Shown in pieces: positions 1 through 64,000 of a DNA stretch of 64,000 nucleotides (within the stretch, counting starts at the first letter, position 1; each line of letters opens with the position of its first letter). Both the position numbers and the translations under genes were made by a program. The DNA lies in assembly GCA_964498425.1 (NCBI GenBank), contig CAZCGQ010000004.1:24210-88209 (forward strand). The letters are read 5' to 3'. Under the pieces are notes generated by a model, which saw only the letters and a program-made list of their open reading frames with translations, was not told the origin of the DNA and made no database searches. Origin of the DNA: an uncultured Gammaproteobacteria bacterium. GTDB lineage: Bacteria > Patescibacteriota > Microgenomatia > UBA12405 > JAHJSD01.

Positions 1-186
1 TCTTTATCCTTAAACCGGCCATAGGCTGAAGAGCCTTTGTTATGAAAGGCGGTGTAAATTGGTGCCTGCGGCCAAATCTCGGAAAGAGCCAAGAGCACCC
101 GTTCGGCTCCGCCAAACTCACTTAGGTAATCATGGACCAAAGCAACCTTCATACCCAATTATATCAATAATTACCGTATGCCTTCA

Positions 187-195
187 TGATATAAT
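187..195 (+). promoter_or_regulatory. Extended -10 promoter element (TGaTATAAT) upstream of the CDS at 234
   Basis: tgatataat at 187-195, about 40 nt upstream of the ATG at 234. The -35 is weak. Confidence 0.3.
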
Positions 196-233
196 CCAAA
201 TCAAAATTACCTGCTCCTAGTTTTACTTACAAA

Positions 234-1205
234 ATGAATTTGGAAAGAGTTAGTGTTAATCAAGATAGGCTTGCTGAAGTTGTTGAACGCTGTTTAGAAG
301 CAAGAAAAAATCAGGAATTGATTTTTCGTGACCGACCGCGGCCGCCGGAAGAAGATTACATTAAATTACTGCAAAGTGTAGGAGAAAGCCTTGGTGATAA
401 TCGACTTGCCCTTAATGCTCTTTTTCTTACAACAATGCTGGTTAGAGGCGACAGTACCCGAAACCTGTTTAAAAGAATTTCTGATTCCTATAAGCTTGAT
501 CGAGACAGTTGGATATTCCAACCTGAAATAGTCGTCAACCAGGACAAAGAAGAAGTTACTGCTACCTGCTATCAATTTTTTCGACCGGGCAGTTTCAGCG
601 GCCAAGCAATTGATAACAGCTGGGTACACAACTGCCAACTGCTACACCAAAGATACGGCGGGAATATTAGAATTTTCTTTGAAGAACATGGGAATGATGC
701 TGTTAAAATTGTCGATGCTCTTTATTACAAGGCTAGAGCTAAAACCAAGGACAAAAAAAATAACCATGCCTTTTTAGGATTTGGCCCCAAACTTGCCTTA
801 CTTTATATTCAGTGGGCAAATCAATATCTGCATCCTTTAAAAAACGCTGAAAAAATTGGTCCACCAGTAGATTTCCAACTCAGCCGCGTATTTATTCAAA
901 CCGGAGCAGTTCATCTAGAAACCCCGGTCACTGCTCACCAACTAACCAATCGCATTCTTCACCCCAACCTCACCCGGTTATGCGAAGAACACCGCTGGCA
1001 TCCTCGAATGGTTTCTGAAACCATCTGGGAAGTCGGCAACCTAGCCTGCGGCCGACACGCCCATAGTTTGTGTCCAGTAGAAGATATGTGTACTCGATTA
1101 GTTTCTTACAAGCCCTATGACCGAGACGGGGTACTTGACCCAACCGATTCCGGTAGATTCGCCAAGCCGCAAAGCCACTTTTTCCGCCAACTCGACTCTT
1201 CCTGA
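234..1205 (+). CDS. Putative HhH-motif DNA-glycosylase-like protein (helix-hairpin-helix plus C-terminal Cys cluster)
   Basis: 323-aa ORF with an LGFGPKLALLYI HhH-like motif and a C-terminal CGRHAHSLCPVEDMC Cys cluster reminiscent of the EndoIII-family Fe-S loop. The family assignment is tentative. Confidence 0.3.
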   Translation: MNLERVSVNQDRLAEVVERCLEARKNQELIFRDRPRPPEEDYIKLLQSVGESLGDNRLALNALFLTTMLVRGDSTRNLFKRISDSYKLDRDSWIFQPEIVVNQDKEEVTATCYQFFRPGSFSGQAIDNSWVHNCQLLHQRYGGNIRIFFEEHGNDAVKIVDALYYKARAKTKDKKNNHAFLGFGPKLALLYIQWANQYLHPLKNAEKIGPPVDFQLSRVFIQTGAVHLETPVTAHQLTNRILHPNLTRLCEEHRWHPRMVSETIWEVGNLACGRHAHSLCPVEDMCTRLVSYKPYDRDGVLDPTDSGRFAKPQSHFFRQLDSS

Positions 1206-1208
1206 AGT

Positions 1209-1703
1209 TTACTCAAATCTCTGCCATTCCATCTTTTCGCCCTTCAATTGTTTTTCGGCCATGACCAATTCCTCGTAGATACCGTCAAGAAGGTCATAAT
1301 CCTTTGCTTCTTCTAAATCCACCCAGACAAATTTATCAGTTTCACCCTCTTGCAGGGTAACCTCGCCGGAAGCATAATCAGCCAAGCAGGAAATAACCAA
1401 GGAGGGATTGCCGTCGGAGTGAATTGTTGCCAAAGAAGTAACATAGTCAATGTTGTCAATATCAATGCCAACTTCTTCCATAACCTCACGCCGGAGGACC
1501 TTTTCCAACACGTTATACCAATAGAACTCTGTTTCCTTGGGTAAATCAATATAATCGCTGATCTCCAGCTTACCGCCAGGAACAGTCCACATCCCGGGAA
1601 AACGTTTTTTGTTAGGTGACCGTCGGGTAATCAAGTACTTGTCATCCTTAACGACAATGGCTGTTATTACCACTTCGTGAAGCTTGTCGTCATTAACTTT
1701 CAT
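1209..1703 (-). CDS. Nudix hydrolase
   Basis: Nudix box GGKLEISDY...REVMEEVGI (GX5EX7REVXEEXGI pattern). Confidence 0.7.
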   Translation of the reverse strand: MKVNDDKLHEVVITAIVVKDDKYLITRRSPNKKRFPGMWTVPGGKLEISDYIDLPKETEFYWYNVLEKVLRREVMEEVGIDIDNIDYVTSLATIHSDGNPSLVISCLADYASGEVTLQEGETDKFVWVDLEEAKDYDLLDGIYEELVMAEKQLKGEKMEWQRFE

Positions 1704-1739
1704 TGTTTTATTATAACAAAAAATACTAGTTCGTTCTTG

Positions 1740-2678
1740 CTAAATCAGTTTCATTTGGCTGTCGGTGTGGCCGGAATCGAACTTGTCTTCAATCCGGCGG
1801 ACAAGCGAACGGAAATTCAAGCTTTCCAGGGAATTTTTTAATCGAATTAGCTTTTGGTCAGTAAATTCGGCATTTTCCCAATCAACTTCTATCGGAGCAT
1901 CGGTAACAATTTCGGCTAATTCATAGGAAAGTTTAGCCGATTCCATTCCTTTTTCAAGCTTTGCCCGAGTAGTGTCGGGAAACTCATCCAAATGGTCATA
2001 GATTTCCTCAACCGTGTCATATTTGTCAAATAACTTAGCCGCTGTCTTTGGTCCAATGCCATAAACACCGGGATAATTGTCCGAAGAATCACCGATCAAG
2101 GCCTTATAGTCAATCACCTGTTCCGGCTTAACCCCAAGTTTTTCCTCAACTTCCTCCGGCCCAACTAATTCCCCGCCGGAAATACCCCGGCCAAGAATAT
2201 ACAAACTTGTTTGGTCATCAACCAACTGCATCAAGTCCTTATCCCCCGTTACAATAATCACATTATCAACTTTTAACTTTTCACCAGCCTCGACGGCAGG
2301 CGGGCTTTTAACTTTTAACTGACGAGAAATCGTTCCCGCCAAATCATCTGCTTCATAGCCCTCAAGCATTTTCATTGGAATACTGGAATTTTCAAGCGTC
2401 TCCCTAGTCAAATCAATCTGGCTTTTCAGCTCATCTTCCATCTTCGGCCGATGGGCTTGATAACCGACAAACTTTTCGTGTCGAAAGGTCGGACCGGGAG
2501 CATCAAAACAACAAACCAGATAATCTGGTTCCAGCTCATCAATTGAAGAAAGAAGCATTGAAAAAAAACCATAAACAGCATTTATTGGCTTACCGCCCTG
2601 AGTTAGACTGTCCTTGGGTAAGGCGTGATAGGCACGGTGAAGCAGGGCATGGGAATCAATAATGACTAACTTCGACAT
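1740..2678 (-). CDS. 5'-3' exonuclease / flap endonuclease (Pol I N-terminal-domain homolog)
   Basis: N-terminal VIIDSHALLHRAYHAL and H3TH motif GIGPKTAAKLF. Carries an in-frame KVKSPPAVEAGEKLKV insertion (see findings). Confidence 0.8.
   Translation of the reverse strand: MSKLVIIDSHALLHRAYHALPKDSLTQGGKPINAVYGFFSMLLSSIDELEPDYLVCCFDAPGPTFRHEKFVGYQAHRPKMEDELKSQIDLTRETLENSSIPMKMLEGYEADDLAGTISRQLKVKSPPAVEAGEKLKVDNVIIVTGDKDLMQLVDDQTSLYILGRGISGGELVGPEEVEEKLGVKPEQVIDYKALIGDSSDNYPGVYGIGPKTAAKLFDKYDTVEEIYDHLDEFPDTTRAKLEKGMESAKLSYELAEIVTDAPIEVDWENAEFTDQKLIRLKNSLESLNFRSLVRRIEDKFDSGHTDSQMKLI
2281..2319. repeat. Miniature GC-rich in-frame insertion element, copy B (inside the exonuclease gene), flanked by AAAAGTTAAAAG direct repeats
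   Basis: tcaccagcctcgacggcaggcgggcttttaacttttaac. Its reverse complement matches 3211-3246 with about 3 mismatches. The flanks are ttttaactttt on both sides. Confidence 0.5.
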
Positions 2679-2734
2679 ATACTATTATATATAATCAATT
2701 TTCGAATGTTCAATTTTCAAATTTTCAAAAAAAT

Positions 2735-3664
2735 TTGGTTGTAAATCAGTCTCCACTTGCTGTCAACTATTTACTGCTTTATACTGAAATAGATATGGAA
2801 CATCACCCAATACCACAGCAAATCAGTTCATATGAATTCCGCCTCGTCGGCAGTATGACTTTGAAGCAATTTATTAAATTGGCTGGTGGTTTAATTATCG
2901 CTTTTTTGTTTTATAACAGCAAACTGATTTTCTTTATTAAATGGCCGATGGTAATCCTCTTTGCCAGCTTAGGAGCGGGATTAGCCTTTATGCCAATTAA
3001 CGAACAACCATTGGAAAAGTGGATTCTTGCCTTTTTCAACAGTATTTACTCTCCATCCATCTATATTTGGCAAAAACAGCCGCAGTTATTAGGGTTTGAA
3101 GAAGGTTTTTATCAACCCCAAGAAGGATCACCCATGCCAGAGGAACCAGCTGAGTCGGAAGATAAGGAACCAAGGCTCGAAGAATTTCTTGCAACTATTG
3201 ATGAAGATAGAAAAGTGAAAAGCCCGCCTGGCGTCGAGGCCGGTGATAAGGAAACTACGCCAGTCGAAGAAGAAGTGAAAGAACCAGAAACGGAACCAAA
3301 ACCAAGAATTGAGCTTGAGCGGCAAAAACCGCTGGAAGCAACAGCTGAAGCCGAATACGGAGAAATTCCGATGCCAAAAACACCTCAAACTCCAAACAAG
3401 GTTGTCGGCATGGTTTTCACTAGAGAGGGTAAAATGGTCGAAAATGCAATTATTGAAATTCAGGATAAAAACGGCAATGCGGTTAGAGCTTTAAGAACCA
3501 ACCGCTTGGGCCAATTTGAAACAGCCACACCTCTATCAAAAGGTGAATACCTAGTAACCGTTGAGAAGGAAGGGTATGACTTTGATATACTGAAAATAGA
3601 AGCTAAAGGTGAAGTTTTAGAACCATTAATTATTAAAACAAAAAACGGGAAGGGTAACGGTTAA
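2735..3664 (+). CDS. PrgI-like T4SS membrane protein with C-terminal carboxypeptidase-regulatory-like beta domain
   Basis: Two TM helices after MEHHPIPQQISSYEF (typical of PrgI-family proteins upstream of VirB4). The C-terminus GMVFTREGKMVENAIIEIQDKNGNAV...GEYLVTVEKEGYDF resembles a CarboxypepD_reg fold. The true start may be the internal Met at 2795. Confidence 0.45.
   Translation: MVVNQSPLAVNYLLLYTEIDMEHHPIPQQISSYEFRLVGSMTLKQFIKLAGGLIIAFLFYNSKLIFFIKWPMVILFASLGAGLAFMPINEQPLEKWILAFFNSIYSPSIYIWQKQPQLLGFEEGFYQPQEGSPMPEEPAESEDKEPRLEEFLATIDEDRKVKSPPGVEAGDKETTPVEEEVKEPETEPKPRIELERQKPLEATAEAEYGEIPMPKTPQTPNKVVGMVFTREGKMVENAIIEIQDKNGNAVRALRTNRLGQFETATPLSKGEYLVTVEKEGYDFDILKIEAKGEVLEPLIIKTKNGKGNG
3211..3246. 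repeat. Miniature GC-rich in-frame insertion element, copy A (inside the PrgI-like gene)
   Basis: aaaagtgaaaagcccgcctggcgtcgaggccggtga encodes KVKSPPGVEAGD. It is near-identical to the reverse complement of 2281-2319. Confidence 0.5.
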
Positions 3665-3754
3665 GACGCCCGTATCGGTAATGTAAAGGGGCAGCGTGAC
3701 CGAAAACGAAAGACGATACGAGTTTCGTAACCTTAACCGATAAACGATATAAGT

Positions 3755-4480
3755 ATGGATTTAAAGGAAATCGCCATTAAAGGAACCAGTCAAGATCATT
3801 TGCCGATTGAGGATATTCAAAACAATTTGGTTATTCTCAAAGACGGAACAACAGTGATGATTGTTAAAACATCATCAGTCAACTTTGATCTACTTTCTGA
3901 AAAAGAACAAGACGCAATGATTTATGCCTACGCCGCTATGCTTAATTCCCTGACCTACCCAATAGAAATTATTGTCAGATCAACCGCCAAGGATGTTTCT
4001 AACTATTTAAAAAGAATAAAAAAGCAGGGTACTAAAATCAGCAACCCCCTGCTGAAAAAACAAATACAATCCTATCACGACTTCGTTGAGGAAGTAGTGG
4101 AAAAAAACAATGTTCTAGCTAAAACATTTTATATTGCTGTTCCCTTTTACCCGGCGGAGATGGGAACAGCGGCGGCCGCCCATTCATCAGTACCCGGATT
4201 TCTGTCATTTCTTAAAAAGGAAAAGAAAACTTTGCCAATGAGTAAAGAAAAAATCGTTGAAAAAGCCAATGCCGCCTTGGAACCAAAGCTGGAACACCTG
4301 ACCCGGCTTTTTGGCCGACTGGGCTTAACCGTAAAGCAATTGGAAACTAAAGAGCTTATCCGCTTATTTTATAAAATTTACAACCCAGAATCGTCTTTGG
4401 GAGAAAATATCGAAGCCTTAAATCAACAAGGTGTAATGATTCATGGACCAAAACAAGATGTTCAACAAAATACTCAATAA
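3755..4480 (+). CDS. VirB4-like ATPase N-terminal domain, encoded as a separate ORF (split from the ATPase core)
   Basis: 241-aa ORF whose last 38 nt overlap the start of the VirB4-like ATPase in another frame. Domain identity is inferred from position. Confidence 0.4.
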   Translation: MDLKEIAIKGTSQDHLPIEDIQNNLVILKDGTTVMIVKTSSVNFDLLSEKEQDAMIYAYAAMLNSLTYPIEIIVRSTAKDVSNYLKRIKKQGTKISNPLLKKQIQSYHDFVEEVVEKNNVLAKTFYIAVPFYPAEMGTAAAAHSSVPGFLSFLKKEKKTLPMSKEKIVEKANAALEPKLEHLTRLFGRLGLTVKQLETKELIRLFYKIYNPESSLGENIEALNQQGVMIHGPKQDVQQNTQ

Positions 4481-6464
4481 AATCAAACCGGGAAAATCAT
4501 CCTCGGCTGAAAACCAGCAAGGCAAGGAACAACAAACCAACCAGAAAAAGCAAAAGCAGCTTGACCCCAAAATTAGGGATTTTGGCGAAGGCCTGGTTTC
4601 TGTTCAAGATATCATTGCCCCATCAGCGATTGAGGTTGATTTCGACTGGATAAGAATCAATAATCATTACTACCGAACCTTGTTTGTCGTCAATTATCCT
4701 CGTTTCGTTTCCGCCAACTGGCTGTCTTCATTGATTAATTTTGATCACTCTTTAGATATATCGATGAACGTTTATCCAACTGAGGGAAAGGAAATCCTCT
4801 CTAACCTGAGAAGAAAAATTGCTGAAATGGAAGCAGAAATTTCTTCAGATGTCCAACGCGGTAAGGTTGTTGATCCTTCTACCAAAGCTAAACTGGAGGA
4901 CGCGCTAAGTTTACAGGAGGAACTGGTAAAGGGAGTTGAAAAATTCTTCCAGTTCGGCCTCTATATTACTATTGGATCAGAGTCAGTTAAGGAGCTTAAC
5001 CAGATTACTAAGGAATTGGAATCAAACCTCGGTTCGTTGTTGATTATTCCTAAACACGCTACTTTACAAATGGAAAATGGTTTCAAAACCACTCTGCCCT
5101 TAGCCAATGACAAATTAAATGTAACCCGTAACATGGATACTACTTCTCTGGCAACTACCTTTCCTTTCGTTTCATCTGATTTGTCAGATGACAAAGGGAT
5201 AATGTACGGGCTGAATGAACACAATGGCTCATTAATTGTTTTTGACCGGTTCAGTATGGAAAACGCTAACTCCATCCTTTTTGCTAAATCCGGTGCTGGT
5301 AAATCCTATCTAGTTAAGCTCGAAGCTCTGCGTTCACTGATGTTCGGCACCGAAGTCATTGTTCTTGACCCTGAAAATGAATACAAAGCTTTAGCGGAAG
5401 CCGCCGGCGGCCAATTTATTACTTTTAGTTTTGAATCTGAATCCAAGATTAACCCCTTTGACCTAGAAATTACCCCGGATGAAGAAAGCAAAAATCAGCT
5501 CGGCCGGAAAATTATGGCTTTGCACAGCCTCTTTGCCCTAATCATGGGAGACATGAATGCTAAAGAAGAAGCTCTACTTGACCGGGCTTTAGTTCAAACT
5601 TACAAAATGCGAGGTATTACTCCAACTAACCCACCTAAACCAGATACGGAAATGCCCTTAGTTGAAGACCTCTATAAAGTGCTTTTAGGAATGGAAGAAG
5701 AACAGGCCGCGTCCCTAGCTGCCAGGTTGGAAAAGTTTATTAAGGGATCATTTTCCGGCTTGTTTAACTCCCAAACTAACGTAGAACTCGATAACGAGTT
5801 CATTGTTTTTGGTATCCGTGACCTGGAGGAAGAACTTCGACCTATTGCCATGCACATTGTTTTGGACTTCATTTGGAATAAAATTCGGAAAGAAATGAAA
5901 AAAAGAATCTTAATTGTCGACGAGGCCTGGTACCTAATGCAATACGCTGACACGGCTCAGTATCTCTACAGTTTAGCCAAACGGGCCAGAAAATACTACT
6001 TGGGCATGACAACAATCACTCAGGATGTTCAAGACTTCCTTGGTTCGGATTACGGTAAGGCCATTGTAACCAACTCCTCCATTCAAATACTCCTTAAACA
6101 GCATCCGGCGGCGATTGATCAAGTTGCCGAAGTGTTTTACCTTTCTGAAGGAGAAAAGCAGTTGCTTTTAGGGGCTGACATCGGTGAAGGTATATTCTTT
6201 GCCGGCCAAAATCACGTTGCTATTAGAGTTATCGCCTCTCCTGATGAACATAAACTAATTACCTCCAGCCCGAAGGATATTTTGGCAATGAAGAAAGGTA
6301 AAGGCCCGGAATCTCAACCCAAATCTACTCAACTAGATGAACAGGCAACAGAGGAACAACCACCCCAACAAAGATTAGAAACCGACCCCCCGCCGCAAGC
6401 TTCGCAGCAGTCAGACGGGGCTCCGCAAGCAGGCGGGCAAGGCACCGGTCGCGAACAGTATTAA
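4443..6464 (+). CDS. virB4: VirB4/TraC/CagE-family type IV secretion ATPase
   Basis: Walker A AKSGAGKS, Walker B ILIVDEAWYLM, and VirB4-like conserved blocks. Low-complexity Q/P-rich C-terminal tail. Confidence 0.7.
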   Translation: MDQNKMFNKILNKIKPGKSSSAENQQGKEQQTNQKKQKQLDPKIRDFGEGLVSVQDIIAPSAIEVDFDWIRINNHYYRTLFVVNYPRFVSANWLSSLINFDHSLDISMNVYPTEGKEILSNLRRKIAEMEAEISSDVQRGKVVDPSTKAKLEDALSLQEELVKGVEKFFQFGLYITIGSESVKELNQITKELESNLGSLLIIPKHATLQMENGFKTTLPLANDKLNVTRNMDTTSLATTFPFVSSDLSDDKGIMYGLNEHNGSLIVFDRFSMENANSILFAKSGAGKSYLVKLEALRSLMFGTEVIVLDPENEYKALAEAAGGQFITFSFESESKINPFDLEITPDEESKNQLGRKIMALHSLFALIMGDMNAKEEALLDRALVQTYKMRGITPTNPPKPDTEMPLVEDLYKVLLGMEEEQAASLAARLEKFIKGSFSGLFNSQTNVELDNEFIVFGIRDLEEELRPIAMHIVLDFIWNKIRKEMKKRILIVDEAWYLMQYADTAQYLYSLAKRARKYYLGMTTITQDVQDFLGSDYGKAIVTNSSIQILLKQHPAAIDQVAEVFYLSEGEKQLLLGADIGEGIFFAGQNHVAIRVIASPDEHKLITSSPKDILAMKKGKGPESQPKSTQLDEQATEEQPPQQRLETDPPPQASQQSDGAPQAGGQGTGREQY

Positions 6465-6505
6465 GTTTGATTTCAAATTCCAATCTGATGTGATAAATTA
6501 TAAGT

Positions 6506-9500
6506 ATGGCTAAGGATGATTCCAAGAAACCTCCACTAAGAATAAAAAAGAGGTCAACGCAAACCTCTGAATCAATCTTAAACGGCAAGGTCAAAACTAA
6601 CGCTTTATCCCAATTTTTTCTAGAAACAATAACTAAATATGAAATAACCGAAAACGACAACTGGCAGGAGGTATTAGATAAAACCGGGTTTAACAAAGCT
6701 GAATTTCAAAGAGTGATCGACTACTTGGGAAACTTATTCGGTTTAATACAAAAGGATAACGAAACCTTTGGTGAATTCTTGGAAAGAGCAGTAAACTATC
6801 TTCATTACCACTACCCTCAAGAAGGTGAGATAATAACCGAGGCGAATGTCCCGGCAAATCTTGAGGAGCTAGTTGCTGACTTTGAAGCTCATCAAAAAGA
6901 GATTGAGGATATTAAGGCAAAAGTCCAGCTTAAAAATCAAGAAGTTGTTGCCCTTTTAGAGAGATTGCAAACAGATATTACCCTTTTCACCGCACAATCT
7001 CCGAAAAATCTCCGCATACCCTTAGATAGAAAGATAAAACTAGCAAAAAATATTGTTATTGACCAAGTAGAAACTGTAGAAAATATAAATCGTTCGGATA
7101 GGATAAATATTCCTCCTGAAGCCACCGCCAAAGTGAGTGCTTTTAGCCTTACTGCTGAGGACCCTACTGAATTTGAAACGGTACTGAAAAGCTTAGGTGT
7201 CAAATCGCCTAAAATTCCGACTATTCTCGACCAACTTGCCGAAAATAAGCTAATTTTGCTCGGCCAAGCTATCGCCGTTGAAGATGTCCGCCAAGAAGCG
7301 GTAGATAAAGGTATCGATAATCAAACAATTGAAGCCAAGGCAAAGGAAATTGTCGTTGAGAAAAAAGAACTGGTTAAAGAGAAAATTGAGGAAGAACTTC
7401 CTCGACTGGATAGACAATCCAAAGCAGAAGTCATCTCTGCCAGCCTAACTGACGATTATCAACAAGTATCAGAGGTACTGGATAAAGCCAATGTTACAGC
7501 TTCAAGAAAGAATAAGATTATTTCTGAAATTAAAGTCAGAAATGCTGATTTGGCAGCCCAAGCAGTTGTCAAGATAGTTGCCGGTGGTTTTCCAGAAGTT
7601 GCTGACGAACAAATTACAGTTGATACCGCCCGATTGCTAGAATTACAAACCGAAAAGGCACAGGAAATAGCTGACCAAGCCGGCTTTAAAATACCAGCCG
7701 CCACGGCCGTTAAAATGGGCGCCCTCACTGTTGGCATTCCAGATTTAACCCAACCAGAAACAGATGCTGCTGCTGGAAAAGTTGATGAGTTTAAAAAATT
7801 GCTTGTTGACCTTGGTGAAAAGCCGCCTAAAATAGATACGATTTTAACTCAGCTCAGCCAAAATAGAAAAACACTTTTTAGTCAGGTTCAGGCTGAAAAA
7901 ACTATCAATCAAAAATTAGTTGAAAACAATCTTTCCATAGGCAGAGCTGAGGATACAGCCATTACCACAATCAAATCAAAAAAAGAGTTGATTGAGGAAA
8001 CAGTCGCCCAATACATTCCAGAGGCTAGTCAAAAAATCAGCGCTGAAATTGTTGCCTCCGCTTTAACTGATAATTTTGAATCTGTCCGCCAAAATCTTGA
8101 TCAAATTCCAAACCTTTCAAATGTTGACAAAACTGCTTTTTTTGAGGAAATTGCAGTAACCAACGAATTTTTGGCTGCCCAGGCAACAGTAGCGGACTTA
8201 ATCAAAAATTTACCAGATGAAATTGCCGCTACTGTTCCAGAAAGCTTTCAAGCTAAACTTAGACAACATCCGGAGGTTGTTAATCACATCGCCGGTCTAA
8301 TTGTTGACCAAACCGCTAAAGGCGCTTCTCAAGAAGAAATCCTTCCCTCAGTTATTATTCCAACAACAATTGCCATCAATAATTCCGGGATGACAATTGA
8401 AAAGGGTGAGGAAGAAGCTCTAAAACAAACGCTAACAAATATTCCCAACCCCACTTTGGAAATGGTTACTCTGGGAGAAGACGAATACTTTCAAACCTCA
8501 ATTCTGGTTGAACTAGAAAGGCAGATCCAAACCTATTTGGGAAGAAATATTCTTATTTCTCAACCTGATGGAAAGGCGAGATACTTAGATTTGGATGATA
8601 AAGTCAATGCTCGGGCAGCCAGAATGATGGCTGAGTTTCTCATCGTAAAGCCTAACGCCACCCAAGAGGAATTTTTAAACCAAAGCGAGGCTAAACTTGG
8701 CCTCCTTCCGGCTGAAAACCCAATTGAAGCCTTAGCCCAATTCAATACAGATCAGGATCCACTAATGGCTGCTGCTGTTGCCGCCAAAATGACTGAAGTT
8801 CCCCCTGACCAGCTTCAAGAACAAATAGTTGCTTGGCGGGATTTTGTTGACCAGCTTAAAGAAATGGGACAAGAGGAAGTAATTTATCAAGATAAACTGC
8901 TGGCAACCTTTGAGTCCTGGTACGGAGAGGAAGGAGTTGCTGAATATGTCTATAGCTCCCAGCTTTATCACGTCTACCACAACGTTAAACAAGTTTTTTC
9001 ACCGGTAATTAACCTTTATCAAAAACATATCCAGCCAAGAGTGAAAAAATTCTTAGCCGAAACAGCTGTGGGAAAAAGCATAAAAGCCGCGTTAGATAAA
9101 GGCAAAGATTATCTTAAAGAAAAAATCATTGAACCAGTTAAAAAATGGGTTTTTGAAAAAATAGCCCAAAAGCTCGCCGAAAAAGGGGTTGAAGTTGCCG
9201 TTAATGAAGGTGTTACTGCAGCAATTGCCGCCATTCTTGGCGTGCCAACTGTAGGTGTATCTGTTGCCCTTTGGCTTCTCTGGGAAGGAATTAAAATTGG
9301 CTATAACGCTCTCAAAACTGGCCTAGAAAAACTCGGCGTTGACCCGGTTACTATTTCCGAAAAAATTAATCGAACCTTTGGTTTTGGCATCGCTCCCCGA
9401 GTGAATAGAATTATTGATAAACTTCTCTTCTTCATCCCAGAAATCTTCCGGGATTTTATCAAATTTGTCTTTAACCTCTGGGAACCGGTTTTTTACGCCG

Positions 9501-10195
9501 GAGTTGGCGGTTTAGTAATTGCTGGAGTAACCATTGCTATTGGCATCCCGATTGTTTTTCAAATAATTCCCCGGGGGCTGGTTAACACAACCTTGGCTCC
9601 GCCTATCGGCCGAGGAGGCCAGGGTGTACCAATGAGCCAACCCGGTTTAGGGAATATTGAAATAGCGGATATTGATAAAGACCAGTGTCTAAATTTAAGC
9701 GGCAGTGCTCAACGCGCCTGTATTGTAACTCTCGTCATTGAAGCCTGCAGTACTACTCAGGGAGCAGTTACCAGCTCCAACGTAAATACAGTCAGAGGTT
9801 GTTTTCAAGAAGCAATGGCTGATGACAGCGATATTAATAGCATATTATCCGGTCATGTTGACCATATCGTTAATGCCTTTACCACCTCGACAGACAGTTA
9901 TCACTATTTACAATGTGTTGGTTATAAAATTGCTGTTGAACCAGCCTTACCCGGCTGTGGAGATGCTAAGCGTTACTATAATAATGGCTGCGGAAACTGT
10001 GATCCTGTTCCCGTTAGCAACGTCCAAATCGGAGACAATGCCGTTTGGACAACTGGGGCTTACGGCCATATTGCTATTGTTATAGATGTTGATGATAACT
10101 ACGTTTATTTATCCCAGGCCTGGGGCGGCTCTGGTACAATTAATTTTACCCGTTTACCAAAAACTGACCCAACTGGCTATATCCGATGTCGATAA
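6506..10195 (+). CDS. Giant T4SS-associated surface/membrane protein with C-terminal CHAP peptidoglycan-hydrolase domain (PrgK/TcpG analogue)
   Basis: 1229 aa. About 900 aa of helical repeats (LGVKSPKIPTILDQL / LGEKPPKIDTILTQL), then TM helices, then a C-terminal CHAP signature YLQCVGY...GAYGHIAIVIDVDDNYVYLSQ (Cys/His catalytic pair). Confidence 0.6.
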   Translation: MAKDDSKKPPLRIKKRSTQTSESILNGKVKTNALSQFFLETITKYEITENDNWQEVLDKTGFNKAEFQRVIDYLGNLFGLIQKDNETFGEFLERAVNYLHYHYPQEGEIITEANVPANLEELVADFEAHQKEIEDIKAKVQLKNQEVVALLERLQTDITLFTAQSPKNLRIPLDRKIKLAKNIVIDQVETVENINRSDRINIPPEATAKVSAFSLTAEDPTEFETVLKSLGVKSPKIPTILDQLAENKLILLGQAIAVEDVRQEAVDKGIDNQTIEAKAKEIVVEKKELVKEKIEEELPRLDRQSKAEVISASLTDDYQQVSEVLDKANVTASRKNKIISEIKVRNADLAAQAVVKIVAGGFPEVADEQITVDTARLLELQTEKAQEIADQAGFKIPAATAVKMGALTVGIPDLTQPETDAAAGKVDEFKKLLVDLGEKPPKIDTILTQLSQNRKTLFSQVQAEKTINQKLVENNLSIGRAEDTAITTIKSKKELIEETVAQYIPEASQKISAEIVASALTDNFESVRQNLDQIPNLSNVDKTAFFEEIAVTNEFLAAQATVADLIKNLPDEIAATVPESFQAKLRQHPEVVNHIAGLIVDQTAKGASQEEILPSVIIPTTIAINNSGMTIEKGEEEALKQTLTNIPNPTLEMVTLGEDEYFQTSILVELERQIQTYLGRNILISQPDGKARYLDLDDKVNARAARMMAEFLIVKPNATQEEFLNQSEAKLGLLPAENPIEALAQFNTDQDPLMAAAVAAKMTEVPPDQLQEQIVAWRDFVDQLKEMGQEEVIYQDKLLATFESWYGEEGVAEYVYSSQLYHVYHNVKQVFSPVINLYQKHIQPRVKKFLAETAVGKSIKAALDKGKDYLKEKIIEPVKKWVFEKIAQKLAEKGVEVAVNEGVTAAIAAILGVPTVGVSVALWLLWEGIKIGYNALKTGLEKLGVDPVTISEKINRTFGFGIAPRVNRIIDKLLFFIPEIFRDFIKFVFNLWEPVFYAGVGGLVIAGVTIAIGIPIVFQIIPRGLVNTTLAPPIGRGGQGVPMSQPGLGNIEIADIDKDQCLNLSGSAQRACIVTLVIEACSTTQGAVTSSNVNTVRGCFQEAMADDSDINSILSGHVDHIVNAFTTSTDSYHYLQCVGYKIAVEPALPGCGDAKRYYNNGCGNCDPVPVSNVQIGDNAVWTTGAYGHIAIVIDVDDNYVYLSQAWGGSGTINFTRLPKTDPTGYIRCR

Positions 10196-10647
10196 TGAAA
10201 AAACTACTTAAGTTTATTAAAAAGTACCGATTAATTATCACCCTGGCTGTAATTGCGGGCGTTCTCTTAGCAGTCAGAATGTTCCTTACTGCCGAAGAAG
10301 AACCTAGCCAATACCCCAAACCAACGCCCCGTCCAACTTCCGAAATACCACTGCCAACCGAAAAGCCAATTTCACCAACGGCGACTCCCGGACAACCAAC
10401 AGAACCTTACGGTAAAGGTGTAACCGAAGAAGAGTTCGTTCAACAAACGCTAAACAAATATCCTCTTCTTCCCTATCTACCTTATGAGCAAGATGAGGAT
10501 ATTGAAATTGCTTACACTCAACCCTTAACCATTAAGGTTAGTAAGCCCGGAGCAATAACCGCCGAAGATAAAAAGGAAGTTTTAATCTGGATTAGAGACA
10601 AAGACGTTAACCCCGATACTCATGAGATTCAATGGCAAGTTGAATAA
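10186..10647 (+). CDS. Small membrane-anchored protein with Pro/Thr-rich linker (paralog 1)
   Basis: N-terminal TM (LIITLAVIAGVLLAV) then PKPTPRPTSEIPLPTEKPISPTATPGQPTEP. Its start overlaps the stop of the upstream gene (ATGA). Confidence 0.5.
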   Translation: MSIMKKLLKFIKKYRLIITLAVIAGVLLAVRMFLTAEEEPSQYPKPTPRPTSEIPLPTEKPISPTATPGQPTEPYGKGVTEEEFVQQTLNKYPLLPYLPYEQDEDIEIAYTQPLTIKVSKPGAITAEDKKEVLIWIRDKDVNPDTHEIQWQVE

Positions 10648-10650
10648 ACT

Positions 10651-10959
10651 ATGGCCAAATTTTTCAAAAAATATTCTCTGGTTTTACTAATTTCAGTCAT
10701 TGCCGGCCTTCTTCTTGGATTCAAAACCCTTGATTCTTCTGATCAACAAAATGTCTTGCCTACTCCTACACCAACTCCAACTACTGGCCCCATTTCAACA
10801 CCATCACCAGTGCCAATACCAACCTTAAACCTCTTGCCAAATCTATCTGATGAGGAAATCGAAGAGTTACGTGATGAAATCGGTATCGACCCCAACGCCT
10901 CCGATGAAGAAAATATTCAAAAAATTCTCGAATGGCTAGAATTAGAAGATAGAAACTAG
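10651..10959 (+). CDS. Small membrane-anchored protein with Pro/Thr-rich linker (paralog 2)
   Basis: Same architecture as 10186-10647: MAKFFKKYSLVLLISVIAGLLLG then PTPTPTPTTGPISTPSPVPIPT. The 3' end runs into an AGAAGATAGAA tandem repeat. Confidence 0.5.
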   Translation: MAKFFKKYSLVLLISVIAGLLLGFKTLDSSDQQNVLPTPTPTPTTGPISTPSPVPIPTLNLLPNLSDEEIEELRDEIGIDPNASDEENIQKILEWLELEDRN

Positions 10960-10978
10960 AAGATAGAATTTAGAAGTT
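10941..10978. repeat. Tandem tagaagatagaa(a/t) repeat; a related copy lies at 44741-44775
   Basis: gaattagaagatagaaactagaagatagaatttagaag. A similar ggaagatagaaattagaagctggaagataggga is at 44741-44775. Confidence 0.5.
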
Positions 10979-11041
10979 AAATATAGGGATATAAATAAAA
11001 TAAAGTATTCTTTCTTCCATATTCCATCTTCAATTTTCTAT

Positions 11042-12181
11042 TTACAAATCCACTTTAACCGGCATGATGATGTGCAGCCAGTTTTTATCTGAAGGAATCT
11101 TGAACATTCCCGGAGTTAAGGCTTCATTAAATTCCATTTGAACCTGCTGTTCACTTGAAGGAACAGCCTTGAGAAAGTCAAGCATAAACCGATAGTTAAA
11201 GGCTATTTCTAAATCATCTCCTTCTATTTGTGCTCCAACCTCAGTTTTGTTTTCTCCAACACTGGGGGCATTGGAGGAAATGGCTACTTTACCTTTACCA
11301 ACATTAAATTTAACTACATTGGCTGACTCCCGGGCAAAAACAGATGCCATCCGAACAGACTGATGAAATTCTTCTTTGTCAACTAAAACCTTGGTTGAAG
11401 TTTCCTCGGGAATAATTTTTTGATATTCAGGGAACTCACCTTCAATTAATCGTGAGGTTAATTGTAAATCGGGCAGAACAAAAACCACTTGATTTTCATC
11501 TTCAGTTAAGCCAACTTTCAGTTCGCTTTCTCCAGATGCAAGCCTTACAATTTCTGTTAAACTACGGGCTGGAATTAAGAAATTACCTGAATTTTCTGTT
11601 TTGTCCATATTAACCTCAACACCTGAAACATCACGAAGAGATAATCGGTAACCATCAGTAGATACCATTCGATAACCGTCTTTTGAAAATTCCCAATTAA
11701 CCGCAGCTAAAACTGGTCGAGCGTCATCATCGGCAGCAGCAAAACCAACAAAGTTAACCGCTTCTTCTAAATTAGCTAGAGGTAAAGAGGCTGTTTTCCC
11801 CTGGTCAATTACTGGAATTTCTGGAAATTCTTCCGCATCCATTCCAGCGAATGAACTTTCCCCTTGACTGGAACTGATTTTAACCTGACCTTGTTTTACC
11901 GTTTCCAGTTCTAGCTTTCCGGGAGAAAGATAAGAAACAAATTCCGAAATTTCTTTAGCGGGGACAGTTATCTGGCCGGGCTTTTCTACTTTGGCATCAA
12001 TCCAATACTGAATACCAATATCAAGGTTAGTTGCTGATAACTTAAGCCGGTTATTTTTATCGGCTGAAAAAAGAACATTAGCCAAGACCGGAAGCTGAGG
12101 ACGAGATGCAATAAATCTTGAAACAACCGATAAACTTTGGTTAAGGTCTTCTTGAAGAACTTCTAATTTCATGTTAACCAA
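11042..12181 (-). CDS. dnaN: DNA polymerase III beta subunit (sliding clamp)
   Basis: MKLEVLQEDLNQSLSVVSRFI...LPVLANVLFSADKNNRLKLSATNLDIGI, typical DnaN N-terminus and length (379 aa). Confidence 0.85.
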   Translation of the reverse strand: MVNMKLEVLQEDLNQSLSVVSRFIASRPQLPVLANVLFSADKNNRLKLSATNLDIGIQYWIDAKVEKPGQITVPAKEISEFVSYLSPGKLELETVKQGQVKISSSQGESSFAGMDAEEFPEIPVIDQGKTASLPLANLEEAVNFVGFAAADDDARPVLAAVNWEFSKDGYRMVSTDGYRLSLRDVSGVEVNMDKTENSGNFLIPARSLTEIVRLASGESELKVGLTEDENQVVFVLPDLQLTSRLIEGEFPEYQKIIPEETSTKVLVDKEEFHQSVRMASVFARESANVVKFNVGKGKVAISSNAPSVGENKTEVGAQIEGDDLEIAFNYRFMLDFLKAVPSSEQQVQMEFNEALTPGMFKIPSDKNWLHIIMPVKVDL

Positions 12182-12403
12182 TCTTAACCGACAGACCCCT
12201 TTCTGTCAATGCTGTTTTTCCCACATTTTATTTACTCGGGGTTATTATAATATCACCTTGGAGGTGTAATTAGGTATACACCTTGGGAAATTTTCTTTTT
12301 CTTCATTTTCAGTGTTTAACCCAAAAGGATTACAAGGAAAAAATGGAGAATTATCGAAGCTGGAAATACATTGATTATGAATTAATTATGATAAAATTGG
12401 CCA

Positions 12404-13174
12404 ATGTTAAGAGAAATGCAACAATATATTGATAACGTATCTTGCCTGTGGAAAGAGCAACCCGAAGAAGATGTCTTACGGTATTCTGAATACCTTATGA
12501 GTCAGTTTTCTACCAATTCTCAAGTTACGGCATTCATATCAGGAATGATAAGAATGGCAATTGTCAGTGAAGATACTATTTATAAGCAAATAGCTACTGC
12601 ATGTTTTAGATCCGCAAAAAAACAAAACATCTTTCCGTTGGATTTGCTGCCAGTAAAACTCCCGCCCGAGGATGGAGGTAGTTCTCTACAAATATCTATA
12701 GAAAAAGCTTCAGAAGTTTCTAGTAAACAACAGGAGCAAGAAAAAACTGTTGGATTACTACATGGTCATTATAGATTACTGACTCCAGGCAATTTAGCTA
12801 ATATTGCACTAACAAATACTGAATGTGACGTTTTACTGCTCGGCATGGAAAGAGGTAGCAGAACAGCAAAATATAAAGGGGTCGATCCGGTTTATAGTGA
12901 CTGGGAGAGGGCAGTAATGGTTTTAGCTTCTGGACTTTCTGATTATTTAGTTTGGATCTCGAGATTAGATTATTCGAACGACGGCTATCGACGAATGGTT
13001 GAGGATATTTGTCCGAATATTTACTTTGGTAATGCCGGTGATCCGGTCTCGTTGCGAGAAGAAATGCAATTTAGAGCCAACACTATTGGAGCTGAATACC
13101 ATGAGATAAAAAGAATTAAAAGCTTCTCTTCAACAGATTTCAAGGAAGGAAATGTAATTGTACCAGTTCTATAG
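12404..13174 (+). CDS. Hypothetical protein, possible nucleotidyltransferase-like C-terminal half
   Basis: The C-terminal segment LLHGHYRLL...ERAVMVLASGLSDYLVWIS...YFGNAGD loosely resembles the cytidylyl/adenylyltransferase fold. The match is weak. Confidence 0.25.
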   Translation: MLREMQQYIDNVSCLWKEQPEEDVLRYSEYLMSQFSTNSQVTAFISGMIRMAIVSEDTIYKQIATACFRSAKKQNIFPLDLLPVKLPPEDGGSSLQISIEKASEVSSKQQEQEKTVGLLHGHYRLLTPGNLANIALTNTECDVLLLGMERGSRTAKYKGVDPVYSDWERAVMVLASGLSDYLVWISRLDYSNDGYRRMVEDICPNIYFGNAGDPVSLREEMQFRANTIGAEYHEIKRIKSFSSTDFKEGNVIVPVL

Positions 13175-13524
13175 CCTTACACACTTTATCATGGATAAAA
13201 AATATTACCTTAAAGTTTAAGTTTAATAATCATCTTGGGAGATTTTTTCTTTTCCCCATTTTGGATTTAAATGGAGTTAATAGATATTTGAGTATTTAAT
13301 ATAGTAGTAGTATTAGTATAGTCGGTGGAAATGTGAATTATCCTACTTTGGCTGGGCGTAACTAAGCTGTTGAAAAACAGATAAATGAAGCTTTTTCACC
13401 GAAAGAACAAAAAAGACGTAATTATTTATCTGATAATCTTCTACTTGTTATCGACTATAGGAAGTGGAAAAGGCAAAGTTTTTGGGGAGAAAATTGTGGA
13501 TAAATAAAGGGGTTTTGTGGAATA
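13175..13524. other. oriC: Candidate chromosomal replication origin (AT-rich, with DnaA boxes) between dnaA and the dnaN region
   Basis: Perfect DnaA box TGTGGATAA at 13495-13503 and degenerate boxes (CATGGATAA 13191-13199, TTATCCTAC 13337-13345, TTATCTGAT). Strongly AT-rich and directly downstream of dnaA. Confidence 0.35.
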
Positions 13525-14940
13525 CTAAGAATATATTGTCTTTCTCATTTCCAGAATATCGTGACGAATTTCTTGATTGGTGGAAAACAAGCGGTCAACT
13601 TTTTCTTCAGAGTGCATAATCGTTGTATGATCCCGTCCGCCAAGAATTTCCCCAACTCTTTTTAATGGATATTCCAGTTCTTTTCGTAAAAGGTAAGCAG
13701 CTATGTGCCTAGCTGTTGCCACTTCTTTCTTTCGCGATCTCCCTTTAACTTCTTTGGTTTTCAAATCATAATGGTTGGCAACAACAGACAAAATTCTTCG
13801 ATAGGATATTGATTTTCTTTTTTTAGATTGTTTTTTGATCCCAAAAAAGTTTTTCACATAGCCGAGGTTTGGCTGTTGATTATCGGCAGTAGCTGCGGCC
13901 GCAATTTGGGTCAATTTTCCTTCTAATTCTCGGGCATTGGATTCGATTGTTTCAGCAATAAAGGTGATGGCATCTTCGGTGATGTTAATTCCTCGCTGTT
14001 CAGATTTTTGTTTAAGGATTGCTACCCGCATTTCAAAATCCGGTGACTGGACGTCAACTGTCAGCCCGCCCATGAATCGGGAAGTTAGTCTATCCTTAAG
14101 GGGTTGAACTTCTTCCGGTTTACGGTCAGAGGTTAAAATAACTTGTTTCTGGTTAAGGTAGAGGTCGTTAAAAGTGTGGAAAAACTCATCTTGAATGTAT
14201 TCTTTACCGGCGATGAATTGGACATCGTCAACTAGGAAAACGTCGACTTGACGGTATTTGTGCTTAAATTTATTTGTTGTTTGATCTTTCAATGAAGCGA
14301 CGAGTTCATTTCCAAAAGTTTCTGCTGAAATGCACAGAACTTTCCAATCTGGGTTGTCTTGACTGAGTTGATTACCAATAGCGTGGAGAAGATGTGTTTT
14401 ACCAACACCGACCCCGCCCCAAAGAAAAAGAGGGTTATAGGCGGTTCCTGGTTGTTTAACAATTCCTTGGGCGGCAGCAAAGGCGAAGTGATTGGTATCG
14501 CCGACAACAAAGTTGCTAAAGTTGAATCGTGGACTAAGCCCAGAGCGTCTATTAAAAGAGTTGTTTGGGGCTAGTGGCTGGCCGTTAGCAGATGCAGAAA
14601 CATTGTGTTTCGAGCCTTGCCTCGTCGAAGCCTTTGGCGAAGGCGGGTTTTCTTGAAAAAGCGGCCCCGTCTCACCCTTTTTCTCCTTTGGCTTTTCCAC
14701 CTCGAAAATTAAAGTGGATTGTTCACCAGTTTGTCTATCTAGGGCGGATTGAACTAGACTGGCATAGCGTTTTTTTATCAGGTCTGCCAGGTAAGAGTTA
14801 GGGCAAACAATTGTTGCTTTTTTGTTTTTGTAGTTTTTAAGCTCGGTGTTAGAAAAAAGAGTAGTAAATATTGTTTTAGACAAAGAAAGTTTAAGTTCGG
14901 CTAAAACACTAGACCAAAGTGAATCTAAATTTTGTTTCAC
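13525..14940 (-). CDS. dnaA: Chromosomal replication initiator protein DnaA
   Basis: AAA+ Walker A GVGKTHLLHAIGN and C-terminal DnaA signature helix ...HTTIMHSEEKV. 471 aa. Confidence 0.9.
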   Translation of the reverse strand: MKQNLDSLWSSVLAELKLSLSKTIFTTLFSNTELKNYKNKKATIVCPNSYLADLIKKRYASLVQSALDRQTGEQSTLIFEVEKPKEKKGETGPLFQENPPSPKASTRQGSKHNVSASANGQPLAPNNSFNRRSGLSPRFNFSNFVVGDTNHFAFAAAQGIVKQPGTAYNPLFLWGGVGVGKTHLLHAIGNQLSQDNPDWKVLCISAETFGNELVASLKDQTTNKFKHKYRQVDVFLVDDVQFIAGKEYIQDEFFHTFNDLYLNQKQVILTSDRKPEEVQPLKDRLTSRFMGGLTVDVQSPDFEMRVAILKQKSEQRGINITEDAITFIAETIESNARELEGKLTQIAAAATADNQQPNLGYVKNFFGIKKQSKKRKSISYRRILSVVANHYDLKTKEVKGRSRKKEVATARHIAAYLLRKELEYPLKRVGEILGGRDHTTIMHSEEKVDRLFSTNQEIRHDILEMRKTIYS

Positions 14941-14947
14941 AAAATTT

Positions 14948-15045
14948 AATTTCGAAATCCGAATATCGAAATTCGAAAAGTTTTGAATTTGATAATTTTT
15001 AATTTGATCATTGTTTCGTATTTCGTGCTTCGTGTTTCGGGTTTG
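14948..15045. repeat. Intergenic TTCGAAAT / CGTGCTTCG repeat-family copies upstream of dnaA and rnpA
   Basis: aatttcgaaatccgaatatcgaaattcgaaaagtttt and gtttcgtatttcgtgcttcgtgtttcgggttt. Segment 14961-14984 is the exact reverse complement of 61424-61447. Confidence 0.55.
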
Positions 15046-15141
15046 GAGCCGATTATTAAATCGGCGAGGGGGTTATTAACATTGTAAGATTTTTTTCCAC
15101 AATTGACAAGAGGCAAAATGATTTGTGTTATAATTCTACTC

Positions 15142-15483
15142 ATGGCTTTGCCAAAAGAATTCCGATTGAAGAAGCAGAAAGAATTTGATAAGGTAAAGCA
15201 GCAAGGCCAAACGGTTCACTCCTCCTTGTTTGTTGTTTCATACATCGACAATCAGAGTGATGGACCGAAATTTGGATTTGTTGTCTCGAAGAAAATTGAC
15301 AAAAAGGCAGTAGTTAGAAACAAAATTCGGCGGAGGCTAAGCGAAGCAATTCGATGTTTGTTTCCGCAGTTAAAAAAGGATATCTACGCTGTTTTCTTGG
15401 TCAAGAAAAGAATAAAAGAGGCAAATTTTAAAGAAATTAAAGAGGAAATCGAGAGTATATCCCAATTATTAGGGGAAAAGTAA
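15142..15483 (+). CDS. rnpA: RNase P protein component
   Basis: KEFRLKKQKEFDKVKQQGQTVHSSLFVV...FGFVVSKKIDKKAVVRNKIRRRLSEA, typical RnpA. The start is placed at the internal ATG at 15142; the ORF-track start at 15103 lies inside a promoter-like TTGACA...TGTTATAAT. Confidence 0.75.
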   Translation: MALPKEFRLKKQKEFDKVKQQGQTVHSSLFVVSYIDNQSDGPKFGFVVSKKIDKKAVVRNKIRRRLSEAIRCLFPQLKKDIYAVFLVKKRIKEANFKEIKEEIESISQLLGEK

Positions 15484-15516
15484 ATGCGATAATAATTCGG
15501 AGAATATGCGGTAAAT

Positions 15517-16275
15517 ATGTGGCAGACACTATTATTACAACCATTATTAAATGCCTTAATTGCTTTTTATCACTTGTTTGGTAATTTAGGAGCAGCAATT
15601 ATTGGTTTAACCGTTAGTTTACGCACTTTGCTTTTACCGTTAACTTTACCAACTTTGAAAACAGCCGAAAAAATGAAGGAGATTGCTCCTAAGTTGGAAA
15701 AATTAAAAAAGAAACACAAGGACGATAAAGAAGCTTTAGCCAAGGCTCAAATGGCTCTTTACCGAGAAGCGGGTGTTAAGCCGTTCGCCGGTTTTTTACC
15801 TCAAATCCTTCAAATTGTTATTTTAATTGCTTTATATCAGGCCTTCCGGCGGGTATTGGGAGATAATGGTGGAGTGGCTAAGGTTAATGACCTTCTTTAT
15901 TCTTTCTTGAAGCTTCCGGAGTCGGCAGAGTTAAGCTTGCGATTTCTATATTTAAAATTAACGGAACCGGATACGATAGCCCTGTTTGGCCGGCAGGTAC
16001 CAGGCCCCTTTTTGATTGGAGCGGCAGTTACTCAATTTTTATCCGCTAGGGTAATGATGCCGGCAGCAGAAAAGGAAAAGGAAGTAGCTAAGGAGACCGA
16101 GGATAAGGCAGATGACTTTTCTTCGATGATGAGAACTCAGTCAATGTATTTATTCCCAATAATGACTCTCTTTATTGGTATGCAGTTCCCATCGGGTTTG
16201 GTCCTTTATTGGTTTGTTTTTAGTTTGTTTAATTTGGCCCAACAGTTTATAATTCGGAAATTAAAAGCGAAGTGA
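15517..16275 (+). CDS. yidC: Membrane protein insertase YidC (short form)
   Basis: Multi-TM protein with YidC/Oxa1 conserved blocks (LLPLTLPTLKTAEKMKEIAPKLEKLKKK...GFLPQILQIVILIALY). Confidence 0.8.
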   Translation: MWQTLLLQPLLNALIAFYHLFGNLGAAIIGLTVSLRTLLLPLTLPTLKTAEKMKEIAPKLEKLKKKHKDDKEALAKAQMALYREAGVKPFAGFLPQILQIVILIALYQAFRRVLGDNGGVAKVNDLLYSFLKLPESAELSLRFLYLKLTEPDTIALFGRQVPGPFLIGAAVTQFLSARVMMPAAEKEKEVAKETEDKADDFSSMMRTQSMYLFPIMTLFIGMQFPSGLVLYWFVFSLFNLAQQFIIRKLKAK

Positions 16276-16334
16276 CTCCTGAGAGGTGTGCGCATGCACT
16301 CCTCTGAGGTGTTGCGTAGCGAAATATAAAAAAT

Positions 16335-16793
16335 ATGGAAAAAGAAAATATTGAATTGGTTCAAAAATTAGCCAAAGAACTATTTGATAACCTTGATCAG
16401 GAGGTTGAGTTGGAAGTAGTTGAAGAAGACGAGGCAATCAAGATAAACATTTCCTCGGAAGACCCGGGGCCGTTAATTGGCTTTCACGGGAAGACACTAT
16501 CTTCTATACAGCTAATTTTAGGCCTGATGGTTTTTCAAAAGCTTGGGGAATGGCAGCAAATTGTTGTTGATGTGGATAATTATCGTCAAGAACAAATAAA
16601 GCGTTTGCAGAAAATTGCTTTAAATTCAGCTAAAAGGGCAAAGTTTTCCGGCCGGCCTGTTGCTTTATCGCCAATGACCCCTTTTGAACGAAGAATAATT
16701 CATACCACCTTAAATGACGACCCATCGGTTACTACCGAATCCGAAGGTGACTCGCCGTACCGTTACGTTGTCATCACTCCAAAAACCAGCTGA
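16335..16793 (+). CDS. jag: Jag/KhpB-like RNA-binding protein (KH + R3H domains)
   Basis: C-terminal R3H signature FERRIIHTTLNDDPSVTTESEGDSPYRYVVITP. Conserved position after yidC. Confidence 0.7.
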   Translation: MEKENIELVQKLAKELFDNLDQEVELEVVEEDEAIKINISSEDPGPLIGFHGKTLSSIQLILGLMVFQKLGEWQQIVVDVDNYRQEQIKRLQKIALNSAKRAKFSGRPVALSPMTPFERRIIHTTLNDDPSVTTESEGDSPYRYVVITPKTS

Positions 16794-16814
16794 CCGCGTC
16801 ATATATAATAGTAT

Positions 16815-17264
16815 ATGAAGAAAATCGTTAATAAAAATGCCTATCGCAGGTATGAGGTTGAAGACACTCTTGAAGCAGGGATTGCTTTGACAGGAGCGGA
16901 GGCCAAGGCTATCCGAACCCGAGGGATTGAGCTTAGGGATTCCTTTGTTAAGATAATTGAGGGGGAACCCTACCTAATTAACGCCGTTATTCATCCTTAT
17001 CCCTTTGCCCGTCGGGAAGATCAGGATATGGCTAGAAGCAGGAAATTGCTTTTGAAGGAAGGCGAAATTAAGAAACTCATTGAAAAGAAAGGGCAAAAAT
17101 TGACGATTGTACCTCTTGCGTGTTATACTAAGGGCCGTTGGATCAAGGTACTTTTAGGTATTGGGAAGAGAAAGACAAAGCACAAGCGTAAACAAGATTT
17201 AATAGAGAAAGAGATAGATAGAAAAATTCGAAGCACGAAGCTCGAATTTCGAAACAATAATTAA
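16815..17264 (+). CDS. smpB: SsrA-binding protein SmpB
   Basis: AYRRYEVEDTLEAGIALTGAEAKAIRTRGIELRDSFVKI..., canonical SmpB. A tmRNA gene follows directly. Confidence 0.85.
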   Translation: MKKIVNKNAYRRYEVEDTLEAGIALTGAEAKAIRTRGIELRDSFVKIIEGEPYLINAVIHPYPFARREDQDMARSRKLLLKEGEIKKLIEKKGQKLTIVPLACYTKGRWIKVLLGIGKRKTKHKRKQDLIEKEIDRKIRSTKLEFRNNN

Positions 17265-17316
17265 ATTTAAAATAAAAATTTCAAAACTTTTCGGGTTTCG
17301 AATTTCGGATTTAAGG
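17226..17316. repeat. Intergenic repeat-family copies (CGAAGCACGAAG, TTTCGAATTTCGGATTTAAG) between smpB and ssrA
   Basis: aattcgaagcacgaagctcgaatttcgaaacaa at 17226-17256 and aaacttttcgggtttcgaatttcggatttaagg at 17284-17316. The latter resembles 61424-61500. Confidence 0.55.
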
Positions 17317-17341
17317 TTTTCTCGTGTATTGCACGAGGAAA

Positions 17342-17694
17342 GGGGATGTAATAGATTCGACGGAAAAAGCACGTTTAAAAACAGCAAGCTCTCTTTGGTA
17401 AAAGAGGTTAAACAGACCAAAACAAAACATGCCGAATCAAACTTTGGCACTCCGGCATACGCTTTTGCGTAATCTCGGAGCATCTGCTTGTTTCTTGTCT
17501 AGGGAAACAGGTTAGGTGACAACTTGCTAGACTTTTTCTTTTTAAATTGGCCGACTAAAGAGAAGAAAATTAGGCCAGTGCTAATTGCAGTTTTGAATAT
17601 TGTCTAACAATTAGCCGTAACTAAAATATTCTAAGCTTGTAGACGTTTTTATCGTATTTTTCTGGACCCGCGGTCACTCCGCGGCATCTCCACC
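17342..17694 (+). ncRNA. ssrA: tmRNA (transfer-messenger RNA)
   Basis: 5' GGGGATGTAATAGATTCGACGG matches the conserved tmRNA 5' acceptor/D-analogue (compare E. coli GGGGCUGAUUCUGGAUUCGACGGG). The 3' end GGAC-CCGCG-GTCACTC-CGCGG-CATCTCC-ACC forms a T-arm plus a 7-bp acceptor stem complementary to the 5' GGGGATG (one G-U). The internal tag frame ends ...PAYAFA-TAA at 17470. Immediately downstream of smpB. Confidence 0.65.
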
Positions 17695-17768
17695 GAGCGG
17701 AGTATTTCCTCGGACGGTGTTCCGAAGGAATTCCTCCGAGGTGGTACGAAGCGGAAGGTATAAAAACT

Positions 17769-18590
17769 ATGAGTAATAAAACTAAGAAAACTAAAAAACA
17801 AAAGGCTAAGGACTCAAAGCCGAAGGCGAAAAAATCAGCTACCAGTAGTAGACCGACCCTTAAGGTTGAAAAAAGGGAGTTGACTGGGCGGAAGGTTAAA
17901 AATCTTAGACAAGACGGTTTTTTGCCGGCTAGTGTTTATGGTCGGGAAATTGACTCAATGAGTTTAAAGGCTGATCTCCAAGCATCCAAGGAAATATTTA
18001 ATCAAGTTGGAGAAACTAGCCTTATTGATCTCAATGTTAAAGGCGAAAAGTCAAATCGTCCTGTTCTTATTAAAAATCCTCAATATGACCCAATTACAGA
18101 TAATCTTCTCCATATTGATTTCCATCAGGTTGATTTAAGTCAAAAGGTTACTGCCGAAGTTCCGGTGGAATTGGCTGGCAAATCGCCAGCGGCGGAATCC
18201 GGGGAAGGTGTTTTAGTTCAACTGGTTAGTGAGTTGGAAGTAGAAGCTTTGCCGACGGAATTACCGGAAAAATTTGTTGTTGATGTCAGTGGATTAGAGG
18301 AAGTAGACGATACGGTAACTATTGGCGACATGGAAAAGTACTCTGAAGAAGTTGAGATTAAGGCAGAAAAGGATCAGATTCTAGCCAAGGTCGAGCCATT
18401 GCTTGAGGAAATAGAGGAACCAACTGTTCCGGAAGAAGACCTTCTCGTTGGTGAAGAAGAGTTGGTTGAAGGTGAAGTACCAGTAGAAGAAGAAGCGGAA
18501 GAGGGTGAGGCTCAGCCAGCTGGCGGGCAAGCTCAGCCAGAGGCAAAACAAGCACCGAAAGAAAAATCTGGCCAAGATGAAGCTAAATAA
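17769..18590 (+). CDS. rplY: 50S ribosomal protein L25 / general stress protein Ctc form, with acidic C-terminal extension
   Basis: KVEKRELTGRKVKNLRQDGFLPASVYG, L25 N-terminal signature. Long Glu-rich tail. Confidence 0.75.
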   Translation: MSNKTKKTKKQKAKDSKPKAKKSATSSRPTLKVEKRELTGRKVKNLRQDGFLPASVYGREIDSMSLKADLQASKEIFNQVGETSLIDLNVKGEKSNRPVLIKNPQYDPITDNLLHIDFHQVDLSQKVTAEVPVELAGKSPAAESGEGVLVQLVSELEVEALPTELPEKFVVDVSGLEEVDDTVTIGDMEKYSEEVEIKAEKDQILAKVEPLLEEIEEPTVPEEDLLVGEEELVEGEVPVEEEAEEGEAQPAGGQAQPEAKQAPKEKSGQDEAK

Positions 18591-19608
18591 ACTTAATTTA
18601 GAAAACTTTAGAAATTATTCAAGGAAATTTGTCTTTTCTCCCCAATTAAATTTGATTATCGGCCAAAATACTGCTGGTAAAACAAACTTGCTGGAATCAA
18701 TTTTTTTACTTGCCTCAGGTGAAAGCTTTCGAGCAACCAGAAACGAAGAAATGATTCGCTGGGGTGAAAATCTGGCTTTAATTGAAGGTACGGTTAATGA
18801 CGAATTTTTAAAGATAGCTATTCAATCCGACCAAGGTGAAGTAGCCAAGCAGTTTTGGGTAGAAGGGGTTGATAAAAAGAAATCACAGTTAATCAAGCAT
18901 TTTAGTGCGGTGATTTTTCGACCGGAAGATATTCGGATGATTCAGGGTTCTCCCGGACGGCGGCGTGACTTTTTAGACGATGTTTGGTCTAGCTGGAGTT
19001 GGGAATATCAACAACCGTTGATAACTTACAACAAGGCGGTTACACGACGGAATAAGGTTTTGAGAAGAATCCAAGAAGGTCAAGCCAAGAAAGAAGAGCT
19101 TTATTTTTGGTCACAAACCCTCGAAAAAAATGGAGAAATTATTCGTCAGAAAAGAGAAGAATTTATAGACTTCGCCAATCGCTATTGGCAGGATAAAAGA
19201 TCAGAGTTCTCGCATTTGAAAGTGGATTATTTGTCCAGCCCGGTTACGGTTGACCTCCTTGAGGAGAGCTATCAGAAAGATTTGAATATGGGGATTACAA
19301 CCATTGGTCCTCAGCGCGACGACTTTGTTGTTAAAAGTAAGGAATTTGGTGACCAACCTAAAGATGTTGCTACTTGGGGATCACGCGGCCAGCAACGTTT
19401 GGCTACCTTAGCTTTGAAGCTGGCTCAGCTTGCTTTTATCGAAGATCAACAAGGTAAAAAGCCAGCTCTATTGCTGGACGATATTTTTTCCGAGCTTGAT
19501 CAAGACAATCAAGAACTGGTTGTTTCTCTCTTGCCCCGCTACCAGACCTTTCTTACCACTACCGAAGATATCATCGTTCCCTTCCAAGCCGAAGTAATCA
19601 AAATCTAA
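18577..19608 (+). CDS. recF: DNA replication and repair protein RecF
   Basis: MKLNKLNLENFRNY...LIIGQNTAGKTNLLESIFLLASGESFR (Walker A) and C-terminal ALLLDDIFSELD (Walker B/D-loop). The start overlaps the rplY stop. Confidence 0.8.
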   Translation: MKLNKLNLENFRNYSRKFVFSPQLNLIIGQNTAGKTNLLESIFLLASGESFRATRNEEMIRWGENLALIEGTVNDEFLKIAIQSDQGEVAKQFWVEGVDKKKSQLIKHFSAVIFRPEDIRMIQGSPGRRRDFLDDVWSSWSWEYQQPLITYNKAVTRRNKVLRRIQEGQAKKEELYFWSQTLEKNGEIIRQKREEFIDFANRYWQDKRSEFSHLKVDYLSSPVTVDLLEESYQKDLNMGITTIGPQRDDFVVKSKEFGDQPKDVATWGSRGQQRLATLALKLAQLAFIEDQQGKKPALLLDDIFSELDQDNQELVVSLLPRYQTFLTTTEDIIVPFQAEVIKI

Positions 19609-19620
19609 CCCGCACCATAG

Positions 19621-19668
19621 TTCTCGCCGTGCCCGCCAAAACTGGAGTCAAAGGCGACTGTGGATGGG
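19621..19668. repeat. ~48-nt GC-rich repeat element (copy 1), also present at 29686-29734
   Basis: ttctcgccgtgcccgccaaaactggagtcaaaggcgactgtggatggg versus ttctcgctgtgcccgccaaaactggagccaaaggcgactgtgggtgggg (about 94% identity). Confidence 0.6.
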
Positions 19669-19769
19669 ATCGAGAAAAAAAGTTACTACCTAAGTTATCC
19701 CTTTATTTTTGCCGGTTAGTTATTTTGGGATAGACGACTGATATGTTAGTATTAGTCATTCAATAGGAA

Positions 19770-20792
19770 ATGAGTAAGACAGCGATTATTACAGGAATTA
19801 CAGGTCAGGATGGCTCGCACCTCGCAGATTTTCTTCTAGAAAAAAACTACCAGGTTGTCGGAATGGTCAGACGAGTTAGTACTGAACCACCGAGTAGAGT
19901 TTCCGAGCACCTATGGAAAGAAGTGGAACAGTTTTCGGGGGATCTTTTAGATTCAGTTTCCATAGAGCGGGCAATCAAAAAATATCAGCCAGATGAGTTT
20001 TATAACTTGGCAGCCCAATCACATGTTGGAATGTCTTGGAAACAACCGGAGCTTACTTCAAAAATTAATTATTTTGGAGTTTCAAATTGCCTGAAGGCAA
20101 TCCAGGTTATTAAATCGGACACCAAGTTTTACCAGGCTTCAACCAGCGAAATGTTTGGCAAAGTTGTGGATGAAAGCCAAAATGAAGAAAGTCGCTTTTA
20201 TCCGCAAAGCCCATACGCTATCGCTAAGCTAGCCGCTCATTGGCTAACTATAAATTACCGTCAGTCTTATGACATGTTCACCGTAGCAGGTATACTTTTT
20301 AATCATGAAGGTCCGCGTAGAGGTTTAAATTTTGTTACTCATAAGATTAGCCATTACGCTGCTCGTTATAAATTGGGATTAACAGATAAACCGTTACAAC
20401 TAGGCAATCTTAACGCTAAGCGGGATTGGGGGTATGCTCCTGATTATGTTAGGGCGATGTGGATGATGCTTCAACAAGATAAACCCAATAATTATGTAGT
20501 AGGTACAGGTGAAACACATTCAGTAAGAGATTTTGTCAATGCCGCATTTAAGGCTATAAATGTAGAGTTAGTTTGGTCGGGAGAAGGAGTGGATGAAATC
20601 GCTAAAGGAAAGGAAACAGATGAGGTTATAGTTGAAGTTAATCCTGAATTTTTCCGGCCAGCAGATGTAGAAGTTTTAAAAGCTGACCCGACTAAAATAA
20701 AAAAAGAACTTGGTTGGGAACCAGAAGTAACTTTTGAGAAGCTGGTGGAAATCATGGTTAAGCATGATTTTGACTCGTTAAAAAGAGATTAA
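19770..20792 (+). CDS. gmd: GDP-mannose 4,6-dehydratase
   Basis: AIITGITGQDGSHLADFLLEKNYQVVGMVRR... and the YxxxK SDR catalytic region. 340 aa. Confidence 0.85.
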   Translation: MSKTAIITGITGQDGSHLADFLLEKNYQVVGMVRRVSTEPPSRVSEHLWKEVEQFSGDLLDSVSIERAIKKYQPDEFYNLAAQSHVGMSWKQPELTSKINYFGVSNCLKAIQVIKSDTKFYQASTSEMFGKVVDESQNEESRFYPQSPYAIAKLAAHWLTINYRQSYDMFTVAGILFNHEGPRRGLNFVTHKISHYAARYKLGLTDKPLQLGNLNAKRDWGYAPDYVRAMWMMLQQDKPNNYVVGTGETHSVRDFVNAAFKAINVELVWSGEGVDEIAKGKETDEVIVEVNPEFFRPADVEVLKADPTKIKKELGWEPEVTFEKLVEIMVKHDFDSLKRD

Positions 20793-20793
20793 A

Positions 20794-22185
20794 TTATCCC
20801 TTAATGTTTCCGATTGGGTGGAATTTGGCAATTGGGGTGGAAATGCCAGCGTCACTGACGGCTTTGATCACTTCGTCAATATCTTTGTAAGCGTGACCGC
20901 CTTCTTCGGCTAGCCCAGAGTAAGAGGCGGATTTGATATAGATCCCTTCATTTTCTAATTGTTGCTGTAATTGCTTCCCTTGTACTTCTTTTTTTGCCTG
21001 GGCGCGGGACTTAGTCCGGCCGGCTCCATGTGAAGTTGAACCAAAGGTTAATTTTTCCGCTTTCTTTGTTCCCAATAGTAAATAGGACGCGGTTTCCATT
21101 GACCCTCCGATAATAACTGGCTGACCGTCAAACGCCCGCGTCGCCCCCTTCCGGTGGACTAATATTTTGTTTTCTTCTTCTTTGTCACTTTTCACTTTTA
21201 ACTTTTCACTTTTAACTTCCAATTTTGCCATATTATGCGTCACGTCATAAACCAAATCCAACCCCAGCTTTTCCGGCTTAACTTGAAACACTTTGCCGAA
21301 AACTTGACGAGTTTTGTGCATTATTAACTGCCGATTGGCAAAGGCATAATTGGCGGCAGCATTCATTGCCTTAAAGTATTCTTGGCCTTCAGAAGTGTTA
21401 AACTCGGCATAAGGCATTGGCTCTTTATCGAGCTTTTTGGTGTAGTCAGTCGCTACTTGGTGGCCCAAACCTCTTGACCCGCAGTGGATCATTACCGTTA
21501 TCTGGCCCTCTTTTTCAATTCCTAATTCTTTGGCTTTTTTATCGTCAAATATTTTGGTTACCTTTTGAACTTCCAGAAAATGGTTACCGCTGCCGAGCGT
21601 TCCTAATTGCGGCCGGCCGCGGTTAATTGCTTTATCGGAAAGAGCATCCGGCTCAGCCGGCTTCATTTTCCCGCCATCTTCAGCGTGGCTCAAGTCTTCT
21701 TCTCGACCGTACCCCTTCTTAACGGCCCATTCCATTCCTTCAATTAAAACATCTTTTAATTCATCAGTTGTTAGTCTTATCCAGCTTTTTGAGCCTAGTC
21801 CTGCCCCAGCGATGTCAAACAAGCGATTAACTATTTTTTTAAGTTTTGGTTGAACGTCCTTTTCCATTAATTGGGTAGAAAGAAGTCTTACGCCGCAGTT
21901 GATGTCAAACCCAACAGCACCGGGAGAAATTACTCCGCCCTTGTTTGAATTGGTGGCAAAAACACAGCCAATTGGAACATCGTAGCCAATGTGAGTATCG
22001 GGCATTGCCCAAACTGGTTTAACCACTCCCGGCAAACTCGCCGCATTAGCCAGTTGATCAAAAACTTCCGGTTCAACCCCATTAATTATCTTCTTTGTCC
22101 CAATCACCCTCGCCGGAACTCGCATTCCCTCTTTAAAATCCTTTGCCAACTCCCAAACCGTCTCCGAAATCTGCTTTAACTCCAT
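20794..22185 (-). CDS. rtcB: RNA-splicing ligase RtcB
   Basis: Conserved RtcB blocks NCGVRLL, HCGSRGLGHQVATDY, VHRKGATRAF, SHGAGR. Contains an in-frame KVKSEKLKVKSDK tract (21184-21220) built from AAAAGTGAAAAG repeats. Confidence 0.85.
   Translation of the reverse strand: MELKQISETVWELAKDFKEGMRVPARVIGTKKIINGVEPEVFDQLANAASLPGVVKPVWAMPDTHIGYDVPIGCVFATNSNKGGVISPGAVGFDINCGVRLLSTQLMEKDVQPKLKKIVNRLFDIAGAGLGSKSWIRLTTDELKDVLIEGMEWAVKKGYGREEDLSHAEDGGKMKPAEPDALSDKAINRGRPQLGTLGSGNHFLEVQKVTKIFDDKKAKELGIEKEGQITVMIHCGSRGLGHQVATDYTKKLDKEPMPYAEFNTSEGQEYFKAMNAAANYAFANRQLIMHKTRQVFGKVFQVKPEKLGLDLVYDVTHNMAKLEVKSEKLKVKSDKEEENKILVHRKGATRAFDGQPVIIGGSMETASYLLLGTKKAEKLTFGSTSHGAGRTKSRAQAKKEVQGKQLQQQLENEGIYIKSASYSGLAEEGGHAYKDIDEVIKAVSDAGISTPIAKFHPIGNIKG
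21184..21220. repeat. AAAAGTGAAAAG / AAAAGTTAAAAG tandem tract inside rtcB (same flank motif as the mini-element, without the GC core)
   Basis: gtcacttttcacttttaacttttcacttttaacttcc, reverse complement gaagttaaaagtgaaaagttaaaagtgaaaagtgac. Encodes EVKSEKLKVKSD in frame. Confidence 0.45.
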
Positions 22186-22263
22186 ATACTATTATATAGC
22201 AGCCTTATCCTACTCCTTTTTCTTAGTTTCTATTCTCTGGTCTCTCCGGCCTTCGGCCGGCTC

Positions 22264-22292
22264 TTGACTTCTTCCTAGACTATACATATAAT
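22264..22292 (+). promoter_or_regulatory. Near-consensus sigma70-type promoter (TTGACT-N17-TATAAT) upstream of the 23S rRNA leader / candidate sRNA
   Basis: ttgact at 22264-22269, 17-nt spacer, tataat at 22287-22292. Preceded by the GC hairpin ccggccttcggccgg at 22246-22260. Confidence 0.4.
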
Positions 22293-22438
22293 ATGCCTAC
22301 CAGAAATTAAGTAGCTGGTGACCGGAGTTTCATGTCGGTTTTTTGGATATATCAAAAAAATGCAAAAAAATTTAAACTATCAAGTTTTCAGGCGAAAATT
22401 GCTGTAGCTTAAATCTACGTATTGATATATCTAGATAA

Positions 22439-22463
22439 CCGGGATGAATGTCCCGGTTTTTTC
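22439..22463 (+). terminator. Intrinsic-terminator-like hairpin plus T-run in the rRNA upstream region
   Basis: ccgggatgaatgtcccgg followed by ttttttc. About 150 nt downstream of the promoter at 22264-22292. Confidence 0.4.
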
Positions 22464-23073
22464 TTGCACTTTAACAAGTTATTGATGACGTAATATACCG
22501 TGCATCACATGTGTGTCTTTGACACACGTATTTCTCATGTGCTTTTTGCACATGAAATTAACCGTGTACCCTTTGTGGTACGCGGCCGGAACCCGCCTTT
22601 ATGGCGGGACACAATAATTCTAGTATTAAGGCAAAAGGTGGATACCTAGGTGGCAAGAGCCGAAGAAGGACGTGGTAGGCAGCGAAATATGTCGGGAAGG
22701 TGCCAAACAACCTTTGATCCGGCAGTGTCCGAATGGGGTAACCCACTCCTGTGTAAGCAGGAGGACTCCAACTTTAGTTGGAGAGGTAAGCTGGGGAACT
22801 GAAACATCTTATTACCCAGAGGAAAATAAAATTTCAATGATTCCCTTAGTAGCGGTGAGCGAAAAGGGATTAGCCCAAAGGTCGATTCGTCGACCGGTTG
22901 CAGGGTCCAGCCAAAAAATAATTCTAGCTAGCGGAAAACTTCGGAATAAGTTTCCAGAGAGGGTGAAAGGCCCGTACGCGAAAGCGCGAATTATTTAGGC
23001 GGATTCCTAAGTAGCTCCGACATAATCGGGGTGAATCAGGGGGAACCACTCCTCCAAGGCTAAATACTCTTGC

Positions 23074-23120
<47 letters not shown>

Positions 23121-24599
23121 GGGAGGGGAGTGAAATAGTATCTTGAAACCATTTGCTAACAAACAGAGAGAGTTCCGACCTTGTGTCGAGAATGATCTCG
23201 TGCTTTTTGGAGAACGAGCCGGCGAGTTTTCGTTGACTGCAGGTTTAACCGAGTCTGACTCGGGTAAGCGGAGGGAAACCAAGTTTGAATAGAGCGATAA
23301 GCAGTTAGCGTAAGACCCGAAACCGAGTGATCTAACCATGGGCAGGGTGATCTCTGACGAAAGTCAGGGGGAAGGCCGAACCAGTAGGGGATGCAAACCC
23401 TTTGGATGACCTGTGGTTCGTAGCAATATGCTAATCGTACTCGGAGATAGCTGGCTCTCCCCGAAATATATTTAGGTATAGCGTTCTATTGTCTCTTTCA
23501 GGGGTAAAGCCACTGGATGGGCGCAGGGTAGAAATACCTTGTGCTCAACCAAACTCTGAATACTGGAAGATTAAGTAGAACAAGTCGGTCTGATCGGGCT
23601 AAGCTGATCAGGCGAAAGGGAAAGAACCCAGACTCCCGTATAAGGTCCCTAAGTGTTTGCTAAGTGGCAAAGGAAGTGATTCGCCACAGACAGCCAGGAG
23701 GTTGGCCTAGAAGCAGCCATCCTTTAAAGAAAGCGTAACAGCTCACTGGTCGATGGCGAGTCGCGCCTAAAATTTAACGGGGCTAAGCAAACCACCGAAG
23801 ACGGAGTTCTGTACCATTTGGTGCAGGAGGTAGGGGAGCGTTCCCAGGGCGGTGAAGTCAAATCGTAAGGTTTGGTGGAGCGCTGGGAAGTGAGAATGCC
23901 GGCATAAGTAACTAGAATTCTGGTGAGAATCCGGAACGCCGAAAGCCTAAGGTTTCCAACGCAATGTTCGTCAGCGTTGGGTTAGGCGGGGCCTAACCCG
24001 AGTCCGTCAATTGACGGAGTAGGGGATGGACAGTCAGTTAATATTCTGACCCCACGGCTGTTTCGTTTTACTTAGGGAGTGACGCATTAGGATAAATCGG
24101 GTGGAGTAGTGAAATTGCTCCATTGATCAACCGAGTTAGTTTCAGCAGGCAAATCCGTTGAAATGTTTAAGGCAAGGTTGAACAGAACCCTGACCTTCGG
24201 GTCGTGGGAACTTGATCGATTTCTGATGCCGAGAAAAGCTTCGTAAGGAGAAACAGTTGTGCCCGTACCGCACAACCGACACAGGTAGGCAGGTCGAGTA
24301 GACCAAGGCGCGCGGGAAAAGGGAGGTTAAGGAACTCGGCAAAAAAGCTAGGCGTAACTTTGGGAGATGCCTTCCCTCGAGTTTTCGAGGGCACAGCTAA
24401 CGAGTGTTCGGCGACTGTTTACCAAAAACACAGGTCTCTGCAAACCCGTAAGGGGAAGTATAGGGGCTGAAGCCTGTCCAGTGCCGGAAGGTTAAGGGGA
24501 GTTGTTCGGTCGATTTTTCGACCGGGCGGCGAACTGAAGCCCCGGTGAACGACGGCGGTAACTCTAACCGTCCGAAGGTAGCGAAGTCCATTGTCGGGT

Positions 24600-25304
24600 A
24601 AGTTGGAACGAGCCCGTATTGGCTAATAACGGAAAAGCCCTAATTTAGGTTCAATGGCAACCGTTTTAGGATTAGGGTAATTGCGTGGGAAGTCCCGCAT
24701 CTGCGGGACCCCGTAACGACTTTTTTCGATTTTAATCGAAAAGGATAGATTTTGTGCCTATTTCAAGCTATGCTTAAGTTAGGCAAATCATGAAATCTAT
24801 AACACGCCAGTCACTGCTACAACAGGAATTGAATCCCAATTGGATTACTGGCTTAGTTGATGGTGAAGGATCATTTATGGTTCTTTTTAATCCAAATTCT
24901 AAGTTTAATACCAACTGGGAAGTCCGACCGAGTTTTGCTCTCTCCTTGAAAAAAGCGGATAAAAGTATTCTTTTAAGTTTAAAAGAATATTTTAAGTGTG
25001 GAAGTGTGCGTTTTTGTAAAACTGACTCTACTTACAAGTATGAGGTTAGAAGTTTACAAGATTTGCACTCTAGAGTAATACCACATTTTGATAAATATCC
25101 CCTTTTAATAAAGAGGAAAGAGTTCTTGGTTTTTAGGAAAGTTGTTTTTCTGATGAAGGCTAAAAAGCATTTAATGCCAGATGGTCTGAAAGAAATCTCA
25201 AGATTAGTTGGTTCAATTAATCGCGGGAGGGATAAGAAAAACTTTCCATCGTTGTAATTGGTGAAAGAGATAGTCTGCACCATTGGTAACAATGGAGGTT
25301 TGTG
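24600..25304 (+). mobile_element. Group I intron in 23S rRNA domain IV (insertion site equivalent to about E. coli position 1951) carrying a LAGLIDADG homing-endonuclease ORF
   Basis: Exon junction GUCGGGU|AAGUUCCGACC is restored when 24600-25304 is removed. The 5' exon ends in U and the intron ends in G (group I rule). Its 705-nt length accounts for the oversized 23S. The position was counted from the A2058 region by hand. Confidence 0.6.
24790..25257 (+). CDS. LAGLIDADG-family homing endonuclease (intron-encoded)
   Basis: NWITGLVDGEGSF motif at the N-terminus. 155 aa. Located entirely inside the 23S rRNA intron. Confidence 0.75.
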   Translation: MKSITRQSLLQQELNPNWITGLVDGEGSFMVLFNPNSKFNTNWEVRPSFALSLKKADKSILLSLKEYFKCGSVRFCKTDSTYKYEVRSLQDLHSRVIPHFDKYPLLIKRKEFLVFRKVVFLMKAKKHLMPDGLKEISRLVGSINRGRDKKNFPSL

Positions 25305-26383
25305 AAGTTCCGACCGGTATGAACGGCTTAACGACCGAACAACTGTCTACGACCTCTCACCCGGTGAAATTGAAATACCGGTAAAGATGCCGGTTAGTGA
25401 CGGCAGGACAGAAAGACCCCGTGGAGCTTAACTGAGGCTTAACGTTGGGAAAAATACTTTAATTGTTGAGAATAGGTGGGAGCCTTCGGGCGCCAGTGAA
25501 ATACCACTCTTTGAGGTATTGGACTCTAACCAATGTTCACTGCAAACGTGAACTGGGACGGCGTTTGGTTGTCAGTTTGACTGGGGCAGTCGTCTGCTAA
25601 AAAGTAACGCGGACGTACAAAGGTTGGCTTGGTCCGGCTAGAAATCGGACTGTAAGTATAAAGGCAAAAGCCAGCTTAACTGCGAGACCGACGGGTCGAG
25701 CTTGCAAAGCCACAAATATTTTGTTTGTGGGGATGCAACCGTGTACCTTTGGTACATGGAGGTGCGAAAGCAGGTCTTAATGATCTTCCGTCCCTTGTGG
25801 ATAGGGGCGGGACTTAACGGATAAAAGCTACCCCGGGGATAACAGCGTGGTCGGGCCCGATAGTCCATATTGACGGCTCGGATCGCGACCTCGATGTCGA
25901 CTTGGCGCATCCTGGCCCTGAAGAGGGGGCCAAGGGTTGGTCTGTTCGCCCATTAAAGCGCTGCGTTAGTTGGGTTCAGAACGTCGTAAGACAGTTCGGT
26001 CCATATCCGCCGTCACCGCACGATTTTTGAGAGGAGCTCACTACAGTACGAGAGGACCTAGTGGGAGGAACCTCTGGTGTGCCTGTTGTTCTGTCAAGAG
26101 CATTGCAGGGTAGCCATGTTCCTTCGGGATAACCGCTGAAAGCATCTCAAGCGGGAAGCCCACCTCAAGATAAGAAATCGATGACCGATTTATCGGTCTG
26201 AAGGCCTCCAGGAGACTACTGGTTATAGGTAGGAGGTGGAAGACCAGCAATGGTTTAAGCTGACCTATTCTTATTGGCCGACCTAGAATTTATTTTACAT
26301 CCGGTGCCACGTACCATTCGGTGCATGGCTAGCGTGATGCACTGTATACTATGTCATCAATACTTGTTGAGAGACAAGAAAAT

Positions 26384-26522
26384 CCGAAGCACGAAGCACG
26401 AAATCCGAAACAAATCCTAATATCAAATTATTAAGTTTTAAACATTAGAATTTATAATTTTGAAATTGTTTAGACCAAGTCAGACTTGGTTTCGAGTTTC
26501 GAAATTCAAATTTCGGATTTTT
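26384..26522. repeat. Intergenic repeat-family copies downstream of 23S rRNA (CGAAGCACGAAGCACGAAATCCGAAACAA ... TTTCGAGTTTCGAAATTCAAATTTCGGATTT) plus the ACCAAGTCAGACTTGGT hairpin
   Basis: aaaatccgaagcacgaagcacgaaatccgaaacaa at 26384-26420, hairpin gaccaagtcagacttggtt at 26473-26491, ggtttcgagtttcgaaattcaaatttcggattttt at 26486-26522. Confidence 0.55.
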
Positions 26523-26552
26523 CTAAAAACTGAAAGGAGAATTAATTAATCA

Positions 26553-27698
26553 ATGCCAAAAAAGAAAAAGAAAAAAGAAAGGGCTAAAGGCGAAAAGCTA
26601 AAGGCTGAAAGCAAGAAAGCAAAAAGCTCGGAGCCGCAGACAATGGAGGAGCTTTTGGCTCAAACAGAAGAAAAAATTAGCGGACTTAAACGAAAAGAAT
26701 ATATTATCGGTACTTTAGCCGATAAGCGTAAAAACACTATCTACTTCGATATTGGCGCAAAAACAGAAGGAATTGTCACCGGTAAAGAACTTAAGCGGGT
26801 TCAGGATTTTGCTGATCAACTGGAAATTGGTGACGAAGTTGAAGTTCAAGTCCGAGTGCCTGAAAATGACCGTGGGCAAACCCTTCTCTCCCTTCGCAAA
26901 GCGGCTGTTGATTCCGCCTGGGAATTTTTCCAAGAGAAAAAGGAAACTGGTGAAGCCATTGAGGTTTACGGTAAAGAAGAAAGTCACGGCGGATTGGTTG
27001 TTAGAGCACCTCACGGTCGGCTTGGTTTTATTCCCGGTTCGCAAATTGGCGAAAAATATGACCAGGATGCCAGGAATATGGTTGGTAAAAATGTAGAAGT
27101 TAAGGTTTTAGAAGTTAAACGTGACCAAAACAGGCTGGTTTTTTCTGAACGCCTAGTTTCCGAGCCGGAAGTGGTTAAAGAAGAAAAAGAATTAATTGAG
27201 AGTATTGAGGAAGGCGATAAATTCAAAGCGGAAGTTGCTCGGGTTGAGCCTTTTGGCCTTTTTGTTGAGATTCAAAAAGACGATACTACTCTGGAAGGGT
27301 TAGTTCATATCTCTGAAATTTCTTGGGAGAAGGTCAATAATCTTCAAGAAAAATATGAGGTTGGAGATGAAGTTGAAATTGTTCTGATTAATAAAAAAGG
27401 CGACCGCCTGCAGTTTTCAATTAAGCGGCTTAATCCAGATCCTTGGGAAGGAATTGAAGAAAAGTATCCTGAGGAAGAACAGTTCAAGGGCGAAGTTGTT
27501 CGTAAGGCCAGTTTCGGAGCCTTGGTTCGGTTAGAGCCTGGAATTGAGGGACTAATTCATATTTCCAAAATTCCACCAGATGTTGATTTAGAAGTCGGTC
27601 AAGAAGTTCAAGTTTATGTTGAATCATTGGATAAAGAGAAGCGTCGGCTTAGTCTTGGCCTCGTTCTCACCGGCGAAAAAATCCCGATTTATAAATAA
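26553..27698 (+). CDS. rpsA: Ribosomal protein S1-like protein (four S1 RNA-binding domains, K-rich N-terminus)
   Basis: Repeated S1-domain blocks (GIVTGKELKRV..., GGLVVRAPHGRLGFIPGSQIG, AEVARVEPFGLFVEI, GEVVRKASFGALVRLEPGIEGLIHISKI). Good RBS AAAGGAG. Confidence 0.7.
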   Translation: MPKKKKKKERAKGEKLKAESKKAKSSEPQTMEELLAQTEEKISGLKRKEYIIGTLADKRKNTIYFDIGAKTEGIVTGKELKRVQDFADQLEIGDEVEVQVRVPENDRGQTLLSLRKAAVDSAWEFFQEKKETGEAIEVYGKEESHGGLVVRAPHGRLGFIPGSQIGEKYDQDARNMVGKNVEVKVLEVKRDQNRLVFSERLVSEPEVVKEEKELIESIEEGDKFKAEVARVEPFGLFVEIQKDDTTLEGLVHISEISWEKVNNLQEKYEVGDEVEIVLINKKGDRLQFSIKRLNPDPWEGIEEKYPEEEQFKGEVVRKASFGALVRLEPGIEGLIHISKIPPDVDLEVGQEVQVYVESLDKEKRRLSLGLVLTGEKIPIYK

Positions 27699-27747
27699 TT
27701 ATTTAACTTTTTAGTCATTAGTCATCAATCATCAATCATTTCTTAAT

Positions 27748-28305
27748 GTGACCAAAGCAGGAAATTTACCAAAAGGAAAATACATTCTATACCGCGGCGA
27801 GCCGCGGGAAGTGGTTAAGCGAACTAAGGCCCATCACGGTCGGGGTTCAGCCCAAGCTCGTTTATGGCTGAAAAGTTTAATTTCCGGCAATACAATTCAA
27901 GAAGGTTTTACCGTTGATGAAGAACTAGAAGAGATTGATATCACCTTTCGTTCCGGCCAGTATTTGTATAAGCAGGGCGATACATTTATCTTCATGGACC
28001 AGGAAACCTATCACCAATACGAAGTTGATAAGAAAGTGATTGGTAACGCTGGAAACTATTTAATTGAAGGAGAAAAATATCAGTTAGGAATTTATGATGA
28101 CGAAGTTATTTCAATTCGCCTGCCTCAAAAGGTTGTTTTAGAAATCAAGGAAACAACTGCCGGGGTAAAGGGAAATACTGTTTCCGGTGCAACCAAACCG
28201 GCTGTGCTTGAAACCGGTTTGACTGTAAAAGTTCCGCTTTTTATTAAGCAAGGCGAAAAAATAATCGTCAATACCGACTCCGGCGAATACGTCTCCCGTG
28301 CATAA
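27748..28305 (+). CDS. efp: Elongation factor P (GTG start)
   Basis: KAGNLPKGKYILYRGEPREVVKRTKAHHGRGSAQARLWLKSLISGNTIQEGF with the conserved KxxG modification loop. 185 aa. Confidence 0.85.
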   Translation: MTKAGNLPKGKYILYRGEPREVVKRTKAHHGRGSAQARLWLKSLISGNTIQEGFTVDEELEEIDITFRSGQYLYKQGDTFIFMDQETYHQYEVDKKVIGNAGNYLIEGEKYQLGIYDDEVISIRLPQKVVLEIKETTAGVKGNTVSGATKPAVLETGLTVKVPLFIKQGEKIIVNTDSGEYVSRA

Positions 28306-28406
28306 ATTGTTATCTTTTTTCTCGACCAGCCTTGCCGGCAGGCAGGTCGACGGAAAATAACTTCCTCGTTATGGGATCTTGCATTTAACTTTGATAGAAT
28401 CTGATT
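28263..28406. repeat. Direct repeat copy 1: efp 3' end plus downstream promoter-like intergenic region. It is duplicated at 29620-29784.
   Basis: atcgtcaataccgactccggcgaat...atcttttttctcg ... acggaaaataacttcctcgttatgggatcttgcatttaactttgatagaatct. About 85% identical to copy 2, apart from a swapped 25/47-nt middle segment. Confidence 0.7.
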
Positions 28407-28886
28407 ATGAACAAGAAACCAACGCGAGTTGCTGGGATTGTTATTAAAGACAGCAAAGTTTTGCTGATCAATCGCAAGAAAAACAACAAAGAATACTATG
28501 TTTTCCCTGGCGGAAGTGTAGAAGAAAACGAGACTAAAGAGAAAGCGCTAATTCGGGAACTAAATGAAGAAACAAGTGTTAAGGTCAAAATTGATCGGCT
28601 AGTTTATGTTCACGATTATCAAACCAGCCAGCAGTTCTACTACCTTTGTGATTATCAAGGCGGTCGGCCGCAGTTAGCTGGGGGAAGCATTGAAAAGCAG
28701 CGAATGAAAACAAAACATGACTTTTATCAGCCGGTTTGGATCAGTATTCCCAAATTACCTAAATTACTGTTGTATCCATTGGAAATCCGCGATTGGCTTA
28801 TTGTAGACATTAAAAATGGTTTTCCCAGCGAGCCAAGAAAAGCTAGTTTAAAAATCCCCGATTTGAGGCAGGACTTGGTAGAATAA
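28407..28886 (+). CDS. Nudix hydrolase
   Basis: Nudix box GGSVEENETKEKALIRELNEETSV. Confidence 0.7.
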   Translation: MNKKPTRVAGIVIKDSKVLLINRKKNNKEYYVFPGGSVEENETKEKALIRELNEETSVKVKIDRLVYVHDYQTSQQFYYLCDYQGGRPQLAGGSIEKQRMKTKHDFYQPVWISIPKLPKLLLYPLEIRDWLIVDIKNGFPSEPRKASLKIPDLRQDLVE

Positions 28887-28990
28887 TCCACGAAAATTTA
28901 CATCCTTGGGCTGTCGGACAGAGCTATTCTTACATCATGCGCCTCAAGGCATTTGACAAATCTCCTTACATTTGATAGTATCTCCTTACT

Positions 28991-29239
28991 ATGGTGCAGT
29001 TAGCGACTTTAACCAGCAAAAGGCAATTAACAATACCGGCTGAAATTTTCAGGAAACTGAGGCTAAGAGCTGGCCAAAAACTTATTGTTCGAGAAAAAGA
29101 GGGCGAAATTACTTTAACTCCGGCTTTAAATTTAGTTGAAAATTTAGCTGGTTCAGTAACAGTTCCAGCTAAGTATAAGGGCTTATCTGCTGATAAAATT
29201 ATAGATAGGTCGAAAAAAGATTACTTTTCTAAAAAATGA
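28991..29239 (+). CDS. AbrB/SpoVT-type antitoxin (VapB-like)
   Basis: 82 aa. N-terminal swapped-hairpin motif LTSKRQLTIPAEIFRKLRLRAGQKLIV. Overlaps the downstream PIN gene by 4 nt. Confidence 0.6.
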   Translation: MVQLATLTSKRQLTIPAEIFRKLRLRAGQKLIVREKEGEITLTPALNLVENLAGSVTVPAKYKGLSADKIIDRSKKDYFSKK

Positions 29240-29616
29240 TTTTTGTTGATACCAATTATTTTCTACGTTTACTTTTAAAAGACGTTGATGAACAACATCA
29301 AAAAGCAAAAAAGCTTTTTGAACAAGCCGCTAAAGGAAAAAAACAGGTTTTTACTTCAATAATAGTTTTTTTTGAAATATATTGGGTATTATCTTCATTT
29401 TATGAACAAAATAAAGAAGAAGTGATCTCGATATTAAATAAAATTTTAGCAATGAAATTTATTGAGTTGGAAGAAAGAGATCTGCTTCTAACCGCATTAG
29501 AACTATTTAAAAACGAAAATATTGATCTAGAAGATGCTTATAATTTGGTTTACGCTCGATCCAACGAATCCTCAAAATTTAATACTTTCGACAAAAAGCT
29601 TAAAAGTTTATTTTAA
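29236..29616 (+). CDS. PIN-domain toxin (VapC-like)
   Basis: MIFVDTNYFLRLL N-terminal acidic-residue motif and 126-aa size typical of VapC. ATGA overlap with the antitoxin. Confidence 0.65.
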   Translation: MIFVDTNYFLRLLLKDVDEQHQKAKKLFEQAAKGKKQVFTSIIVFFEIYWVLSSFYEQNKEEVISILNKILAMKFIELEERDLLLTALELFKNENIDLEDAYNLVYARSNESSKFNTFDKKLKSLF

Positions 29617-29619
29617 GAT

Positions 29620-29784
29620 TATCGTCAATACCGACTCCGGCGAATCTGTCTTCAGAGCATAAGTTGTCATCTTTTTTCTCGCTGTGCCCGCCAAAACTGG
29701 AGCCAAAGGCGACTGTGGGTGGGGTATGACGGAAAATAACTTCCTCGTTATGGGATTTTGCACTTAGCTTTGGTAGAATTTCTT
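29620..29784. repeat. Direct repeat copy 2 (degenerate efp 3'-end pseudo-copy plus promoter-like region) carrying the 48-nt GC-rich element at 29686-29734
   Basis: attatcgtcaataccgactccggcgaatctgtcttcagagcataa ... acggaaaataacttcctcgttatgggattttgcacttagctttggtagaattt. It precedes the kinase ATG at 29785 just as copy 1 precedes the Nudix ATG at 28407. Confidence 0.7.
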
Positions 29785-30303
29785 ATGAAAATTTACATCC
29801 TTGGGCCGTCTGCCAGCGGTAAAACAACTCTAGCTAAAAAAATTGCTGAAAAGAAGGATCTTCCAGTATTCCACTCCGACTTTGTATTGACAGAATATAA
29901 TGGGAGGAAACGAAGAAAGCTAGATAAAGAAGACTATATGGAAAAAGTAGAAGATATTTTAGCTAAAGACAAGTGGATTTTTGAAGGCAAGCATATTATT
30001 TCTAGGCTTCTGAATGAGGCTGATCAAATAGTTTGGTTAAAAACACCCTTACTTGTAACCTTGTTTCGACAATGGAAACGGTATTTTACTGATCAGGACC
30101 AACGGAAAAGATTTACTTTTAAAAGCAATCTGCAATTATCAGTCGTAATTATTTGCCAGTATTTATGCTGGGAAGACAAGAGTAAAAAAGACGATCCCAG
30201 ACACTGTCGCCAAAAGAAATATGGTCGGATATTGAGGGAATATAAGGATAAAGTCGTCGAAATTAAAACAGATAAGGATATTGAAGATTTATTTACTATT
30301 TAA
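29785..30303 (+). CDS. P-loop NTPase / small-molecule kinase (adenylate-kinase / FlaR-like fold)
   Basis: MKIYILGPSASGKTTLAKKIAE Walker A at the extreme N-terminus, about 170 aa. The start is placed at the internal ATG at 29785. Confidence 0.5.
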   Translation: MKIYILGPSASGKTTLAKKIAEKKDLPVFHSDFVLTEYNGRKRRKLDKEDYMEKVEDILAKDKWIFEGKHIISRLLNEADQIVWLKTPLLVTLFRQWKRYFTDQDQRKRFTFKSNLQLSVVIICQYLCWEDKSKKDDPRHCRQKKYGRILREYKDKVVEIKTDKDIEDLFTI

Positions 30304-31306
30304 TTGCATCCTGAAAGGCCTGATTGAATTCCTTAATTGATTTATGTCTGTCCTCGGGGTTTTTGCTCAGCCCTTTACGCAGAACCTTTGAAATCTTTTT
30401 TCTTTGTTTCTCTGATAATCGCTCTAAATAATCCTCCCGAAATGGAATTTGATCAATTTGATCTTTTTCAAACTCTTCACGTGTACAGTATGTTTCAAAT
30501 TCGTTTTCTGTGCCGACGAAAATTGCAAAAATGGTTGCGGCTAAGCCGTATACGTCTGTTTGGATAGTTAAGGCGTTGAAGTCTGTACCCTTTTGTTCTG
30601 GAGCTGCGTAGTGATAGGTTCTTGCGTAACTGTTTACGGTGGTTCCATTTTCGCTTAGCTGTATAGCGAGTTCAAAATCAATTAATTTAGGATTGAATTC
30701 ACTATCAAGCCCAATATTAAGAGGCTTCATATCGGCATATACCAATTTTCTTTTGGTATGGATATTGGTTAAAGCAGAGGAAATTTTATCTATTATTTCG
30801 CCGACTTCTTCAATTGAATGCGGTTCTTCAGCCCAAGTTTGAATCGTTTCATTTGGCAGGTACTCCATGATTAAATAAATTTGTCCTGCAGATGTTACAG
30901 CAAGATCATAAATTGTGGCAATGTACGGGTGTTGTTCAACTCCGGCATAATGTCCCTCTTGAGGAATATTCATCGCTGTCCACCAACCAGAACCGGCCTT
31001 TTTCCAGTCGCCTCCCTTAGCAATCAATTTCCGGCCGATCTTTTTATCTCTAACTACTGTAATATGTTCTGGCAGTTCTATTTCCTCTTCGCCAACTTCA
31101 GAATATCTCGGATCGTCTGTTTTCGGTTCATAAAACATCTGGCGGTCTTTCCCGTCAACATCTCGGAAAGAAATCACTTTTTTACCAGGATTTTTTCTTA
31201 TCCACTCTAAAGAATTTACTTCTTCATCTGTTGGAGTTACTTTTATTTCAAAAAGTTCAAGTGGAGTTTTTTGCAGTTCTTCCTTTTCCGTAGATTGCTC
31301 GGGCAT
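30296..31306 (-). CDS. Atypical Hanks-type Ser/Thr protein kinase-like protein (possible pseudokinase)
   Basis: Kinase subdomains LIMEYLP (hinge), YADMKPLNI (catalytic loop with HRD replaced by YAD), DFE (DFG variant) and YAAPE. N-terminal 100 aa of unknown function. The 3' end overlaps the convergent P-loop kinase gene by 8 nt. Confidence 0.5.
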   Translation of the reverse strand: MPEQSTEKEELQKTPLELFEIKVTPTDEEVNSLEWIRKNPGKKVISFRDVDGKDRQMFYEPKTDDPRYSEVGEEEIELPEHITVVRDKKIGRKLIAKGGDWKKAGSGWWTAMNIPQEGHYAGVEQHPYIATIYDLAVTSAGQIYLIMEYLPNETIQTWAEEPHSIEEVGEIIDKISSALTNIHTKRKLVYADMKPLNIGLDSEFNPKLIDFELAIQLSENGTTVNSYARTYHYAAPEQKGTDFNALTIQTDVYGLAATIFAIFVGTENEFETYCTREEFEKDQIDQIPFREDYLERLSEKQRKKISKVLRKGLSKNPEDRHKSIKEFNQAFQDAIK

Positions 31307-31335
31307 GAATTAATTATACCAAGGGGAAAAAGTTT

Positions 31336-31710
31336 TTAATCATACCGGGGTTGGTTGTTGAACTTTGTTAAGTCAACAATTGGCAGTTTATTACCGTCGG
31401 GGTCTTCAATAACAGCACACATTCCCGACCGGATTTCGAACGGCTTCATAACAATGCTGTAGTCTTTTTTCCGATGTTTTTTGACAAAATCATCTACATT
31501 ATCTACTAAAAAATTGAAGTCAGGATTTGGCAAAGATTTGTCGTTATGAATAACAATTTCAGAATCATCGTTTTCAAAAACGAAACCAATCATCTTTCTT
31601 TCTTCATCTGTCCAAGCCTTATTCAACCCCAATACCTCTTCATAAAACTCCGATGATTTTTCCAAATCCTCAACATAAAACATAATATTGTCAATTTTCT
31701 TTAATTTCAT
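31336..31710 (-). CDS. VOC-family (glyoxalase/bleomycin-resistance fold) protein
   Basis: MKLKKIDNIMFYVEDLEKSSEFYEEVLGL, typical VOC N-terminal beta-alpha-beta-beta-beta start. The start is taken at the internal Met at 31710. Confidence 0.5.
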   Translation of the reverse strand: MKLKKIDNIMFYVEDLEKSSEFYEEVLGLNKAWTDEERKMIGFVFENDDSEIVIHNDKSLPNPDFNFLVDNVDDFVKKHRKKDYSIVMKPFEIRSGMCAVIEDPDGNKLPIVDLTKFNNQPRYD

Positions 31711-31712
31711 GG

Positions 31713-32093
31713 CTAGTTGGCCTTTAATAGTTTTTTGTCTAATGTGTAAAGTGGATATTTGGTATCTAAGTGTAGTTGCAGGTAACAAGCGTCATAAATT
31801 GATAACCCTTTTTCCAAAGCGAGTTTGGCTACTTTCTTCAAATTAAAGTCATAGACATATTCAATATTTTTTAAGTTCTCAAAAGTTTTAATTATTTTGA
31901 ACAGTTTATGCTTGGAAATTCTTTGTGACCCTAGAGCATATCTAAGTGCATTAGTAACTTCCAAACTAAAAATATAAGGCTCTACTAATTTAATTTTTCC
32001 CTCTTTAAATTGGCGAACAATTTCCTGACTGAGTTTTTCATCGGGGAGCAAGTAAGATAGAAAGAAGCTGGCATCGAAAATAGCCTGTTTCAT
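31713..32093 (-). CDS. PIN-domain toxin (VapC-like)
   Basis: MKQAIFDASFFLSYLL...LSIYDACYLQL, 126 aa. Overlaps the upstream RHH gene by 1 nt. Confidence 0.65.
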   Translation of the reverse strand: MKQAIFDASFFLSYLLPDEKLSQEIVRQFKEGKIKLVEPYIFSLEVTNALRYALGSQRISKHKLFKIIKTFENLKNIEYVYDFNLKKVAKLALEKGLSIYDACYLQLHLDTKYPLYTLDKKLLKAN

Positions 32094-32332
32094 TATAGTC
32101 TTCCTTTTTTGATGTAGCCTTCCAAGTTATCTTTATCCATAATTACGTTTTCCTTTACCTCATCTAATTGCTCATAGAAGGCGGTATTATTTTCCTTTTT
32201 TCTTAATTTAGATAAGTAATTTCTAACCGCTTCGTTCACTAGTGCAGATAAACTCTTTTCCCTTTTGGCGGCAATTACCTTTAAGGATTTTAAATAGTTT
32301 TGGTTTAAGGCTATAGTTGTTCTCTTTTGCAT
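32093..32332 (-). CDS. Ribbon-helix-helix (CopG/VapB-like) antitoxin
   Basis: 79 aa. RTTIALNQNYLKSLKVIAAKREKSLSALVNEAVRNYL (beta strand plus two helices). Confidence 0.5.
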   Translation of the reverse strand: MQKRTTIALNQNYLKSLKVIAAKREKSLSALVNEAVRNYLSKLRKKENNTAFYEQLDEVKENVIMDKDNLEGYIKKGRL

Positions 32333-32410
32333 AAAGTCATCTTATCATCAAGGTGCGTTGATGTCAATGGCTCTTTCGTTAAGCTTAATATCCTCAATTA
32401 ACAGATATTA

Positions 32411-33028
32411 ATGTTAAAATATCTCATGAAAAGACTTGTATTGTTTTCTAATCCAACCGATGAGATTATTAATGATTTACTGGAACTAATCTTTCCGGAT
32501 GATATTGAGAATAAAGTTGCCGCCTATATGCCCAGTGACGGGGCAAACTTAAAAGAAAAATATATTAATCAATGGAAAGAATATGCTCAAAAAAGAAAAG
32601 CAAAATTTGTTTTAATTGACAACTCACAAAGGGGCGATGCCGCTAAAAAAGAAGCCGAAAAAGTTCTTGAAGCGGATATTTTAATTATCACCGGCGGCAA
32701 CACTTTTACCTTAATGAACCATCTCCGGCAGTCGGGCTTGGATAAAACTATCAAAGAATTTGTTAAGAAAGACAATTTTGTTTTAGCTGGATTCAGTGCT
32801 GGAGCAATTGTTTTAACGCCGACAATTGCCACCTCGGCAATTAAAAATTACGATAAAAATGAGGTTGGGTTAGAAAATCTAACTGGGGTAGATCTAGTTG
32901 ATTTTGAGTTTTTTGCTCACTATGCCCCGAAATGGGAAAAAGCCATTTCGGAATACGAAAAAACAACTGAAAATGAGGTTAAAAAACTCACCGACGAAGA
33001 TTATTTAGTAATTGATTTAGAAGCTTAG
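32411..33028 (+). CDS. Peptidase S51 (dipeptidase E / cyanophycinase-like) family protein
   Basis: ADILIITGGNTFTLMNHLRQSGLDKTIKEFVKKDNFVLAGFSAGAIV (nucleophile Ser in GFSAG). Confidence 0.6.
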   Translation: MLKYLMKRLVLFSNPTDEIINDLLELIFPDDIENKVAAYMPSDGANLKEKYINQWKEYAQKRKAKFVLIDNSQRGDAAKKEAEKVLEADILIITGGNTFTLMNHLRQSGLDKTIKEFVKKDNFVLAGFSAGAIVLTPTIATSAIKNYDKNEVGLENLTGVDLVDFEFFAHYAPKWEKAISEYEKTTENEVKKLTDEDYLVIDLEA

Positions 33029-33211
33029 ATCATGGATTATTCAAAAGGTTTCGGATAACGCCTCCCGTCCTCAAAAAAATCTGGGGATAAGTTAGCACCC
33101 GCCCGTTGTAAGTATACAAAATTTATTACTTCTAATGGATGAAACAAGCCAAACAGTCTAATGATACGAATCATTAGACTATTTATATGTCCTTTCTTAT
33201 AAATCGATCCG

Positions 33212-33937
33212 TTATTTTTTTACAACAGAATCAATAAATTCCCTAGCGGTATCTCTTAGTTTCTTGACATATGGGTTTTGGCCTTCATATCTCCATCCAG
33301 CATTAAGTAAATCCTGGACCTCATTGGGGTTTATTTTAGATTTAAGTAACGAAAAATCTTGTCTATCTTTGATTCTCGACGTAACCCACATCGGAAAAAT
33401 ATTAAATGGCATTTTTCTTGAACTGAAAATAGCTCCGTGCTTAAGCAGGTATAATGCTTCTTTCGTAAAGGTAGGAAAAGAGGCATTGCCTAAATTTCCC
33501 CTACCTTCCAGTGCTTGTTTGGGAATAAAAAGATTTCCGTCGAGGGCTTCAATTGGGAGGCGAAAAATGTTTTCATCCTCTTCATAAATTACTCCTAAAT
33601 CGATCTCAGTTTCATCTTCGTGGATTAGTCGAGTTGCATCATCTTTTACCCACTTTAATTTTTCTTTAATTTCCTCTTCAGTGGGTTCCCGATAGTCAAG
33701 GTTAATTAAACGTTGTTTTGCATCTTCGAAAACTTCTCTAGAGATTACCCAAATATCCAAATCGTCATGGGGTCTTGTTTCGGTTCCTAAAACTCCATCT
33801 ACAGCCACACCACCAAAATAGAAGTGAGGTATATCGAAAAGATTTTGCTCTACCTCTTTTATGTGTTGTACCAGTAATCGATTTTCTGGGTATTTCGGGG
33901 TTAGGGGTTGCGGTTGGCTTTCGCGACCTTCAGACAT
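33212..33937 (-). CDS. ANT(2'')/AadB-like nucleotidyltransferase-family protein
   Basis: FYFGGVAVDGVLGTETRPHDDLDIWV aligns well with AadB LWIGGGWAIDARLGRVTRKHDDIDLTF. The function here is unknown. Confidence 0.5.
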   Translation of the reverse strand: MSEGRESQPQPLTPKYPENRLLVQHIKEVEQNLFDIPHFYFGGVAVDGVLGTETRPHDDLDIWVISREVFEDAKQRLINLDYREPTEEEIKEKLKWVKDDATRLIHEDETEIDLGVIYEEDENIFRLPIEALDGNLFIPKQALEGRGNLGNASFPTFTKEALYLLKHGAIFSSRKMPFNIFPMWVTSRIKDRQDFSLLKSKINPNEVQDLLNAGWRYEGQNPYVKKLRDTAREFIDSVVKK

Positions 33938-33980
33938 ATTGGTAATTTATTATAACTGATTATTATTATAGAATTGGATA

Positions 33981-34970
33981 ATGAAACTTACAAAAGTTAA
34001 AACGGTTGAGATTGTTCCATCTTTTCCGTTTGATTTTGATTCGACTTTTCATAAACCGGATCATTTTACGTCTGGGGACAACGAATGGCAACCGGGAATT
34101 CGTTGGCAAACCTGGAGACATAACGATAAATGCTTAGGGCTGAAGTTTGTCAACCAGGGTGTGGTTGATAAACCAAAGATTAAAGTTGAAATTTACAGCG
34201 ATTCAGAAATTAACAAAGAAGATACAGCGGCTTTAATCGATGAAATTAAGTATCGATATAATCTTAATCTAGATTTAACCGATTTTTATAATCAGTTTAA
34301 AGACGAGAAAACGCTTGGGCCAATAATTAAAAAGTGGCGGGGAATGCGGCCGGGACATCCGAGCTCTCTTTATGAATACTTGATTATTGGAGTTGTTTTG
34401 CAAAATGCCACTGTTGCCCGGTCGGTCCAGATGTTTACTGCCCTTCTTGAAAATTACGGCACCTTACTGGAATTTGACAAAAAAAACCTGCCTCGCCGTA
34501 AGGCTGGGTTGTGGTGTTTTTGGGAAGAAGGTGGTTTGCAAGAAGCAACCGAAGAGGATTTAAGAGCTTTAAAGGTTGGTTATCGGGCCAAGAGAATAAA
34601 AAAAATTGACGACCATTTTTTCAACGGAAAAATTAATGAATTTGATTTACGCCAAAAAGATTTGGAAACGCAAAAAGAAATCCTTCTTGATATTTACGGC
34701 GTTGGTCCGGCAACAGTTTGGTATTTGCTTTTTGACGTTTTTCACCATTGGGATCACTTTGACCATGTTTCGCCCTGGGAGCAGAAAATATATTCAAAGT
34801 TATTTTTTGACCAAGACCCGGACGACCCCGTTCCAGTAGAAAAAATATTAAAACATTTTGAAAAGTACGGTGACTACAAGCAACTTGCCGTTCACTATAT
34901 TTGGGAAGACCTCTGGTGGCGGCGCAAGAATAAGGACATCGCCTGGCTGGAGAAGTTAATTAGGATTTAA
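33981..34970 (+). CDS. HhH-GPD superfamily DNA glycosylase (OGG/AlkA-like)
   Basis: HhH-GPD motif ILLDIYGVGPATVWYLLFDVF... with a catalytic Asp region downstream. 329 aa. Confidence 0.6.
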   Translation: MKLTKVKTVEIVPSFPFDFDSTFHKPDHFTSGDNEWQPGIRWQTWRHNDKCLGLKFVNQGVVDKPKIKVEIYSDSEINKEDTAALIDEIKYRYNLNLDLTDFYNQFKDEKTLGPIIKKWRGMRPGHPSSLYEYLIIGVVLQNATVARSVQMFTALLENYGTLLEFDKKNLPRRKAGLWCFWEEGGLQEATEEDLRALKVGYRAKRIKKIDDHFFNGKINEFDLRQKDLETQKEILLDIYGVGPATVWYLLFDVFHHWDHFDHVSPWEQKIYSKLFFDQDPDDPVPVEKILKHFEKYGDYKQLAVHYIWEDLWWRRKNKDIAWLEKLIRI

Positions 34971-35036
34971 TAATTTTTGACAACCTAGTATTTTACGTAT
35001 ATAATTTAAATAATTTGAAAGTTAAATTTTCAAACA

Positions 35037-35309
35037 ATGCAACAAAAAGATCAAAATCAAGAAAACTGGCTTAAGGTTTTAGACCGGGGAATGGTAACTA
35101 TTCCCAAAAAGTGGCGGGATGAATTGGCTATCAAGCCTGGTCAAGTATTGAAGGCCAAAAAGCAGGGCCAAAAAATTATTATTGAGCCGAAAGATAAACC
35201 AGCACCTTATCGCGTTTATAGCCAGGAAGAGCTATCTGATTTTGTAGCCAGAGATGCCCTGCCCGAAGATTTGCAAAAGAAAATTGACGATAAATTGAAA
35301 AATGACTAA
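35037..35309 (+). CDS. AbrB/SpoVT-type antitoxin
   Basis: GMVTIPKKWRDELAIKPGQVLKAKKQGQKIIIEP swapped-hairpin motif. 8-nt overlap with the downstream PIN gene. Confidence 0.55.
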   Translation: MQQKDQNQENWLKVLDRGMVTIPKKWRDELAIKPGQVLKAKKQGQKIIIEPKDKPAPYRVYSQEELSDFVARDALPEDLQKKIDDKLKND

Positions 35310-35730
35310 GTTATTTCTTGATGCTTCAGTACTTTTTTCTGCACTTAATTCTAAAGTTGGAGGTTCTCGGCAAATAATTCGTTTAGCCAAACACGGCAAA
35401 GTGTTTGTTGTCACCAGTCAGTTAGTGATTGAAGAGGTTATCCGGAATTTAGATAAAATTGATAATCTGAGCTATGATGACTTCTACAGCTTTTTAGCTG
35501 AAACGCCAATGATTATCCGTGAGCAGATCACAGAAACCGAAATTGAGCCATTTTTAGATTTAGTTGTGGAAAAAGATGCCCATGTTATTGCTGGTGCGGT
35601 TTTGACGGACTGCGATTATTTAGTTACTTTAGACCTCAAACATTTATACAATCCGGAAATCAAGGAAAAGGTAAAAGAAGTAGAAATAGTTACTCCAAGA
35701 GTTTACTTAGAAAAATTTGTTAATTCTTAA
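35302..35730 (+). CDS. PIN-domain toxin
   Basis: MTKLFLDASVLFSAL ... TLDLKHL. 142 aa. Confidence 0.6.
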   Translation: MTKLFLDASVLFSALNSKVGGSRQIIRLAKHGKVFVVTSQLVIEEVIRNLDKIDNLSYDDFYSFLAETPMIIREQITETEIEPFLDLVVEKDAHVIAGAVLTDCDYLVTLDLKHLYNPEIKEKVKEVEIVTPRVYLEKFVNS

Positions 35731-35735
35731 ATTTA

Positions 35736-36116
35736 ATGAAGAAAAAGTTAGGTAAAAAGGCATTTGAACTAGCAAAAAGCTCTTTTGGAGAATTGATTGT
35801 CGGTCTTGCATTTGGAAAGTTCAGCGGTCTTTTGCCAGTCAAGAAAATCAAAGAAACCAAAAAAGTTATTGCCTTTTGGCATCCAAAGCCGTTTTACGAA
35901 AAACACATCCTGATTGTCCCCAAAAAGCCAATTAAGAAGTTAACTTCCTTGCAAGAAAAAGACATGAAATATATTAATGAGATTTTTAGAGTTGCCAGAG
36001 AAATTATTGAGGAGTTGGGTTGGGAAAAAACTGGCTATACTCTTTTGGCCAACGGTGGCAGCCGACAAAAAATCGCCCAATTGCATTTCCACTTAGTCAG
36101 TGGAGAGGAATTGTAG
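35736..36116 (+). CDS. HIT-family (histidine triad) hydrolase
   Basis: C-terminal histidine triad QLHFHLVSG and the HIT-like core HILIVPKKPIKKLTSL. Confidence 0.6.
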   Translation: MKKKLGKKAFELAKSSFGELIVGLAFGKFSGLLPVKKIKETKKVIAFWHPKPFYEKHILIVPKKPIKKLTSLQEKDMKYINEIFRVAREIIEELGWEKTGYTLLANGGSRQKIAQLHFHLVSGEEL

Positions 36117-36138
36117 AATATTTTGATAAAATAGAATT

Positions 36139-36414
36139 ATGACGAAAATAGACAAAGATTTTCGAAAAAAATTTGTGGTTATTGTTCAAACCGGGGCGTT
36201 AACGTTTGACCGGAAATACGACAAACGGATGGCTCACCACGTTGTTGATATGGCGATGAAAATTCCGGATGAGTTGTTTTCAGATGAAAGGCTGACTGCC
36301 TACAACTATGCCTGCGACCTCCTCGACTTTGAATACGGCTTATTTGACGCGGCAGACGAAGAATATCCGGAATGGATAAAAAAGTATTTCAAATGGAAAA
36401 GGAAAGATTTGTAG
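36139..36414 (+). CDS. Hypothetical small protein
   Basis: 91-aa ORF inside a tight same-strand gene array. No recognisable motif. Confidence 0.3.
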   Translation: MTKIDKDFRKKFVVIVQTGALTFDRKYDKRMAHHVVDMAMKIPDELFSDERLTAYNYACDLLDFEYGLFDAADEEYPEWIKKYFKWKRKDL

Positions 36415-36451
36415 TGGTGGTCTTTTATACAACTTCATTGTATAATGAATC

Positions 36452-38536
36452 ATGCGGTTGTCGGAGACGTCACAGAAAATACTCTCGGTCTTTTTTGGTC
36501 ACCCGGGTGACCAGCTTTATGTCAATGAGTTGATCCGCAAAACCGGTCTTTATCCCAACTCCGTTTCCCAATCCCTAAAAACGCTCGAAAAACAAAACAT
36601 TCTCGCCTCCGTCAAAAAAGGCAGAAAGAAATTTTACTTTGTCAACGATAAACATGACCATCTGGAAGAAATCAAATCGATAGTTGGAGTAAAAAAAATC
36701 CAAACGGGGCAGGGTAAATGGGAGCGCTTATTGGGGAGAAAATCGGCAATGGTTCTAGCTTATGCGATCCAAAAGGCCTATCTTGATTATTTGAAAACGT
36801 TGGATATTGAATCCGAAATCAATCACTTTTGGTACAACGATGTGACCTCAGGTGTTTACTTATATCCGTTGGAAATCAGGAGTGTGGGACAGGAAATTGC
36901 CAAGAAACTTAGAAATGATATTGGTTTTGCCCGGGAAATAATTGACAAATGCCGTGACAGCTGCCGGATACTAATAAATGCAACGGAAGATATCACCAAC
37001 TTGGATTTGCCGAACCTGACCAAGAAAGAATTATCTAGTTTATTAAAGGAAATAGATCACAAGTATTGTAACGTAACCAGATTTATGCTTATCCCGCATG
37101 CAATTGAAAGAGACCTCTTTAACGAAGTGAAAAATGAAATAAAAAAAACGCTCGACAAGAAGGGCAAAAAGAAGAAATTTAAGAAATACTTAGAGATACT
37201 AACTGAACCGGTAAGTTTAGAGTTTGAAGAAAGAAAAGAAGCTCTTAAGGTAGCAGCTAAGTTTAAAAAACAAGGCTTGACGGATGAAGTTAAAAGCTTG
37301 ATCCAAGAGCACGGGAACAATTATTGCTGGCTTCCACTTTTTGATAACCGGGCCGAGCCTTTATCGTATGAATATTTTGAGAACCAAATAGAACTTTTAG
37401 CGGAAAAAGAAGCAAACCCTCTTAGAGAAATTTCTCGAATTGAAAAAATTGAAGAAAAGAAAGAAAAGGCACTGAAAAAGGTTTTTGAAAAAATAGAGGT
37501 CGATAGTCACTTTAGAACGATAGTTAATTTACTTCAAAAATATATTGTTTTGCGAACTACTCGGCGGGATGCAATCGCCAAGGCTAATTATCACATTTTA
37601 CCCCTGCTCCATGAGTTGGCTGAACGCATGGAGTTAGATGAAGCAGAAGTAAAACTTCTTTGCTTTGATGAACTTTTGAGTTGGCTTAAACATGGTTATG
37701 GAAAAAAGTTTGGTTATCGTCAGGAAACCTTGGAAGACGAGATTGATAGAAGAAAACAGGGATGGGCGGTTTTGTTTAAAAACAAGCGGTTAACGATAAT
37801 TTCCGGCATAACCAAAATAATTGAGGCGATAGAGCAGAATCAAATAATTGCTGAAACACCGAGTGTCAAAAAAAGGTTAAAAGGCAACCCGGCCTGTCGC
37901 GGTGAAATAGTCGGAAACGTGAAGATAGTTACCCAGTTATCAGAATTGGATAAAGTTGAAGAGGGCGATATCCTGGTTGCCAAAATGACGACGCCAGATT
38001 ATATGTCAGCAATTGGCAAAGCCGCCGGGATAGTTACCGATGAGGGAGGAGTAACTTGTCATGCGGCTATTGTTTCCCGGGAGTTTAATATTCCTTGTGT
38101 TGTGGCAACAAAGAATGCAACCCAGATACTAAGTGATAATGATTTGGTCCAAGTTGATGCAAACAAAGGTGTTATTCGAGTCATGGAATCAGCTGATTAC
38201 CCGCAGGATATCAAAGAAATATTTGGTAAAACTATTTACGAAGGGAAGGTTCGCGGGAAAGCGAGAATTATCTTGGACTCATCAGATTTTGAAAAAGTGA
38301 AAGACGGTGATATTTTAATTGCTCCGCAGACAACACCGGAGTATTTGTCGTCGCTTTATCGGGTTAAGGGGTTTGTTGTTGACGAAGAGTCGCTGACTTC
38401 ACACGCCGCTTTATACGGTCAGGCGTTAAAACTCCCTTCAATCATGGGAACAGAGTTCGCCCGGAATGCCATCGAAGATGGCGAACTTGTTGAGCTCAAC
38501 GCCACCAAAGGTTTCCTCAAACGCCTGAAAAAATAG
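36452..38536 (+). CDS. Winged-helix HTH protein fused to a PEP-synthase/PPDK-like N-domain and two tandem PEP-utilising-enzyme mobile (swivel phosphohistidine) domains
   Basis: N-terminal wHTH (LYVNELIRKTGLYPNSVSQSLKTLEKQNIL). Two swivel-domain signatures: GGVTCHAAIVSREFNIPCVVAT and SLTSHAALYGQALKLPSIMGT. No PEP-binding TIM barrel is present. Confidence 0.55.
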   Translation: MRLSETSQKILSVFFGHPGDQLYVNELIRKTGLYPNSVSQSLKTLEKQNILASVKKGRKKFYFVNDKHDHLEEIKSIVGVKKIQTGQGKWERLLGRKSAMVLAYAIQKAYLDYLKTLDIESEINHFWYNDVTSGVYLYPLEIRSVGQEIAKKLRNDIGFAREIIDKCRDSCRILINATEDITNLDLPNLTKKELSSLLKEIDHKYCNVTRFMLIPHAIERDLFNEVKNEIKKTLDKKGKKKKFKKYLEILTEPVSLEFEERKEALKVAAKFKKQGLTDEVKSLIQEHGNNYCWLPLFDNRAEPLSYEYFENQIELLAEKEANPLREISRIEKIEEKKEKALKKVFEKIEVDSHFRTIVNLLQKYIVLRTTRRDAIAKANYHILPLLHELAERMELDEAEVKLLCFDELLSWLKHGYGKKFGYRQETLEDEIDRRKQGWAVLFKNKRLTIISGITKIIEAIEQNQIIAETPSVKKRLKGNPACRGEIVGNVKIVTQLSELDKVEEGDILVAKMTTPDYMSAIGKAAGIVTDEGGVTCHAAIVSREFNIPCVVATKNATQILSDNDLVQVDANKGVIRVMESADYPQDIKEIFGKTIYEGKVRGKARIILDSSDFEKVKDGDILIAPQTTPEYLSSLYRVKGFVVDEESLTSHAALYGQALKLPSIMGTEFARNAIEDGELVELNATKGFLKRLKK

Positions 38537-38550
38537 CCGTGTGATAGAAT

Positions 38551-38868
38551 TTGCCAATGAGAAAATTACAGAAGAAAGTAAAAGACTTTTGTGAGGAGCA
38601 TAGTTTAGAGTCGCCTCTGGAGCATCGGCTTTTGGACACATTTTCCGAGATGGGGGAAGTGGCCAAAGAAGTTTTAAAAATGTCCAATTACGGTCGGGAC
38701 GAATTTCAATTTCAGGATGAGGTAAAGGGTGAACTCGGCGATGCTTTATATTCACTGATCACGGTGGCTAACTCCCTGGGCGTTGATTTAGAAAAAGAAC
38801 TAGAAATGGTTTTGGAAAAATATAAAAAAAGAATGGAAAAAGGCACGCCGGATTCAGAAAATGATTAA
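38551..38868 (+). CDS. MazG-like nucleoside triphosphate pyrophosphohydrolase
   Basis: EVAKEV...GDALYSLITVANSLGVDLEKELEMVLEKYKKR (MazG EExxE/D helix pair). 105 aa. 15 nt downstream of the swivel-domain gene. Confidence 0.6.
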   Translation: MPMRKLQKKVKDFCEEHSLESPLEHRLLDTFSEMGEVAKEVLKMSNYGRDEFQFQDEVKGELGDALYSLITVANSLGVDLEKELEMVLEKYKKRMEKGTPDSEND

Positions 38869-38907
38869 ATAGACTATTACAAAAGTCAATAAGGTAAAAT
38901 GTAAATT

Positions 38908-40590
38908 ATGTCAGTTCCTACAGAGCCAATCCCTGGACAGTCTCCTTTGGAAGAAACTACGCCTGAAAAAAGACCTCGCCACGAAATTGACGCAGATTTT
39001 CAAATTTTAGAGCAAGAGAAAGAACAATTTGAAGAAGATATCGAGCCACTAAGGGAGTGGATAGCGGCGTTATCTGAAGATCAAAGGGAAATAATAAATG
39101 AGTTTGCCTTTAATTTAGATCAAGATGACCCCGAAAGGGAGGTGGTGGAAGTGCCAGGGAATCTAGCTCCTTTAGCCGAAGAAATTGAGAAAAGCCAAAA
39201 ACAGGCAGAAAACTTGATGGAAAAGCAGTTGAGGTTGGAGAAAGAAATGACACCTTATCGAAAAGAAGATTTGATTAAATTAGTTAACGACTTATCCGCA
39301 AGGATTGATTATGATGCCGCTTTCAATTATTACCGAGAAAAAGAATATCCCGGTGCAACAGCAGACTTAATTGAAAATACTGTTAGTGATTTGTTTAGAT
39401 TGAGGAAATATCAATTTGAAGTGTCTGAAGACGAAGGCGTACGGGATTTTGATTTTTATGACCGTCGATGTTTTGATTTGGAGGAATCACAAAAGGCTTG
39501 GCAGGAGAAAGGTTTTTTAAAGGATAGTTCTGATGTAGACGAACAAGGCGTAGGGGTAATTGAAAATCCAGTAACAGAAGAGCGTCAAGAATTGGTTAGA
39601 AAAATGGGAGAGGTATTGGCTGATTTAGATACATATCGACGGTTGGCCGGCATATACCAATTTAAAATTTCTTATTCTTACCCATTTGACGCAAAACTTG
39701 AAGAAGTTTACCGGGTTTTAAATGTTGAGAAATATAAACCAAGAAGTGGATATAGAAAATTCGAAGAAATAGGTTTTGATCCCCGATTTATTGAAGCGGC
39801 AATACGTAATGCTGACCGGGTTGTCACTGAACATCAGAAGTTAGGCCATTTACCTTCCGAAGAAAGAACGGGGGAAGAAGTACGGTCTCTAGAGAAAATT
39901 AGAATTGAAGGATTTCAACCATCTGAAGGCATGGTTAGCGCTCTTACGCCTCAGGAAATCCAAGCGGAAATTAAAAACTATCTTCCCCCTTATTTTCTTG
40001 ATAAATTAAAAGCTATTACTCACCGAAAGAAGCCGGAAAATTTTCAAAATGAAGAAGGAATTGAAACCATTGGTTGTTGTCGACCGTCTTATGACAAAGA
40101 TAAAAAACTGACAGGATTAGGAATCGAAATTTATAGGTCGCCTTTTTTGCCCGAAGGTGCCAGTGAAGCACAGTTAGCATTTTTAATGTCGGATTTGAAA
40201 GATAGTTTATGGCATGAACTCGGTCATGCTGCCCAGCATTTGATGCGGTTTGAGGAGTTAGTTGCTTGGGAAGAGGCAATAAATGATGATGACATGGCAG
40301 TTAGCAGGTATGTTAAAAGATCAAGAAGTGAGAGCGAAATTAAAGGGAAGCAAGAGGATTTTGCTGATACTTTTTCCTTGTTCGTATCTGATCCCGCTAA
40401 GTTAATTGCTATCTCACCATCCAGATTTGGATTTATGGTTGATTTTTTCAAGCAGCGGTTAACTGATGACCAGAGAGAGGCATTTAGTATGCGGATGGCG
40501 GAGAGGCTTACTGTCACGCATTCCCTTTGGAAAGAATTGGGACTATCCACCAAAGACATTAGGGTATGCCACCTTTATTACTTGGGTTGA
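38908..40590 (+). CDS. Large acidic protein with C-terminal HExxH (ImmA/IrrE-like) metallopeptidase motif
   Basis: 560 aa. LWHELGHAAQHLM near the C-terminus, preceded by a CC pair (IGCCRPSY). No other recognisable domains. Confidence 0.35.
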   Translation: MSVPTEPIPGQSPLEETTPEKRPRHEIDADFQILEQEKEQFEEDIEPLREWIAALSEDQREIINEFAFNLDQDDPEREVVEVPGNLAPLAEEIEKSQKQAENLMEKQLRLEKEMTPYRKEDLIKLVNDLSARIDYDAAFNYYREKEYPGATADLIENTVSDLFRLRKYQFEVSEDEGVRDFDFYDRRCFDLEESQKAWQEKGFLKDSSDVDEQGVGVIENPVTEERQELVRKMGEVLADLDTYRRLAGIYQFKISYSYPFDAKLEEVYRVLNVEKYKPRSGYRKFEEIGFDPRFIEAAIRNADRVVTEHQKLGHLPSEERTGEEVRSLEKIRIEGFQPSEGMVSALTPQEIQAEIKNYLPPYFLDKLKAITHRKKPENFQNEEGIETIGCCRPSYDKDKKLTGLGIEIYRSPFLPEGASEAQLAFLMSDLKDSLWHELGHAAQHLMRFEELVAWEEAINDDDMAVSRYVKRSRSESEIKGKQEDFADTFSLFVSDPAKLIAISPSRFGFMVDFFKQRLTDDQREAFSMRMAERLTVTHSLWKELGLSTKDIRVCHLYYLG

Positions 40591-40624
40591 TTGGAACAGT
40601 CAATTAGGATATAATCCCTCTAAT

Positions 40625-41197
40625 ATGGCAAAAGAAAGGGATAGAGCTGATTTAGATGCCGAAATTGAGGCGATAAAGGAACTTTTAGCCGTTCCGGTTA
40701 GGTCAAAGGATGACCGTTTGGCCTTAGAGGCGAATTTGAGGCCAGTTTTAACTAATGCCTCAAATGAAGCAATTATTACTCTTCGAAATAACCGCGGGAC
40801 AAGAAGTAAATACCCAGTTGAAGAATGCGAAAAAAGAATTGAGGCCGGAGAAGCATTTGGGTTATGTGATTTATTACAAATGGCAGAGCCTTTAGGATTA
40901 TCTGGTGTTACCGGAAATAGCAATAGGAAATTAGTTAACTTGGCGACAAGAGGTATAGATAGCTCTGCTCCCGTTGCTTCCCATGAAGAGGTTATTGAAG
41001 CATTTATCGAATACGGAGAAACGCAATTAGATGCGGGAACAACTTTATTGGATCGTATTTTAAGTTGTCGTGATGATTTTGGTGAAATAAAGCAAGCGTT
41101 TATTGAAAGAGCTGAGAATGAGAGTCGTTTTTACAACCCAGAAAAATATATTGATGGCGTGATTGCTAGGGCAAAAATAATTCAGGAGAAAAAGTAA
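40625..41197 (+). CDS. Hypothetical protein (about 190 aa)
   Basis: ORF 40466-41197 overlaps the upstream gene. The start is placed at the internal ATG at 40625 (MAKERDRADLDAEIEA...). Confidence 0.3.
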   Translation: MAKERDRADLDAEIEAIKELLAVPVRSKDDRLALEANLRPVLTNASNEAIITLRNNRGTRSKYPVEECEKRIEAGEAFGLCDLLQMAEPLGLSGVTGNSNRKLVNLATRGIDSSAPVASHEEVIEAFIEYGETQLDAGTTLLDRILSCRDDFGEIKQAFIERAENESRFYNPEKYIDGVIARAKIIQEKK

Positions 41198-41250
41198 TCA
41201 CAAGACAATCCTCAATTGAGTAATCGGATTTGTGTTAAGATGAATTTAGA

Positions 41251-42612
41251 ATGGGGAAAAAGGACTTACCGAATCCGCCGAGGTTGGGAGAAATCATTGG
41301 ACCGTCATTTATTTTGCTTGGCTTGGCTTTGGGCAGCGGTGAGCTGATTTTATGGCCTTTTTTGGCCGCTAAACATGGTCTGGGGCTGATTTGGGGAGCT
41401 TTATTAGGAATTACCCTTCAATTTTTTTTAAACACAGAAATTATCCGTTACTCCCTCGTTTGGGGGGAAAGTGTATTTGTTGGTTTTAAGCGGTTATGGA
41501 AATGGTGGCCGGTTTGGTTTATTGCCTCGACCTTTATCCCCTGGGGTTTGCCCGGTTTTTCTTCGGCCTCGGCCCAGATAATATCAAAGATATTTGGTTT
41601 CAGCCAAACTAAATGGCTAGGGATCGGGTTGTTGATTTTAACCGGTGTGATTCTCAGCGTCGGCAAAGTTTTGTATCAGACGATGGAATATCTCCAACGG
41701 ACGATAATATTGGTCGGTCTACCATTAATTTTAATCTTAGTAGTTTTGCTGACTGGCAAACAGGATTGGGTGGATTTAGCTCAAGGCTTAGTTGGCAGAG
41801 GCAACGGCTTCTGGTTTTTTCCAGCTGGAATTGGTTTAGGGTCATTTCTAGGTGCCTTTGCTTACTCTGGTGCTGGCGGCAATTTGAACTTGTCCCAATC
41901 TTATAACGTTAAAGAAAAGGGTCTAGGAATGGGTAAATATGCTGACAAAATTGTCTCGCCGTGGCGTAAAAAAGTAACCAAATCTCGACTTGAGGGCCAG
42001 TCATTTAGTCTAACTCCTTTGAATTTAAACAAATTTAAAAAGTGGTGGAGATTGGTTTGCCGTGAGCATTTAATTGTTTTTTGGGGGCTTGGCTTTGTTT
42101 CAATTGTTCTTTTGTCAGTTCTGGCAAAAAGTCTTGTTTTCGGCCAGGTCGATGCCCAAGGAATAAACTTTATCTATCAGGAGGCGGCGGCCATACGCCA
42201 AATTTTGTCTCCAACGGTTGGGGTTATTTTTCTGATTGTTTCTGCTTTAATGCTTTATGCCACTCAGCTTGGGGTTTTAGAATCATCATCTCGAATTATT
42301 TCCGAGAACTTTATTTTATTTAATTGGGAAGAGGGGGAAAAGGCTAATCCGTCAAAGTGGTTTTACTTTGCTCTCTGGGGTCAAATTGGAGTTGGAATCA
42401 TTACCCTTTTGCTTGGAGTTAGTGAACCAAGGTTTTTGTTAACTTTGTCTGCTATACTCAACGCTTTGGCAATGACTGTTTTATTTCCGTTGATTTGGGT
42501 TTTGAACAAAAAGAGGTTAAAAAAAGAACTTCAGCCAAGCTTGTTGCGACAAGCAGTAATTATTTTAGGCTTTATTTTCTTCGCCGTTTTTTCCGGAGTT
42601 ACTTTACTCTAA
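41251..42612 (+). CDS. Polytopic membrane protein, possible transporter
   Basis: About 11-12 predicted TM helices. N-terminal GPSFILLGLALGSGELILWP is vaguely NRAMP/APC-like but lacks the DPGN motif. Confidence 0.35.
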   Translation: MGKKDLPNPPRLGEIIGPSFILLGLALGSGELILWPFLAAKHGLGLIWGALLGITLQFFLNTEIIRYSLVWGESVFVGFKRLWKWWPVWFIASTFIPWGLPGFSSASAQIISKIFGFSQTKWLGIGLLILTGVILSVGKVLYQTMEYLQRTIILVGLPLILILVVLLTGKQDWVDLAQGLVGRGNGFWFFPAGIGLGSFLGAFAYSGAGGNLNLSQSYNVKEKGLGMGKYADKIVSPWRKKVTKSRLEGQSFSLTPLNLNKFKKWWRLVCREHLIVFWGLGFVSIVLLSVLAKSLVFGQVDAQGINFIYQEAAAIRQILSPTVGVIFLIVSALMLYATQLGVLESSSRIISENFILFNWEEGEKANPSKWFYFALWGQIGVGIITLLLGVSEPRFLLTLSAILNALAMTVLFPLIWVLNKKRLKKELQPSLLRQAVIILGFIFFAVFSGVTLL

Positions 42613-42918
42613 CTTAGAAGGTTTTCGGGAGTGGCCGTTGCGAAATAAGCTGTCTGCATTTTCTACTCCAAGTATACGTCCACTTAAAGAAATGATTCTT
42701 TCGCAAGGCAATTCTTCTTTAATTGCACAGAAAGCAGAGTTAAATGAATGTAGGTGTTCGGACGGCTCGCCGTCTCTCCAGACTTCTCCCCCCGCTTGAC
42801 TCATTAAATTCCTCGTGATGGCATTTAACTGACGAGCTAACCTACCCGCTTTTTTCACTAGCTCTTGGGTTTCCTCCGGAGTAAGCCTTTTTCTTTCAAC
42901 CATAGAGAAGTATATCAT
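42604..42918 (-). CDS. Hypothetical small protein
   Basis: 104-aa ORF convergent with the membrane protein and divergent from radA. Confidence 0.25.
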   Translation of the reverse strand: MIYFSMVERKRLTPEETQELVKKAGRLARQLNAITRNLMSQAGGEVWRDGEPSEHLHSFNSAFCAIKEELPCERIISLSGRILGVENADSLFRNGHSRKPSKLE

Positions 42919-42942
42919 ATTTGCTTTCTGTTAAAATAGATT

Positions 42943-44286
42943 ATGGCTAAGAAATCAACAATTTATATGTGCCAGAACTGTGGCGCGCAGTCACCGCAGG
43001 AGTTGGGCAGATGTCCGGAGTGCGGCAAATGGGGCACATTGGTTGAAGAAGTAATGGAGCGTCAGGAGGATGAAAAAGGGAACAAGGTAAAGAAAAGACA
43101 GGCCAAGCTTATAAAAGTTGATGATGTTAAGGCTCAGAAAACAGAAAGACAATCCTCAAATCTTAGCGAATTAGACCGGGTTTTGGGTGGAGGTATAGTT
43201 CCGGGATCAGTTGTACTTTTTGCCGGTGAACCCGGCATTGGTAAATCAACCCTTTTAACTCAACTAGCCCTGAGATTATCAACTCGGAGTAAGCCACTAA
43301 CCACTATTTACGTTTGCGGTGAAGAATCTCCTGAACAAGTTAAGTTGCGACTAAATCGAATTGGTTCTGATCAGGATAATCAGGATAATCTATTTCTTTT
43401 TCCAGAAACAGACGTTGATAATATTCTTACCAAAATTCATGAATCATCATTCATAAATCATAAATCATTACTTATAGTTGATTCTATCCAAACTTTATCA
43501 ACCGATGACCTTAGCGGAGTAGCAGGTTCTATAAGTCAAATTAGAGAGTGTACCCATCGCTTAGTTAATTTAGCTAAAAATAACCAAATCCCGGTATTTT
43601 TAGTCGGACACGTTACCAAAAAGGGAAACATTGCTGGCCCAAAAGCAATTGAACACGCAATTGATACAGTTTTATACTTTGAAGGGGAAAGAACCGGACA
43701 ATTTAGATTGTTAAGAGCACAGAAAAATCGCTTCGGTCCAACGGATGAGGTGGGTGTTTTTAAAATGACTGATCAAGGTCTAATTGAAGTGACCGGATCA
43801 TCATTCATTAATAATGAGGAGAAATTACAAGACAAGGTTGGCTCATCCTATACAATAATATTTGAGGGGACAAGACCGATGTTAATAGAAGTTCAAGCTT
43901 TGGTCAGTAAATCCTATACCCCAATGCCGAAAAGAGTCATTAATGGTTTAGATAGACGACGATCAGAGATGCTTTTAGCCGTTTTGCAAAAGCATTTAAA
44001 CTTGCCTCTTTGGGACTATGATGTCTTTTTAAATGTAACTGGAGGGGTTAGGGTGCGTGAGCCTGCTGTTGACTTGGCTGTTTGCAGTGCCCTTTATTCA
44101 TCGTATAAGAATAAGCCTTTGCCTCAGGGGGCGGCTTTTATCGGTGAGGTTTCGCTTCTCGGTCGAGTTAGCCAGGTCAGCCGCTTAGATAAGCGTAAAA
44201 AACAGGCTAAAGCTGTTGGAATAGAAAAGGTTTATTCCTATCCAAAAATTAAAACAATCAGTCAGCTGAAATCTTCGCTGAAATAG
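42943..44286 (+). CDS. radA: DNA repair protein RadA/Sms
   Basis: N-terminal C4 zinc ribbon (CQNCGAQSPQELGRCPECGKWG), Walker A GEPGIGKSTLL, KNRFG motif, and Lon-like C-terminal domain. Confidence 0.85.
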   Translation: MAKKSTIYMCQNCGAQSPQELGRCPECGKWGTLVEEVMERQEDEKGNKVKKRQAKLIKVDDVKAQKTERQSSNLSELDRVLGGGIVPGSVVLFAGEPGIGKSTLLTQLALRLSTRSKPLTTIYVCGEESPEQVKLRLNRIGSDQDNQDNLFLFPETDVDNILTKIHESSFINHKSLLIVDSIQTLSTDDLSGVAGSISQIRECTHRLVNLAKNNQIPVFLVGHVTKKGNIAGPKAIEHAIDTVLYFEGERTGQFRLLRAQKNRFGPTDEVGVFKMTDQGLIEVTGSSFINNEEKLQDKVGSSYTIIFEGTRPMLIEVQALVSKSYTPMPKRVINGLDRRRSEMLLAVLQKHLNLPLWDYDVFLNVTGGVRVREPAVDLAVCSALYSSYKNKPLPQGAAFIGEVSLLGRVSQVSRLDKRKKQAKAVGIEKVYSYPKIKTISQLKSSLK

Positions 44287-45090
44287 CTACCAGGATAAAG
44301 TTTTAAACCTTGCGGGCAATTTTTTTCTTTGAGGCGGAGTATATTCTTTTCCTCGGTTTGGGCAGTTTATTTTACAGGTGGTTAGGCATTTACTTCTAGG
44401 TACCAGCGTGCCGTCTTGAATTTCTTCCAAACCGGCTTTTTGGAGCAAATCACGCTCAATAATAGATGATGAGCAGATAACAAATTCTTCTTTTCTGAAT
44501 ATTTCTCCCATAAATATTTGGGAGAGGGGAGAAATATGGGTGACCCTTTTCCAAGTTATCAGTTGTTTATTTGTTTGTCAACACTAGTCCACATAAGTTT
44601 TCCACATTAACTTGCTGGGCACTAGAAATAGCGGTTTTTGTACTTAAAATACAACGTAACAAATAATATGAGATGCCATTTTTTATACCTTTAAAATACT
44701 ATAAGACTTGACAAGGGCTGCAGGCAGTGTTAGATTAAAAATGGAAGATAGAAATTAGAAGCTGGAAGATAGGGATAATATTAATATGAAGAAGATAGTT
44801 GAATTGATTAGAGCCATTTTAAGCGTTTTTTTTAAAAAAGAGAAAGAGCAGGATTGGGCGCGAGACCAAATTTTGAAAATGGCAAAGTTAGGTGGAAGAC
44901 TAATTCTTTAAAAAGTAATTGGGCATTACAAAAAAAAGAGCATCATTATCGTCATTCCGGGCAAGTAAATATTGTGGAACGCGAATAACAATGCCCTTTA
45001 AGCTATGATAGCAAATGGTCAAGAATTGTCAACAAGATTTTTATCAAGAAATTTCGGAAAAAGGGACGAAATTTATACTTAAATAAGATA

Positions 45091-45099
45091 TGTTATAAT
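45091..45099 (+). promoter_or_regulatory. Extended -10 promoter (TGTTATAAT) driving a candidate small RNA
   Basis: tgttataat at 45091-45099, identical to the element upstream of rnpA (15126-15134). Confidence 0.35.
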
Positions 45100-45105
45100 T
45101 GGCAC

Positions 45106-45182
45106 ACCAAGCAAGACTTGGTAACAGAATGAAGGGTAGTTCGAGGGGCAGGAGAACTACCCTTCATTTGTTTAATATTTTG
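45106..45182 (+). ncRNA. Candidate small RNA (about 75 nt): hairpin ACCAAGCAAGACTTGGT followed by an intrinsic-terminator hairpin
   Basis: accaagcaagacttggt at 45106-45122, then gaagggtagttc-gaggggcagga-gaactacccttc at 45131-45165 followed by atttgtttaatatttt. A second similar terminator-like hairpin lies near 45260-45290. Confidence 0.35.
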
Positions 45183-45318
45183 GAGGGCACGTGTCCGCCA
45201 GAATTCGCAGTATGAGCCGTGTATGAATAATACTGAAAAGGTAAATACTAAGATTTAGGCGGAGGAGAACTACTCTCCATTTTATATAAATTAGTCAGTA
45301 GAGAAAAAAATTAAAGAT

Positions 45319-46794
45319 ATGCGAGGACAAACAATCGAAGGGCAAGTCGTTAGTCATTCTCCGTCATTGATGGTTGAAAATGGTTCATTGTTTGTTCAGG
45401 CTTCGGGACATCGGCAAGAGCTTTTTGGCGTAGATGGAAACCAAATAACTTCAGAAGTAGTTTTTGAATTAGCTGATAAGCTTGATTCAGCGCCTGAAGA
45501 AGTTAAGGCTGTACTTTTAAGTTCAGCGATAGAACAGGCTGATTCCTGGAGTGGAAAAGAAACAGGCTTATTGCACGAGCGATTATCTTCCGGTAATTAT
45601 TCCGAAGATGAAGTTGGGCGAGTAATTAGTTCGGCTTTGGAAAAAACAAAGCGGGAAGCAAAAAATAAGCGTAATCTTGTTGCCAGAAAAGATATTCAAC
45701 CGGAAACGAGTATTGATGGGAATCAAGAAGAGGGAATTATGTCAAGATTCATGGGATTAGTGGGACAAATTAACCGAAATAAAGTTAATAGTTTGAACCC
45801 AGATGTTGTTCATCAGCAAGCTTTAAATTCAATTGAGGAACAAGGTTTAAGAAAGGCCTTGGATCAAGTAGAAACAACCAGTGATGTTTTAACTGTTGAG
45901 TACGCTGGTAAAGTTTTAGAGAGAATGAGCGGCCAACGTCTTCCGGCTGATGATGGGGAAAGGCATCAAAGGATAATGTCCTTTATTATATTTGCCAAGG
46001 AAGCTGCTTTAGAAGTTGAAAGATACGACACTAAAATTGAGCAGGAGCATGCCAAACAAGTTGTTTACCAAGGGGTTGCAGCTGCAGCGGGTAGTTTTTT
46101 AAGGAAGCAGTTTGCCCCTGGTGAAATTAAACAGGCCCTTACTGAAATTAGTAGGATGGCTTCGGCAAAGTTAACAACTGAAATTTCCTCAACTATTGAT
46201 GAGCGTCAGCTTGAACGTTTGGGCAGGATTAGTGCGAGTTTAGCAGATTTAGAAGTTAAGCGTCGGAGTGTGGATACCAGAGTTAGGGAAGAGGCGAATA
46301 GGGAAAGATTAAAAACAAGAGAGGAAGAATCTAAGCTTCGAACTAAAAAAGCGGAGCATTTAGGTGATGCGGCAGCGGTCTTTATGGAGAAAACATCTAC
46401 AGGTGCTAGAAATTCTTCTAAAAATATTATTGGTATCGCCGTTGGTGAAGAAGGTTTAATAGATCAAAGTGCAAATTTGGTAACCGGTCTTATGAAGGAA
46501 ACAATGGACTTAATTATGGATGAAGATGGCCTAGTTGTTAAAACAATTGATGGTGGTAAACGGGCACTTAGACATCTTGGGGAAGCAAAAATAGTATTTT
46601 CCGTTATTTTGGGGACAGCGGGATGCTTAGTTGGACTCTCTGCTTCACCGGATGCGTTTCCAGGTGTAAGTAGGGAGGTTGTTGTTGCTGGAACTACAGC
46701 ATTAGGTTTGTTTGGAGGGTACGCACTAGCACAGGGTACGGAAAATTTGATTGAACAGCGGCAAAGCCAATCAGAGCGAAGACTTCAAAATTAA
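45319..46794 (+). CDS. Hypothetical protein with C-terminal hydrophobic segments
   Basis: 491-aa ORF. The C-terminus has two hydrophobic stretches (IVFSVILGTAGCLVGL, VVVAGTTALGLFGGYALA). Confidence 0.3.
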   Translation: MRGQTIEGQVVSHSPSLMVENGSLFVQASGHRQELFGVDGNQITSEVVFELADKLDSAPEEVKAVLLSSAIEQADSWSGKETGLLHERLSSGNYSEDEVGRVISSALEKTKREAKNKRNLVARKDIQPETSIDGNQEEGIMSRFMGLVGQINRNKVNSLNPDVVHQQALNSIEEQGLRKALDQVETTSDVLTVEYAGKVLERMSGQRLPADDGERHQRIMSFIIFAKEAALEVERYDTKIEQEHAKQVVYQGVAAAAGSFLRKQFAPGEIKQALTEISRMASAKLTTEISSTIDERQLERLGRISASLADLEVKRRSVDTRVREEANRERLKTREEESKLRTKKAEHLGDAAAVFMEKTSTGARNSSKNIIGIAVGEEGLIDQSANLVTGLMKETMDLIMDEDGLVVKTIDGGKRALRHLGEAKIVFSVILGTAGCLVGLSASPDAFPGVSREVVVAGTTALGLFGGYALAQGTENLIEQRQSQSERRLQN

Positions 46795-47363
46795 CTGCTA
46801 TTTTTCGGTTCGACCCAGAGGAATTCTTTTTGGAGTAGGAGTAGATTTGCCCACCGGCCGGCGATTTTAGCAAATTCCCGACCGGACGTTAAAAAGTCAG
46901 TAATTGGTTTGATATCTTCAGCCTTTTCTCCAAAATTTTCTTTTTCTTCGGCCCAGAACATTTTGGCTCCGAACAAGCTATTTTCCAGTTGGAATAATTG
47001 AATGGCTAATTCACTACCGCGGGGCATAACCGGCACATCTCTTTTCGGCAAATTATCATTTAAATGCTGGCTGATTTTCGCCAGGCTTTGTTCCATATTG
47101 TGAAAGCTTTGGAGTTTAATTTTTCCAGCTAATTCCGCATTTTCTTCAGTGAGGAGGATTATAAAATCGGCCAGGCTTATTTGAAGTTCAGCCACAATTC
47201 GGATCAATTGTTCAATGTCTTTGAGAGTTTTTTCTTTTTCATCATTTCCGAGGTCATCCCTTGCTTTAAGTTGGGAATAAATCATATTGGAAGTATTGAT
47301 TATTTGGCCGATACTTGCTTGGCTGGCCTTTAAATAGTGGATGAGCATTTTTCTAATGGTCAT
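46791..47363 (-). CDS. Hypothetical protein
   Basis: 190-aa ORF convergent with the previous gene (4-nt overlap). Confidence 0.3.
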   Translation of the reverse strand: MTIRKMLIHYLKASQASIGQIINTSNMIYSQLKARDDLGNDEKEKTLKDIEQLIRIVAELQISLADFIILLTEENAELAGKIKLQSFHNMEQSLAKISQHLNDNLPKRDVPVMPRGSELAIQLFQLENSLFGAKMFWAEEKENFGEKAEDIKPITDFLTSGREFAKIAGRWANLLLLQKEFLWVEPKNSS

Positions 47364-47504
47364 GTTTAATTATATATGAAAATTTAGAGGTTGTAAAAAT
47401 GAATGGTTACGCCACTTGCATAATATAGGATGTTTTTGGTAAAATTAGCTACATTTCTCTCGGAGGGGGAAATTAAATCTGTCGTAGGTAGTCAAGGAGG
47501 CTAA

Positions 47505-47615
47505 AATGCCAAGACCAGCGACTGGAAGAAAAGAAGAACGGCGATTCAGGAAGTCGAACGGCCGTGATTTGAGGGGGGCTGGCAAGCGTCCTAAGAAGAG
47601 TAAGTCTTCGAAGTA
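47505..47615 (+). CDS. Small basic protein (36 aa), possibly ribosome-associated
   Basis: Strong RBS AAGGAGG 5 nt upstream of the ATG. MPRPATGRKEERRFRKSNGRDLRGAGKRPKKSKSSK. Embedded in a region with a long-range pairing (ctcggaggggga at about 47460 with tccccctccgggag at about 47628). Confidence 0.3.
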
Positions 47616-47971
47616 GCATTTGACCTCTCCCCCTCCGGGAGATAGATAGGGGTGAACCGTTAGGTTTGCCCCGAAGGTGCGGTTGGAATATAGTTTTTCG
47701 CGGCGGCGGAAAAGCTCCGCTGACTGCGAAAAATTAGGTCTCAACCATGGGTTGAGGCCATCAGATATATCAAGAAATTATTAAACATAAATTAAGACAA
47801 CCCAACCACCAACCGCACCTTTCCATTCACTTTTTGGCAGTTACAATTGCAGAAATGAATTTAAAAATTTCGGAAACAGCACTGATTAGTGCGGAACAAA
47901 GTAGACAAGTTAGAGAACAGCAAGTGAATTCTCTTGCCTTACGGCTGCGGGCGGTCACCAGCCACCAGCCA

Positions 47972-50098
47972 CTAGCCACTACTTTGTATTTTCTCGCCGA
48001 AGCGCTCCCGGGTGACGCGGATGATTTTATCCCGATTTTTATTATTGCAGTCAGGCAAAGGCAGGGTTTGGGCGTAAAAGGGATTGGATGTTTCCCCGTC
48101 AATACATAATTTTAGTAAAGTTCGGTAGCGCCCCATTGAAACCAAATCATTTTCGGTGAATTCCTCCCCAAATTCGCGTTGGAGAATTTGAGCGTCTTGT
48201 GCACCAACTAAGAAGGAAATAAGGGTTCCAACGTTGCCAAAAATAGCATCGGAAATTTCTCGGTCGAGTTGAGCCATGTATTGATTAGCAACCGTCAAAT
48301 TCAACTTATATTTTCTCGCTTCAGATAGGATGCGGATAAAGGACTTAGTGGCAAAATTTTGGAACTCGTCAACAAAGAGGTAAAAGGGTTTTCTTTCCTC
48401 TTCTGGAATAAAGGCCCGGTTCATTGCAGATAACTGCATTTGGGTGATAATCATTGCCCCGAGCAGAGCGGAATTATCCTCACCAATTTTTCCGGCTGAC
48501 AAATCACAAAGCAAAATTTTTCCCTCGTTCATAAATTCTTCGATATTAATTTTGGAATTTTCCTTGCTGAGAACTCGGCGAATTAAGGGCGAGGAAACAA
48601 ATTGGCCAACTTTATTAAGAATAGGATTAATTGCTTCTTGTTGAAACCTCTGTCCCATTTGGTCATATTCTTCTCGCCAGAAGCGAAGGAGAATCTTGTC
48701 ATCAAGTTTATTAATCATTCTTTCCCGGTATTTCTTGTTAGTTAGTATTCTGATAACACCAGCTAAAGTTGCTCCGCCGACTGAGGTGAGAGTAAGGAGG
48801 GTATTTCTCAAAATATGTTCCATTCTTGGCCCCCAGGAATGACCGTAAAGCTTATGGAAAATAGAAACAATTCCGGAAGCAACTAATTCATGTTGGGCTG
48901 GGTTGTGAACCTCTAAAGGGTTGAGGGGGTAAGCATAATCCGGGTCAGCTGGGTTGAAGAAACAGGTTTCGTTAATCCGTTCACTGGGAATGTAGTCGAG
49001 GAGGATTTTAATTAAGTCTCCGTGGGGATCGACAACGGCAACTCCTTCCCCTTTACGGATGTCCTCGATGGCCATATTCGCCAAGAGCCAGGATTTACCT
49101 GTCCCCGTTTTTCCGATGGTGTAAACGTGACGCGGCCGGTCTTTGCGTTTAATGCCAAAAGTGGTTAGCTGGTTTTTGTATTCAGTTTTTCCAATGAAAG
49201 TAATATCTTTTTTCTCTTTCTCGCTTAACTGGCCGGTTGCCGCCGGTAAATTATCCGGTGGTTCGGAACGTAATTCTTTTCCCCAAGCAATGTTTGGCAG
49301 TTTTATTTTTTCAGTCGGTAGATGCCAGAGTGAAGAAATTTCCTTAATGTTTAAGATTTGGCTGACACCCGTTGGTTGTCGATTAATGATTGCTTGTTCA
49401 ATTTTTCCCTTTAATAACCAACCCGGCGTTTTTTCAGATAAGGAATTAGATGCCGGATCAGTGTAAACACCAAACGAACCGGCTAAAGCATTTAGGGTGG
49501 TTTGTTTGTTGGTCATTAGCCGTAGGTAGGTTTTAAACCCGGGGTGGGCTATTTTTTCCTCAATAAGATTTTTTTGAGGGTGGGGAAGGTAGTTACCTTC
49601 TTCGTTCTTGCCGCCGCCGGTTTCGGCAATGCGGCCAAAATTTGCCTGCCAATTTTTGGAAGCGGGGGCAAGTAAAAGTTGATAAACAAACTTATTTTTT
49701 GGGTCAGCAGATTTAGCCATTGTTGCTAAGATTGAGGAAATTGGGTCGGTTTCTTCAAACTGGTCGGCTGTTTTAATCGGAAAATACTCCGGCGCGTTAA
49801 GATTAAGTTGGGAAAAATAACCGGTACTAAAATTAGGTGGAGAAAATTTTTCAATCAAGGCATCTTTATATTGAGCTAAAAGTTGGGCTTTAAAAAATTC
49901 CAATTTGTCATCAGGAACACCAACAACAAAATAAATTTTTTGGTCAAAACACGTAACTTCTAAGGAATAAACTGGTCCCAGTTTGCCGATAAGCGGAAGA
50001 GTAAAGCCTTTTTCCTTAATTAGGTTGGAAAGAAGGGCGTAGGTCTGCTCAATTTTATATTCGTTTGCCTTAGGTACCCGGATGGCCAAAAACTTCAT
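47972..50098 (-). CDS. VirD4/TraG/TraD-family (T4SS coupling-protein-like, DUF87/AAA-like) ATPase lacking N-terminal TM helices
   Basis: Walker A GKTGTGKSWLLANM followed by VAVVDPHGDL. Walker B FYLFVDEFQNF. C-terminal TraD/TraG-like region. 708 aa. Confidence 0.5.
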   Translation of the reverse strand: MKFLAIRVPKANEYKIEQTYALLSNLIKEKGFTLPLIGKLGPVYSLEVTCFDQKIYFVVGVPDDKLEFFKAQLLAQYKDALIEKFSPPNFSTGYFSQLNLNAPEYFPIKTADQFEETDPISSILATMAKSADPKNKFVYQLLLAPASKNWQANFGRIAETGGGKNEEGNYLPHPQKNLIEEKIAHPGFKTYLRLMTNKQTTLNALAGSFGVYTDPASNSLSEKTPGWLLKGKIEQAIINRQPTGVSQILNIKEISSLWHLPTEKIKLPNIAWGKELRSEPPDNLPAATGQLSEKEKKDITFIGKTEYKNQLTTFGIKRKDRPRHVYTIGKTGTGKSWLLANMAIEDIRKGEGVAVVDPHGDLIKILLDYIPSERINETCFFNPADPDYAYPLNPLEVHNPAQHELVASGIVSIFHKLYGHSWGPRMEHILRNTLLTLTSVGGATLAGVIRILTNKKYRERMINKLDDKILLRFWREEYDQMGQRFQQEAINPILNKVGQFVSSPLIRRVLSKENSKINIEEFMNEGKILLCDLSAGKIGEDNSALLGAMIITQMQLSAMNRAFIPEEERKPFYLFVDEFQNFATKSFIRILSEARKYKLNLTVANQYMAQLDREISDAIFGNVGTLISFLVGAQDAQILQREFGEEFTENDLVSMGRYRTLLKLCIDGETSNPFYAQTLPLPDCNNKNRDKIIRVTRERFGEKIQSSG

Positions 50099-50131
50099 AA
50101 TCTTATTTTAGCATTAGTTGTATATAATTAA

Positions 50132-51781
50132 ATGATGACCAGGTTTTATCGTCCGTTGATAGGTTTGTTTTGTTTAATAGCTTGCTTTTATGTTTTTGGT
50201 CAATTTGCCACGGCAGCTTATCAGAATCACGTTTGTCCGCAAGGAAAGCCTTGGAATGTCCCCGACCCGGATTTGCCGGAATATAATTTCCTTCCAGCTT
50301 TTCCTGGAGCAGAGGGGTATGGGGCAATGACTAAAGGTGGACGAGGAGACGGTAGTCAAACGCCACGCATATTTGTTATTGATAATTTAGCTGATAGCGG
50401 GCCTGGAACATTGCGGGAGTGTATTCAGGCAAGCGGGCCCAGGTTTTGTATTTTTACCGTTTCCGGTTATATTTGGTTGGAGTCCTCCTTAAGGATTGAA
50501 AATCCCTACATCACTATTGATGGGCAAACAGCTCCAGGAGATGGAATAACTATTGCCCGCCAGCCACTTGATATTAAAACTGATGACGTTATCATTCGTT
50601 ATCTAAGGGTAAGGCTTGGAGATTGGGAATGTCAGCTTGATGAAAACGATGACACGATTGAAATTAGTGATTCTAAAAGAGTAATTTTAGATCATGTTTC
50701 TGCCAGCTGGAGTATTGACGAGACATTGTCGGTAGTCGAGGATAAAACCACTGACAACATTACTATTCAATGGTCATTTATTACGGAAAGTTTAAATGAC
50801 TCCTGTCATGATGAGGGAGAACACGGAATGGGGTCAATATTAGGTGGAGATATGGAAAGATATCAGGGAATAACTGTCCATCATTCGCTCTACGCTCATC
50901 ATCGGAATCGAAGTCCCAAGTTTGCTTCAGAATCAAGCCCGCCATCTCCGCCCATTTTTGATTTTCGAAATAATGTTATTTATAACTGGCAGACTAACTC
51001 CGCCTATACTAGTTCTGATCAGTGTACGATGATTAACTATGTTGGAAACTACCTTAAATATGGGCCTAACACGCCGGACAAAAAACGTACAACTGCTCTT
51101 GCTTCCGGGGGAATAGGAACAAATGTTTATTTAAGTAATAATTATCTGTACGAACGAGGGGATATTGGTTGGCAGATGATCGAGGGGAATGCAACCAAGC
51201 TAGAATCGGCAATACCGGTATATTCCGTGACAACCACAGATCCTCAAACCGCTTACACTCAGGTTTTAGCTCAAGCCGGGGCAAGTTTACCCAATAGGGA
51301 TGAGGTTGATAGGCGAATAGTTAACGAGGTGCGTAATCGAGGGGGTAGAATAATTGATTCTCAAAGCCAAGTAGGTGGTTGGCCGAATTTGCATTCGGCT
51401 TCTGCCTCGCTAGATTCTGATAACGATGGTCTGCCGGATGAGTGGGAAAATCTGTATGGGCTAAACCCCAACAATGCCGGGGATAATGTGATTGATAGTG
51501 ATGGTGACGGTTATTTAAATATTGAAGAATACCTTAATGGGACTGTGCCCGCTCAGCCGACGCCGACGCCGGTTGAAAGTTGTTTGTTAGGCGACAGTGA
51601 TTGTAATCAAAAGGTTGAATTTGGCGATTATTCAGCTTGGAGGACGGCTAATTGGGATTGGGTTTCTGGTGATACTGGCGATTGTTTAGGCAGTGGTAAA
51701 AGTATCTACGGGGATGCCAGCTGTGACGGGAGGGTTAACAACTTTGATTTTTCTATTTGGCGGTCGGAGATGTTTGACTAG
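50132..51781 (+). CDS. Secreted pectate-lyase-fold (right-handed beta-helix) protein with thrombospondin-type-3 Ca-binding repeats and dockerin-like C-terminal repeats
   Basis: N-terminal signal/TM. PelC-like block SGPGTLRECIQASGPRFCIFTVSGYIWLESSLRIENPYITIDGQTAPG. TSP3-like DSDNDGLPDEWE...DSDGDGYLNIEEY. Two dockerin-like segments: GDSDCNQKVEFGDYSAW and GDASCDGRVNNFDFSIW. Confidence 0.55.
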   Translation: MMTRFYRPLIGLFCLIACFYVFGQFATAAYQNHVCPQGKPWNVPDPDLPEYNFLPAFPGAEGYGAMTKGGRGDGSQTPRIFVIDNLADSGPGTLRECIQASGPRFCIFTVSGYIWLESSLRIENPYITIDGQTAPGDGITIARQPLDIKTDDVIIRYLRVRLGDWECQLDENDDTIEISDSKRVILDHVSASWSIDETLSVVEDKTTDNITIQWSFITESLNDSCHDEGEHGMGSILGGDMERYQGITVHHSLYAHHRNRSPKFASESSPPSPPIFDFRNNVIYNWQTNSAYTSSDQCTMINYVGNYLKYGPNTPDKKRTTALASGGIGTNVYLSNNYLYERGDIGWQMIEGNATKLESAIPVYSVTTTDPQTAYTQVLAQAGASLPNRDEVDRRIVNEVRNRGGRIIDSQSQVGGWPNLHSASASLDSDNDGLPDEWENLYGLNPNNAGDNVIDSDGDGYLNIEEYLNGTVPAQPTPTPVESCLLGDSDCNQKVEFGDYSAWRTANWDWVSGDTGDCLGSGKSIYGDASCDGRVNNFDFSIWRSEMFD

Positions 51782-51975
51782 CTGATTCCTTGACATTAAT
51801 AGGGGGGTTTGGTATAAACAGCTTAGCCTCAAAGAAAAGTATTTTGTGTTTAGAACTTTGAACTTAGAACTTAGTGAATTTCAACCAGTAACCACTTTTA
51901 TTTTATGGCGAGCTCTTATTGAATAGATCGGAAAAAAAATTATTAAAAATTACATATTAAGCAAATTATAAAGAT

Positions 51976-53247
51976 ATGCCTCAGAAAAATGATTCTCAAA
52001 TTGTAACTGCAGATGATGTCGACGCTAAAAGTAAAGAAACTAAGGATTTAGATAGCAAAGACATTAAGAATAAGGAAGAAAAAAAAGAAGATTTACTAGA
52101 AGTAGATGGTCGGATTATCCCTGATGCCGGGGTACCAACTGATTATCGAGAGGGCGTTTTGGATACTCAACCCAAAGGGCACGGTTTCCTACGGCCGAGT
52201 TATACCCCGACTAGAGAAGACATTTATATTTCCAATTCCCAGATTCGGCGGTTTAAACTGCGTGAAGGTGATATGGTTGGCGGTCAGGTTCGGGAACCGA
52301 AGGAAAATGAGCGTTATCACGGTTTACTTAAGGTAGAAAAAATTAATGGGAAGAGTTTAGATAAAGTTGGTGACCGGCCTTGGTTTGATAAGCTTACTCC
52401 GGTTTATCCTCAGCCTCAAATTAAACTGGAAACTAAATCGGACAAGTTAACTACTCGGATGATGGATTTGGTTGCTCCGATTGGTTTTGGTCAACGTGGA
52501 ATGATTGTTTCTCCGCCAAAAGCAGGGAAAACATGGTTGTTAAAGGACATGGCAGAGGGTATATCCGCTAATCATCCTGATGTTCATTTAATGGCGGTAT
52601 TGATTGCCGAGCGACCTGAAGAAGTAACCGATATTAGACGGTCAGTTAAAGGGGAAGTTATTGCCAGTAACTTTGACGAGAACCCCATACAGCAAACTCG
52701 GGCGGCAGAGATGGCTCTTGCCCGGGCAAAAAGGTTAGTTGAAATGGGCAAGGATGTATTTATTTTGCTGGATTCAATTACTCGGTTGGCTCGGGCGTAT
52801 AACCTAGTTACACCGACTTCTGGAAGAACTCTTTCCGGAGGATTTGATCCGGCTGCTTTGTCTCCGGCTAAGCAATTTCTTGGCGCAGCCCGGAAAATTG
52901 AAAACGACGGGTCGTTGACAATAATTGGAACAGCCTTAGTTCAAACGGACAGCCGAATGGATGATTTAATTTATGAAGAATTCAAGGGAACCGGGAATAT
53001 GGAATTGCACCTAGACAGAGGGTTAGCCGAGAGGCGAATCTTTCCAGCAATTGATATTCAACGGTCCGGGACGCGAAAAGAAGAACTTCTCTTTGGAGAT
53101 GACAAAATGAAGGCTGTACGGAGAATGCGCCGGATGATTGATCTTCTTGGTGAGGAAGAAAGAACCGAAGCCTTTGTTCAAAAGCTCGAAAAAACCAAAA
53201 GCAATGAGGATTTTCTCACGGAGATACTTGAAGCCTCTGAACTATAA
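51976..53247 (+). CDS. rho: Transcription termination factor Rho
   Basis: RNA-binding OB region (RFKLREGDMVGGQVR), Walker A GQRGMIVSPPKAGKTWLL, Q and R loops. 423 aa. Confidence 0.85.
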   Translation: MPQKNDSQIVTADDVDAKSKETKDLDSKDIKNKEEKKEDLLEVDGRIIPDAGVPTDYREGVLDTQPKGHGFLRPSYTPTREDIYISNSQIRRFKLREGDMVGGQVREPKENERYHGLLKVEKINGKSLDKVGDRPWFDKLTPVYPQPQIKLETKSDKLTTRMMDLVAPIGFGQRGMIVSPPKAGKTWLLKDMAEGISANHPDVHLMAVLIAERPEEVTDIRRSVKGEVIASNFDENPIQQTRAAEMALARAKRLVEMGKDVFILLDSITRLARAYNLVTPTSGRTLSGGFDPAALSPAKQFLGAARKIENDGSLTIIGTALVQTDSRMDDLIYEEFKGTGNMELHLDRGLAERRIFPAIDIQRSGTRKEELLFGDDKMKAVRRMRRMIDLLGEEERTEAFVQKLEKTKSNEDFLTEILEASEL

Positions 53248-53264
53248 AATTAAACAATAAAACC

Positions 53265-54374
53265 ATGGAAATCGTTAATGATGTCCAGGACCAGTTAAAG
53301 CTTTTGGGAAAGGATTTAGGCGCTTTCTTTTCCGCCTATTTTAATTTCATTAAAAACTTTCTTGCAGGTTTATTTTGGAATTTTGAATCAGTCAAGAATT
53401 TCTTTTCTGGTTTGCTTTATCGAAAAAGGGGTCGTTGGGCAAGACCGTTTGCCCATTTTTTTCTCGGCCTGTTTATTTTCCTTGGAATTACCCTAACCCC
53501 TCGAATTGAAAGAGCGCTAGAAAGTGAAGATATTCAGTGGAATACATATTCTCCTAGTTCGGCTTATGCGACCTACAATCAAAATGATAAAAGTGTTACA
53601 ACAATAGAATCCTCACATCAACGTGGTGAAATTATTACCTATGTTGTTAGAAAGGGAGATACGGTTTCATCAATAGCTGAGAAGTTCGGTGTTTCCATTG
53701 AAACAATTATTTGGGCTAATGACATTAGTTCGGTTACTAAAATTAAAAGCGGACAAAGACTGAAAATTCCTCCGGTTACTGGAATTGTTCACGAAGTTCA
53801 ACGAGGAGAAACGGTTTATTCAATAGCTGAAAAATTTGAGGCAAATCCTCAGGCAATTGTTGATTTTCCCTTTAATTCCTTTGCCAATGATGAAACCTTT
53901 GCTTTAGCAGTTGGTCAGTCATTAATAGTTCCAGATGGAGTTAAGCCTAAGGCCCGGCCGGCAGCTCCTCGACCGACTTCATATTTGGCCCAAGCCGATG
54001 TTCAAACCGGCGGAGGCGGGACATTTATCTGGCCAACAAGTGGACAGATTACCCAGCGTTATGTTTGGTATCACCGTGGTTTAGATATTGCTAATAAAAG
54101 TGGTCCGGCCATCGTTGCTGCTCGGGCTGGCCGCATTTCCGCTGTTATTTACGGCCGATACGGTTACGGAAATCATGTTGTTGTTGATCATGGAGACGGT
54201 TACCAGACACTGTACGGCCACATGAATCGGATTTATGTTCAGGCTAACCAGCAGGTATCGGCTGGACAAGCGTTGGGGCAAATGGGCTCAACCGGTCGAT
54301 CAACTGGCACTCACTTGCATTTCGAAGTAATTCAGAATGGAGTTAAACTTAATCCGTTAAGTGTTTTGAAATAA
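53265..54374 (+). CDS. LysM-domain M23 family peptidoglycan endopeptidase
   Basis: Two LysM repeats (YVVRKGDTVSSIAEKFGVSIETIIWAN, HEVQRGETVYSIAEKFEANPQAI) and the M23 signature HxxxD...HLHFEV. Confidence 0.75.
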   Translation: MEIVNDVQDQLKLLGKDLGAFFSAYFNFIKNFLAGLFWNFESVKNFFSGLLYRKRGRWARPFAHFFLGLFIFLGITLTPRIERALESEDIQWNTYSPSSAYATYNQNDKSVTTIESSHQRGEIITYVVRKGDTVSSIAEKFGVSIETIIWANDISSVTKIKSGQRLKIPPVTGIVHEVQRGETVYSIAEKFEANPQAIVDFPFNSFANDETFALAVGQSLIVPDGVKPKARPAAPRPTSYLAQADVQTGGGGTFIWPTSGQITQRYVWYHRGLDIANKSGPAIVAARAGRISAVIYGRYGYGNHVVVDHGDGYQTLYGHMNRIYVQANQQVSAGQALGQMGSTGRSTGTHLHFEVIQNGVKLNPLSVLK

Positions 54375-54375
54375 T

Positions 54376-54678
54376 TTACCCGGCAACGCTTATTCCAAAC
54401 AAAAGTTCGGCAATTTGGAGAATAAAAAAGGCGCTGAGAATAATAATGAAACCGACCAAAGCATAGGTGATGCGATTGGTTCCTCTTTTGATTCCTTCGG
54501 GATTACCGCCGGAAGTGAGTAGGTCAAACCCGCCAGCAATTAGAAAACCAAGGAGGGCAATGCCGGCAATGACAATGGCATAATTGAGGGCTTCAGTTAC
54601 TATTTGACCAAGAGTAGAAGAACCAAATTTGAAATTTGCAGGATAATTAGGTAAATTTACTTGGGCGTAAGCTTTCAT
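54376..54678 (-). CDS. Small two-TM membrane protein, VirB2/TrbC-pilin-like (paralog A)
   Basis: 100 aa. Two hydrophobic helices separated by a TSGGNPEGIKRG loop. Confidence 0.35.
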   Translation of the reverse strand: MKAYAQVNLPNYPANFKFGSSTLGQIVTEALNYAIVIAGIALLGFLIAGGFDLLTSGGNPEGIKRGTNRITYALVGFIIILSAFFILQIAELLFGISVAG

Positions 54679-54992
54679 TATTGTAAACCTGGGATGTGTA
54701 AAATATCAATACCAATTAATTCTAGAATGAACAAGGAAAAAATAGCAAAAACCAAACCGGCAATGGCACTGGTTATTGTTTCCTGGCCAGCTTGAAGTTT
54801 TTCCTGGTTGCCGCCGGAGGTAATGACTAAAAACCCGCCGTATATCATTAATAAAAAAGCAATTCCGCCCATTATTCCTAACAATCGAGGAAACAACCAT
54901 TCGACAAAAACATTGCCGTCTGAAATTGGTATGCAGCCAATTGCGGTATTAATGTGTGAATCTCCGCCGGGACAAAATGGATCAACAGCCAT
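54678..54992 (-). CDS. Small two-TM membrane protein, VirB2/TrbC-pilin-like (paralog B)
   Basis: 104 aa. Two hydrophobic helices separated by a TSGGNQEKLQAG loop. Tandem to paralog A with a 1-nt overlap. Confidence 0.35.
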   Translation of the reverse strand: MAVDPFCPGGDSHINTAIGCIPISDGNVFVEWLFPRLLGIMGGIAFLLMIYGGFLVITSGGNQEKLQAGQETITSAIAGLVFAIFSLFILELIGIDILHIPGLQ

Positions 54993-56863
54993 GGTTGAAT
55001 TATAGCCAAGCTTTGTTTACTTCACAAGTATGTTCTATAATGACTTTAATGAAATTCCAGACCGAAGTTAAGCAGGTTTTGGGTACGCCGGACCAAGGCG
55101 CGTGGAGTCAAGTCCATCACTTTATCCCCAATCAAGAAGAAAAGTTTCTTAAACGTGGGGAATTGATTCTTTTGGTAAGTTTAGGAGAAATAGATGAGGA
55201 ACAACCAACAGCGAGCGTGGGCAGGGAAATTATATCGCGGTTTCATGAGGAATATTACGGCTCACTTGATAAAAAACCAATGGCAGCGTTGGAAGAGGCA
55301 GTTAATAAAGTTGCTAAGGAAAAATCGCAATATTTTGACAAGCCGGAAGAAATAAGTTTAATCAGCTTGGCTCTTTGGAAAAATATTGCTTATTTAGTTG
55401 TTTATCATCGAGGGAAAATTCTTCTTCGTCGGCAGGGAAAAACGGTGGATTTAGTTCAAACTGAAAATGGCCAGCCAATATCTGCTTCTGGCTTTATTCA
55501 ACCGGGCGATATTTTTATTTTAGGTACAACGGATTTTTTTGAAAAAATGCCGCAAACAATGATCCCATCAGGTATAGCTACCGAAGATATTGAGAGGATG
55601 TCAGAAATATGGGGGCCGGTTGTTCATGCGCGTGAAGATCAAGGTCGATTGGGAGTAGTGATGATTGAAATTGGAGCGGAGGAAAAAAAGATTGAGTTTG
55701 TTTCCGCTGATATGGAGGATAAGCCAAAGAAAATCAAAAAAAAACCAAAGTTGAAACTGCCTAAAATTAAGTTTGGTTGGTTGACAGGTTTCTTTAAAAA
55801 AATTTCAGGTTTATCAATTGCCATTGGTTTTTTAGCTTTGCTTGGTATTTCTATTTTTTTTGGCTGGAAAAAGCGTCGAGACCAAAAAAGATTAGATCAA
55901 GTGTCGGTTTTATCCACCCAAGTTGAGGAGAAGATTTCTAATGCCAATTCCATTCGAAATTTGGATCCAGAAGAGAGTATCAATTTGCTAAATCAGGCTG
56001 GTGAAATTAATCAGGAGCTTAAGGCTTATTCTCCGGCTCAAGCTAATACATATAAGCAAAGAATAGAGGAAATAAAGAGTAATTTGGGAGAAAAGGCTTT
56101 ATCTCCGGAGATGTTTTATGATTTGCATTTGGTTGCGGAGGGTATTGAAATTTCCTCGGTTTATACTGCTGATCAACAGGCTACAATTTTGGATACAAAG
56201 GGAAAGCGGTTGATTAGTGTTAATTTGTCTGATAAATCCGCCGAAATTGTTGCCGGCGGGGAGCCCCTCTCGCAATCAGGTTTAGTTGTAACATCTACGG
56301 ATAGAAATTATATCGTTACTGACAATATTTATTGGATTGATGATGAAGAAGTTGAGGAGTTAATTGACTTGGAAGATGATTATGAGCCGCAGTCAGCAGA
56401 TGGTTGGTTGGGGTCGCTTTATTTGCTTGACCGTGGGCAGGAGGAAATTTGGAAATTTCCCTCAATTACCGGGGGCTTAGGTGACGCGCGGCCTTGGCTA
56501 AATTCTAAGAGCGGTTTAGATTTTGATCAGCTTGTTGATATGGCGATTGACAGTAATATTTGGTTGTTGAGTAAAAATGGTCAGATTTATAAGTATTTGT
56601 CTGGGAACAGACAGGACTTGGAAATGGAAACACCTTCGGGGATTGGTGAGGCTAGATATTTAGCTCTTGCTGATGAAGCAGAAAGACTTGCTCTTTGGGA
56701 TAAAGGAAGCAAGATCGTTTGGCTTTTTTCAAAGCAGGGAACATTTTTAGCCCGCCAGCCGGTAGAAATGGAGAGTGTTCGGGGATTAGCGATTTCCTCT
56801 GACGGGACAGAAGTCTTTTTGTTTGGAGCTGATAAAATATACCGGGTTGAATTTCAATTGTAG
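54956..56863 (+). CDS. Hypothetical membrane protein (N-terminal domain vaguely PP2C/SpoIIE-like, central TM, C-terminal beta-rich domain)
   Basis: 635-aa ORF. Single TM GLSIAIGFLALLGISIFFGW mid-protein. The true start is probably downstream of 54956 (the 5' end overlaps the minus-strand gene). Confidence 0.3.
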   Translation: MNLRRDKMDQQPWLNYSQALFTSQVCSIMTLMKFQTEVKQVLGTPDQGAWSQVHHFIPNQEEKFLKRGELILLVSLGEIDEEQPTASVGREIISRFHEEYYGSLDKKPMAALEEAVNKVAKEKSQYFDKPEEISLISLALWKNIAYLVVYHRGKILLRRQGKTVDLVQTENGQPISASGFIQPGDIFILGTTDFFEKMPQTMIPSGIATEDIERMSEIWGPVVHAREDQGRLGVVMIEIGAEEKKIEFVSADMEDKPKKIKKKPKLKLPKIKFGWLTGFFKKISGLSIAIGFLALLGISIFFGWKKRRDQKRLDQVSVLSTQVEEKISNANSIRNLDPEESINLLNQAGEINQELKAYSPAQANTYKQRIEEIKSNLGEKALSPEMFYDLHLVAEGIEISSVYTADQQATILDTKGKRLISVNLSDKSAEIVAGGEPLSQSGLVVTSTDRNYIVTDNIYWIDDEEVEELIDLEDDYEPQSADGWLGSLYLLDRGQEEIWKFPSITGGLGDARPWLNSKSGLDFDQLVDMAIDSNIWLLSKNGQIYKYLSGNRQDLEMETPSGIGEARYLALADEAERLALWDKGSKIVWLFSKQGTFLARQPVEMESVRGLAISSDGTEVFLFGADKIYRVEFQL

Positions 56864-56886
56864 GGACAATAGTAGGATTGTCCCTG
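56861..56886. repeat. Palindrome TAGGGACAAT-agtag-GATTGTCCCT (copy 1 of 3) at the junction between the hypothetical gene and the SpoIID-like gene
   Basis: tagggacaatagtaggattgtccctg. Related to the perfect 28-bp palindrome at 60569-60596. Confidence 0.6.
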
Positions 56887-56895
56887 CGCATAACA

Positions 56896-58617
56896 ATGAA
56901 AAAAATTATTTTATTTCTAATCATATTTTTCGTTTTGGCCGTACCGGCAGGTGCGGCGGAATGTCATAAAGATTGTTCTACTATTGATGAATGCCAGCGG
57001 TTTATTGATGAATGCGGCGATGTTTTGGACCTTTATGATCAAGCAAATTTAAAGAACAAGGAAACTCTAGAGGAGTTTAGAACTCAGGTTAACCGTTTCG
57101 AAGCGATGATTGCTACGGCTGATAGGCAAGTTAACAATTTGGAAGAGGAAATAGTTGACCAAGAAGCGGATATAGAAGTGCAAAAAATTCTTTTGGCAAA
57201 CCGTGTTCGCCGGCTTTATGTTCATCAACAAAGTTTTTCAACTTTGACCATGTTCTTCGCGGCAGAGAACAGTGGCCATTTTATTCGAAAGATGTTTTAT
57301 CAACAGTTGGTGGCTAATGAAGACAAAAAAGCAATCGAAAAATTGTCCAGTCAACTAGCAGAATTAAAGGAGAGTAAGGACAAGGTTGAAGAAAATAAGG
57401 TATGGTTGGCCCAGAAAAAGAAGGAAATGGAATCAAAAATTTCTTTCATGGAAGGCGAAATTGCCAAAACAGAGGATTATTTAGATGTTCTGTCTACAAC
57501 AATTAAGAAGTTATCAGAAAAGCAGGAGAATTTGTTGGCCGCTCGTTCGGGTGATTTTACAACTAGTGTCGGAAATGTTCCGGTCAGTAAGATTCCCTGT
57601 TCAGGACCGCCGGGAAGCCCCAGCTATTGCGACCCCGGTGGAGGAAATTGGTTTGCTGCCTTTTCTCTTGGGGCCTGGACTCACCGTAAGGGAATGAGTC
57701 AATATGGGGCAAAGGGTAGAGCTGACGCCGGTCAGTCGGTTGATCAGATTTTGCAGGCTTATTACGGTAAGACTCCAGTTGATAAAGACACTTCGGGGAC
57801 AATTTCAGTTTCTGGTTACGGTAACCTTGATTTTGAAAACTACTATTTATATGGAATAGCAGAAATGCCAAGCAGTTGGCATAATGAGGCCCTAAAAGCT
57901 CAAGCAATTGCTGCCCGTACTTACGCCTATCGTTATAAGGCGGAAGGAAAAACGATATGTACAACCCAAGCCTGTCAGGTTTTTCGAAATGACAAGGCAG
58001 CGAGCCCGCCAGCGGCGTGGAAGCAAGCAGTTGATGAAACTCGAGGAAAGGTTCTGGAAGATGTAATTACCTACTATTCATCCACAGCCGGAGGTTATTT
58101 AACCACGCATTGTGGTTGGGATACGACTGATGGTCAAGGCGGTCCGGGTTTTGCTTCTCGGGCTTGGGAGTCAAAGGCCGGTTCTCCCTGGTTTTATTCC
58201 AGCTGGTACACTCAAAATTATACTTCTGGTTCGGCTAAATGCGGCCGTTCACACCCTTGGTTATCCGAGGAAGAGACAGCAGATATTCTTAATGCCTGGC
58301 TGGTTTTGAATAAACAGGGAAATGATGATCGTATTTTGCCAACAACAATAAACTCCTGCCCGATCGGTGGAGTTAGCGGCAATCCATATTCAATTGATGA
58401 AATGAGAAACAAAGCCGACGAGCATGGGGGAGCGTTTACATCGGTTACCAGTGCCTCCGTATCTTACAGTAATGATGGTTATACCTCGACGGTTACCCTA
58501 TCTACTAACAAGGGAACAGTTAATATTCCGGGATCAGAGTTTAAAAAAGCCTTTAATCTTCGCGCGCCGGGTTACATTGCTATCCGCAGCCCGCTCTTCA
58601 ACTTCGAAAGAAAGTAA
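56896..58617 (+). CDS. SpoIID/LytB-domain protein (peptidoglycan lytic enzyme / amidase enhancer) with N-terminal coiled coil
   Basis: SpoIID signature WTHRKGMSQYGAKGRA. Signal peptide MKKIILFLIIFFVLAVPAGA. Long coiled-coil N-terminal half. Confidence 0.55.
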   Translation: MKKIILFLIIFFVLAVPAGAAECHKDCSTIDECQRFIDECGDVLDLYDQANLKNKETLEEFRTQVNRFEAMIATADRQVNNLEEEIVDQEADIEVQKILLANRVRRLYVHQQSFSTLTMFFAAENSGHFIRKMFYQQLVANEDKKAIEKLSSQLAELKESKDKVEENKVWLAQKKKEMESKISFMEGEIAKTEDYLDVLSTTIKKLSEKQENLLAARSGDFTTSVGNVPVSKIPCSGPPGSPSYCDPGGGNWFAAFSLGAWTHRKGMSQYGAKGRADAGQSVDQILQAYYGKTPVDKDTSGTISVSGYGNLDFENYYLYGIAEMPSSWHNEALKAQAIAARTYAYRYKAEGKTICTTQACQVFRNDKAASPPAAWKQAVDETRGKVLEDVITYYSSTAGGYLTTHCGWDTTDGQGGPGFASRAWESKAGSPWFYSSWYTQNYTSGSAKCGRSHPWLSEEETADILNAWLVLNKQGNDDRILPTTINSCPIGGVSGNPYSIDEMRNKADEHGGAFTSVTSASVSYSNDGYTSTVTLSTNKGTVNIPGSEFKKAFNLRAPGYIAIRSPLFNFERK

Positions 58618-58620
58618 TTG

Positions 58621-58646
58621 TAGGGATAATTCTAGGATTGTCTTTA
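58621..58646. repeat. Degenerate copy of the TAGGGACAAT..GATTGTCCCTA palindrome (copy 2 of 3) between the SpoIID-like and ftsH stops
   Basis: tagggataattctaggattgtcttta. Confidence 0.45.
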
Positions 58647-60515
58647 TGAGTTTTCTTTAATAATATCCTCGAATTCTTCGCGGTTTAAAGTTTCCTTGGA
58701 CATTAGTTTATCTGCAACGGCGTCCAGGGATTTTTTCTGCTTTTTAAGGATGTCTTTAGCTGTTTGATAGGATTGGTTAACAAACCTTTTAATCTCTTCA
58801 TCAACACTGGCTTTAGTTTGAGGGGATACCTCGTCAGGCTCCATGTAGGCACTACCCCATTCAGTTGTGTCCATTTGGCGGCCAAAATAAAGTGGCCCGA
58901 GGTTGCTCATTCCGTATTCAACAACCATTTTACGGGCAATTTTAGTTGCGTGTTCAATATCTTTGGATGCACCTGAAGTCATTTCATCAAAAATCATTTC
59001 TTCAGCGGCTCGACCTCCCATCAAGGTAGTAATTCTCGACATTAGTCTGGTTTTACTTTCATGAACCCGGTCCTTTTCCGGCGGCATTAGGGTATAACCG
59101 AGGGCAATACCTCGGGCAACGACGGAAATTTTTTCAACGGGATCAGCTTCCGGACTGAAATGGCTGACGACTGCATGCCCAGCTTCGTGATAGGCCGAAA
59201 TTTTTTTCTCGTCTTCTGAAACTAATCTTTTCTTTTGCGGTCCTAGCTTAACCTTTATTGCCGCTTCGTCCAGCTCCTCCGGATCAATTTTTTCTTTATT
59301 ATTCCGGGCCGCTAAAATTGCTGCTTCGTTAAGCATATTTTCCAAATCAGCTCCTGAAAAACCAACAGTTCGGCGGGCAACATCTTTGAAAGAAACATTT
59401 TTGGCAAACGGCTTGCCTTCCGAATGCAGTTTGAGAATAGCTGTTCTTTCTCCCAGGTCAGGGAGATTAAAGACGATTCTTCTGTCAAATCTACCTGGTC
59501 GGGTTAAAGCCGGATCTAGAATATCGGGACGGTTAGTTGCTGCCAAAATAATTATTGTTTCATTGGGTTCCAAACCATCCATTTCAACTAATAGCTGATT
59601 TAAAGTTTGTTCTCTTTCTCCATGCCCACCGGCAAATCCCCCCATGCCTCGAACACCGCCGATAGCGTCAAGCTCGTCAATAAAAATAATTGCTTTTTGG
59701 GCCTTTCGAGCGTTTTCAAATAAGTCTCTGACCCGGCTGGCACCAATACCGACGAGCATTTCCATAAATTCCGATCCAGCCATGTGGAGAAAGGGAACTT
59801 TGGCCTCACCGGCAATTGCTCTAGCCATTAAGGTTTTTCCGGTTCCGCTTGGGCCAACTAAAAGGACTCCTTTTGGGATTCTGGCTCCCATTTTTTGATA
59901 TTTTTTCGGATTTTTTAGAAAGTCAACGATTTCTTTAATTTCATTCTTAGCCTCATCTAACCCGGCAACATCATCAAAGGTGGCTTTACCGTTCTTTTTG
60001 AAGAACTTAGCTTTTGATTTCCCGAAGGAAAAAATGCTTGATTGTGCTTGGCCGGCTTTTTTATAGATCATCCAGAAAATAAAACCGGTCAAAATGATTG
60101 GCCCTAATGTTCCAACCAAGTTGCCAATTATTTTTAGTAAGTCCTGGTTGTTAACTTGAAAATCTACTGATGTTGGTTCAATGCCGGCGTCAGCTAAGAT
60201 TTCACTAAAACTGACATTTGTTTCCTTTTGAGCAAAGACGGTTTGGTCATCTTCCAGGGTTAGCCTGATTCGGTCATCGATGACAACAATTTTCTCTACT
60301 TCATTGTTTTTTATTCTTTCTAAGGCCTTGGACAAACTGATTTCATTGTCCGGTTGATCAGTGAAAGAGGCAATGCCGCTGAGGGCGTAAACCACTAAAA
60401 GTCCAATAAGTACCGCCTGCCCAATTTTTTTCCAGAGCGGCTCTTTTGATTTTTTTTTCTTTCTTTTTTTCTTCGTCTTTTTTTGGTCAAAGATACTTAT
60501 TTTTTTCATCGCCAT
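58644..60515 (-). CDS. ftsH: ATP-dependent zinc metalloprotease FtsH
   Basis: AAA+ Walker A GVLLVGPSGTGKTLMARAIAGEA, SRH, and zinc-binding HEAGHAVV. N-terminal TM. 623 aa. Confidence 0.9.
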   Translation of the reverse strand: MAMKKISIFDQKKTKKKRKKKKSKEPLWKKIGQAVLIGLLVVYALSGIASFTDQPDNEISLSKALERIKNNEVEKIVVIDDRIRLTLEDDQTVFAQKETNVSFSEILADAGIEPTSVDFQVNNQDLLKIIGNLVGTLGPIILTGFIFWMIYKKAGQAQSSIFSFGKSKAKFFKKNGKATFDDVAGLDEAKNEIKEIVDFLKNPKKYQKMGARIPKGVLLVGPSGTGKTLMARAIAGEAKVPFLHMAGSEFMEMLVGIGASRVRDLFENARKAQKAIIFIDELDAIGGVRGMGGFAGGHGEREQTLNQLLVEMDGLEPNETIIILAATNRPDILDPALTRPGRFDRRIVFNLPDLGERTAILKLHSEGKPFAKNVSFKDVARRTVGFSGADLENMLNEAAILAARNNKEKIDPEELDEAAIKVKLGPQKKRLVSEDEKKISAYHEAGHAVVSHFSPEADPVEKISVVARGIALGYTLMPPEKDRVHESKTRLMSRITTLMGGRAAEEMIFDEMTSGASKDIEHATKIARKMVVEYGMSNLGPLYFGRQMDTTEWGSAYMEPDEVSPQTKASVDEEIKRFVNQSYQTAKDILKKQKKSLDAVADKLMSKETLNREEFEDIIKENS

Positions 60516-60568
60516 TTAGTATAACACAAGTTTAGCCGAAGGCTGAACGCATAATGCTAAACGCCTTT

Positions 60569-60596
60569 GTAGGGACAATCCTAGGATTGTCCCTAC
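60569..60596. repeat. Perfect 28-bp palindrome GTAGGGACAATC-CTAG-GATTGTCCCTAC in the divergent ftsH / 60622 promoter region (copy 3 of 3)
   Basis: gtagggacaatcctaggattgtccctac is exactly self-complementary. Confidence 0.7.
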
Positions 60597-60621
60597 GGAA
60601 TATCAGACTTTAGTCTGCGTT

Positions 60622-61359
60622 GTGTTAAAATATGTCATGGCAGATATTTATAAGCCTGAGCCGCCACCCTCACGAGTTGAAGAAGAGGAAGAAACCCCTA
60701 AGGTTGACAAATCCAAGCCCAAAAAGAAAAAAAGAAAAGCGGATGAAACGAAGAGCTCGAAAACTCCCCGTGATAAAGTTTACCAAATTGTAGGGACAAG
60801 TTACAATCCTTTATCCTCCTTTGTTGCCCGACCAAAACATACTAATTTTGAAACACAATATGACGGTGAAGAAGTAATTTTGCTTCTCCGTCGGCACGTT
60901 ATTACTAATGTCGGTTGGATGATTATGTCTTTTCTCTTGATTTTTGTTCCTTTATTAGTAACCAATTTTCCCTTAATTAGTTTTTTACCGTCCCGATTTC
61001 AATTTGTTTTTTTACTGATGTGGTATTTGTTTGTTTTTGCCTATACTTTAGAAAGCTTTCTTTCCTGGTATTTTAATGTTTACATTATTACTGATGAGAG
61101 AATTGTTGATGTTGATTTTTACAATTTAGCTTACAAAGAAATTTCGGACGCGGAGATAGAAAACATTGAAGATGTAACCCTGGTTATGGGTGGGGCGATT
61201 CAAACAATTTTTAATTATGGTAACGTAAGGATACAAACGGCTGGTCAAGTTCCAGAATTCTGCTTCGAGTTAGTTCCACAGCCCTCCAAAATCGTTGATA
61301 TTTTAAAGCAATTACAGTTAGAAGAGAAGCAGGAAGAGCTTGAAGGGAGAGTAATGTAA
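60622..61359 (+). CDS. Membrane protein with bacterial PH-like (YdbS/bPH_2-like) C-terminal domain
   Basis: K/E-rich N-terminus, two TM helices (MIMSFLLIFVPLLVTNFPLISF, FVFLLMWYLFVFAYTL), then ITDERIVDVDFYNLAYKEISDAEIENIEDV. Confidence 0.3.
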   Translation: MLKYVMADIYKPEPPPSRVEEEEETPKVDKSKPKKKKRKADETKSSKTPRDKVYQIVGTSYNPLSSFVARPKHTNFETQYDGEEVILLLRRHVITNVGWMIMSFLLIFVPLLVTNFPLISFLPSRFQFVFLLMWYLFVFAYTLESFLSWYFNVYIITDERIVDVDFYNLAYKEISDAEIENIEDVTLVMGGAIQTIFNYGNVRIQTAGQVPEFCFELVPQPSKIVDILKQLQLEEKQEELEGRVM

Positions 61360-61423
61360 TGAAGAAAACACGAAGCACTAAGTACGAATTACTAAACAAT
61401 ATTAAAATTTTAATTATTAATTA

Positions 61424-61500
61424 TCAAAACTTTTCGAATTTCGATATTCCCCGGTCTCGCCGAGGCGAAGCCGAGGGCGGACGAATTTCGGATTTAAGTC
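61424..61500. repeat. Intergenic repeat-family copy (AAAACTTTTCGAATTTCGATATTC ... GAATTTCGGATTTAAG) with an embedded GC hairpin
   Basis: Segment 61424-61447 is the reverse complement of 14961-14984. The terminal gaatttcggatttaag matches 17300-17316. Confidence 0.55.
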
Positions 61501-61501
61501 A

Positions 61502-61732
61502 ATGAACGCTTTCATTGAATTTGTAACTGGTGTTTCTATTTGGCAGGTGGCTAAGATATTTGTTTTAGTTGCTTTAGTTATTTATGCTATTTTTGCCTGG
61601 GTAGTTGTTCGACAGGTGAATTTAATGACAAGGGTAGTTTCGGGAGAATTAGACCTGCCAATCAAGATTATTTCTTGGCTGCACTTTTTCTTTTCCATTT
61701 TCATTATCTTCCTCGCCTTTGTTGTCCTATAA
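61502..61732 (+). CDS. Small hydrophobic membrane protein
   Basis: 76 aa with two predicted TM helices. Confidence 0.3.
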   Translation: MNAFIEFVTGVSIWQVAKIFVLVALVIYAIFAWVVVRQVNLMTRVVSGELDLPIKIISWLHFFFSIFIIFLAFVVL

Positions 61733-61772
61733 TCTGCCAACAATTATTCACGATCGTGAGCAATTGTTGAAG

Positions 61773-63560
61773 TTAGGTTTTCTTTAGGTCTTCTAAAGAA
61801 AGGTTGTAGTCGTGGGAAAATTGTTCCCATTGACAGCGGCATTTTCCGGATAGGTGGACGGTATCTGGAACTAGCTTTTTATTTTCTAGGTGAGCCTGCC
61901 AAATTTTCAATCGTTCTTTTTTTCCATCAATTTTTACTTTGGTGTAAGCTCCTGGCCAGGGGTTAAAAGCCCGTACTTGGTTGACAATTTCTTCAGCCGG
62001 TTGAGCCCAATTAATTTCCGCTTCATCTTTTTTAATTTTACTAGCGTAGGTAGCCTCCTTTTCACTTTGAGGGTCCATAACCCAGAATTGAGGCTGATTG
62101 GTTTGATAGAGGTCGGAGAAAATTGGAACGATTTTTTGGGCAGCTGACTGAAATAACCGGTTTGTTAATTGTCCGGCGGTTTCATCAGACTTAACTGATG
62201 TTTTTTCTTGGGTAATTATTGGGCCGGCATCCATTGCTTCAACAAGTTTGAAAATCGTCCAGCCGGTTTCTTTTTCACCGGCTTCAATCGTTCTAATTGT
62301 TGGAGCGGCTCCACGCCATTTGGGCAAAAGTGAGGGGTGAATGTTTAAAAGTATATTAAACCAATTTAACCATGATTTGGGAATTATATTTCCATAGACG
62401 GCAACGATACCCCAATGAGGCTTATATTTAAGTTTTCTTTCCACTTTTTGGCGGGTTTTGTAGCTAAGCTTTTCCAATTTAAAAGTTGTTAGATTTTGTT
62501 TCTTGGCGAATTGGCCGAGTGGGCATGCTTTGACTTTTTGGCCGCGGCCGCATTGACGGTCGGGTTTAGTAATTACTGCTCCGACAGGGATATCCGCTTT
62601 CAATAATTCTTTTAAAATTAAGACGGATTCCGCACTTGAACCGAAAAATAATAACGGTTGTTTGAAAACATCTTGCTTGTGGGGCGGAGTATGTTTAAGA
62701 ATGAGGTGCTTGGTGTTAGTGGTTAGCGATTGGTCGATATTTTTACCGCGTATTAAGGCAGTTGGACCAATAAAATTAGCTGGGTAAACAATTTTGTCAC
62801 TGGGTTGAGCCAGTTCTTCTAGCCGTTTGTTTTCGTCTTCATCCTTACCAATAATTACCAAACGATCACCTTGCCAAAAATGTCGGCCGACTTTTAATAA
62901 TTTTGCATCATCAACATGCAAATTAGAGAAGTGATCTTTAAGGTCAAACACTTTTTCTCCAAATCCCTTTTCAGTCAGCATGCATCCACCAGCCGGTTGT
63001 TGATAGGAAAGATTAGCCTTATTTGCTAAATCAATTTGAGTTTTTCTGCTTCTGCCGCTGATGCCAAAAAGTTCTTCTCGGTTAAGCCAGCCTTTTTTTT
63101 CAGGACCGGTTGGCTCCAATTTTTGGGCAGACAACGGGCGGACAAGAAGCTCATTTAGTCCGGATTTAGTAGCTAAAAGTTCCATTGCCTCTTTGTTTTG
63201 GGAGAACGGTCGTTGACCGATAACTTCACCGGTAGCAACAAAATTAAAGTTTTCCTTGTCAAGAATTTCTTTGGACTTTTTAAGCATAATCAGGTGGCAG
63301 TCGATGCAGGGGTTAGCTGCTCCGCCAAAGCCGTGTTCCGGACTTTCAATCGCTTCCAACAGTTCTTTAGAAATATCAATAACCTCGTAAGGAATATTTA
63401 GTTGTTTTGCCGCCTGGACACCACGTTGGGAATCAAAGAAGACACTTTCAAAAATTAGGCCTTTTATCTCAATCCCTTGCTGCCTAATTAACCAAGCAGC
63501 TAGAACCGAATCCAAGCCACCTGAAATTAAAACCAAAGCTTTAATGTCTTTTTTCTTCAT
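61773..63560 (-). CDS. fmt: Fusion protein: N-terminal PP-loop ATP pyrophosphatase domain (SGGxDS; QueC/ThiI/LarE-like) joined to a complete methionyl-tRNA formyltransferase
   Basis: N-terminus ALVLISGGLDSVLAAW (PP-loop) with Cys motifs PCIDCH and GGCM. C-terminal half carries the Fmt signature HPSLLPKWRGAAPI and the Fmt C-terminal domain. Continuous 595-aa ORF. Confidence 0.6.
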   Translation of the reverse strand: MKKKDIKALVLISGGLDSVLAAWLIRQQGIEIKGLIFESVFFDSQRGVQAAKQLNIPYEVIDISKELLEAIESPEHGFGGAANPCIDCHLIMLKKSKEILDKENFNFVATGEVIGQRPFSQNKEAMELLATKSGLNELLVRPLSAQKLEPTGPEKKGWLNREELFGISGRSRKTQIDLANKANLSYQQPAGGCMLTEKGFGEKVFDLKDHFSNLHVDDAKLLKVGRHFWQGDRLVIIGKDEDENKRLEELAQPSDKIVYPANFIGPTALIRGKNIDQSLTTNTKHLILKHTPPHKQDVFKQPLLFFGSSAESVLILKELLKADIPVGAVITKPDRQCGRGQKVKACPLGQFAKKQNLTTFKLEKLSYKTRQKVERKLKYKPHWGIVAVYGNIIPKSWLNWFNILLNIHPSLLPKWRGAAPTIRTIEAGEKETGWTIFKLVEAMDAGPIITQEKTSVKSDETAGQLTNRLFQSAAQKIVPIFSDLYQTNQPQFWVMDPQSEKEATYASKIKKDEAEINWAQPAEEIVNQVRAFNPWPGAYTKVKIDGKKERLKIWQAHLENKKLVPDTVHLSGKCRCQWEQFSHDYNLSLEDLKKT

Positions 63561-63593
63561 ACCTGGATTATATCATCCGGAAGTAGACGGAAG

Positions 63594-63670
63594 TGGTGGC
63601 AGGGAAGGGAGTCGAACCCTTGACCTCCGGGTTATGATTCCGACGCTCTAACCAACTGAGCTACCCTGCC
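63594..63670 (-). tRNA. tRNA-Met (anticodon CAT; elongator Met or Ile2 type)
   Basis: The reverse complement folds as GGCAGGG-TA-GCTC..GAGC-..loop ATCATAA..-T arm GGTTCGA(C)TCC-CCCTGCC-A-CCA. The CCA is encoded. Confidence 0.75.
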
Positions 63671-63676
63671 TGAGTC

Positions 63677-63753
63677 TGGTGGACCCGAGCGGATTCGAAC
63701 CGCTGACCTTCCGAATGCAAATCGGATGCTCTAGCCAACTGAGCCACGGGCCC
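63677..63753 (-). tRNA. tRNA-Ala (anticodon TGC)
   Basis: Reverse complement GGGCCCGTGGCTCAGTTGGCTAGAGCATCCGATTTGCATTCGGAAGGTCAGCGGTTCGAATCCGCTCGGGTCCACCA. Anticodon loop TTTGCAT. G3:U70 is absent, but the anticodon is unambiguous. Confidence 0.75.
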
Positions 63754-63764
63754 TTAGGGGAAAT

Positions 63765-63837
63765 TGGTTGCGGGGCCAGGAGTCGAACCTGGTCTGTGAG
63801 GTTATGGGCCTCACGTGCTGCCGTACACTACCCCGCG
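63765..63837 (-). tRNA. Initiator tRNA-fMet (anticodon CAT, C1:A72 mismatch)
   Basis: Reverse complement CGCGGGG...CCCATAA...TTCGACT...CCCCGCAACCA closely parallels the E. coli tRNA-fMet ends (CGCGGGG / CCCCGCAACCA), including the C1-A72 mismatch. Confidence 0.7.
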
Positions 63838-64000
63838 CTAGTAGAGTTATTATACGTTTTATACCTAAGCGATGTCAAATTAACTAACTTTCTGCGAAGA
63901 AGAGGTCCCACCACTGTTTCCAGGCCGGTGAATTGGGAGATATTTTTCTTCCCTGGTGCTTATTCGGCAAATCCGGCAGTTCTGGAAGAACCAAAACAAG

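What the first reader, a model, noticed from the sequence alone, without database searches (positions are those of the whole stretch)
56861..60596. Three copies of a TAGGGACAATC..GATTGTCCCTA palindrome (one perfect 28-bp) bracketing the SpoIID-like and ftsH genes
A perfect self-complementary 28-mer, gtagggacaatcctaggattgtccctac (60569-60596), sits in the divergent region between ftsH and the gene starting at 60622. A near-perfect copy (56861-86) overlaps the stop of the upstream gene and precedes the SpoIID-like gene. A degenerate copy (58621-46) lies between the SpoIID-like and ftsH stops.

No T-run follows them, so they are unlikely to be simple intrinsic terminators. A dimeric regulator operator, or a REP-like element flanking cell-envelope genes, is plausible.
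Basis: seen in the sequence. Interest (0 to 1): 0.55.

Follow-up and report, generated by a model that had tools for sequence, protein, structure and literature searches.

The report
Mobile REP palindromes, not an operator
The three palindromes are copies of a small selfish DNA hairpin (a "REP" element) associated with a known family of domesticated transposases found in many bacterial phyla, so they are genome passengers and not a switch controlling the neighbouring cell-envelope genes.

Summary
There is one perfect 28-nt palindrome, GTAGGGACAATCCTAGGATTGTCCCTAC (60569-60596), and two decayed copies (56860-56887 and 58620-58647). Shuffled sequence gives none.

They are not a local operator. 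The identical 28-mer occurs in several copies per genome in MAGs labelled as many different phyla, in unrelated gene contexts. Each of the three window sites is empty in at least one close relative.

In 8 genome loci and about 7 metagenome loci, the palindrome sits in-frame inside a HUH/Y1 transposase-like gene. In some loci it also flanks that gene. The gene's best match is NCBIfam REP-associated tyrosine transposase, and a profile of the family hits E. coli TnpArep (PDB 4ER8).

This matches the published subclass 2.4 (RAYT group 4) of Quentin et al. 2018. [quoted passage not shown]

The window (Patescibacteria-like) therefore carries three REP elements of a known kind. Two of them supply the stop codons of neighbouring genes. 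No transposase gene lies within the 64 kb.

Local effects as RNA hairpins at gene ends are inferred, not shown. Verdict: new member of a known kind, modest interest.

The parts
56860..56887 (.). REP copy c1 (3 differences from the perfect form). Its GTAG foot supplies the TAG stop codon of the upstream 635-aa ORF. It ends 9 nt upstream of the SpoIID-like ATG.
   Evidence: sequence; foot TAG is the stop codon; RNA hairpin -17.6 kcal/mol, z = -5.4. The orthologous site in L005 is empty, with the two genes overlapping at ATGA.
58620..58647 (.). REP copy c2, decayed (5 differences, all C>T on the + strand). It lies between the convergent SpoIID-like and ftsH genes. The ftsH stop codon (TAA, 58644-58646 on the - strand) lies in its right foot.
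   Evidence: The hairpin folds only on the + strand (-9.9 versus 0 kcal/mol). The orthologous site holds a perfect copy in L058, is empty in L068 where the two stop codons abut, and holds a different 87-nt sequence in L005.
60569..60596 (.). REP copy c3, a perfect 28-nt double-foot palindrome (GTAG...CTAC) between the divergent ftsH gene and the 240-aa gene.
   Evidence: Hairpin -23.3 kcal/mol. It is shared with L005 with 1 loop mismatch and the same flanks, and is absent from L067, L068 and L058.
54956..56863 (+). 635-aa ORF with no family match. Its stop codon is the TAG of the c1 foot.
56897..58617 (+). SpoIID-domain protein. The probable start is the ATG at 56897; the mechanical ORF begins at the TTG at 56878, inside c1.
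   Evidence: PF08486, E = 2.7e-20. The ATG aligns with the start in L005.
58644..60515 (-). ftsH. The stop codon lies inside c2. The probable true start is the ATG at 60509, 8 nt after a conserved extended -10 box.
60518..60526 (-). Conserved TGTTATACT (extended -10-like) box for ftsH. c3 begins 42 nt beyond it, upstream of the expected -35 position. The role of this box is inferred.
   Evidence: Invariant block TTAGTATAACA in alignment A2 of the window, L005, L067 and L068; also present in L058.
60623..60631 (+). TGTTAAAAT (extended -10-like) box, 5 nt before the ATG at 60637 of the 240-aa gene. c3 ends 26 nt upstream of it. The role of this box is inferred.
   Evidence: The box is conserved in relatives that lack c3.

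Best explanation
The three palindromes are one intact and two decaying copies of a repetitive extragenic palindrome (REP) of the 'double-foot' GTAG...CTAC type. This REP type is associated with subclass 2.4 (RAYT group 4) HUH/Y1 'REP-associated tyrosine transposases'.

Mechanism, by analogy with E. coli TnpA_REP and not shown here: on single-stranded DNA the 28-mer folds into a 12-14 bp hairpin. The transposase recognises the hairpin together with the GTAG foot, through the conserved W-Q-x4-[D/E]-x3-R residues. It then cuts and rejoins DNA through its HUH and tyrosine motifs, which scatters copies into short intergenic spacers.

In the window the copies are passengers.
- c1 and c2 landed right at gene ends and now provide the stop codons of the 635-aa ORF and of ftsH.
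- Where transcribed (c1, and c2 in the SpoIID sense), they would form stable RNA hairpins at the end of the upstream message. These could stabilise or attenuate the transcript. This is inferred.
- c3 sits between two divergent promoters and is probably not transcribed.
For: **REP anatomy**
- All three copies begin with GTAG and c3 also ends with CTAC. The stems are 12-14 bp with a CCTAGG centre.

**Dispersed and multi-copy**
- The strict pattern found 8 copies on 7 contigs of CAZDJQ01, a genome syntenic with the window.
- It found 6 in Uhrbacteria JAZDEQ01, 6 in JAPLVM01, 5 in CBDUSO01 and 7 in CAYVCQ01.
- It found single perfect copies in Fibrobacteres, Calditrichia, Zixiibacteriota and Ignavibacteria contigs.
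- The exact 28-mer occurs in 35 metagenome stretches, including at least 17 copies in the dataset Ga0154362.

**Context**
- Of 56 copies, 20 lie between tandem ORFs, 13 between convergent ORFs and only 4 between divergent ORFs.
- The foot TAG serves as a stop codon in 6. PMC3733652 reports the same behaviour for GTAG REPs.

**Mobility and expendability**
- c1 is empty in L005.
- c2 is empty in L068, perfect in L058 and replaced in L005.
- c3 is absent in L067 (FtsH 94% identical), L068 and L058.

**Cognate transposase**
- The palindrome lies in-frame inside a Y1_Tnp-like ORF in L006, L009, L016, L023, L033, L035, L054 and L063, and in about 7 metagenome loci.
- Copies also flank the gene, the 'REPtron' arrangement. 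In L089 the REP copies are at 93-120 and 732-759, with the gene at 175-708 and an internal copy at 460-487. L033 carries flanking copies at 3951-3978 and 4592-4619.
- The best family is NCBIfam NF047646 REP_Tyr_transpos, with Pfam PF01797.
- The family profile hits E. coli TnpArep, PDB 4ER8, at E = 8e-5 across the HUH and WQ...Y..NP motifs.
- Invariant residues H75, H77, W137, Y158 and N162, and nearly invariant Q138 and P163, fit the subclass 2.4 signature NH[IFV]H / WQ / YIxNNP.

**Literature match**
- Quentin et al. [quoted passage not shown]

**Link to the window's lineage**
- CAZDJQ01, the MAG syntenic with the window, encodes such a gene with an internal copy (L054).

**Co-inheritance of REP subtype and protein clade**
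- Among the 120 best homologues, 26 of the 29 proteins with the NxLSK helix carry the palindrome-encoded peptide (RDNPRIVPT or VGTILGLSL).
- None of the other 91 do.
Against: - No transposase homologue lies in the 64-kb window (tblastn). The rest of the source genome could not be read, so its copy number and the presence of its own RAYT are unknown.
- The NCBIfam scores (52-59 bits) are below the curated equivalog cutoff of 80.
- The single-sequence PDB search found nothing. Only the profile search did.
- No subclass 2.4 enzyme has been shown experimentally to move REPs; the mechanism rests on E. coli TnpA_REP.
- c3 differs at only 1 of 28 positions from its orthologue in L005, while the surrounding DNA is about 71% identical. 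Something therefore maintains it, either selection or homogenisation, and a host function is not excluded.
- The preference for G-U pairs on the sense strand, seen in c1 and c2, is not a general trend across the family.
Confidence: 0.85

Rival explanations
1. The palindrome is the operator of a homodimeric transcription factor that co-regulates ftsH, the SpoIID-like gene and their neighbours, in the manner of a heat-shock or envelope-stress regulon such as CIRCE/HrcA.
For: - It has perfect dyad symmetry.
- c3 lies in a divergent promoter region next to ftsH, a classic stress gene.
- c3 is conserved with L005 at 27 of 28 positions.
Against: - All three sites are empty in close relatives whose -10 boxes and genes are intact.
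- c3 lies upstream of both putative -35 positions. c1 and c2 lie at gene ends.
- The identical 28-mer occurs beside unrelated genes in many labelled phyla and inside ORFs. Real operators vary between sites.
- No HTH protein lies nearby.
Confidence: 0.04
2. The hairpins are primarily host RNA elements, acting as 3'-end stabilisers or factor-dependent terminators. They are kept because they tune expression of the flanking genes, and the link to a transposase is only historical.
For: - c1 and c2 sit exactly at stop codons and form stable RNA hairpins in the sense of the upstream gene.
- In c2 all 5 changes keep G-U pairing on the SpoIID-sense strand only.
- Uhrbacteria copies are embedded between A-runs and T-runs like bidirectional terminators (L002 and L030).
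- The REP literature reports such roles.
Against: - The sites are dispensable in relatives.
- c3 is probably untranscribed.
- The five c2 changes are all C>T on one strand, which strand-biased deamination explains equally well.
- Imperfect copies across the family show no sense-strand wobble bias (about 4 for, 4 against).
- This is a secondary use and does not exclude REP origin.
Confidence: 0.08
3. The 28-mers are core sites of a tyrosine recombinase, with Xer/dif-like 11-6-11 architecture. Under this reading they would delimit movable gene modules, as pdif sites do on Acinetobacter plasmids (my recollection of that system; not checked here).
For: The length and layout (11-nt arms around the 6-nt centre CCTAGG) resemble dif. 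The copies bracket two genes.
Against: - The bracketed genes are conserved housekeeping genes in conserved synteny whether or not the sites are present.
- No recombinase is associated with the sites.
- The recurrent neighbour is a HUH/Y1 enzyme.
- Copies occur singly and inside ORFs.
Confidence: 0.01
4. The palindrome is an assembly or library artefact, such as an adapter or a chimeric junction.
For: A perfect palindrome, identical in many datasets. One Logan contig (L104) ends exactly at c3.
Against: - It is present in assemblies from different projects and assemblers.
- Decayed copies and compensatory variants exist, such as ACAAC...GTTGT in L033.
- It is translated in-frame in hundreds of independent protein records.
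- It lies at orthologous sites in relatives.
Confidence: 0.01

Closest known systems
Double-foot GTAG REPs of TnpA_Y1 subclass 2.4 (= RAYT group 4 of Bertels et al.), described by Quentin, Siguier, Chandler & Fichant 2018 (PMC6006769)
   Same: - 5' GT[AG]G and 3' C[TC]AC feet on one long hairpin.
[quoted passage not shown]
- Motifs NH[IFV]H, WQ and YI..NP.
- Variable-length loop built of short repeats.
- Scattered over many phyla.
   Different: - That study found the subclass mainly in Cyanobacteria and Bacteroidetes. Here the hosts are Patescibacteria lineages plus Fibrobacteres, Calditrichia and others.
- This exact 28-mer is identical across labelled phyla while the proteins are only 41-60% identical. 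I did not find this point in that paper.
- Copy numbers are low, from a few to tens per genome.
- No transposase gene lies in the window itself.
E. coli REP/BIME elements and TnpA_REP (YafM; PDB 4ER8)
   Same: - A GTAG-footed hairpin dispersed in extragenic spacers, mostly at gene 3' ends.
- A HUH/Y1 enzyme with a WQ...[D/E]H..R GTAG-recognition segment and a Y...NP motif.
   Different: - E. coli REPs are single-foot, imperfect, bulged and GC-rich, with hundreds of copies, often as BIME pairs.
- The E. coli enzyme is subclass 2.2 (DHLH, WE) and has no REP inside its gene.
- Sequence similarity here is detectable only with a profile.
REPIN-RAYT systems of Pseudomonas (Bertels & Rainey)
   Same: Short palindromic non-autonomous elements tied to a low-copy domesticated transposase. 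Copies are maintained over long times and cluster locally.
   Different: - REPINs are dimers of two inverted REPs with a spacer. Here a single perfect palindrome carries both feet, which Quentin et al. note could arise by central deletion of a dimer.
- REPIN systems are described as mostly vertically inherited and lineage-specific in sequence. This 28-mer is shared across phyla.
IS200/IS605 subterminal hairpins and their MITE derivatives
   Same: Hairpins recognised on single-stranded DNA by a Y1 HUH transposase.
   Different: There is no IS structure, no tnpB, and no distinct left and right ends. The enzyme has the class 2 Y...NP motif and not Y...Q.
Palindromic operators conserved across phyla (CIRCE/HrcA; my recollection of that system)
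   Same: An inverted repeat upstream of a stress gene (ftsH), with a sequence shared by distant bacteria.
   Different: Operators sit at fixed positions relative to promoters of orthologous genes and vary between sites. Here the positions are gene ends, ORF interiors and unrelated spacers, the sequence is identical between sites, and the sites are dispensable.

Membership tests
REP (repetitive extragenic palindrome), GTAG super-family | 20-40 nt palindrome able to form a stem-loop | tested here: met
   28 nt with 12-14 bp stems. Folding energies are -23.3 (c3), -17.6 (c1) and -9.9 (c2) kcal/mol. No shuffle folds as well.
REP (repetitive extragenic palindrome), GTAG super-family | Conserved GT[AG]G tetranucleotide at the foot of the hairpin | tested here: met
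   All three window copies start with GTAG, and c3 also ends with CTAC, the 'double foot'. The same holds in about 90 copies elsewhere.
REP (repetitive extragenic palindrome), GTAG super-family | [quoted passage not shown] | tested here: inconclusive
   The window has 3 copies in 64 kb, all within 3.7 kb. In related or other genomes the feature is met, with 5-8 strict copies on different contigs and at least 17 in Ga0154362.
REP (repetitive extragenic palindrome), GTAG super-family | Preferential location downstream of ORFs (tandem or convergent spacers), often overlapping stop codons | tested here: met
   Of 56 copies, 33 lie in tandem or convergent spacers and 4 in divergent ones. The foot TAG is a stop codon in 6 cases, including c1; c2 holds the ftsH stop.
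REP (repetitive extragenic palindrome), GTAG super-family | Presence/absence polymorphism at orthologous sites (non-essential, inserted DNA) | tested here: met
   Empty sites exist for c1 (L005), c2 (L068) and c3 (L067, L068, L058).
RAYT / TnpA_REP subclass 2.4 system (REPtron) | A HUH/Y1 transposase gene flanked by the same REP | tested here: met
   Met in other genomes: L089, L033, L054, L006 and L027. Not met in the window itself, where tblastn finds no homologue.
RAYT / TnpA_REP subclass 2.4 system (REPtron) | [quoted passage not shown] | tested here: met
   Seen in 8 genome loci and about 7 metagenome loci, in two reading frames: VGTILGLSL and RDNPRIVPT. 26 of the 120 best homologues carry the peptide.
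RAYT / TnpA_REP subclass 2.4 system (REPtron) | Motifs NH[IFV]H, WQ and YIxNNP | tested here: met
   Consensus MPNHxHGI ... WQRSFYDHIIR ... YIxxNP. H75, H77, W137, Y158 and N162 are invariant, and Q138 and P163 nearly so, compared with Table 1 of PMC6006769.
RAYT / TnpA_REP subclass 2.4 system (REPtron) | Curated family score (NCBIfam NF047646 REP_Tyr_transpos, cutoff 80 bits) | tested here: not met
   It is the best and only hit, but at 51.6 and 58.9 bits. Pfam PF01797 passes its 23-bit cutoff for 3 of the 5 RAYT-like proteins that scored, with two at 22.7-22.8 bits. The family profile hits 4ER8 at E = 8e-5.
RAYT / TnpA_REP subclass 2.4 system (REPtron) | The enzyme binds and cleaves its REP on single-stranded DNA | not testable with these tools
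   Biochemistry exists only for E. coli TnpA_REP (papers listed).
Transcription-factor operator | Fixed position relative to promoters of orthologous genes, conserved in relatives | tested here: not met
   The sites are absent in relatives whose promoter boxes are conserved. The positions are gene ends and ORF interiors.
Intrinsic terminator | GC-rich stem followed directly by a U-run | tested here: not met
   The terminator scan does not call any of the three copies. Some Uhrbacteria copies do have A/T-run flanks.

The most novel reading that the evidence does not exclude
The copy carried inside the transposase gene may act as a heritable 'master copy'. Because it lies within the coding sequence, REP and enzyme can never be separated by horizontal transfer. 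That would explain two observations. One exact 28-mer is shared by genomes labelled Patescibacteria, Fibrobacteres, Calditrichia, Zixiibacteriota, Ignavibacteria and Leptospirales, while the proteins have diverged to 41-60% identity. The REP subtype also tracks the protein clade (26 of 29 versus 0 of 91). If this is correct, the system is a self-contained gene-plus-site unit that is still active in the very small genomes of Patescibacteria, where repeats are thought to be rare (my own understanding).
Probability: 0.25. Interest if true: 0.55.

Novelty: new member of a known kind. Interest (0 to 1): 0.3.

Why it matters
For annotating this window, it removes a tempting but wrong regulatory story, namely an 'envelope-stress operator' around ftsH and SpoIID. 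It also explains three oddities: stop codons donated by a repeat, a doubtful TTG start for the SpoIID-like gene, and an assembly break at c3.

More broadly, it adds Patescibacteria and several other labelled phyla to the hosts of subclass 2.4 REP/RAYT systems. It also gives a compact, sequence-defined substrate (one 28-mer plus 160-190 aa enzymes such as the one in L089) for testing how these enzymes recognise double-foot REPs, and why a copy is kept inside the gene.

Tried and rejected
- **Half-site searches in the window**. These found only the three copies plus chance-level single half-sites, for example at 44770 and 60791.
- **Exact look-up of the window's FtsH** to obtain the source contig. 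It failed twice. The cluster look-up gave no name. Only a 3.1-kb Logan contig was retrievable. The genome-wide count and a search for the organism's own RAYT were therefore impossible.
- **Single-sequence PDB search** with the L033 transposase: no hit. The profile search was needed.
- **Is the hairpin generally kept on the sense RNA strand through G-U pairs?** There is no trend across imperfect copies. The striking c2 pattern is equally explained by five C>T changes on one strand.
- **Conserved target sequence next to the feet.** None was found, only a weak pyrimidine preference at position -1. About 10% of copies have long complementary flanks.
- **Phage carriage as a vector.** There are 0 exact copies in the viral contigs.
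- **Rfam.** No RNA family matches at the three sites.
- **A second repeat family** seeded by TAGTCTGCGTT next to c3. It occurs only in the window and in L005.
- **A weak tblastn 'RAYT' hit in L097.** It turned out to be spurious; the neighbours are PIN and AbrB-like genes and 2-oxoglutarate dehydrogenase.
- **The comparison of palindrome identity (99%) with flanking coding DNA (57-62%).** It is biased, because the loci were retrieved by matching the palindrome. I do not use it as evidence; the protein-based survey is the unbiased version.

Full report
**1. The observation**

The three copies exist as described, within 1 nt of the stated coordinates.

- c1, 56860-56887: GTAGGGACAATAGTAGGATTGTCCCTGC.
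- c2, 58620-58647: GTAGGGATAATTCTAGGATTGTCTTTAT.
- c3, 60569-60596: the perfect palindrome GTAGGGACAATCCTAGGATTGTCCCTAC.

Dinucleotide-preserving shuffles of the window give no match to the 22-mer at up to 3 mismatches, or to the 28-mer pattern. The rest of the window holds only chance-level half-sites.

The copies relate to their neighbours as follows.

- The TAG in the foot of c1 is the stop codon of the 635-aa ORF 54956-56863. c1 ends 9 nt before the probable ATG (56897) of the SpoIID-domain gene.
- c2 begins 2 nt after the SpoIID stop codon and contains the ftsH stop codon (58644-58646).
- c3 lies between ftsH and a 240-aa gene of unknown family.

As RNA, c1 folds at -17.6 and c3 at -23.3 kcal/mol. 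c2 folds at -9.9 kcal/mol on the + strand and not at all on the - strand. None of the three meets terminator criteria, and no Rfam family matches.

**2. The host**

The window encodes CPR-typical families (T4SS_pilin, DUF5657). The best named relatives of its FtsH are Patescibacteria, Microgenomates-group, Shapirobacteria and Woesebacteria proteins. I therefore treat the organism as a member of the Patescibacteria.

**3. The same 28-mer elsewhere**

A scan of one genome per species with GGGAYAATNNTAGGATTGTC returned 66 loci. About 20 of these are non-palindromic matches inside ORFs of unrelated bacteria. That is roughly the number I expect by chance for about 17.5 specified bases in 596 Gb (my estimate). 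The rest are the full GTAGGGACAAT..ATTGTCCCTAC palindrome.

| MAG or lineage (record label) | Strict copies |
|---|---|
| CAZDJQ01 | 8, on 7 contigs |
| Uhrbacteria JAZDEQ01 | 6 |
| JAPLVM01 | 6 |
| CBDUSO01 | 5 |
| 'Leptospirales' CAYVCQ01 | 7, several on a 437-kb contig |
| Fibrobacteres (570-kb contig, 61% GC locus) | 1, perfect |
| Calditrichia (1-Mb contig) | 1, perfect |
| Zixiibacteriota | 1, perfect |
| Ignavibacteria | 1, perfect |

The exact 28-mer also occurs in 35 metagenome stretches. At least 17 of those copies fall on 13 contigs of one dataset, Ga0154362. That organism encodes 2-oxoglutarate dehydrogenase, so it is unlikely to be a CPR member. The viral contigs hold none.

An operator tied to ftsH and SpoIID cannot explain this distribution.

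**4. Presence and absence at the three window sites**

L005 (CAYSLZ01) is syntenic with window 56330-63935 at about 71% nucleotide identity, and L058 (CAZDJQ01) with 57443-60230. I also fetched contigs for FtsH proteins 94% and 86% identical to the window's (L067 and L068). These two were chosen without regard to the palindrome.

| Site | Window | Relatives |
|---|---|---|
| c1 | decayed copy | L005 empty: the two genes overlap at ATGA |
| c2 | decayed copy | L058 perfect copy, with the SpoIID TAG overlapping the foot; L068 empty, with the SpoIID TAG abutting the ftsH TTA; L005 an unrelated 87-nt spacer |
| c3 | perfect copy | L005 has it with one loop mismatch inside a shared block of about 100 nt; L067, L068 and L058 lack it |

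The relatives that lack c3 keep the two promoter-proximal boxes. The elements are therefore inserted, dispensable DNA.

**5. The associated gene**

I clustered the ORFs lying within 3 kb of perfect copies. One family recurred across genomes, and its members contain the palindrome. These are 150-240-aa proteins with MPNH(V/I/F)HGI, WQRSF(Y/H)D.IIR and YI..NP motifs.

- They hit Pfam Y1_Tnp.
- Their only NCBIfam hit is REP-associated tyrosine transposase, below the curated cutoff.
- A 41-sequence profile hits E. coli TnpArep, PDB 4ER8, at E = 8e-5 over the HUH and WQ...Y..NP segments.

The palindrome lies in the loop after the HUH motif. It is read in two different frames, VGTILGLSL or RDNPRIVPT. 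The third frame contains TAG stop codons.

Copies also flank the gene.

- L089 is a complete unit: REP 93-120, gene 175-708 with an internal copy at 460-487, and REP 732-759.
- L033 has variant flanking copies. One shows compensatory ACAAC...GTTGT changes.
- In L054 a flanking copy supplies the stop codon of the gene.
- L054 belongs to CAZDJQ01, the MAG syntenic with the window.

The window itself has no homologue of the gene.

**6. A family-wide feature**

A search with the L033 protein found 885 homologues. In the best 120, the loop after the HUH motif usually encodes a translated GTAGGGAC...GTCCCTAC palindrome.

- 26 proteins carry the window's subtype.
- At least 57 carry other subtypes, with peptides such as VGTGRDLSLQ or DRSRPVPT that correspond to an ACAGGTCGCGACCTGT centre.

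The window's subtype is confined to the clade whose next helix reads ...N(L/T)LSKTINAFKTT: 26 of 29 proteins there, against 0 of 91 elsewhere. The REP subtype and the protein clade are therefore inherited together.

**7. Comparison with the literature**

Quentin et al. 2018 (PMC6006769) describe subclass 2.4 of the TnpA_Y1 family, which equals RAYT group 4.

- Its motifs are NH[IFV]H, WQ and YIxNNP.
- Its REPs include 'double foot' forms with 5' GT[AG]G and 3' C[TC]AC.
[quoted passage not shown] Di Nocera et al. 2013 (PMC3733652) report that GTAG REPs lie mostly between unidirectional and convergent ORFs, often donate the TAG stop codon to a flanking ORF, and are sometimes intragenic.

My counts agree. 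Of 56 copies, 20 lie between tandem ORFs, 13 between convergent ORFs and 4 between divergent ORFs, and the foot TAG is a stop codon in 6. Intragenic copies occur in what look by eye like Elp3-like (L006) and subtilase-like (L017) genes (not checked against Pfam).

The window's palindromes are therefore members of a described kind.

**8. How it probably works**

*Shown here:* the anatomy, the dispersal, the dispensability, and the association with and embedding in the transposase gene.

*Inferred from E. coli TnpA_REP:* hairpin formation on single-stranded DNA, recognition of the GTAG foot by the W-Q-x4-[D/E]-x3-R segment (conserved here as WQRSFYDHIIR), and cleavage and joining by the HUH and Tyr motifs.

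*Inferred local consequences:*

- c1 and c2 would give the upstream messages a stable 3' hairpin.
- The five changes in c2 are all C>T on the + strand. This keeps G-U pairing in the SpoIID-sense RNA only. Strand-biased deamination explains the pattern equally well, and the family as a whole shows no sense-strand bias.
- c3 lies upstream of both putative -35 positions. The conserved extended -10-like boxes are TGTTATACT at 60518-60526 and TGTTAAAAT at 60623-60631. They sit 8 and 5 nt from the ATGs at 60509 and 60637, suggesting leaderless messages.
- c3 is therefore probably untranscribed. It differs from the L005 copy at only 1 of 28 positions, where surrounding DNA is about 71% identical, so it is maintained by selection or by homogenisation.

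**9. Verdict**

The operator reading is rejected and the REP reading is confirmed and made specific.

- Novelty: a new member of a known kind.
- Modest new points: the Patescibacteria hosts, the low copy number, and one exact 28-mer shared across phylum labels while the enzymes have diverged to 41-60% identity.
- Caveats: the phylum names come from record titles. The 'Gammaproteobacteria' MAGs syntenic with this window are probably mislabelled. The window's own genome could not be surveyed.

Noticed in passing
window 60507-60526 and 60623-60639: Both divergent genes appear to be leaderless. A conserved extended -10-like box lies 8 nt before the second in-frame ATG of ftsH (60509), and another lies 5 nt before the ATG at 60637 of the 240-aa gene. 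The same geometry occurs in L067, L068 and L058. The mechanical ORF starts (60515 and 60622) are probably wrong.
   Followed up: partly
window 60604-60617; L005 counterpart in alignment A2: A small hairpin next to c3, CAGACTTTAGTCTG, reads CGGACTTCAGTCCG in L005. This is a compensatory A>G/T>C double change that keeps the stem. It lies where the -35 of the 240-aa gene would be. It is not a repeat family, as the seed occurs only at these two places.
   Followed up: partly
window 58620-58647: All five differences of c2 from the perfect REP are C>T on the + strand. The hairpin therefore survives, through G-U pairs, only in the SpoIID-sense strand. This points either to selection on that RNA or to strand-biased deamination.
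   Followed up: partly
L058 1221-4433 (CAZDJQ01); proteins P0134, P0136, P0146, P0216, P0219: In several relatives FtsH is about 1070 aa and carries intein domains (Intein_splicing PF14890 in all five, LAGLIDADG_3 PF14528 in P0134, P0136 and P0146). The window's 623-aa FtsH lacks an intein.
   Followed up: no
L104 (Logan SRR15425351 contig, 3142 nt), equivalent to window about 60570-63711: An independent assembly of the same organism ends at the position corresponding to about window 60570 (my coordinate mapping), that is, at the edge of c3. This suggests the perfect palindrome breaks short-k assemblies. Several other loci also have copies at contig ends (L011, L014, L037, L038, L049).
   Followed up: no
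L005, L024 (CAYSLZ01); L012, L014, L034, L045, L046, L054, L058 (CAZDJQ01); L001, L027 (CAYXSV01): Records titled 'uncultured Gammaproteobacteria bacterium' are syntenic at about 70% identity with this window. The window has Patescibacteria-type genes and its FtsH relatives are Patescibacteria. The taxonomic labels of these TPA assemblies look wrong.
   Followed up: partly
L027 1871-2428 (-): This RAYT homologue carries two internal GTAG-type palindromes of other sequence, GGGCGGAC...GTCCGCCCCTAC and GTAGGGACAGAC...GTCTGTCC. A window-type REP lies 26 nt past its stop codon. One gene is thus associated with several REP subtypes.
   Followed up: no
L033 4186-4244; L051 about 2955-3008; L017 about 1312-1363; L053 about 2550-2640: Some copies are nested in longer palindromes built from extra half-sites (GGGACAAT at a 12-13 nt period). 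Inside ORFs these give peptide repeats such as IVPTIGIVPTIGIVPTMGIVPT. This suggests half-site slippage or REP-into-REP insertion.
   Followed up: no
L002 7366-7417; L030 4801-4852; L020 365-416 (Uhrbacteria JAZDEQ01): In this genome the REP is embedded in a longer repeat, AAAAAATAAT-REP-ATTATTTTTT. It looks like a bidirectional intrinsic terminator built around the REP, unlike the window copies.
   Followed up: no
L006 5540-7369 (-); L017 813-2258 (+): Window-type REPs are inserted in-frame in ordinary genes that look, by eye, like an Elp3-like radical-SAM/acetyltransferase (peptide SRDNPRIVPTQ) and a subtilisin-like protease (two insertions). These gene identities were not checked against Pfam.
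   Followed up: no
L007 about 7389-7420 (Muribaculaceae): The palindrome GCGGGACAATCTTAGGATTGTCCCGC is followed by a T-run. It has the same core arms but a GC foot in place of GTAG, and it looks like an ordinary terminator. This may be chance resemblance or a distant relative.
   Followed up: no

Follow-up and report, generated by a model that had tools for sequence, protein, structure and literature searches.

The insertion known as loop 1 (PDRPAGRG) sets methionyl-tRNA formyltransferase (Fmt) apart from other formyltransferases and reads the acceptor stem of the initiator tRNA. In the 2FMT complex, reportedly the work of Schmitt and colleagues from 1998, loop 1 is said to split the C1xA72 mismatch of this tRNA. 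The enzyme is also said to contact the inside of the tRNA L in that complex, on the D-stem side and near U8.

A different group of tRNA enzymes is represented by the ThiI+DUF814/NFACT-R_2 proteins, which are widespread in anaerobic bacteria and for which a role as alternative tRNA 4-thiouridine-8 synthase has been predicted (PMC4075521). Their motifs GRxRxxQ and TxxE are unique to the family and are located in an enlarged active-site lid; the family shows near-exclusive phyletic complementarity with the THUMP-containing ThiI, and its association with TusA (and IscS/IscU) in gene neighbourhoods is frequent, but not universal (PMC4075521). The module is also found fused to HAD hydrolase, PAP2, VanZ, and kinase domains. 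In the literature searched no experimental characterisation of any family member was found, and the assignment as an s4U8 synthase is thus a prediction built on a prediction. In rhodanese-less U8 sulfurases CxxC together with one further cysteine (CxxC + C) forms the ligand set of a catalytic [4Fe-4S] cluster, and in TtuI/ThiI from Methanococcus maripaludis (MmTtuI) CXXC + C binds such a cluster (PMC9825150). The gene described here joins a protein of the ThiI+NFACT-R type to an Fmt.

Domain architecture of the fusion protein

The stretch of DNA analysed, here called the window, is 64 kb long. One uninterrupted ATG-to-stop reading frame on its minus strand encodes all 595 residues of the fusion protein (Table 1), in agreement with the sequence-only reading of this DNA, which named no strand. 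That reading also held that a PP-loop domain is joined to a complete Fmt, which is borne out by Pfam, TIGR00460, and the matches to solved structures, and its guess of a domain junction near 62680 was a good one, as the border is found around residues 295-302 (about 62655-62690). Its two-part architecture was correct with respect to the PP-loop and Fmt domains, but missed the NFACT-R_2 domain between them. In all the protein has three parts, in the order ThiI-like PP-loop, NFACT-R_2, and Fmt.

On the PP-loop domain Pfam places tRNA_Me_trans at residues 8-117 and ThiI at residues 7-143. Invariance was judged in two alignments, one of 26 full-length fused orthologues and one of 67 family members. 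S13-S18, C85, C88, and C193 are invariant both in the 67 members and in the fused clade, and the fused orthologues retain these as well as the other family-invariant residues of the N-terminal module, R170, R172, Q175, and R226. The lid motif TxxE is present as T151-G-P-E154, with E154 invariant in the 67-member alignment. The domain had earlier been described as a QueC/ThiI/LarE-like PP-loop with Cys motifs; the PP-loop sulfurtransferase type holds, but the family was already defined, and judged by its sequence the N-terminal half belongs to ThiI+DUF814/NFACT-R_2 (Burroughs and Aravind, 2014). An HMM search for the PP-loop subfamily, which the sequence-only reading had proposed, points the same way: the 67-member profile finds ThiI (2c5s, 4.9e-11) as its best match among solved structures, followed by MnmA, while its positions 232-309 match the NFACT-R domain of RqcH (7aqc 456-535, 1.4e-6).

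Neither canonical ThiI nor MnmA describes the module well. Pfam and NCBIfam profiles give no match to a THUMP or rhodanese domain in the fusion protein, the PP-loop begins as early as residue 7, and TIGR00342 (canonical ThiI) reaches 32.8 bits where 264.5 would be needed. A full-length match to MnmA is likewise absent, since only residues 8-128 align and the central and C-terminal barrel domains are unmatched; the MnmA profiles stay below threshold (TIGR00420, 31 bits vs 237; PRK00143, 33.5 vs 284). When a single sequence is used in the HMM search MnmA scores slightly above ThiI. Foldseek matches MnmA, the [4Fe-4S] enzyme LarE, TtuA, and ThiI, none of them closely, and judged by fold ThiI is no nearer to the module than the other three are.

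This even spread of HMM and fold similarity would be consistent with a PP-loop reaction other than s4U8 formation. This could be thiolation at another tRNA position, or a different adenylation-dependent substitution with tRNA or a small molecule as its target, and the fusion would in that case bear on a novel pathway. The unique GRxRxxQ and TxxE motifs in the enlarged lid, the uncharacterised state of the family, and its other fusion partners, which are not obviously tRNA-related, would fit such a reaction as well. It is nevertheless considered unlikely, as ThiI is ranked first by the profile search, CxxC + C is specific to ThiI/TtuI-type enzymes, and the presence of NFACT-R, which binds RNA, points to RNA as the substrate; the near-exclusive complementarity with THUMP-containing ThiI speaks against it too (PMC4075521).

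The NFACT-R_2 domain itself is recognised by Pfam PF18297 at residues 225-280 (28.7 bits vs a cut-off of 26.9). The second conserved arginine of the family, an Arg in most members, is Lys239 in the window protein.

When it comes to the Fmt module, Formyl_trans_N (PF00551) covers residues 307-474 (1e-32 to 7.7e-32) and Formyl_trans_C (PF02911) residues 508-562 (6.4e-16), the latter aligning only over model positions 1-51 of 100. The score for TIGR00460, the NCBIfam equivalog of fmt, is a marginal pass (205.3 bits vs 201.5). The best solved-structure matches are Fmt proteins (2e-42), and Foldseek superposes the Fmt part of the model on 4iqf and 2fmt with a TM of about 0.8. The loop 1 insertion is present with its equivalent of Arg42 (TKPDRQCGRGQK), and G338, R339, and G340 are invariant in the 26 orthologues, as is H408, while N406 is at least 90% conserved. 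The Fmt motif had previously been read as ending in API, but the actual letters are HPSLLPKWRGAAPT. The 64-kb window contains only this one Fmt, and the fused loci likewise show no second copy within 10 kb.

The C-terminal domain of this Fmt is about 30 residues shorter than that of E. coli; the model aligns over the full Fmt length and contains barrel strands at residues 539-570. Stand-alone Fmt proteins from CPR bacteria, 273-297 residues long, have similarly short C-terminal domains. The N-terminal module could conceivably be a catalytically dead, tRNA-binding accessory that compensates for the trimmed domain, and NFACT-R is indeed an RNA-binding domain. However, the stand-alone CPR proteins cope with their short C-terminal domains, and all catalytic and family-invariant PP-loop residues are kept in all orthologues, in a module that is better conserved than the rest of the protein, so that a dead module is highly improbable.

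In mean pairwise identity the PP-loop reaches 64%, NFACT-R 54%, Fmt 55%, and the linker 36%; the linker is constrained in length to 9-12 residues in all orthologues. Since the domains are more conserved than the linker and the invariant residues are retained, the alignments indicate that both halves are under purifying selection. An AlphaFold2 model of all 595 residues (pLDDT 96.8, pTM 0.91) predicts a compact and well-ordered protein. Taken together, a pTM this high and a linker that is short and constrained in length suggest a fixed geometry between the modules, which would be needless if they were merely co-expressed and which hints at coupling.

Table 1. The fusion gene, its domains and motifs, and the tRNA cluster and promoters next to it (positions in the window; residues numbered in the fusion protein).
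Feature	Position	Strand	Remarks
Whole fusion ORF	61773..63560	minus	ThiI-like PP-loop + NFACT-R_2 + Fmt, 595 aa plus stop
PP-loop ATPase catalytic domain, sulfurtransferase group, ThiI-like, residues 1-215	62916..63560	minus	Pfam ThiI, tRNA_Me_trans
SGGLDS, residues 13-18, ATP pyrophosphatase signature	63507..63524	minus	invariant in 67 family members and fused orthologues
CIDC, Cys85-x-x-Cys88 of CxxC + C	63297..63308	minus	predicted [4Fe-4S] ligand pair, invariant
GRSRKTQ, residues 169-175, family GRxRxxQ motif of active-site lid	63036..63056	minus	R170, R172, Q175 invariant in 67-member alignment
Cys193 in QPAGGCMLTE, third Cys of CxxC + C, putative ThiI-type catalytic Cys	62982..62984	minus	invariant
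NFACT-R_2 (DUF814-type) RNA-binding domain, residues 216-290	62691..62915	minus	Arg226 invariant
Linker, residues 291-302	62655..62690	minus	short, Lys-rich, poorly conserved
Fmt N-terminal (formyltransferase) domain, residues 303-490	62091..62654	minus	Formyl_trans_N and Foldseek
Fmt loop 1, PDRQCGRGQK, residues 333-342	62535..62564	minus	Gly338-Arg339 = E. coli Gly41-Arg42 (1fmt alignment)
NIHPSLLPKWRGAAP, residues 406-420, catalytic Asn406 and His408 with folate-binding SLLP	62301..62345	minus	align with E. coli N108, H110
Asp444, catalytic Asp (E. coli D146)	62229..62231	minus	alignment; invariant
Fmt inter-domain linker (KIKKDE) and shortened C-terminal beta-barrel tRNA-binding domain, residues 491-595 plus stop	61773..62090	minus	Formyl_trans_C
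tRNA, anticodon CAU, elongator Met or Ile2	63594..63670	minus	G1:C72; 33 nt upstream of ORF
tRNA-Ala (UGC)	63677..63753	minus	
Initiator tRNA-fMet	63765..63837	minus	C1xA72 mismatch; G30:C40, G31:C39; presumed substrate of Fmt module
TGATATAAT, extended -10 promoter element	63567..63575	minus	6 nt before ATG; read from sequence
Sigma-70 consensus promoter (TTGACA-18-TATAAT) of tRNA cluster	63849..63878	minus	12/12 matches

Distribution and genomic context

At least 26 distinct full-length orthologues with an uninterrupted fusion, 50-73% identical, were found in NCBI, JGI, ENA, and Logan, and 11 GTDB species representatives (L009-L019) carry it uninterrupted. The search for the same fusion in related genomes, which the sequence-only reading had proposed, thus had a positive outcome. 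P0001 in a public collection and L001, an independent Logan contig, give the identical protein. A few split relatives, two of them frameshifted (L008, L093) and one truncated at an apparent contig chimera (L006), might raise the suspicion that an assembly or frameshift error has merged two neighbouring genes. The probability of this is negligible, as the frame is open down to 50% identity in independent assemblies made by different assemblers, no frame-consistent orthologue has a stop at the junction, and Logan assembled the identical protein independently.

An exhaustive search among 1.84 billion cluster representatives gave one 50%-identity cluster containing both halves. The fusion is restricted to one clade of uncultured Patescibacteria (CPR) and probably has a single origin. 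No paper describing it was found in the literature searched, in line with what the sequence-only reading had supposed, and it is apparently an undescribed domain architecture built from two known families.

Some candidates for variation on this theme were rejected. P0344, a two-stretch match in the exhaustive search that might have been a second type of fusion, is a duplicated Fmt. A selenocysteine or otherwise recoded stop was considered for L006, but the in-frame stop is TAA and the upstream sequence is unrelated; this contig apparently is a chimera, or rearranged, inside NFACT-R. Several close relatives seemed to be stand-alone proteins and might have implied that the fusion is optional, but none of those inspected is a true stand-alone gene. 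P0127 begins at a contig end, P0027 is the chimera L006, and P0031 (L008) corresponds by synteny to the fused gene but carries one frameshift, while P0030 and P0019, on contigs of 1.7 and 3.4 kb, probably are also cut by contig ends.

The fused gene is embedded in about 20 kb of conserved synteny that comprises DivIC, the tRNA trio, the fusion, DUF5657, a membrane protein, FtsH, and SpoIID. It had been stated that the gene lies immediately upstream of tRNA-fMet, but this is reversed. On the minus strand the order is tRNA-fMet, tRNA-Ala, tRNA(CAU), and then the ORF (start at 63560); the tRNAs are upstream, the one adjoining the ORF is of the elongator type since it has a G1:C72 pair, and the initiator is the farthest of the three. 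The initiator tRNA is nearly identical in 11 fused loci. In most fused loci its gene is found about 50-250 nt from the fusion gene, in either orientation, and in several relatives the tRNA block is inverted.

An extended -10 element (TGnTATAAT) is kept upstream of the fusion gene in L010, L011, L012, L013, and L015, and from its distance to the ATG the mRNA is probably leaderless, with a predicted 5' end at the A of this codon. Within the window about 25 long ORFs have the same layout. TTGAC(A/T)...TA(T/A)AAT is conserved ahead of the initiator tRNA in most fused loci. Obligatory co-transcription with the tRNA cluster was considered, since only 33 nt separate the two and no two-hexamer promoter was seen, but was rejected when the extended -10 element was found to be conserved, also where the tRNA block is inverted. 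Adjacency to tRNA-fMet was accordingly downgraded as evidence for function: the region is syntenic over about 20 kb, the tRNA block is inverted in relatives, the gene has its own promoter, and none of the 60 stand-alone family loci scanned has a tRNA-fMet beside the gene.

Neither the genes called around the fused loci nor those at 41-60 kb of the window include a TusA or IscS sulfur-relay gene, in contrast to the association reported in 2014 (PMC4075521). Two related organisms, L020 (the same sequence as L095) and L140, whose Def proteins are 75% identical, hold a thiI-like gene, def, and fmt consecutively and in the same direction, and this suggests that the fusion originated from an operon. 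A general adjacency of fmt to the stand-alone family was rejected. Among 69 non-fused GTDB loci fmt is absent within 10 kb in 68, with L020 as the only positive, and a metagenome scan for fmt beside the stand-alone family gave only L095 and L140.

Proposed function

We favour, with moderate confidence, the reading that this is a genuine, clade-restricted fusion, probably of single origin, that constitutes a bifunctional tRNA enzyme in which an Fmt and a ThiI+NFACT-R module act independently of each other. The C-terminal 293 residues would be the methionyl-tRNA formyltransferase of the organism and transfer the formyl group from 10-formyl-tetrahydrofolate to Met-tRNAfMet. Loop 1 (PDRxxGRG) would recognise the C1xA72 mismatch, and Asn406, His408, and Asp444 would take part in catalysis. 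The PP-loop domain of the N-terminal 290 residues is predicted to adenylate a tRNA uridine using ATP, after which sulfur would replace the activated oxygen by means of a [4Fe-4S] cluster bound to Cys85, Cys88, and Cys193. NFACT-R_2 probably holds the tRNA and would in this respect substitute for the THUMP domain of canonical ThiI, and the reaction is predicted to yield 4-thiouridine at position 8. At first the genes were probably neighbours in a thiI-like/def/fmt operon, to be joined later by the linker of 9-12 residues. The architecture, the motifs, their conservation, the narrow distribution, the operon relatives, and the compact model are observed, whereas we infer that both modules are catalytically active, that an Fe-S cofactor is used, that U8 is the target, and that the modules are independent. 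The trimmed C-terminal domain of Fmt and a TIGR00460 score barely above the cut-off are points against this reading, as are the fold comparison, which does not single out ThiI, the absence of TusA and IscS near the locus, and the hint of a fixed geometry between the modules.

The two modules might instead be coupled on the initiator tRNA, a possibility raised by the sequence-only reading. The grip of Fmt on the acceptor end and the C1xA72 mismatch of tRNAfMet would then give the thiolase its specificity, and a single binding event would serve both formylation and a thiolation near the junction of acceptor and D-stem, or one reaction would gate the other. The whole-chain pTM and the constrained linker, which imply a fixed arrangement, argue for such an enzyme, as do the thiI-like gene within the def-fmt operon of two relatives, the short distance to the initiator tRNA gene in most fused loci whatever the orientation, and the position that Fmt is said to take on the tRNA near U8. 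The synteny of the neighbourhood, however, leaves the tRNA adjacency with little weight, none of the 60 stand-alone loci scanned shares this adjacency, and an fmt within 10 kb is seen in just one of 69 non-fused loci, L020. Both enzymes presumably require the acceptor stem, and simultaneous action on one tRNA may therefore be sterically impossible. We regard coupling as doubtful. The most far-reaching version of it is an initiator-tRNA maturation machine, where C1xA72 recognition by Fmt replaces THUMP as the specificity device of the thiolase and where U8 thiolation, or another PP-loop modification, is coupled to formylation; this has a rather low probability, and the coupling of thiolation to formylation must be called speculative. 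If true, it would to our knowledge be the first known example of a tRNA modification wired to formylation, and the uncharacterised ThiI+NFACT-R family would for the first time become accessible to functional study.

Both halves come from known families and the protein is not a new kind of system. As a "Rosetta stone", however, the fusion has consequences for the ThiI+NFACT-R family, which is here physically tied to a tRNA enzyme and in two relatives to the def-fmt operon. These links lend weight to the view that tRNA is what the family acts on, and they indicate the initiator tRNA as a first candidate substrate. The single polypeptide, predicted to be compact and well ordered, would further be a convenient object for the study of Fe-S-dependent thiolation without THUMP, and the gene adds one more unusual translation-related arrangement to those of the reduced Patescibacteria genomes.

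Comparison with known systems

The Fmt part shares with the E. coli enzyme (1FMT/2FMT) the two-domain fold, the Asn/His/Asp residues, SLLP, the PDRxxGRG loop 1, and the basic linker between the domains. It differs in the 300-residue N-terminal extension of ThiI-like and NFACT-R domains and in the shortened C-terminal beta-barrel, and it shares only about 41% of its residues with the closest stand-alone Fmt. Unlike many bacterial fmt genes, the fused gene is not located beside def.

The N-terminal part resembles the ThiI+DUF814 family in having SGGxDS, CxxC with an internal Cys, GRxRxxQ, TxxE, and an NFACT-R_2 domain with a conserved Arg, and in the lack of THUMP and rhodanese domains; it is 40-56% identical to stand-alone members. 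In the fusion the linker takes the place of the last approximately 30 residues of the stand-alone proteins. No TusA/IscS neighbour is seen, and Lys239 replaces the second conserved Arg. The C-terminal Fmt is a further difference from the family as described, in a paper where the word 'formyl' has no occurrences (PMC4075521). Like MmTtuI, the module is a rhodanese-less PP-loop protein with CXXC + C, and the predicted chemistry is the same, adenylation followed by transfer of sulfur from a cluster-bound sulfide. The similarity is limited to the PP-loop core, as the N-terminal ferredoxin-like and THUMP domains of MmTtuI are absent here and NFACT-R_2 is found instead (PMC9825150).

With RqcH/NEMF the protein shares the NFACT-R domain (profile match to RqcH 456-535), but only this segment matches and NFACT-N, HhH, and the coiled-coil are lacking; NFACT-R_2 is also without the DxxxH motif of NFACT proteins (PMC4075521). 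The fusion protein is not a ribosome quality-control factor.

A formyltransferase unit (Formyl_trans_N/C) combined with a second catalytic module on one polypeptide is also found in ArnA, 10-formyl-THF dehydrogenase, and the F-domain of LgrA, all of which appear among the sequence and fold matches. There the substrates of the formyltransferase are sugars, folate, or peptides, and its partner is part of the same pathway. In the fusion described here the formyltransferase is a tRNA Fmt, and the module it is paired with is a predicted tRNA-modification enzyme.

Domain architecture and distribution of the fused gene

The sequence-only reading had proposed that a single 595-aa ORF unites a PP-loop domain with methionyl-tRNA formyltransferase (Fmt). 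This is borne out by the ORF itself, which runs from ATG to stop, by the Pfam matches, by the NCBIfam fmt equivalog TIGR00460 (205.3 bits, barely above the cut-off of 201.5) and by the nearest relatives of solved structure, which are Fmt proteins (to 2e-42). However, the protein has three domains and not two, as an NFACT-R_2 domain that had been missed lies between the others. The MnmA and ThiI models reach only about 30 bits, far under their own cut-offs. Among 26 aligned full-length orthologues the mean identity is 64% for the PP-loop, 54% for NFACT-R and 55% for Fmt, against 36% for the linker.

Positions of the features discussed (window coordinates, or residues of the fusion protein where indicated)
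Feature	Position	Strand	Remarks
Fusion ORF	61773..63560	minus	starts at 63560
PP-loop domain	residues 8-117 (tRNA_Me_trans), 7-143 (ThiI)		Pfam
NFACT-R_2	residues 225-280		Pfam, 28.7 bits, cut-off 26.9
Linker	residues 291-302		9-12 aa, Lys-rich
Formyl_trans_N	residues 307-474		Pfam, 7.7e-32
Formyl_trans_C	residues 508-562		Pfam, 6.4e-16, only model positions 1-51 of 100
Invariant N-terminal residues	S13-S18, C85, C88, T151/E154, R170, R172, Q175, C193, R226		
Fmt catalytic residues	N406, H408, D444		E. coli Fmt N108, H110, D146 (alignment with 1FMT)
Fmt loop 1	G338-R339		in TKPDRQCGRGQK; E. coli Fmt G41-R42 (alignment with 1FMT)
Initiator tRNA(CAU)	63837..63765	minus	C1xA72 mismatch
tRNA-Ala(UGC)	63753..63677	minus	
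Second tRNA(CAU)	63670..63594	minus	G1:C72; 33 nt from fusion ATG
Extended -10 of fusion	63575..63567	minus	TGATATAAT, 6 nt before ATG
DUF5657 membrane protein	61502-61732	plus	76 aa, convergent to fusion
Membrane protein	60622-61359	plus	~240 aa, convergent to fusion
23S rRNA match	22616-26292	plus	3677 nt, model 2925 nt
tmRNA	17342-17695	plus	Rfam, 80 bits
-10/ORF layout, example sites	1703(-), 12404(+), 31306(-), 42943(+), 50098(-), 60637(+), 63560(-)		
Unfused thiI-like gene	locus L020		322 aa
Unfused def	locus L020		182 aa, EGCLS and HELDH motifs
Unfused fmt	L020 11315-12049		244 aa, 4-nt overlap with def

When 5.8 billion proteins were searched by word index, the identical protein was retrieved together with about 25 further clusters of the same full-length architecture (50-73% identity), originating from NCBI, JGI, ENA and Logan assemblies; two of the clusters carry names given by NCBI. 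The identical protein is encoded in a separate Logan assembly of SRR15425351, and a GTDB scan using one genome per species found the unbroken fusion in 11 species representatives (loci L009-L019). The same fusion is hence present in relatives, as the earlier reading had suggested looking for, and no stop or frameshift is found at the PP-loop/Fmt junction, across which the frame is unbroken in all 26 orthologues. That the fusion is an artefact can practically be dismissed.

An exhaustive HMMER search with a profile of the fused protein, run against the 1.84 billion representatives of 50%-identity clusters, found only one protein cluster (P0018) matching both halves. All other strong matches were to the N-terminal module or Fmt alone, bar one two-stretch match, which was rejected as a second fusion and represents a duplicated Fmt. 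With one representative covering both halves, the fusion characterises a single narrow clade, for which one evolutionary event is the simplest origin.

Apparently stand-alone close relatives, where inspected, were contig-end truncations, one contig chimera or frameshifted copies. Among copies of the fused gene, frameshifts are found in L008 around 3242 (Fmt part) and in L093 around 3790-3860 (PP-loop part), and in L006 unrelated sequence (1-690) is joined inside NFACT-R; these may reflect errors of sequencing or assembly, or genuine decay. Many of the GTDB-representative MAG records with Patescibacteria-type loci (L009-L016, L018, L020-L024) bear the title "uncultured Gammaproteobacteria", "Pseudomonadales" or "archaeon", which in these TPA_asm records seems to be a placeholder or a wrong taxonomic label. 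Where MAGs with the fusion are called "uncultured Gammaproteobacteria", the title is treated as a mislabel because the gene content matches that of loci titled Patescibacteria.

The two halves of the protein

The catalytic and loop 1 residues of the Fmt half are invariant or nearly so across the fused clade. Loop 1 acts as a wedge in the 2FMT complex, entering the acceptor helix at the C1xA72 mismatch. The model of the fusion superposes on Fmt structures along their entire length (TM ~0.8), but its C-terminal barrel falls about 30 aa short of the one in E. coli Fmt, a feature shared with other short Fmt proteins (273-297 aa) of the Patescibacteria. The closest stand-alone Fmt, labelled Gottesmanbacteria, is only about 41% identical. 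Neither the 64-kb window nor the 10 kb to either side of any fused locus contains a second Fmt.

Residues 1-290 belong to the ThiI+DUF814 (ThiI+NFACT-R) family of Burroughs and Aravind (2014, PMC4075521). This answers the question of PP-loop subfamily left for an HMM search, and rests on motifs, NFACT-R_2 and the family profile. Members have a ThiI-like domain with CxxC and an internal Cys, an enlarged lid with GRxRxxQ and TxxE motifs and a C-terminal DUF814/NFACT-R, and lack THUMP and rhodanese domains (PMC4075521). Since their phyletic distribution is near-exclusively complementary to that of canonical ThiI, it was predicted that they act as an alternative tRNA s4U8 synthase (PMC4075521). 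All hallmarks are found in the fusion and are invariant in 67 family members; this perfect motif conservation contradicts the view of the module as a dead accessory domain, which is very improbable.

No structure of the family has been solved. Against solved structures its profile matches B. anthracis ThiI first (4.9e-11), then MnmA and T. maritima ThiI (1e-7), while its C-terminal part matches the NFACT-R domain of RqcH (1.4e-6). By fold, MnmA, the [4Fe-4S] enzyme LarE, TtuA and ThiI are all about equally similar to the module's AlphaFold model (pLDDT 94.6), and none is close to it (E ~1e-7, TM 0.35-0.6). A PP-loop chemistry other than that of ThiI is unlikely. In rhodanese-less archaeal U8 sulfurases CXXC and a further C hold a catalytic [4Fe-4S] cluster (PMC9825150), and by analogy we infer the same cofactor here. 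No experimental work on the family was found in the searched literature. The module is also fused to an N-terminal HAD hydrolase (protein clusters P0039, P0040, P0044, P0246, P0271) to a C-terminal PAP2 phosphatase (P0253), to a protein kinase (P0085) and to VanZ (P0095), none of them obviously tRNA-related.

Genomic context and expression

The fusion had been placed immediately upstream of the initiator tRNA gene in the same direction. The shared strand holds, but three tRNA genes lie 5' of the ORF and the one adjoining it is elongator-type, as indicated by G1:C72; the C1xA72 mismatch identifies the distal tRNA as the bacterial initiator. This initiator carries C33 where U33 is almost universal; the first of the three G:C pairs in its anticodon stem is replaced by A29:U41, and it has U11:A24. 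The same tRNA is found in L002, L003, L005, L008, L010-L013, L015 and L018, near-identical across organisms whose fusion proteins share only 50-70% identity.

Synteny over about 20 kb comprises 7TM-transglutaminase, XerC-like integrase, DivIC, the tRNA trio, the fusion, DUF5657, the ~240-aa membrane protein, FtsH and SpoIID, with the same downstream genes in the window. The two membrane protein genes are kept between the fusion and ftsH in every fused locus. Relative to the window, L002, L011 and L014, the trio is wholly or partly inverted in L003, L005, L008, L010, L012, L015 and L018. An extra ORF sometimes separates trio and fusion (peptidase M3 in L005, a 647-aa ORF in L003), and in several loci an XerC-like integrase gene lies ~1-1.5 kb away.

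A perfect TTGACA-18-TATAAT promoter precedes the initiator tRNA by 12 nt and is kept in most fused loci. The fusion has its own extended -10, which recurs as TGnTATAAT in L010-L013 and L015, inverted-tRNA-block loci included; from its spacing to the ATG the mRNA is predicted to be leaderless. In the window some 25 long ORFs start 5-7 nt past a TAnAAT hexamer, which is often TG-extended, where chance would give about five; the layout is thus a habit of this genome and not peculiar to the fusion. Extended -10 promoters and leaderless mRNAs appear to be in wide use in the organism. The fusion may be co-transcribed with the tRNAs in the window but does not depend on this.

As for other RNA genes, the length of the 23S rRNA match relative to its model implies one or more insertions totalling about 750 nt; the related locus L005 has a LAGLIDADG gene. 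The whole window lacks any 16S or 5S gene above the Rfam threshold, and the tmRNA was not reported by the whole-window ARAGORN scan.

Origin and probable function

At 68 of the 69 GTDB loci with an unfused N-terminal module, fmt is absent within 10 kb. Only L020 differs; this locus, from one of the closest unfused relatives (57% identity over the module), has three consecutive co-directional genes, thiI-like, def and fmt. In the metagenome scan L095 is the L020 sequence again, while L140 represents a second organism with the same order, a 75% identical Def and the start of fmt visible at the contig end (1319-1403). The simplest explanation is that such an operon later collapsed into the fusion. 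The 244-aa Fmt of this unfused lineage lacks the loop 1 segment PDRPAGRG, which in E. coli Fmt reads the initiator acceptor stem.

AlphaFold2, using a 121-sequence alignment, modelled all 595 residues with a mean pLDDT of 96.8 and a pTM of 0.91. For a three-module protein this pTM would indicate a confidently fixed mutual arrangement, which fits the short, length-constrained linker. The best-supported reading is that the fusion is probably a bifunctional tRNA enzyme derived from an operon, combining an intact housekeeping Fmt with an intact Fe-S-type ThiI-like thiolase that would act on U8, NFACT-R_2 binding the tRNA. In this reading the architecture, its conservation and its distribution are established, and both enzymatic activities, the cofactor and U8 as target are predicted. 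The rigid model and the link to the def-fmt operon would also suit an enzyme that truly couples initiator-tRNA maturation steps, although this is doubtful.

The earlier reading knew of no description of such a fusion, and indeed the searched literature holds no paper on a ThiI+NFACT-R/formyltransferase fusion. Both constituent families are known, the proteins can already be found in public databases as Fmt, and only one clade has the fusion; it is chiefly of use as a starting point for characterising the orphan ThiI+NFACT-R family.
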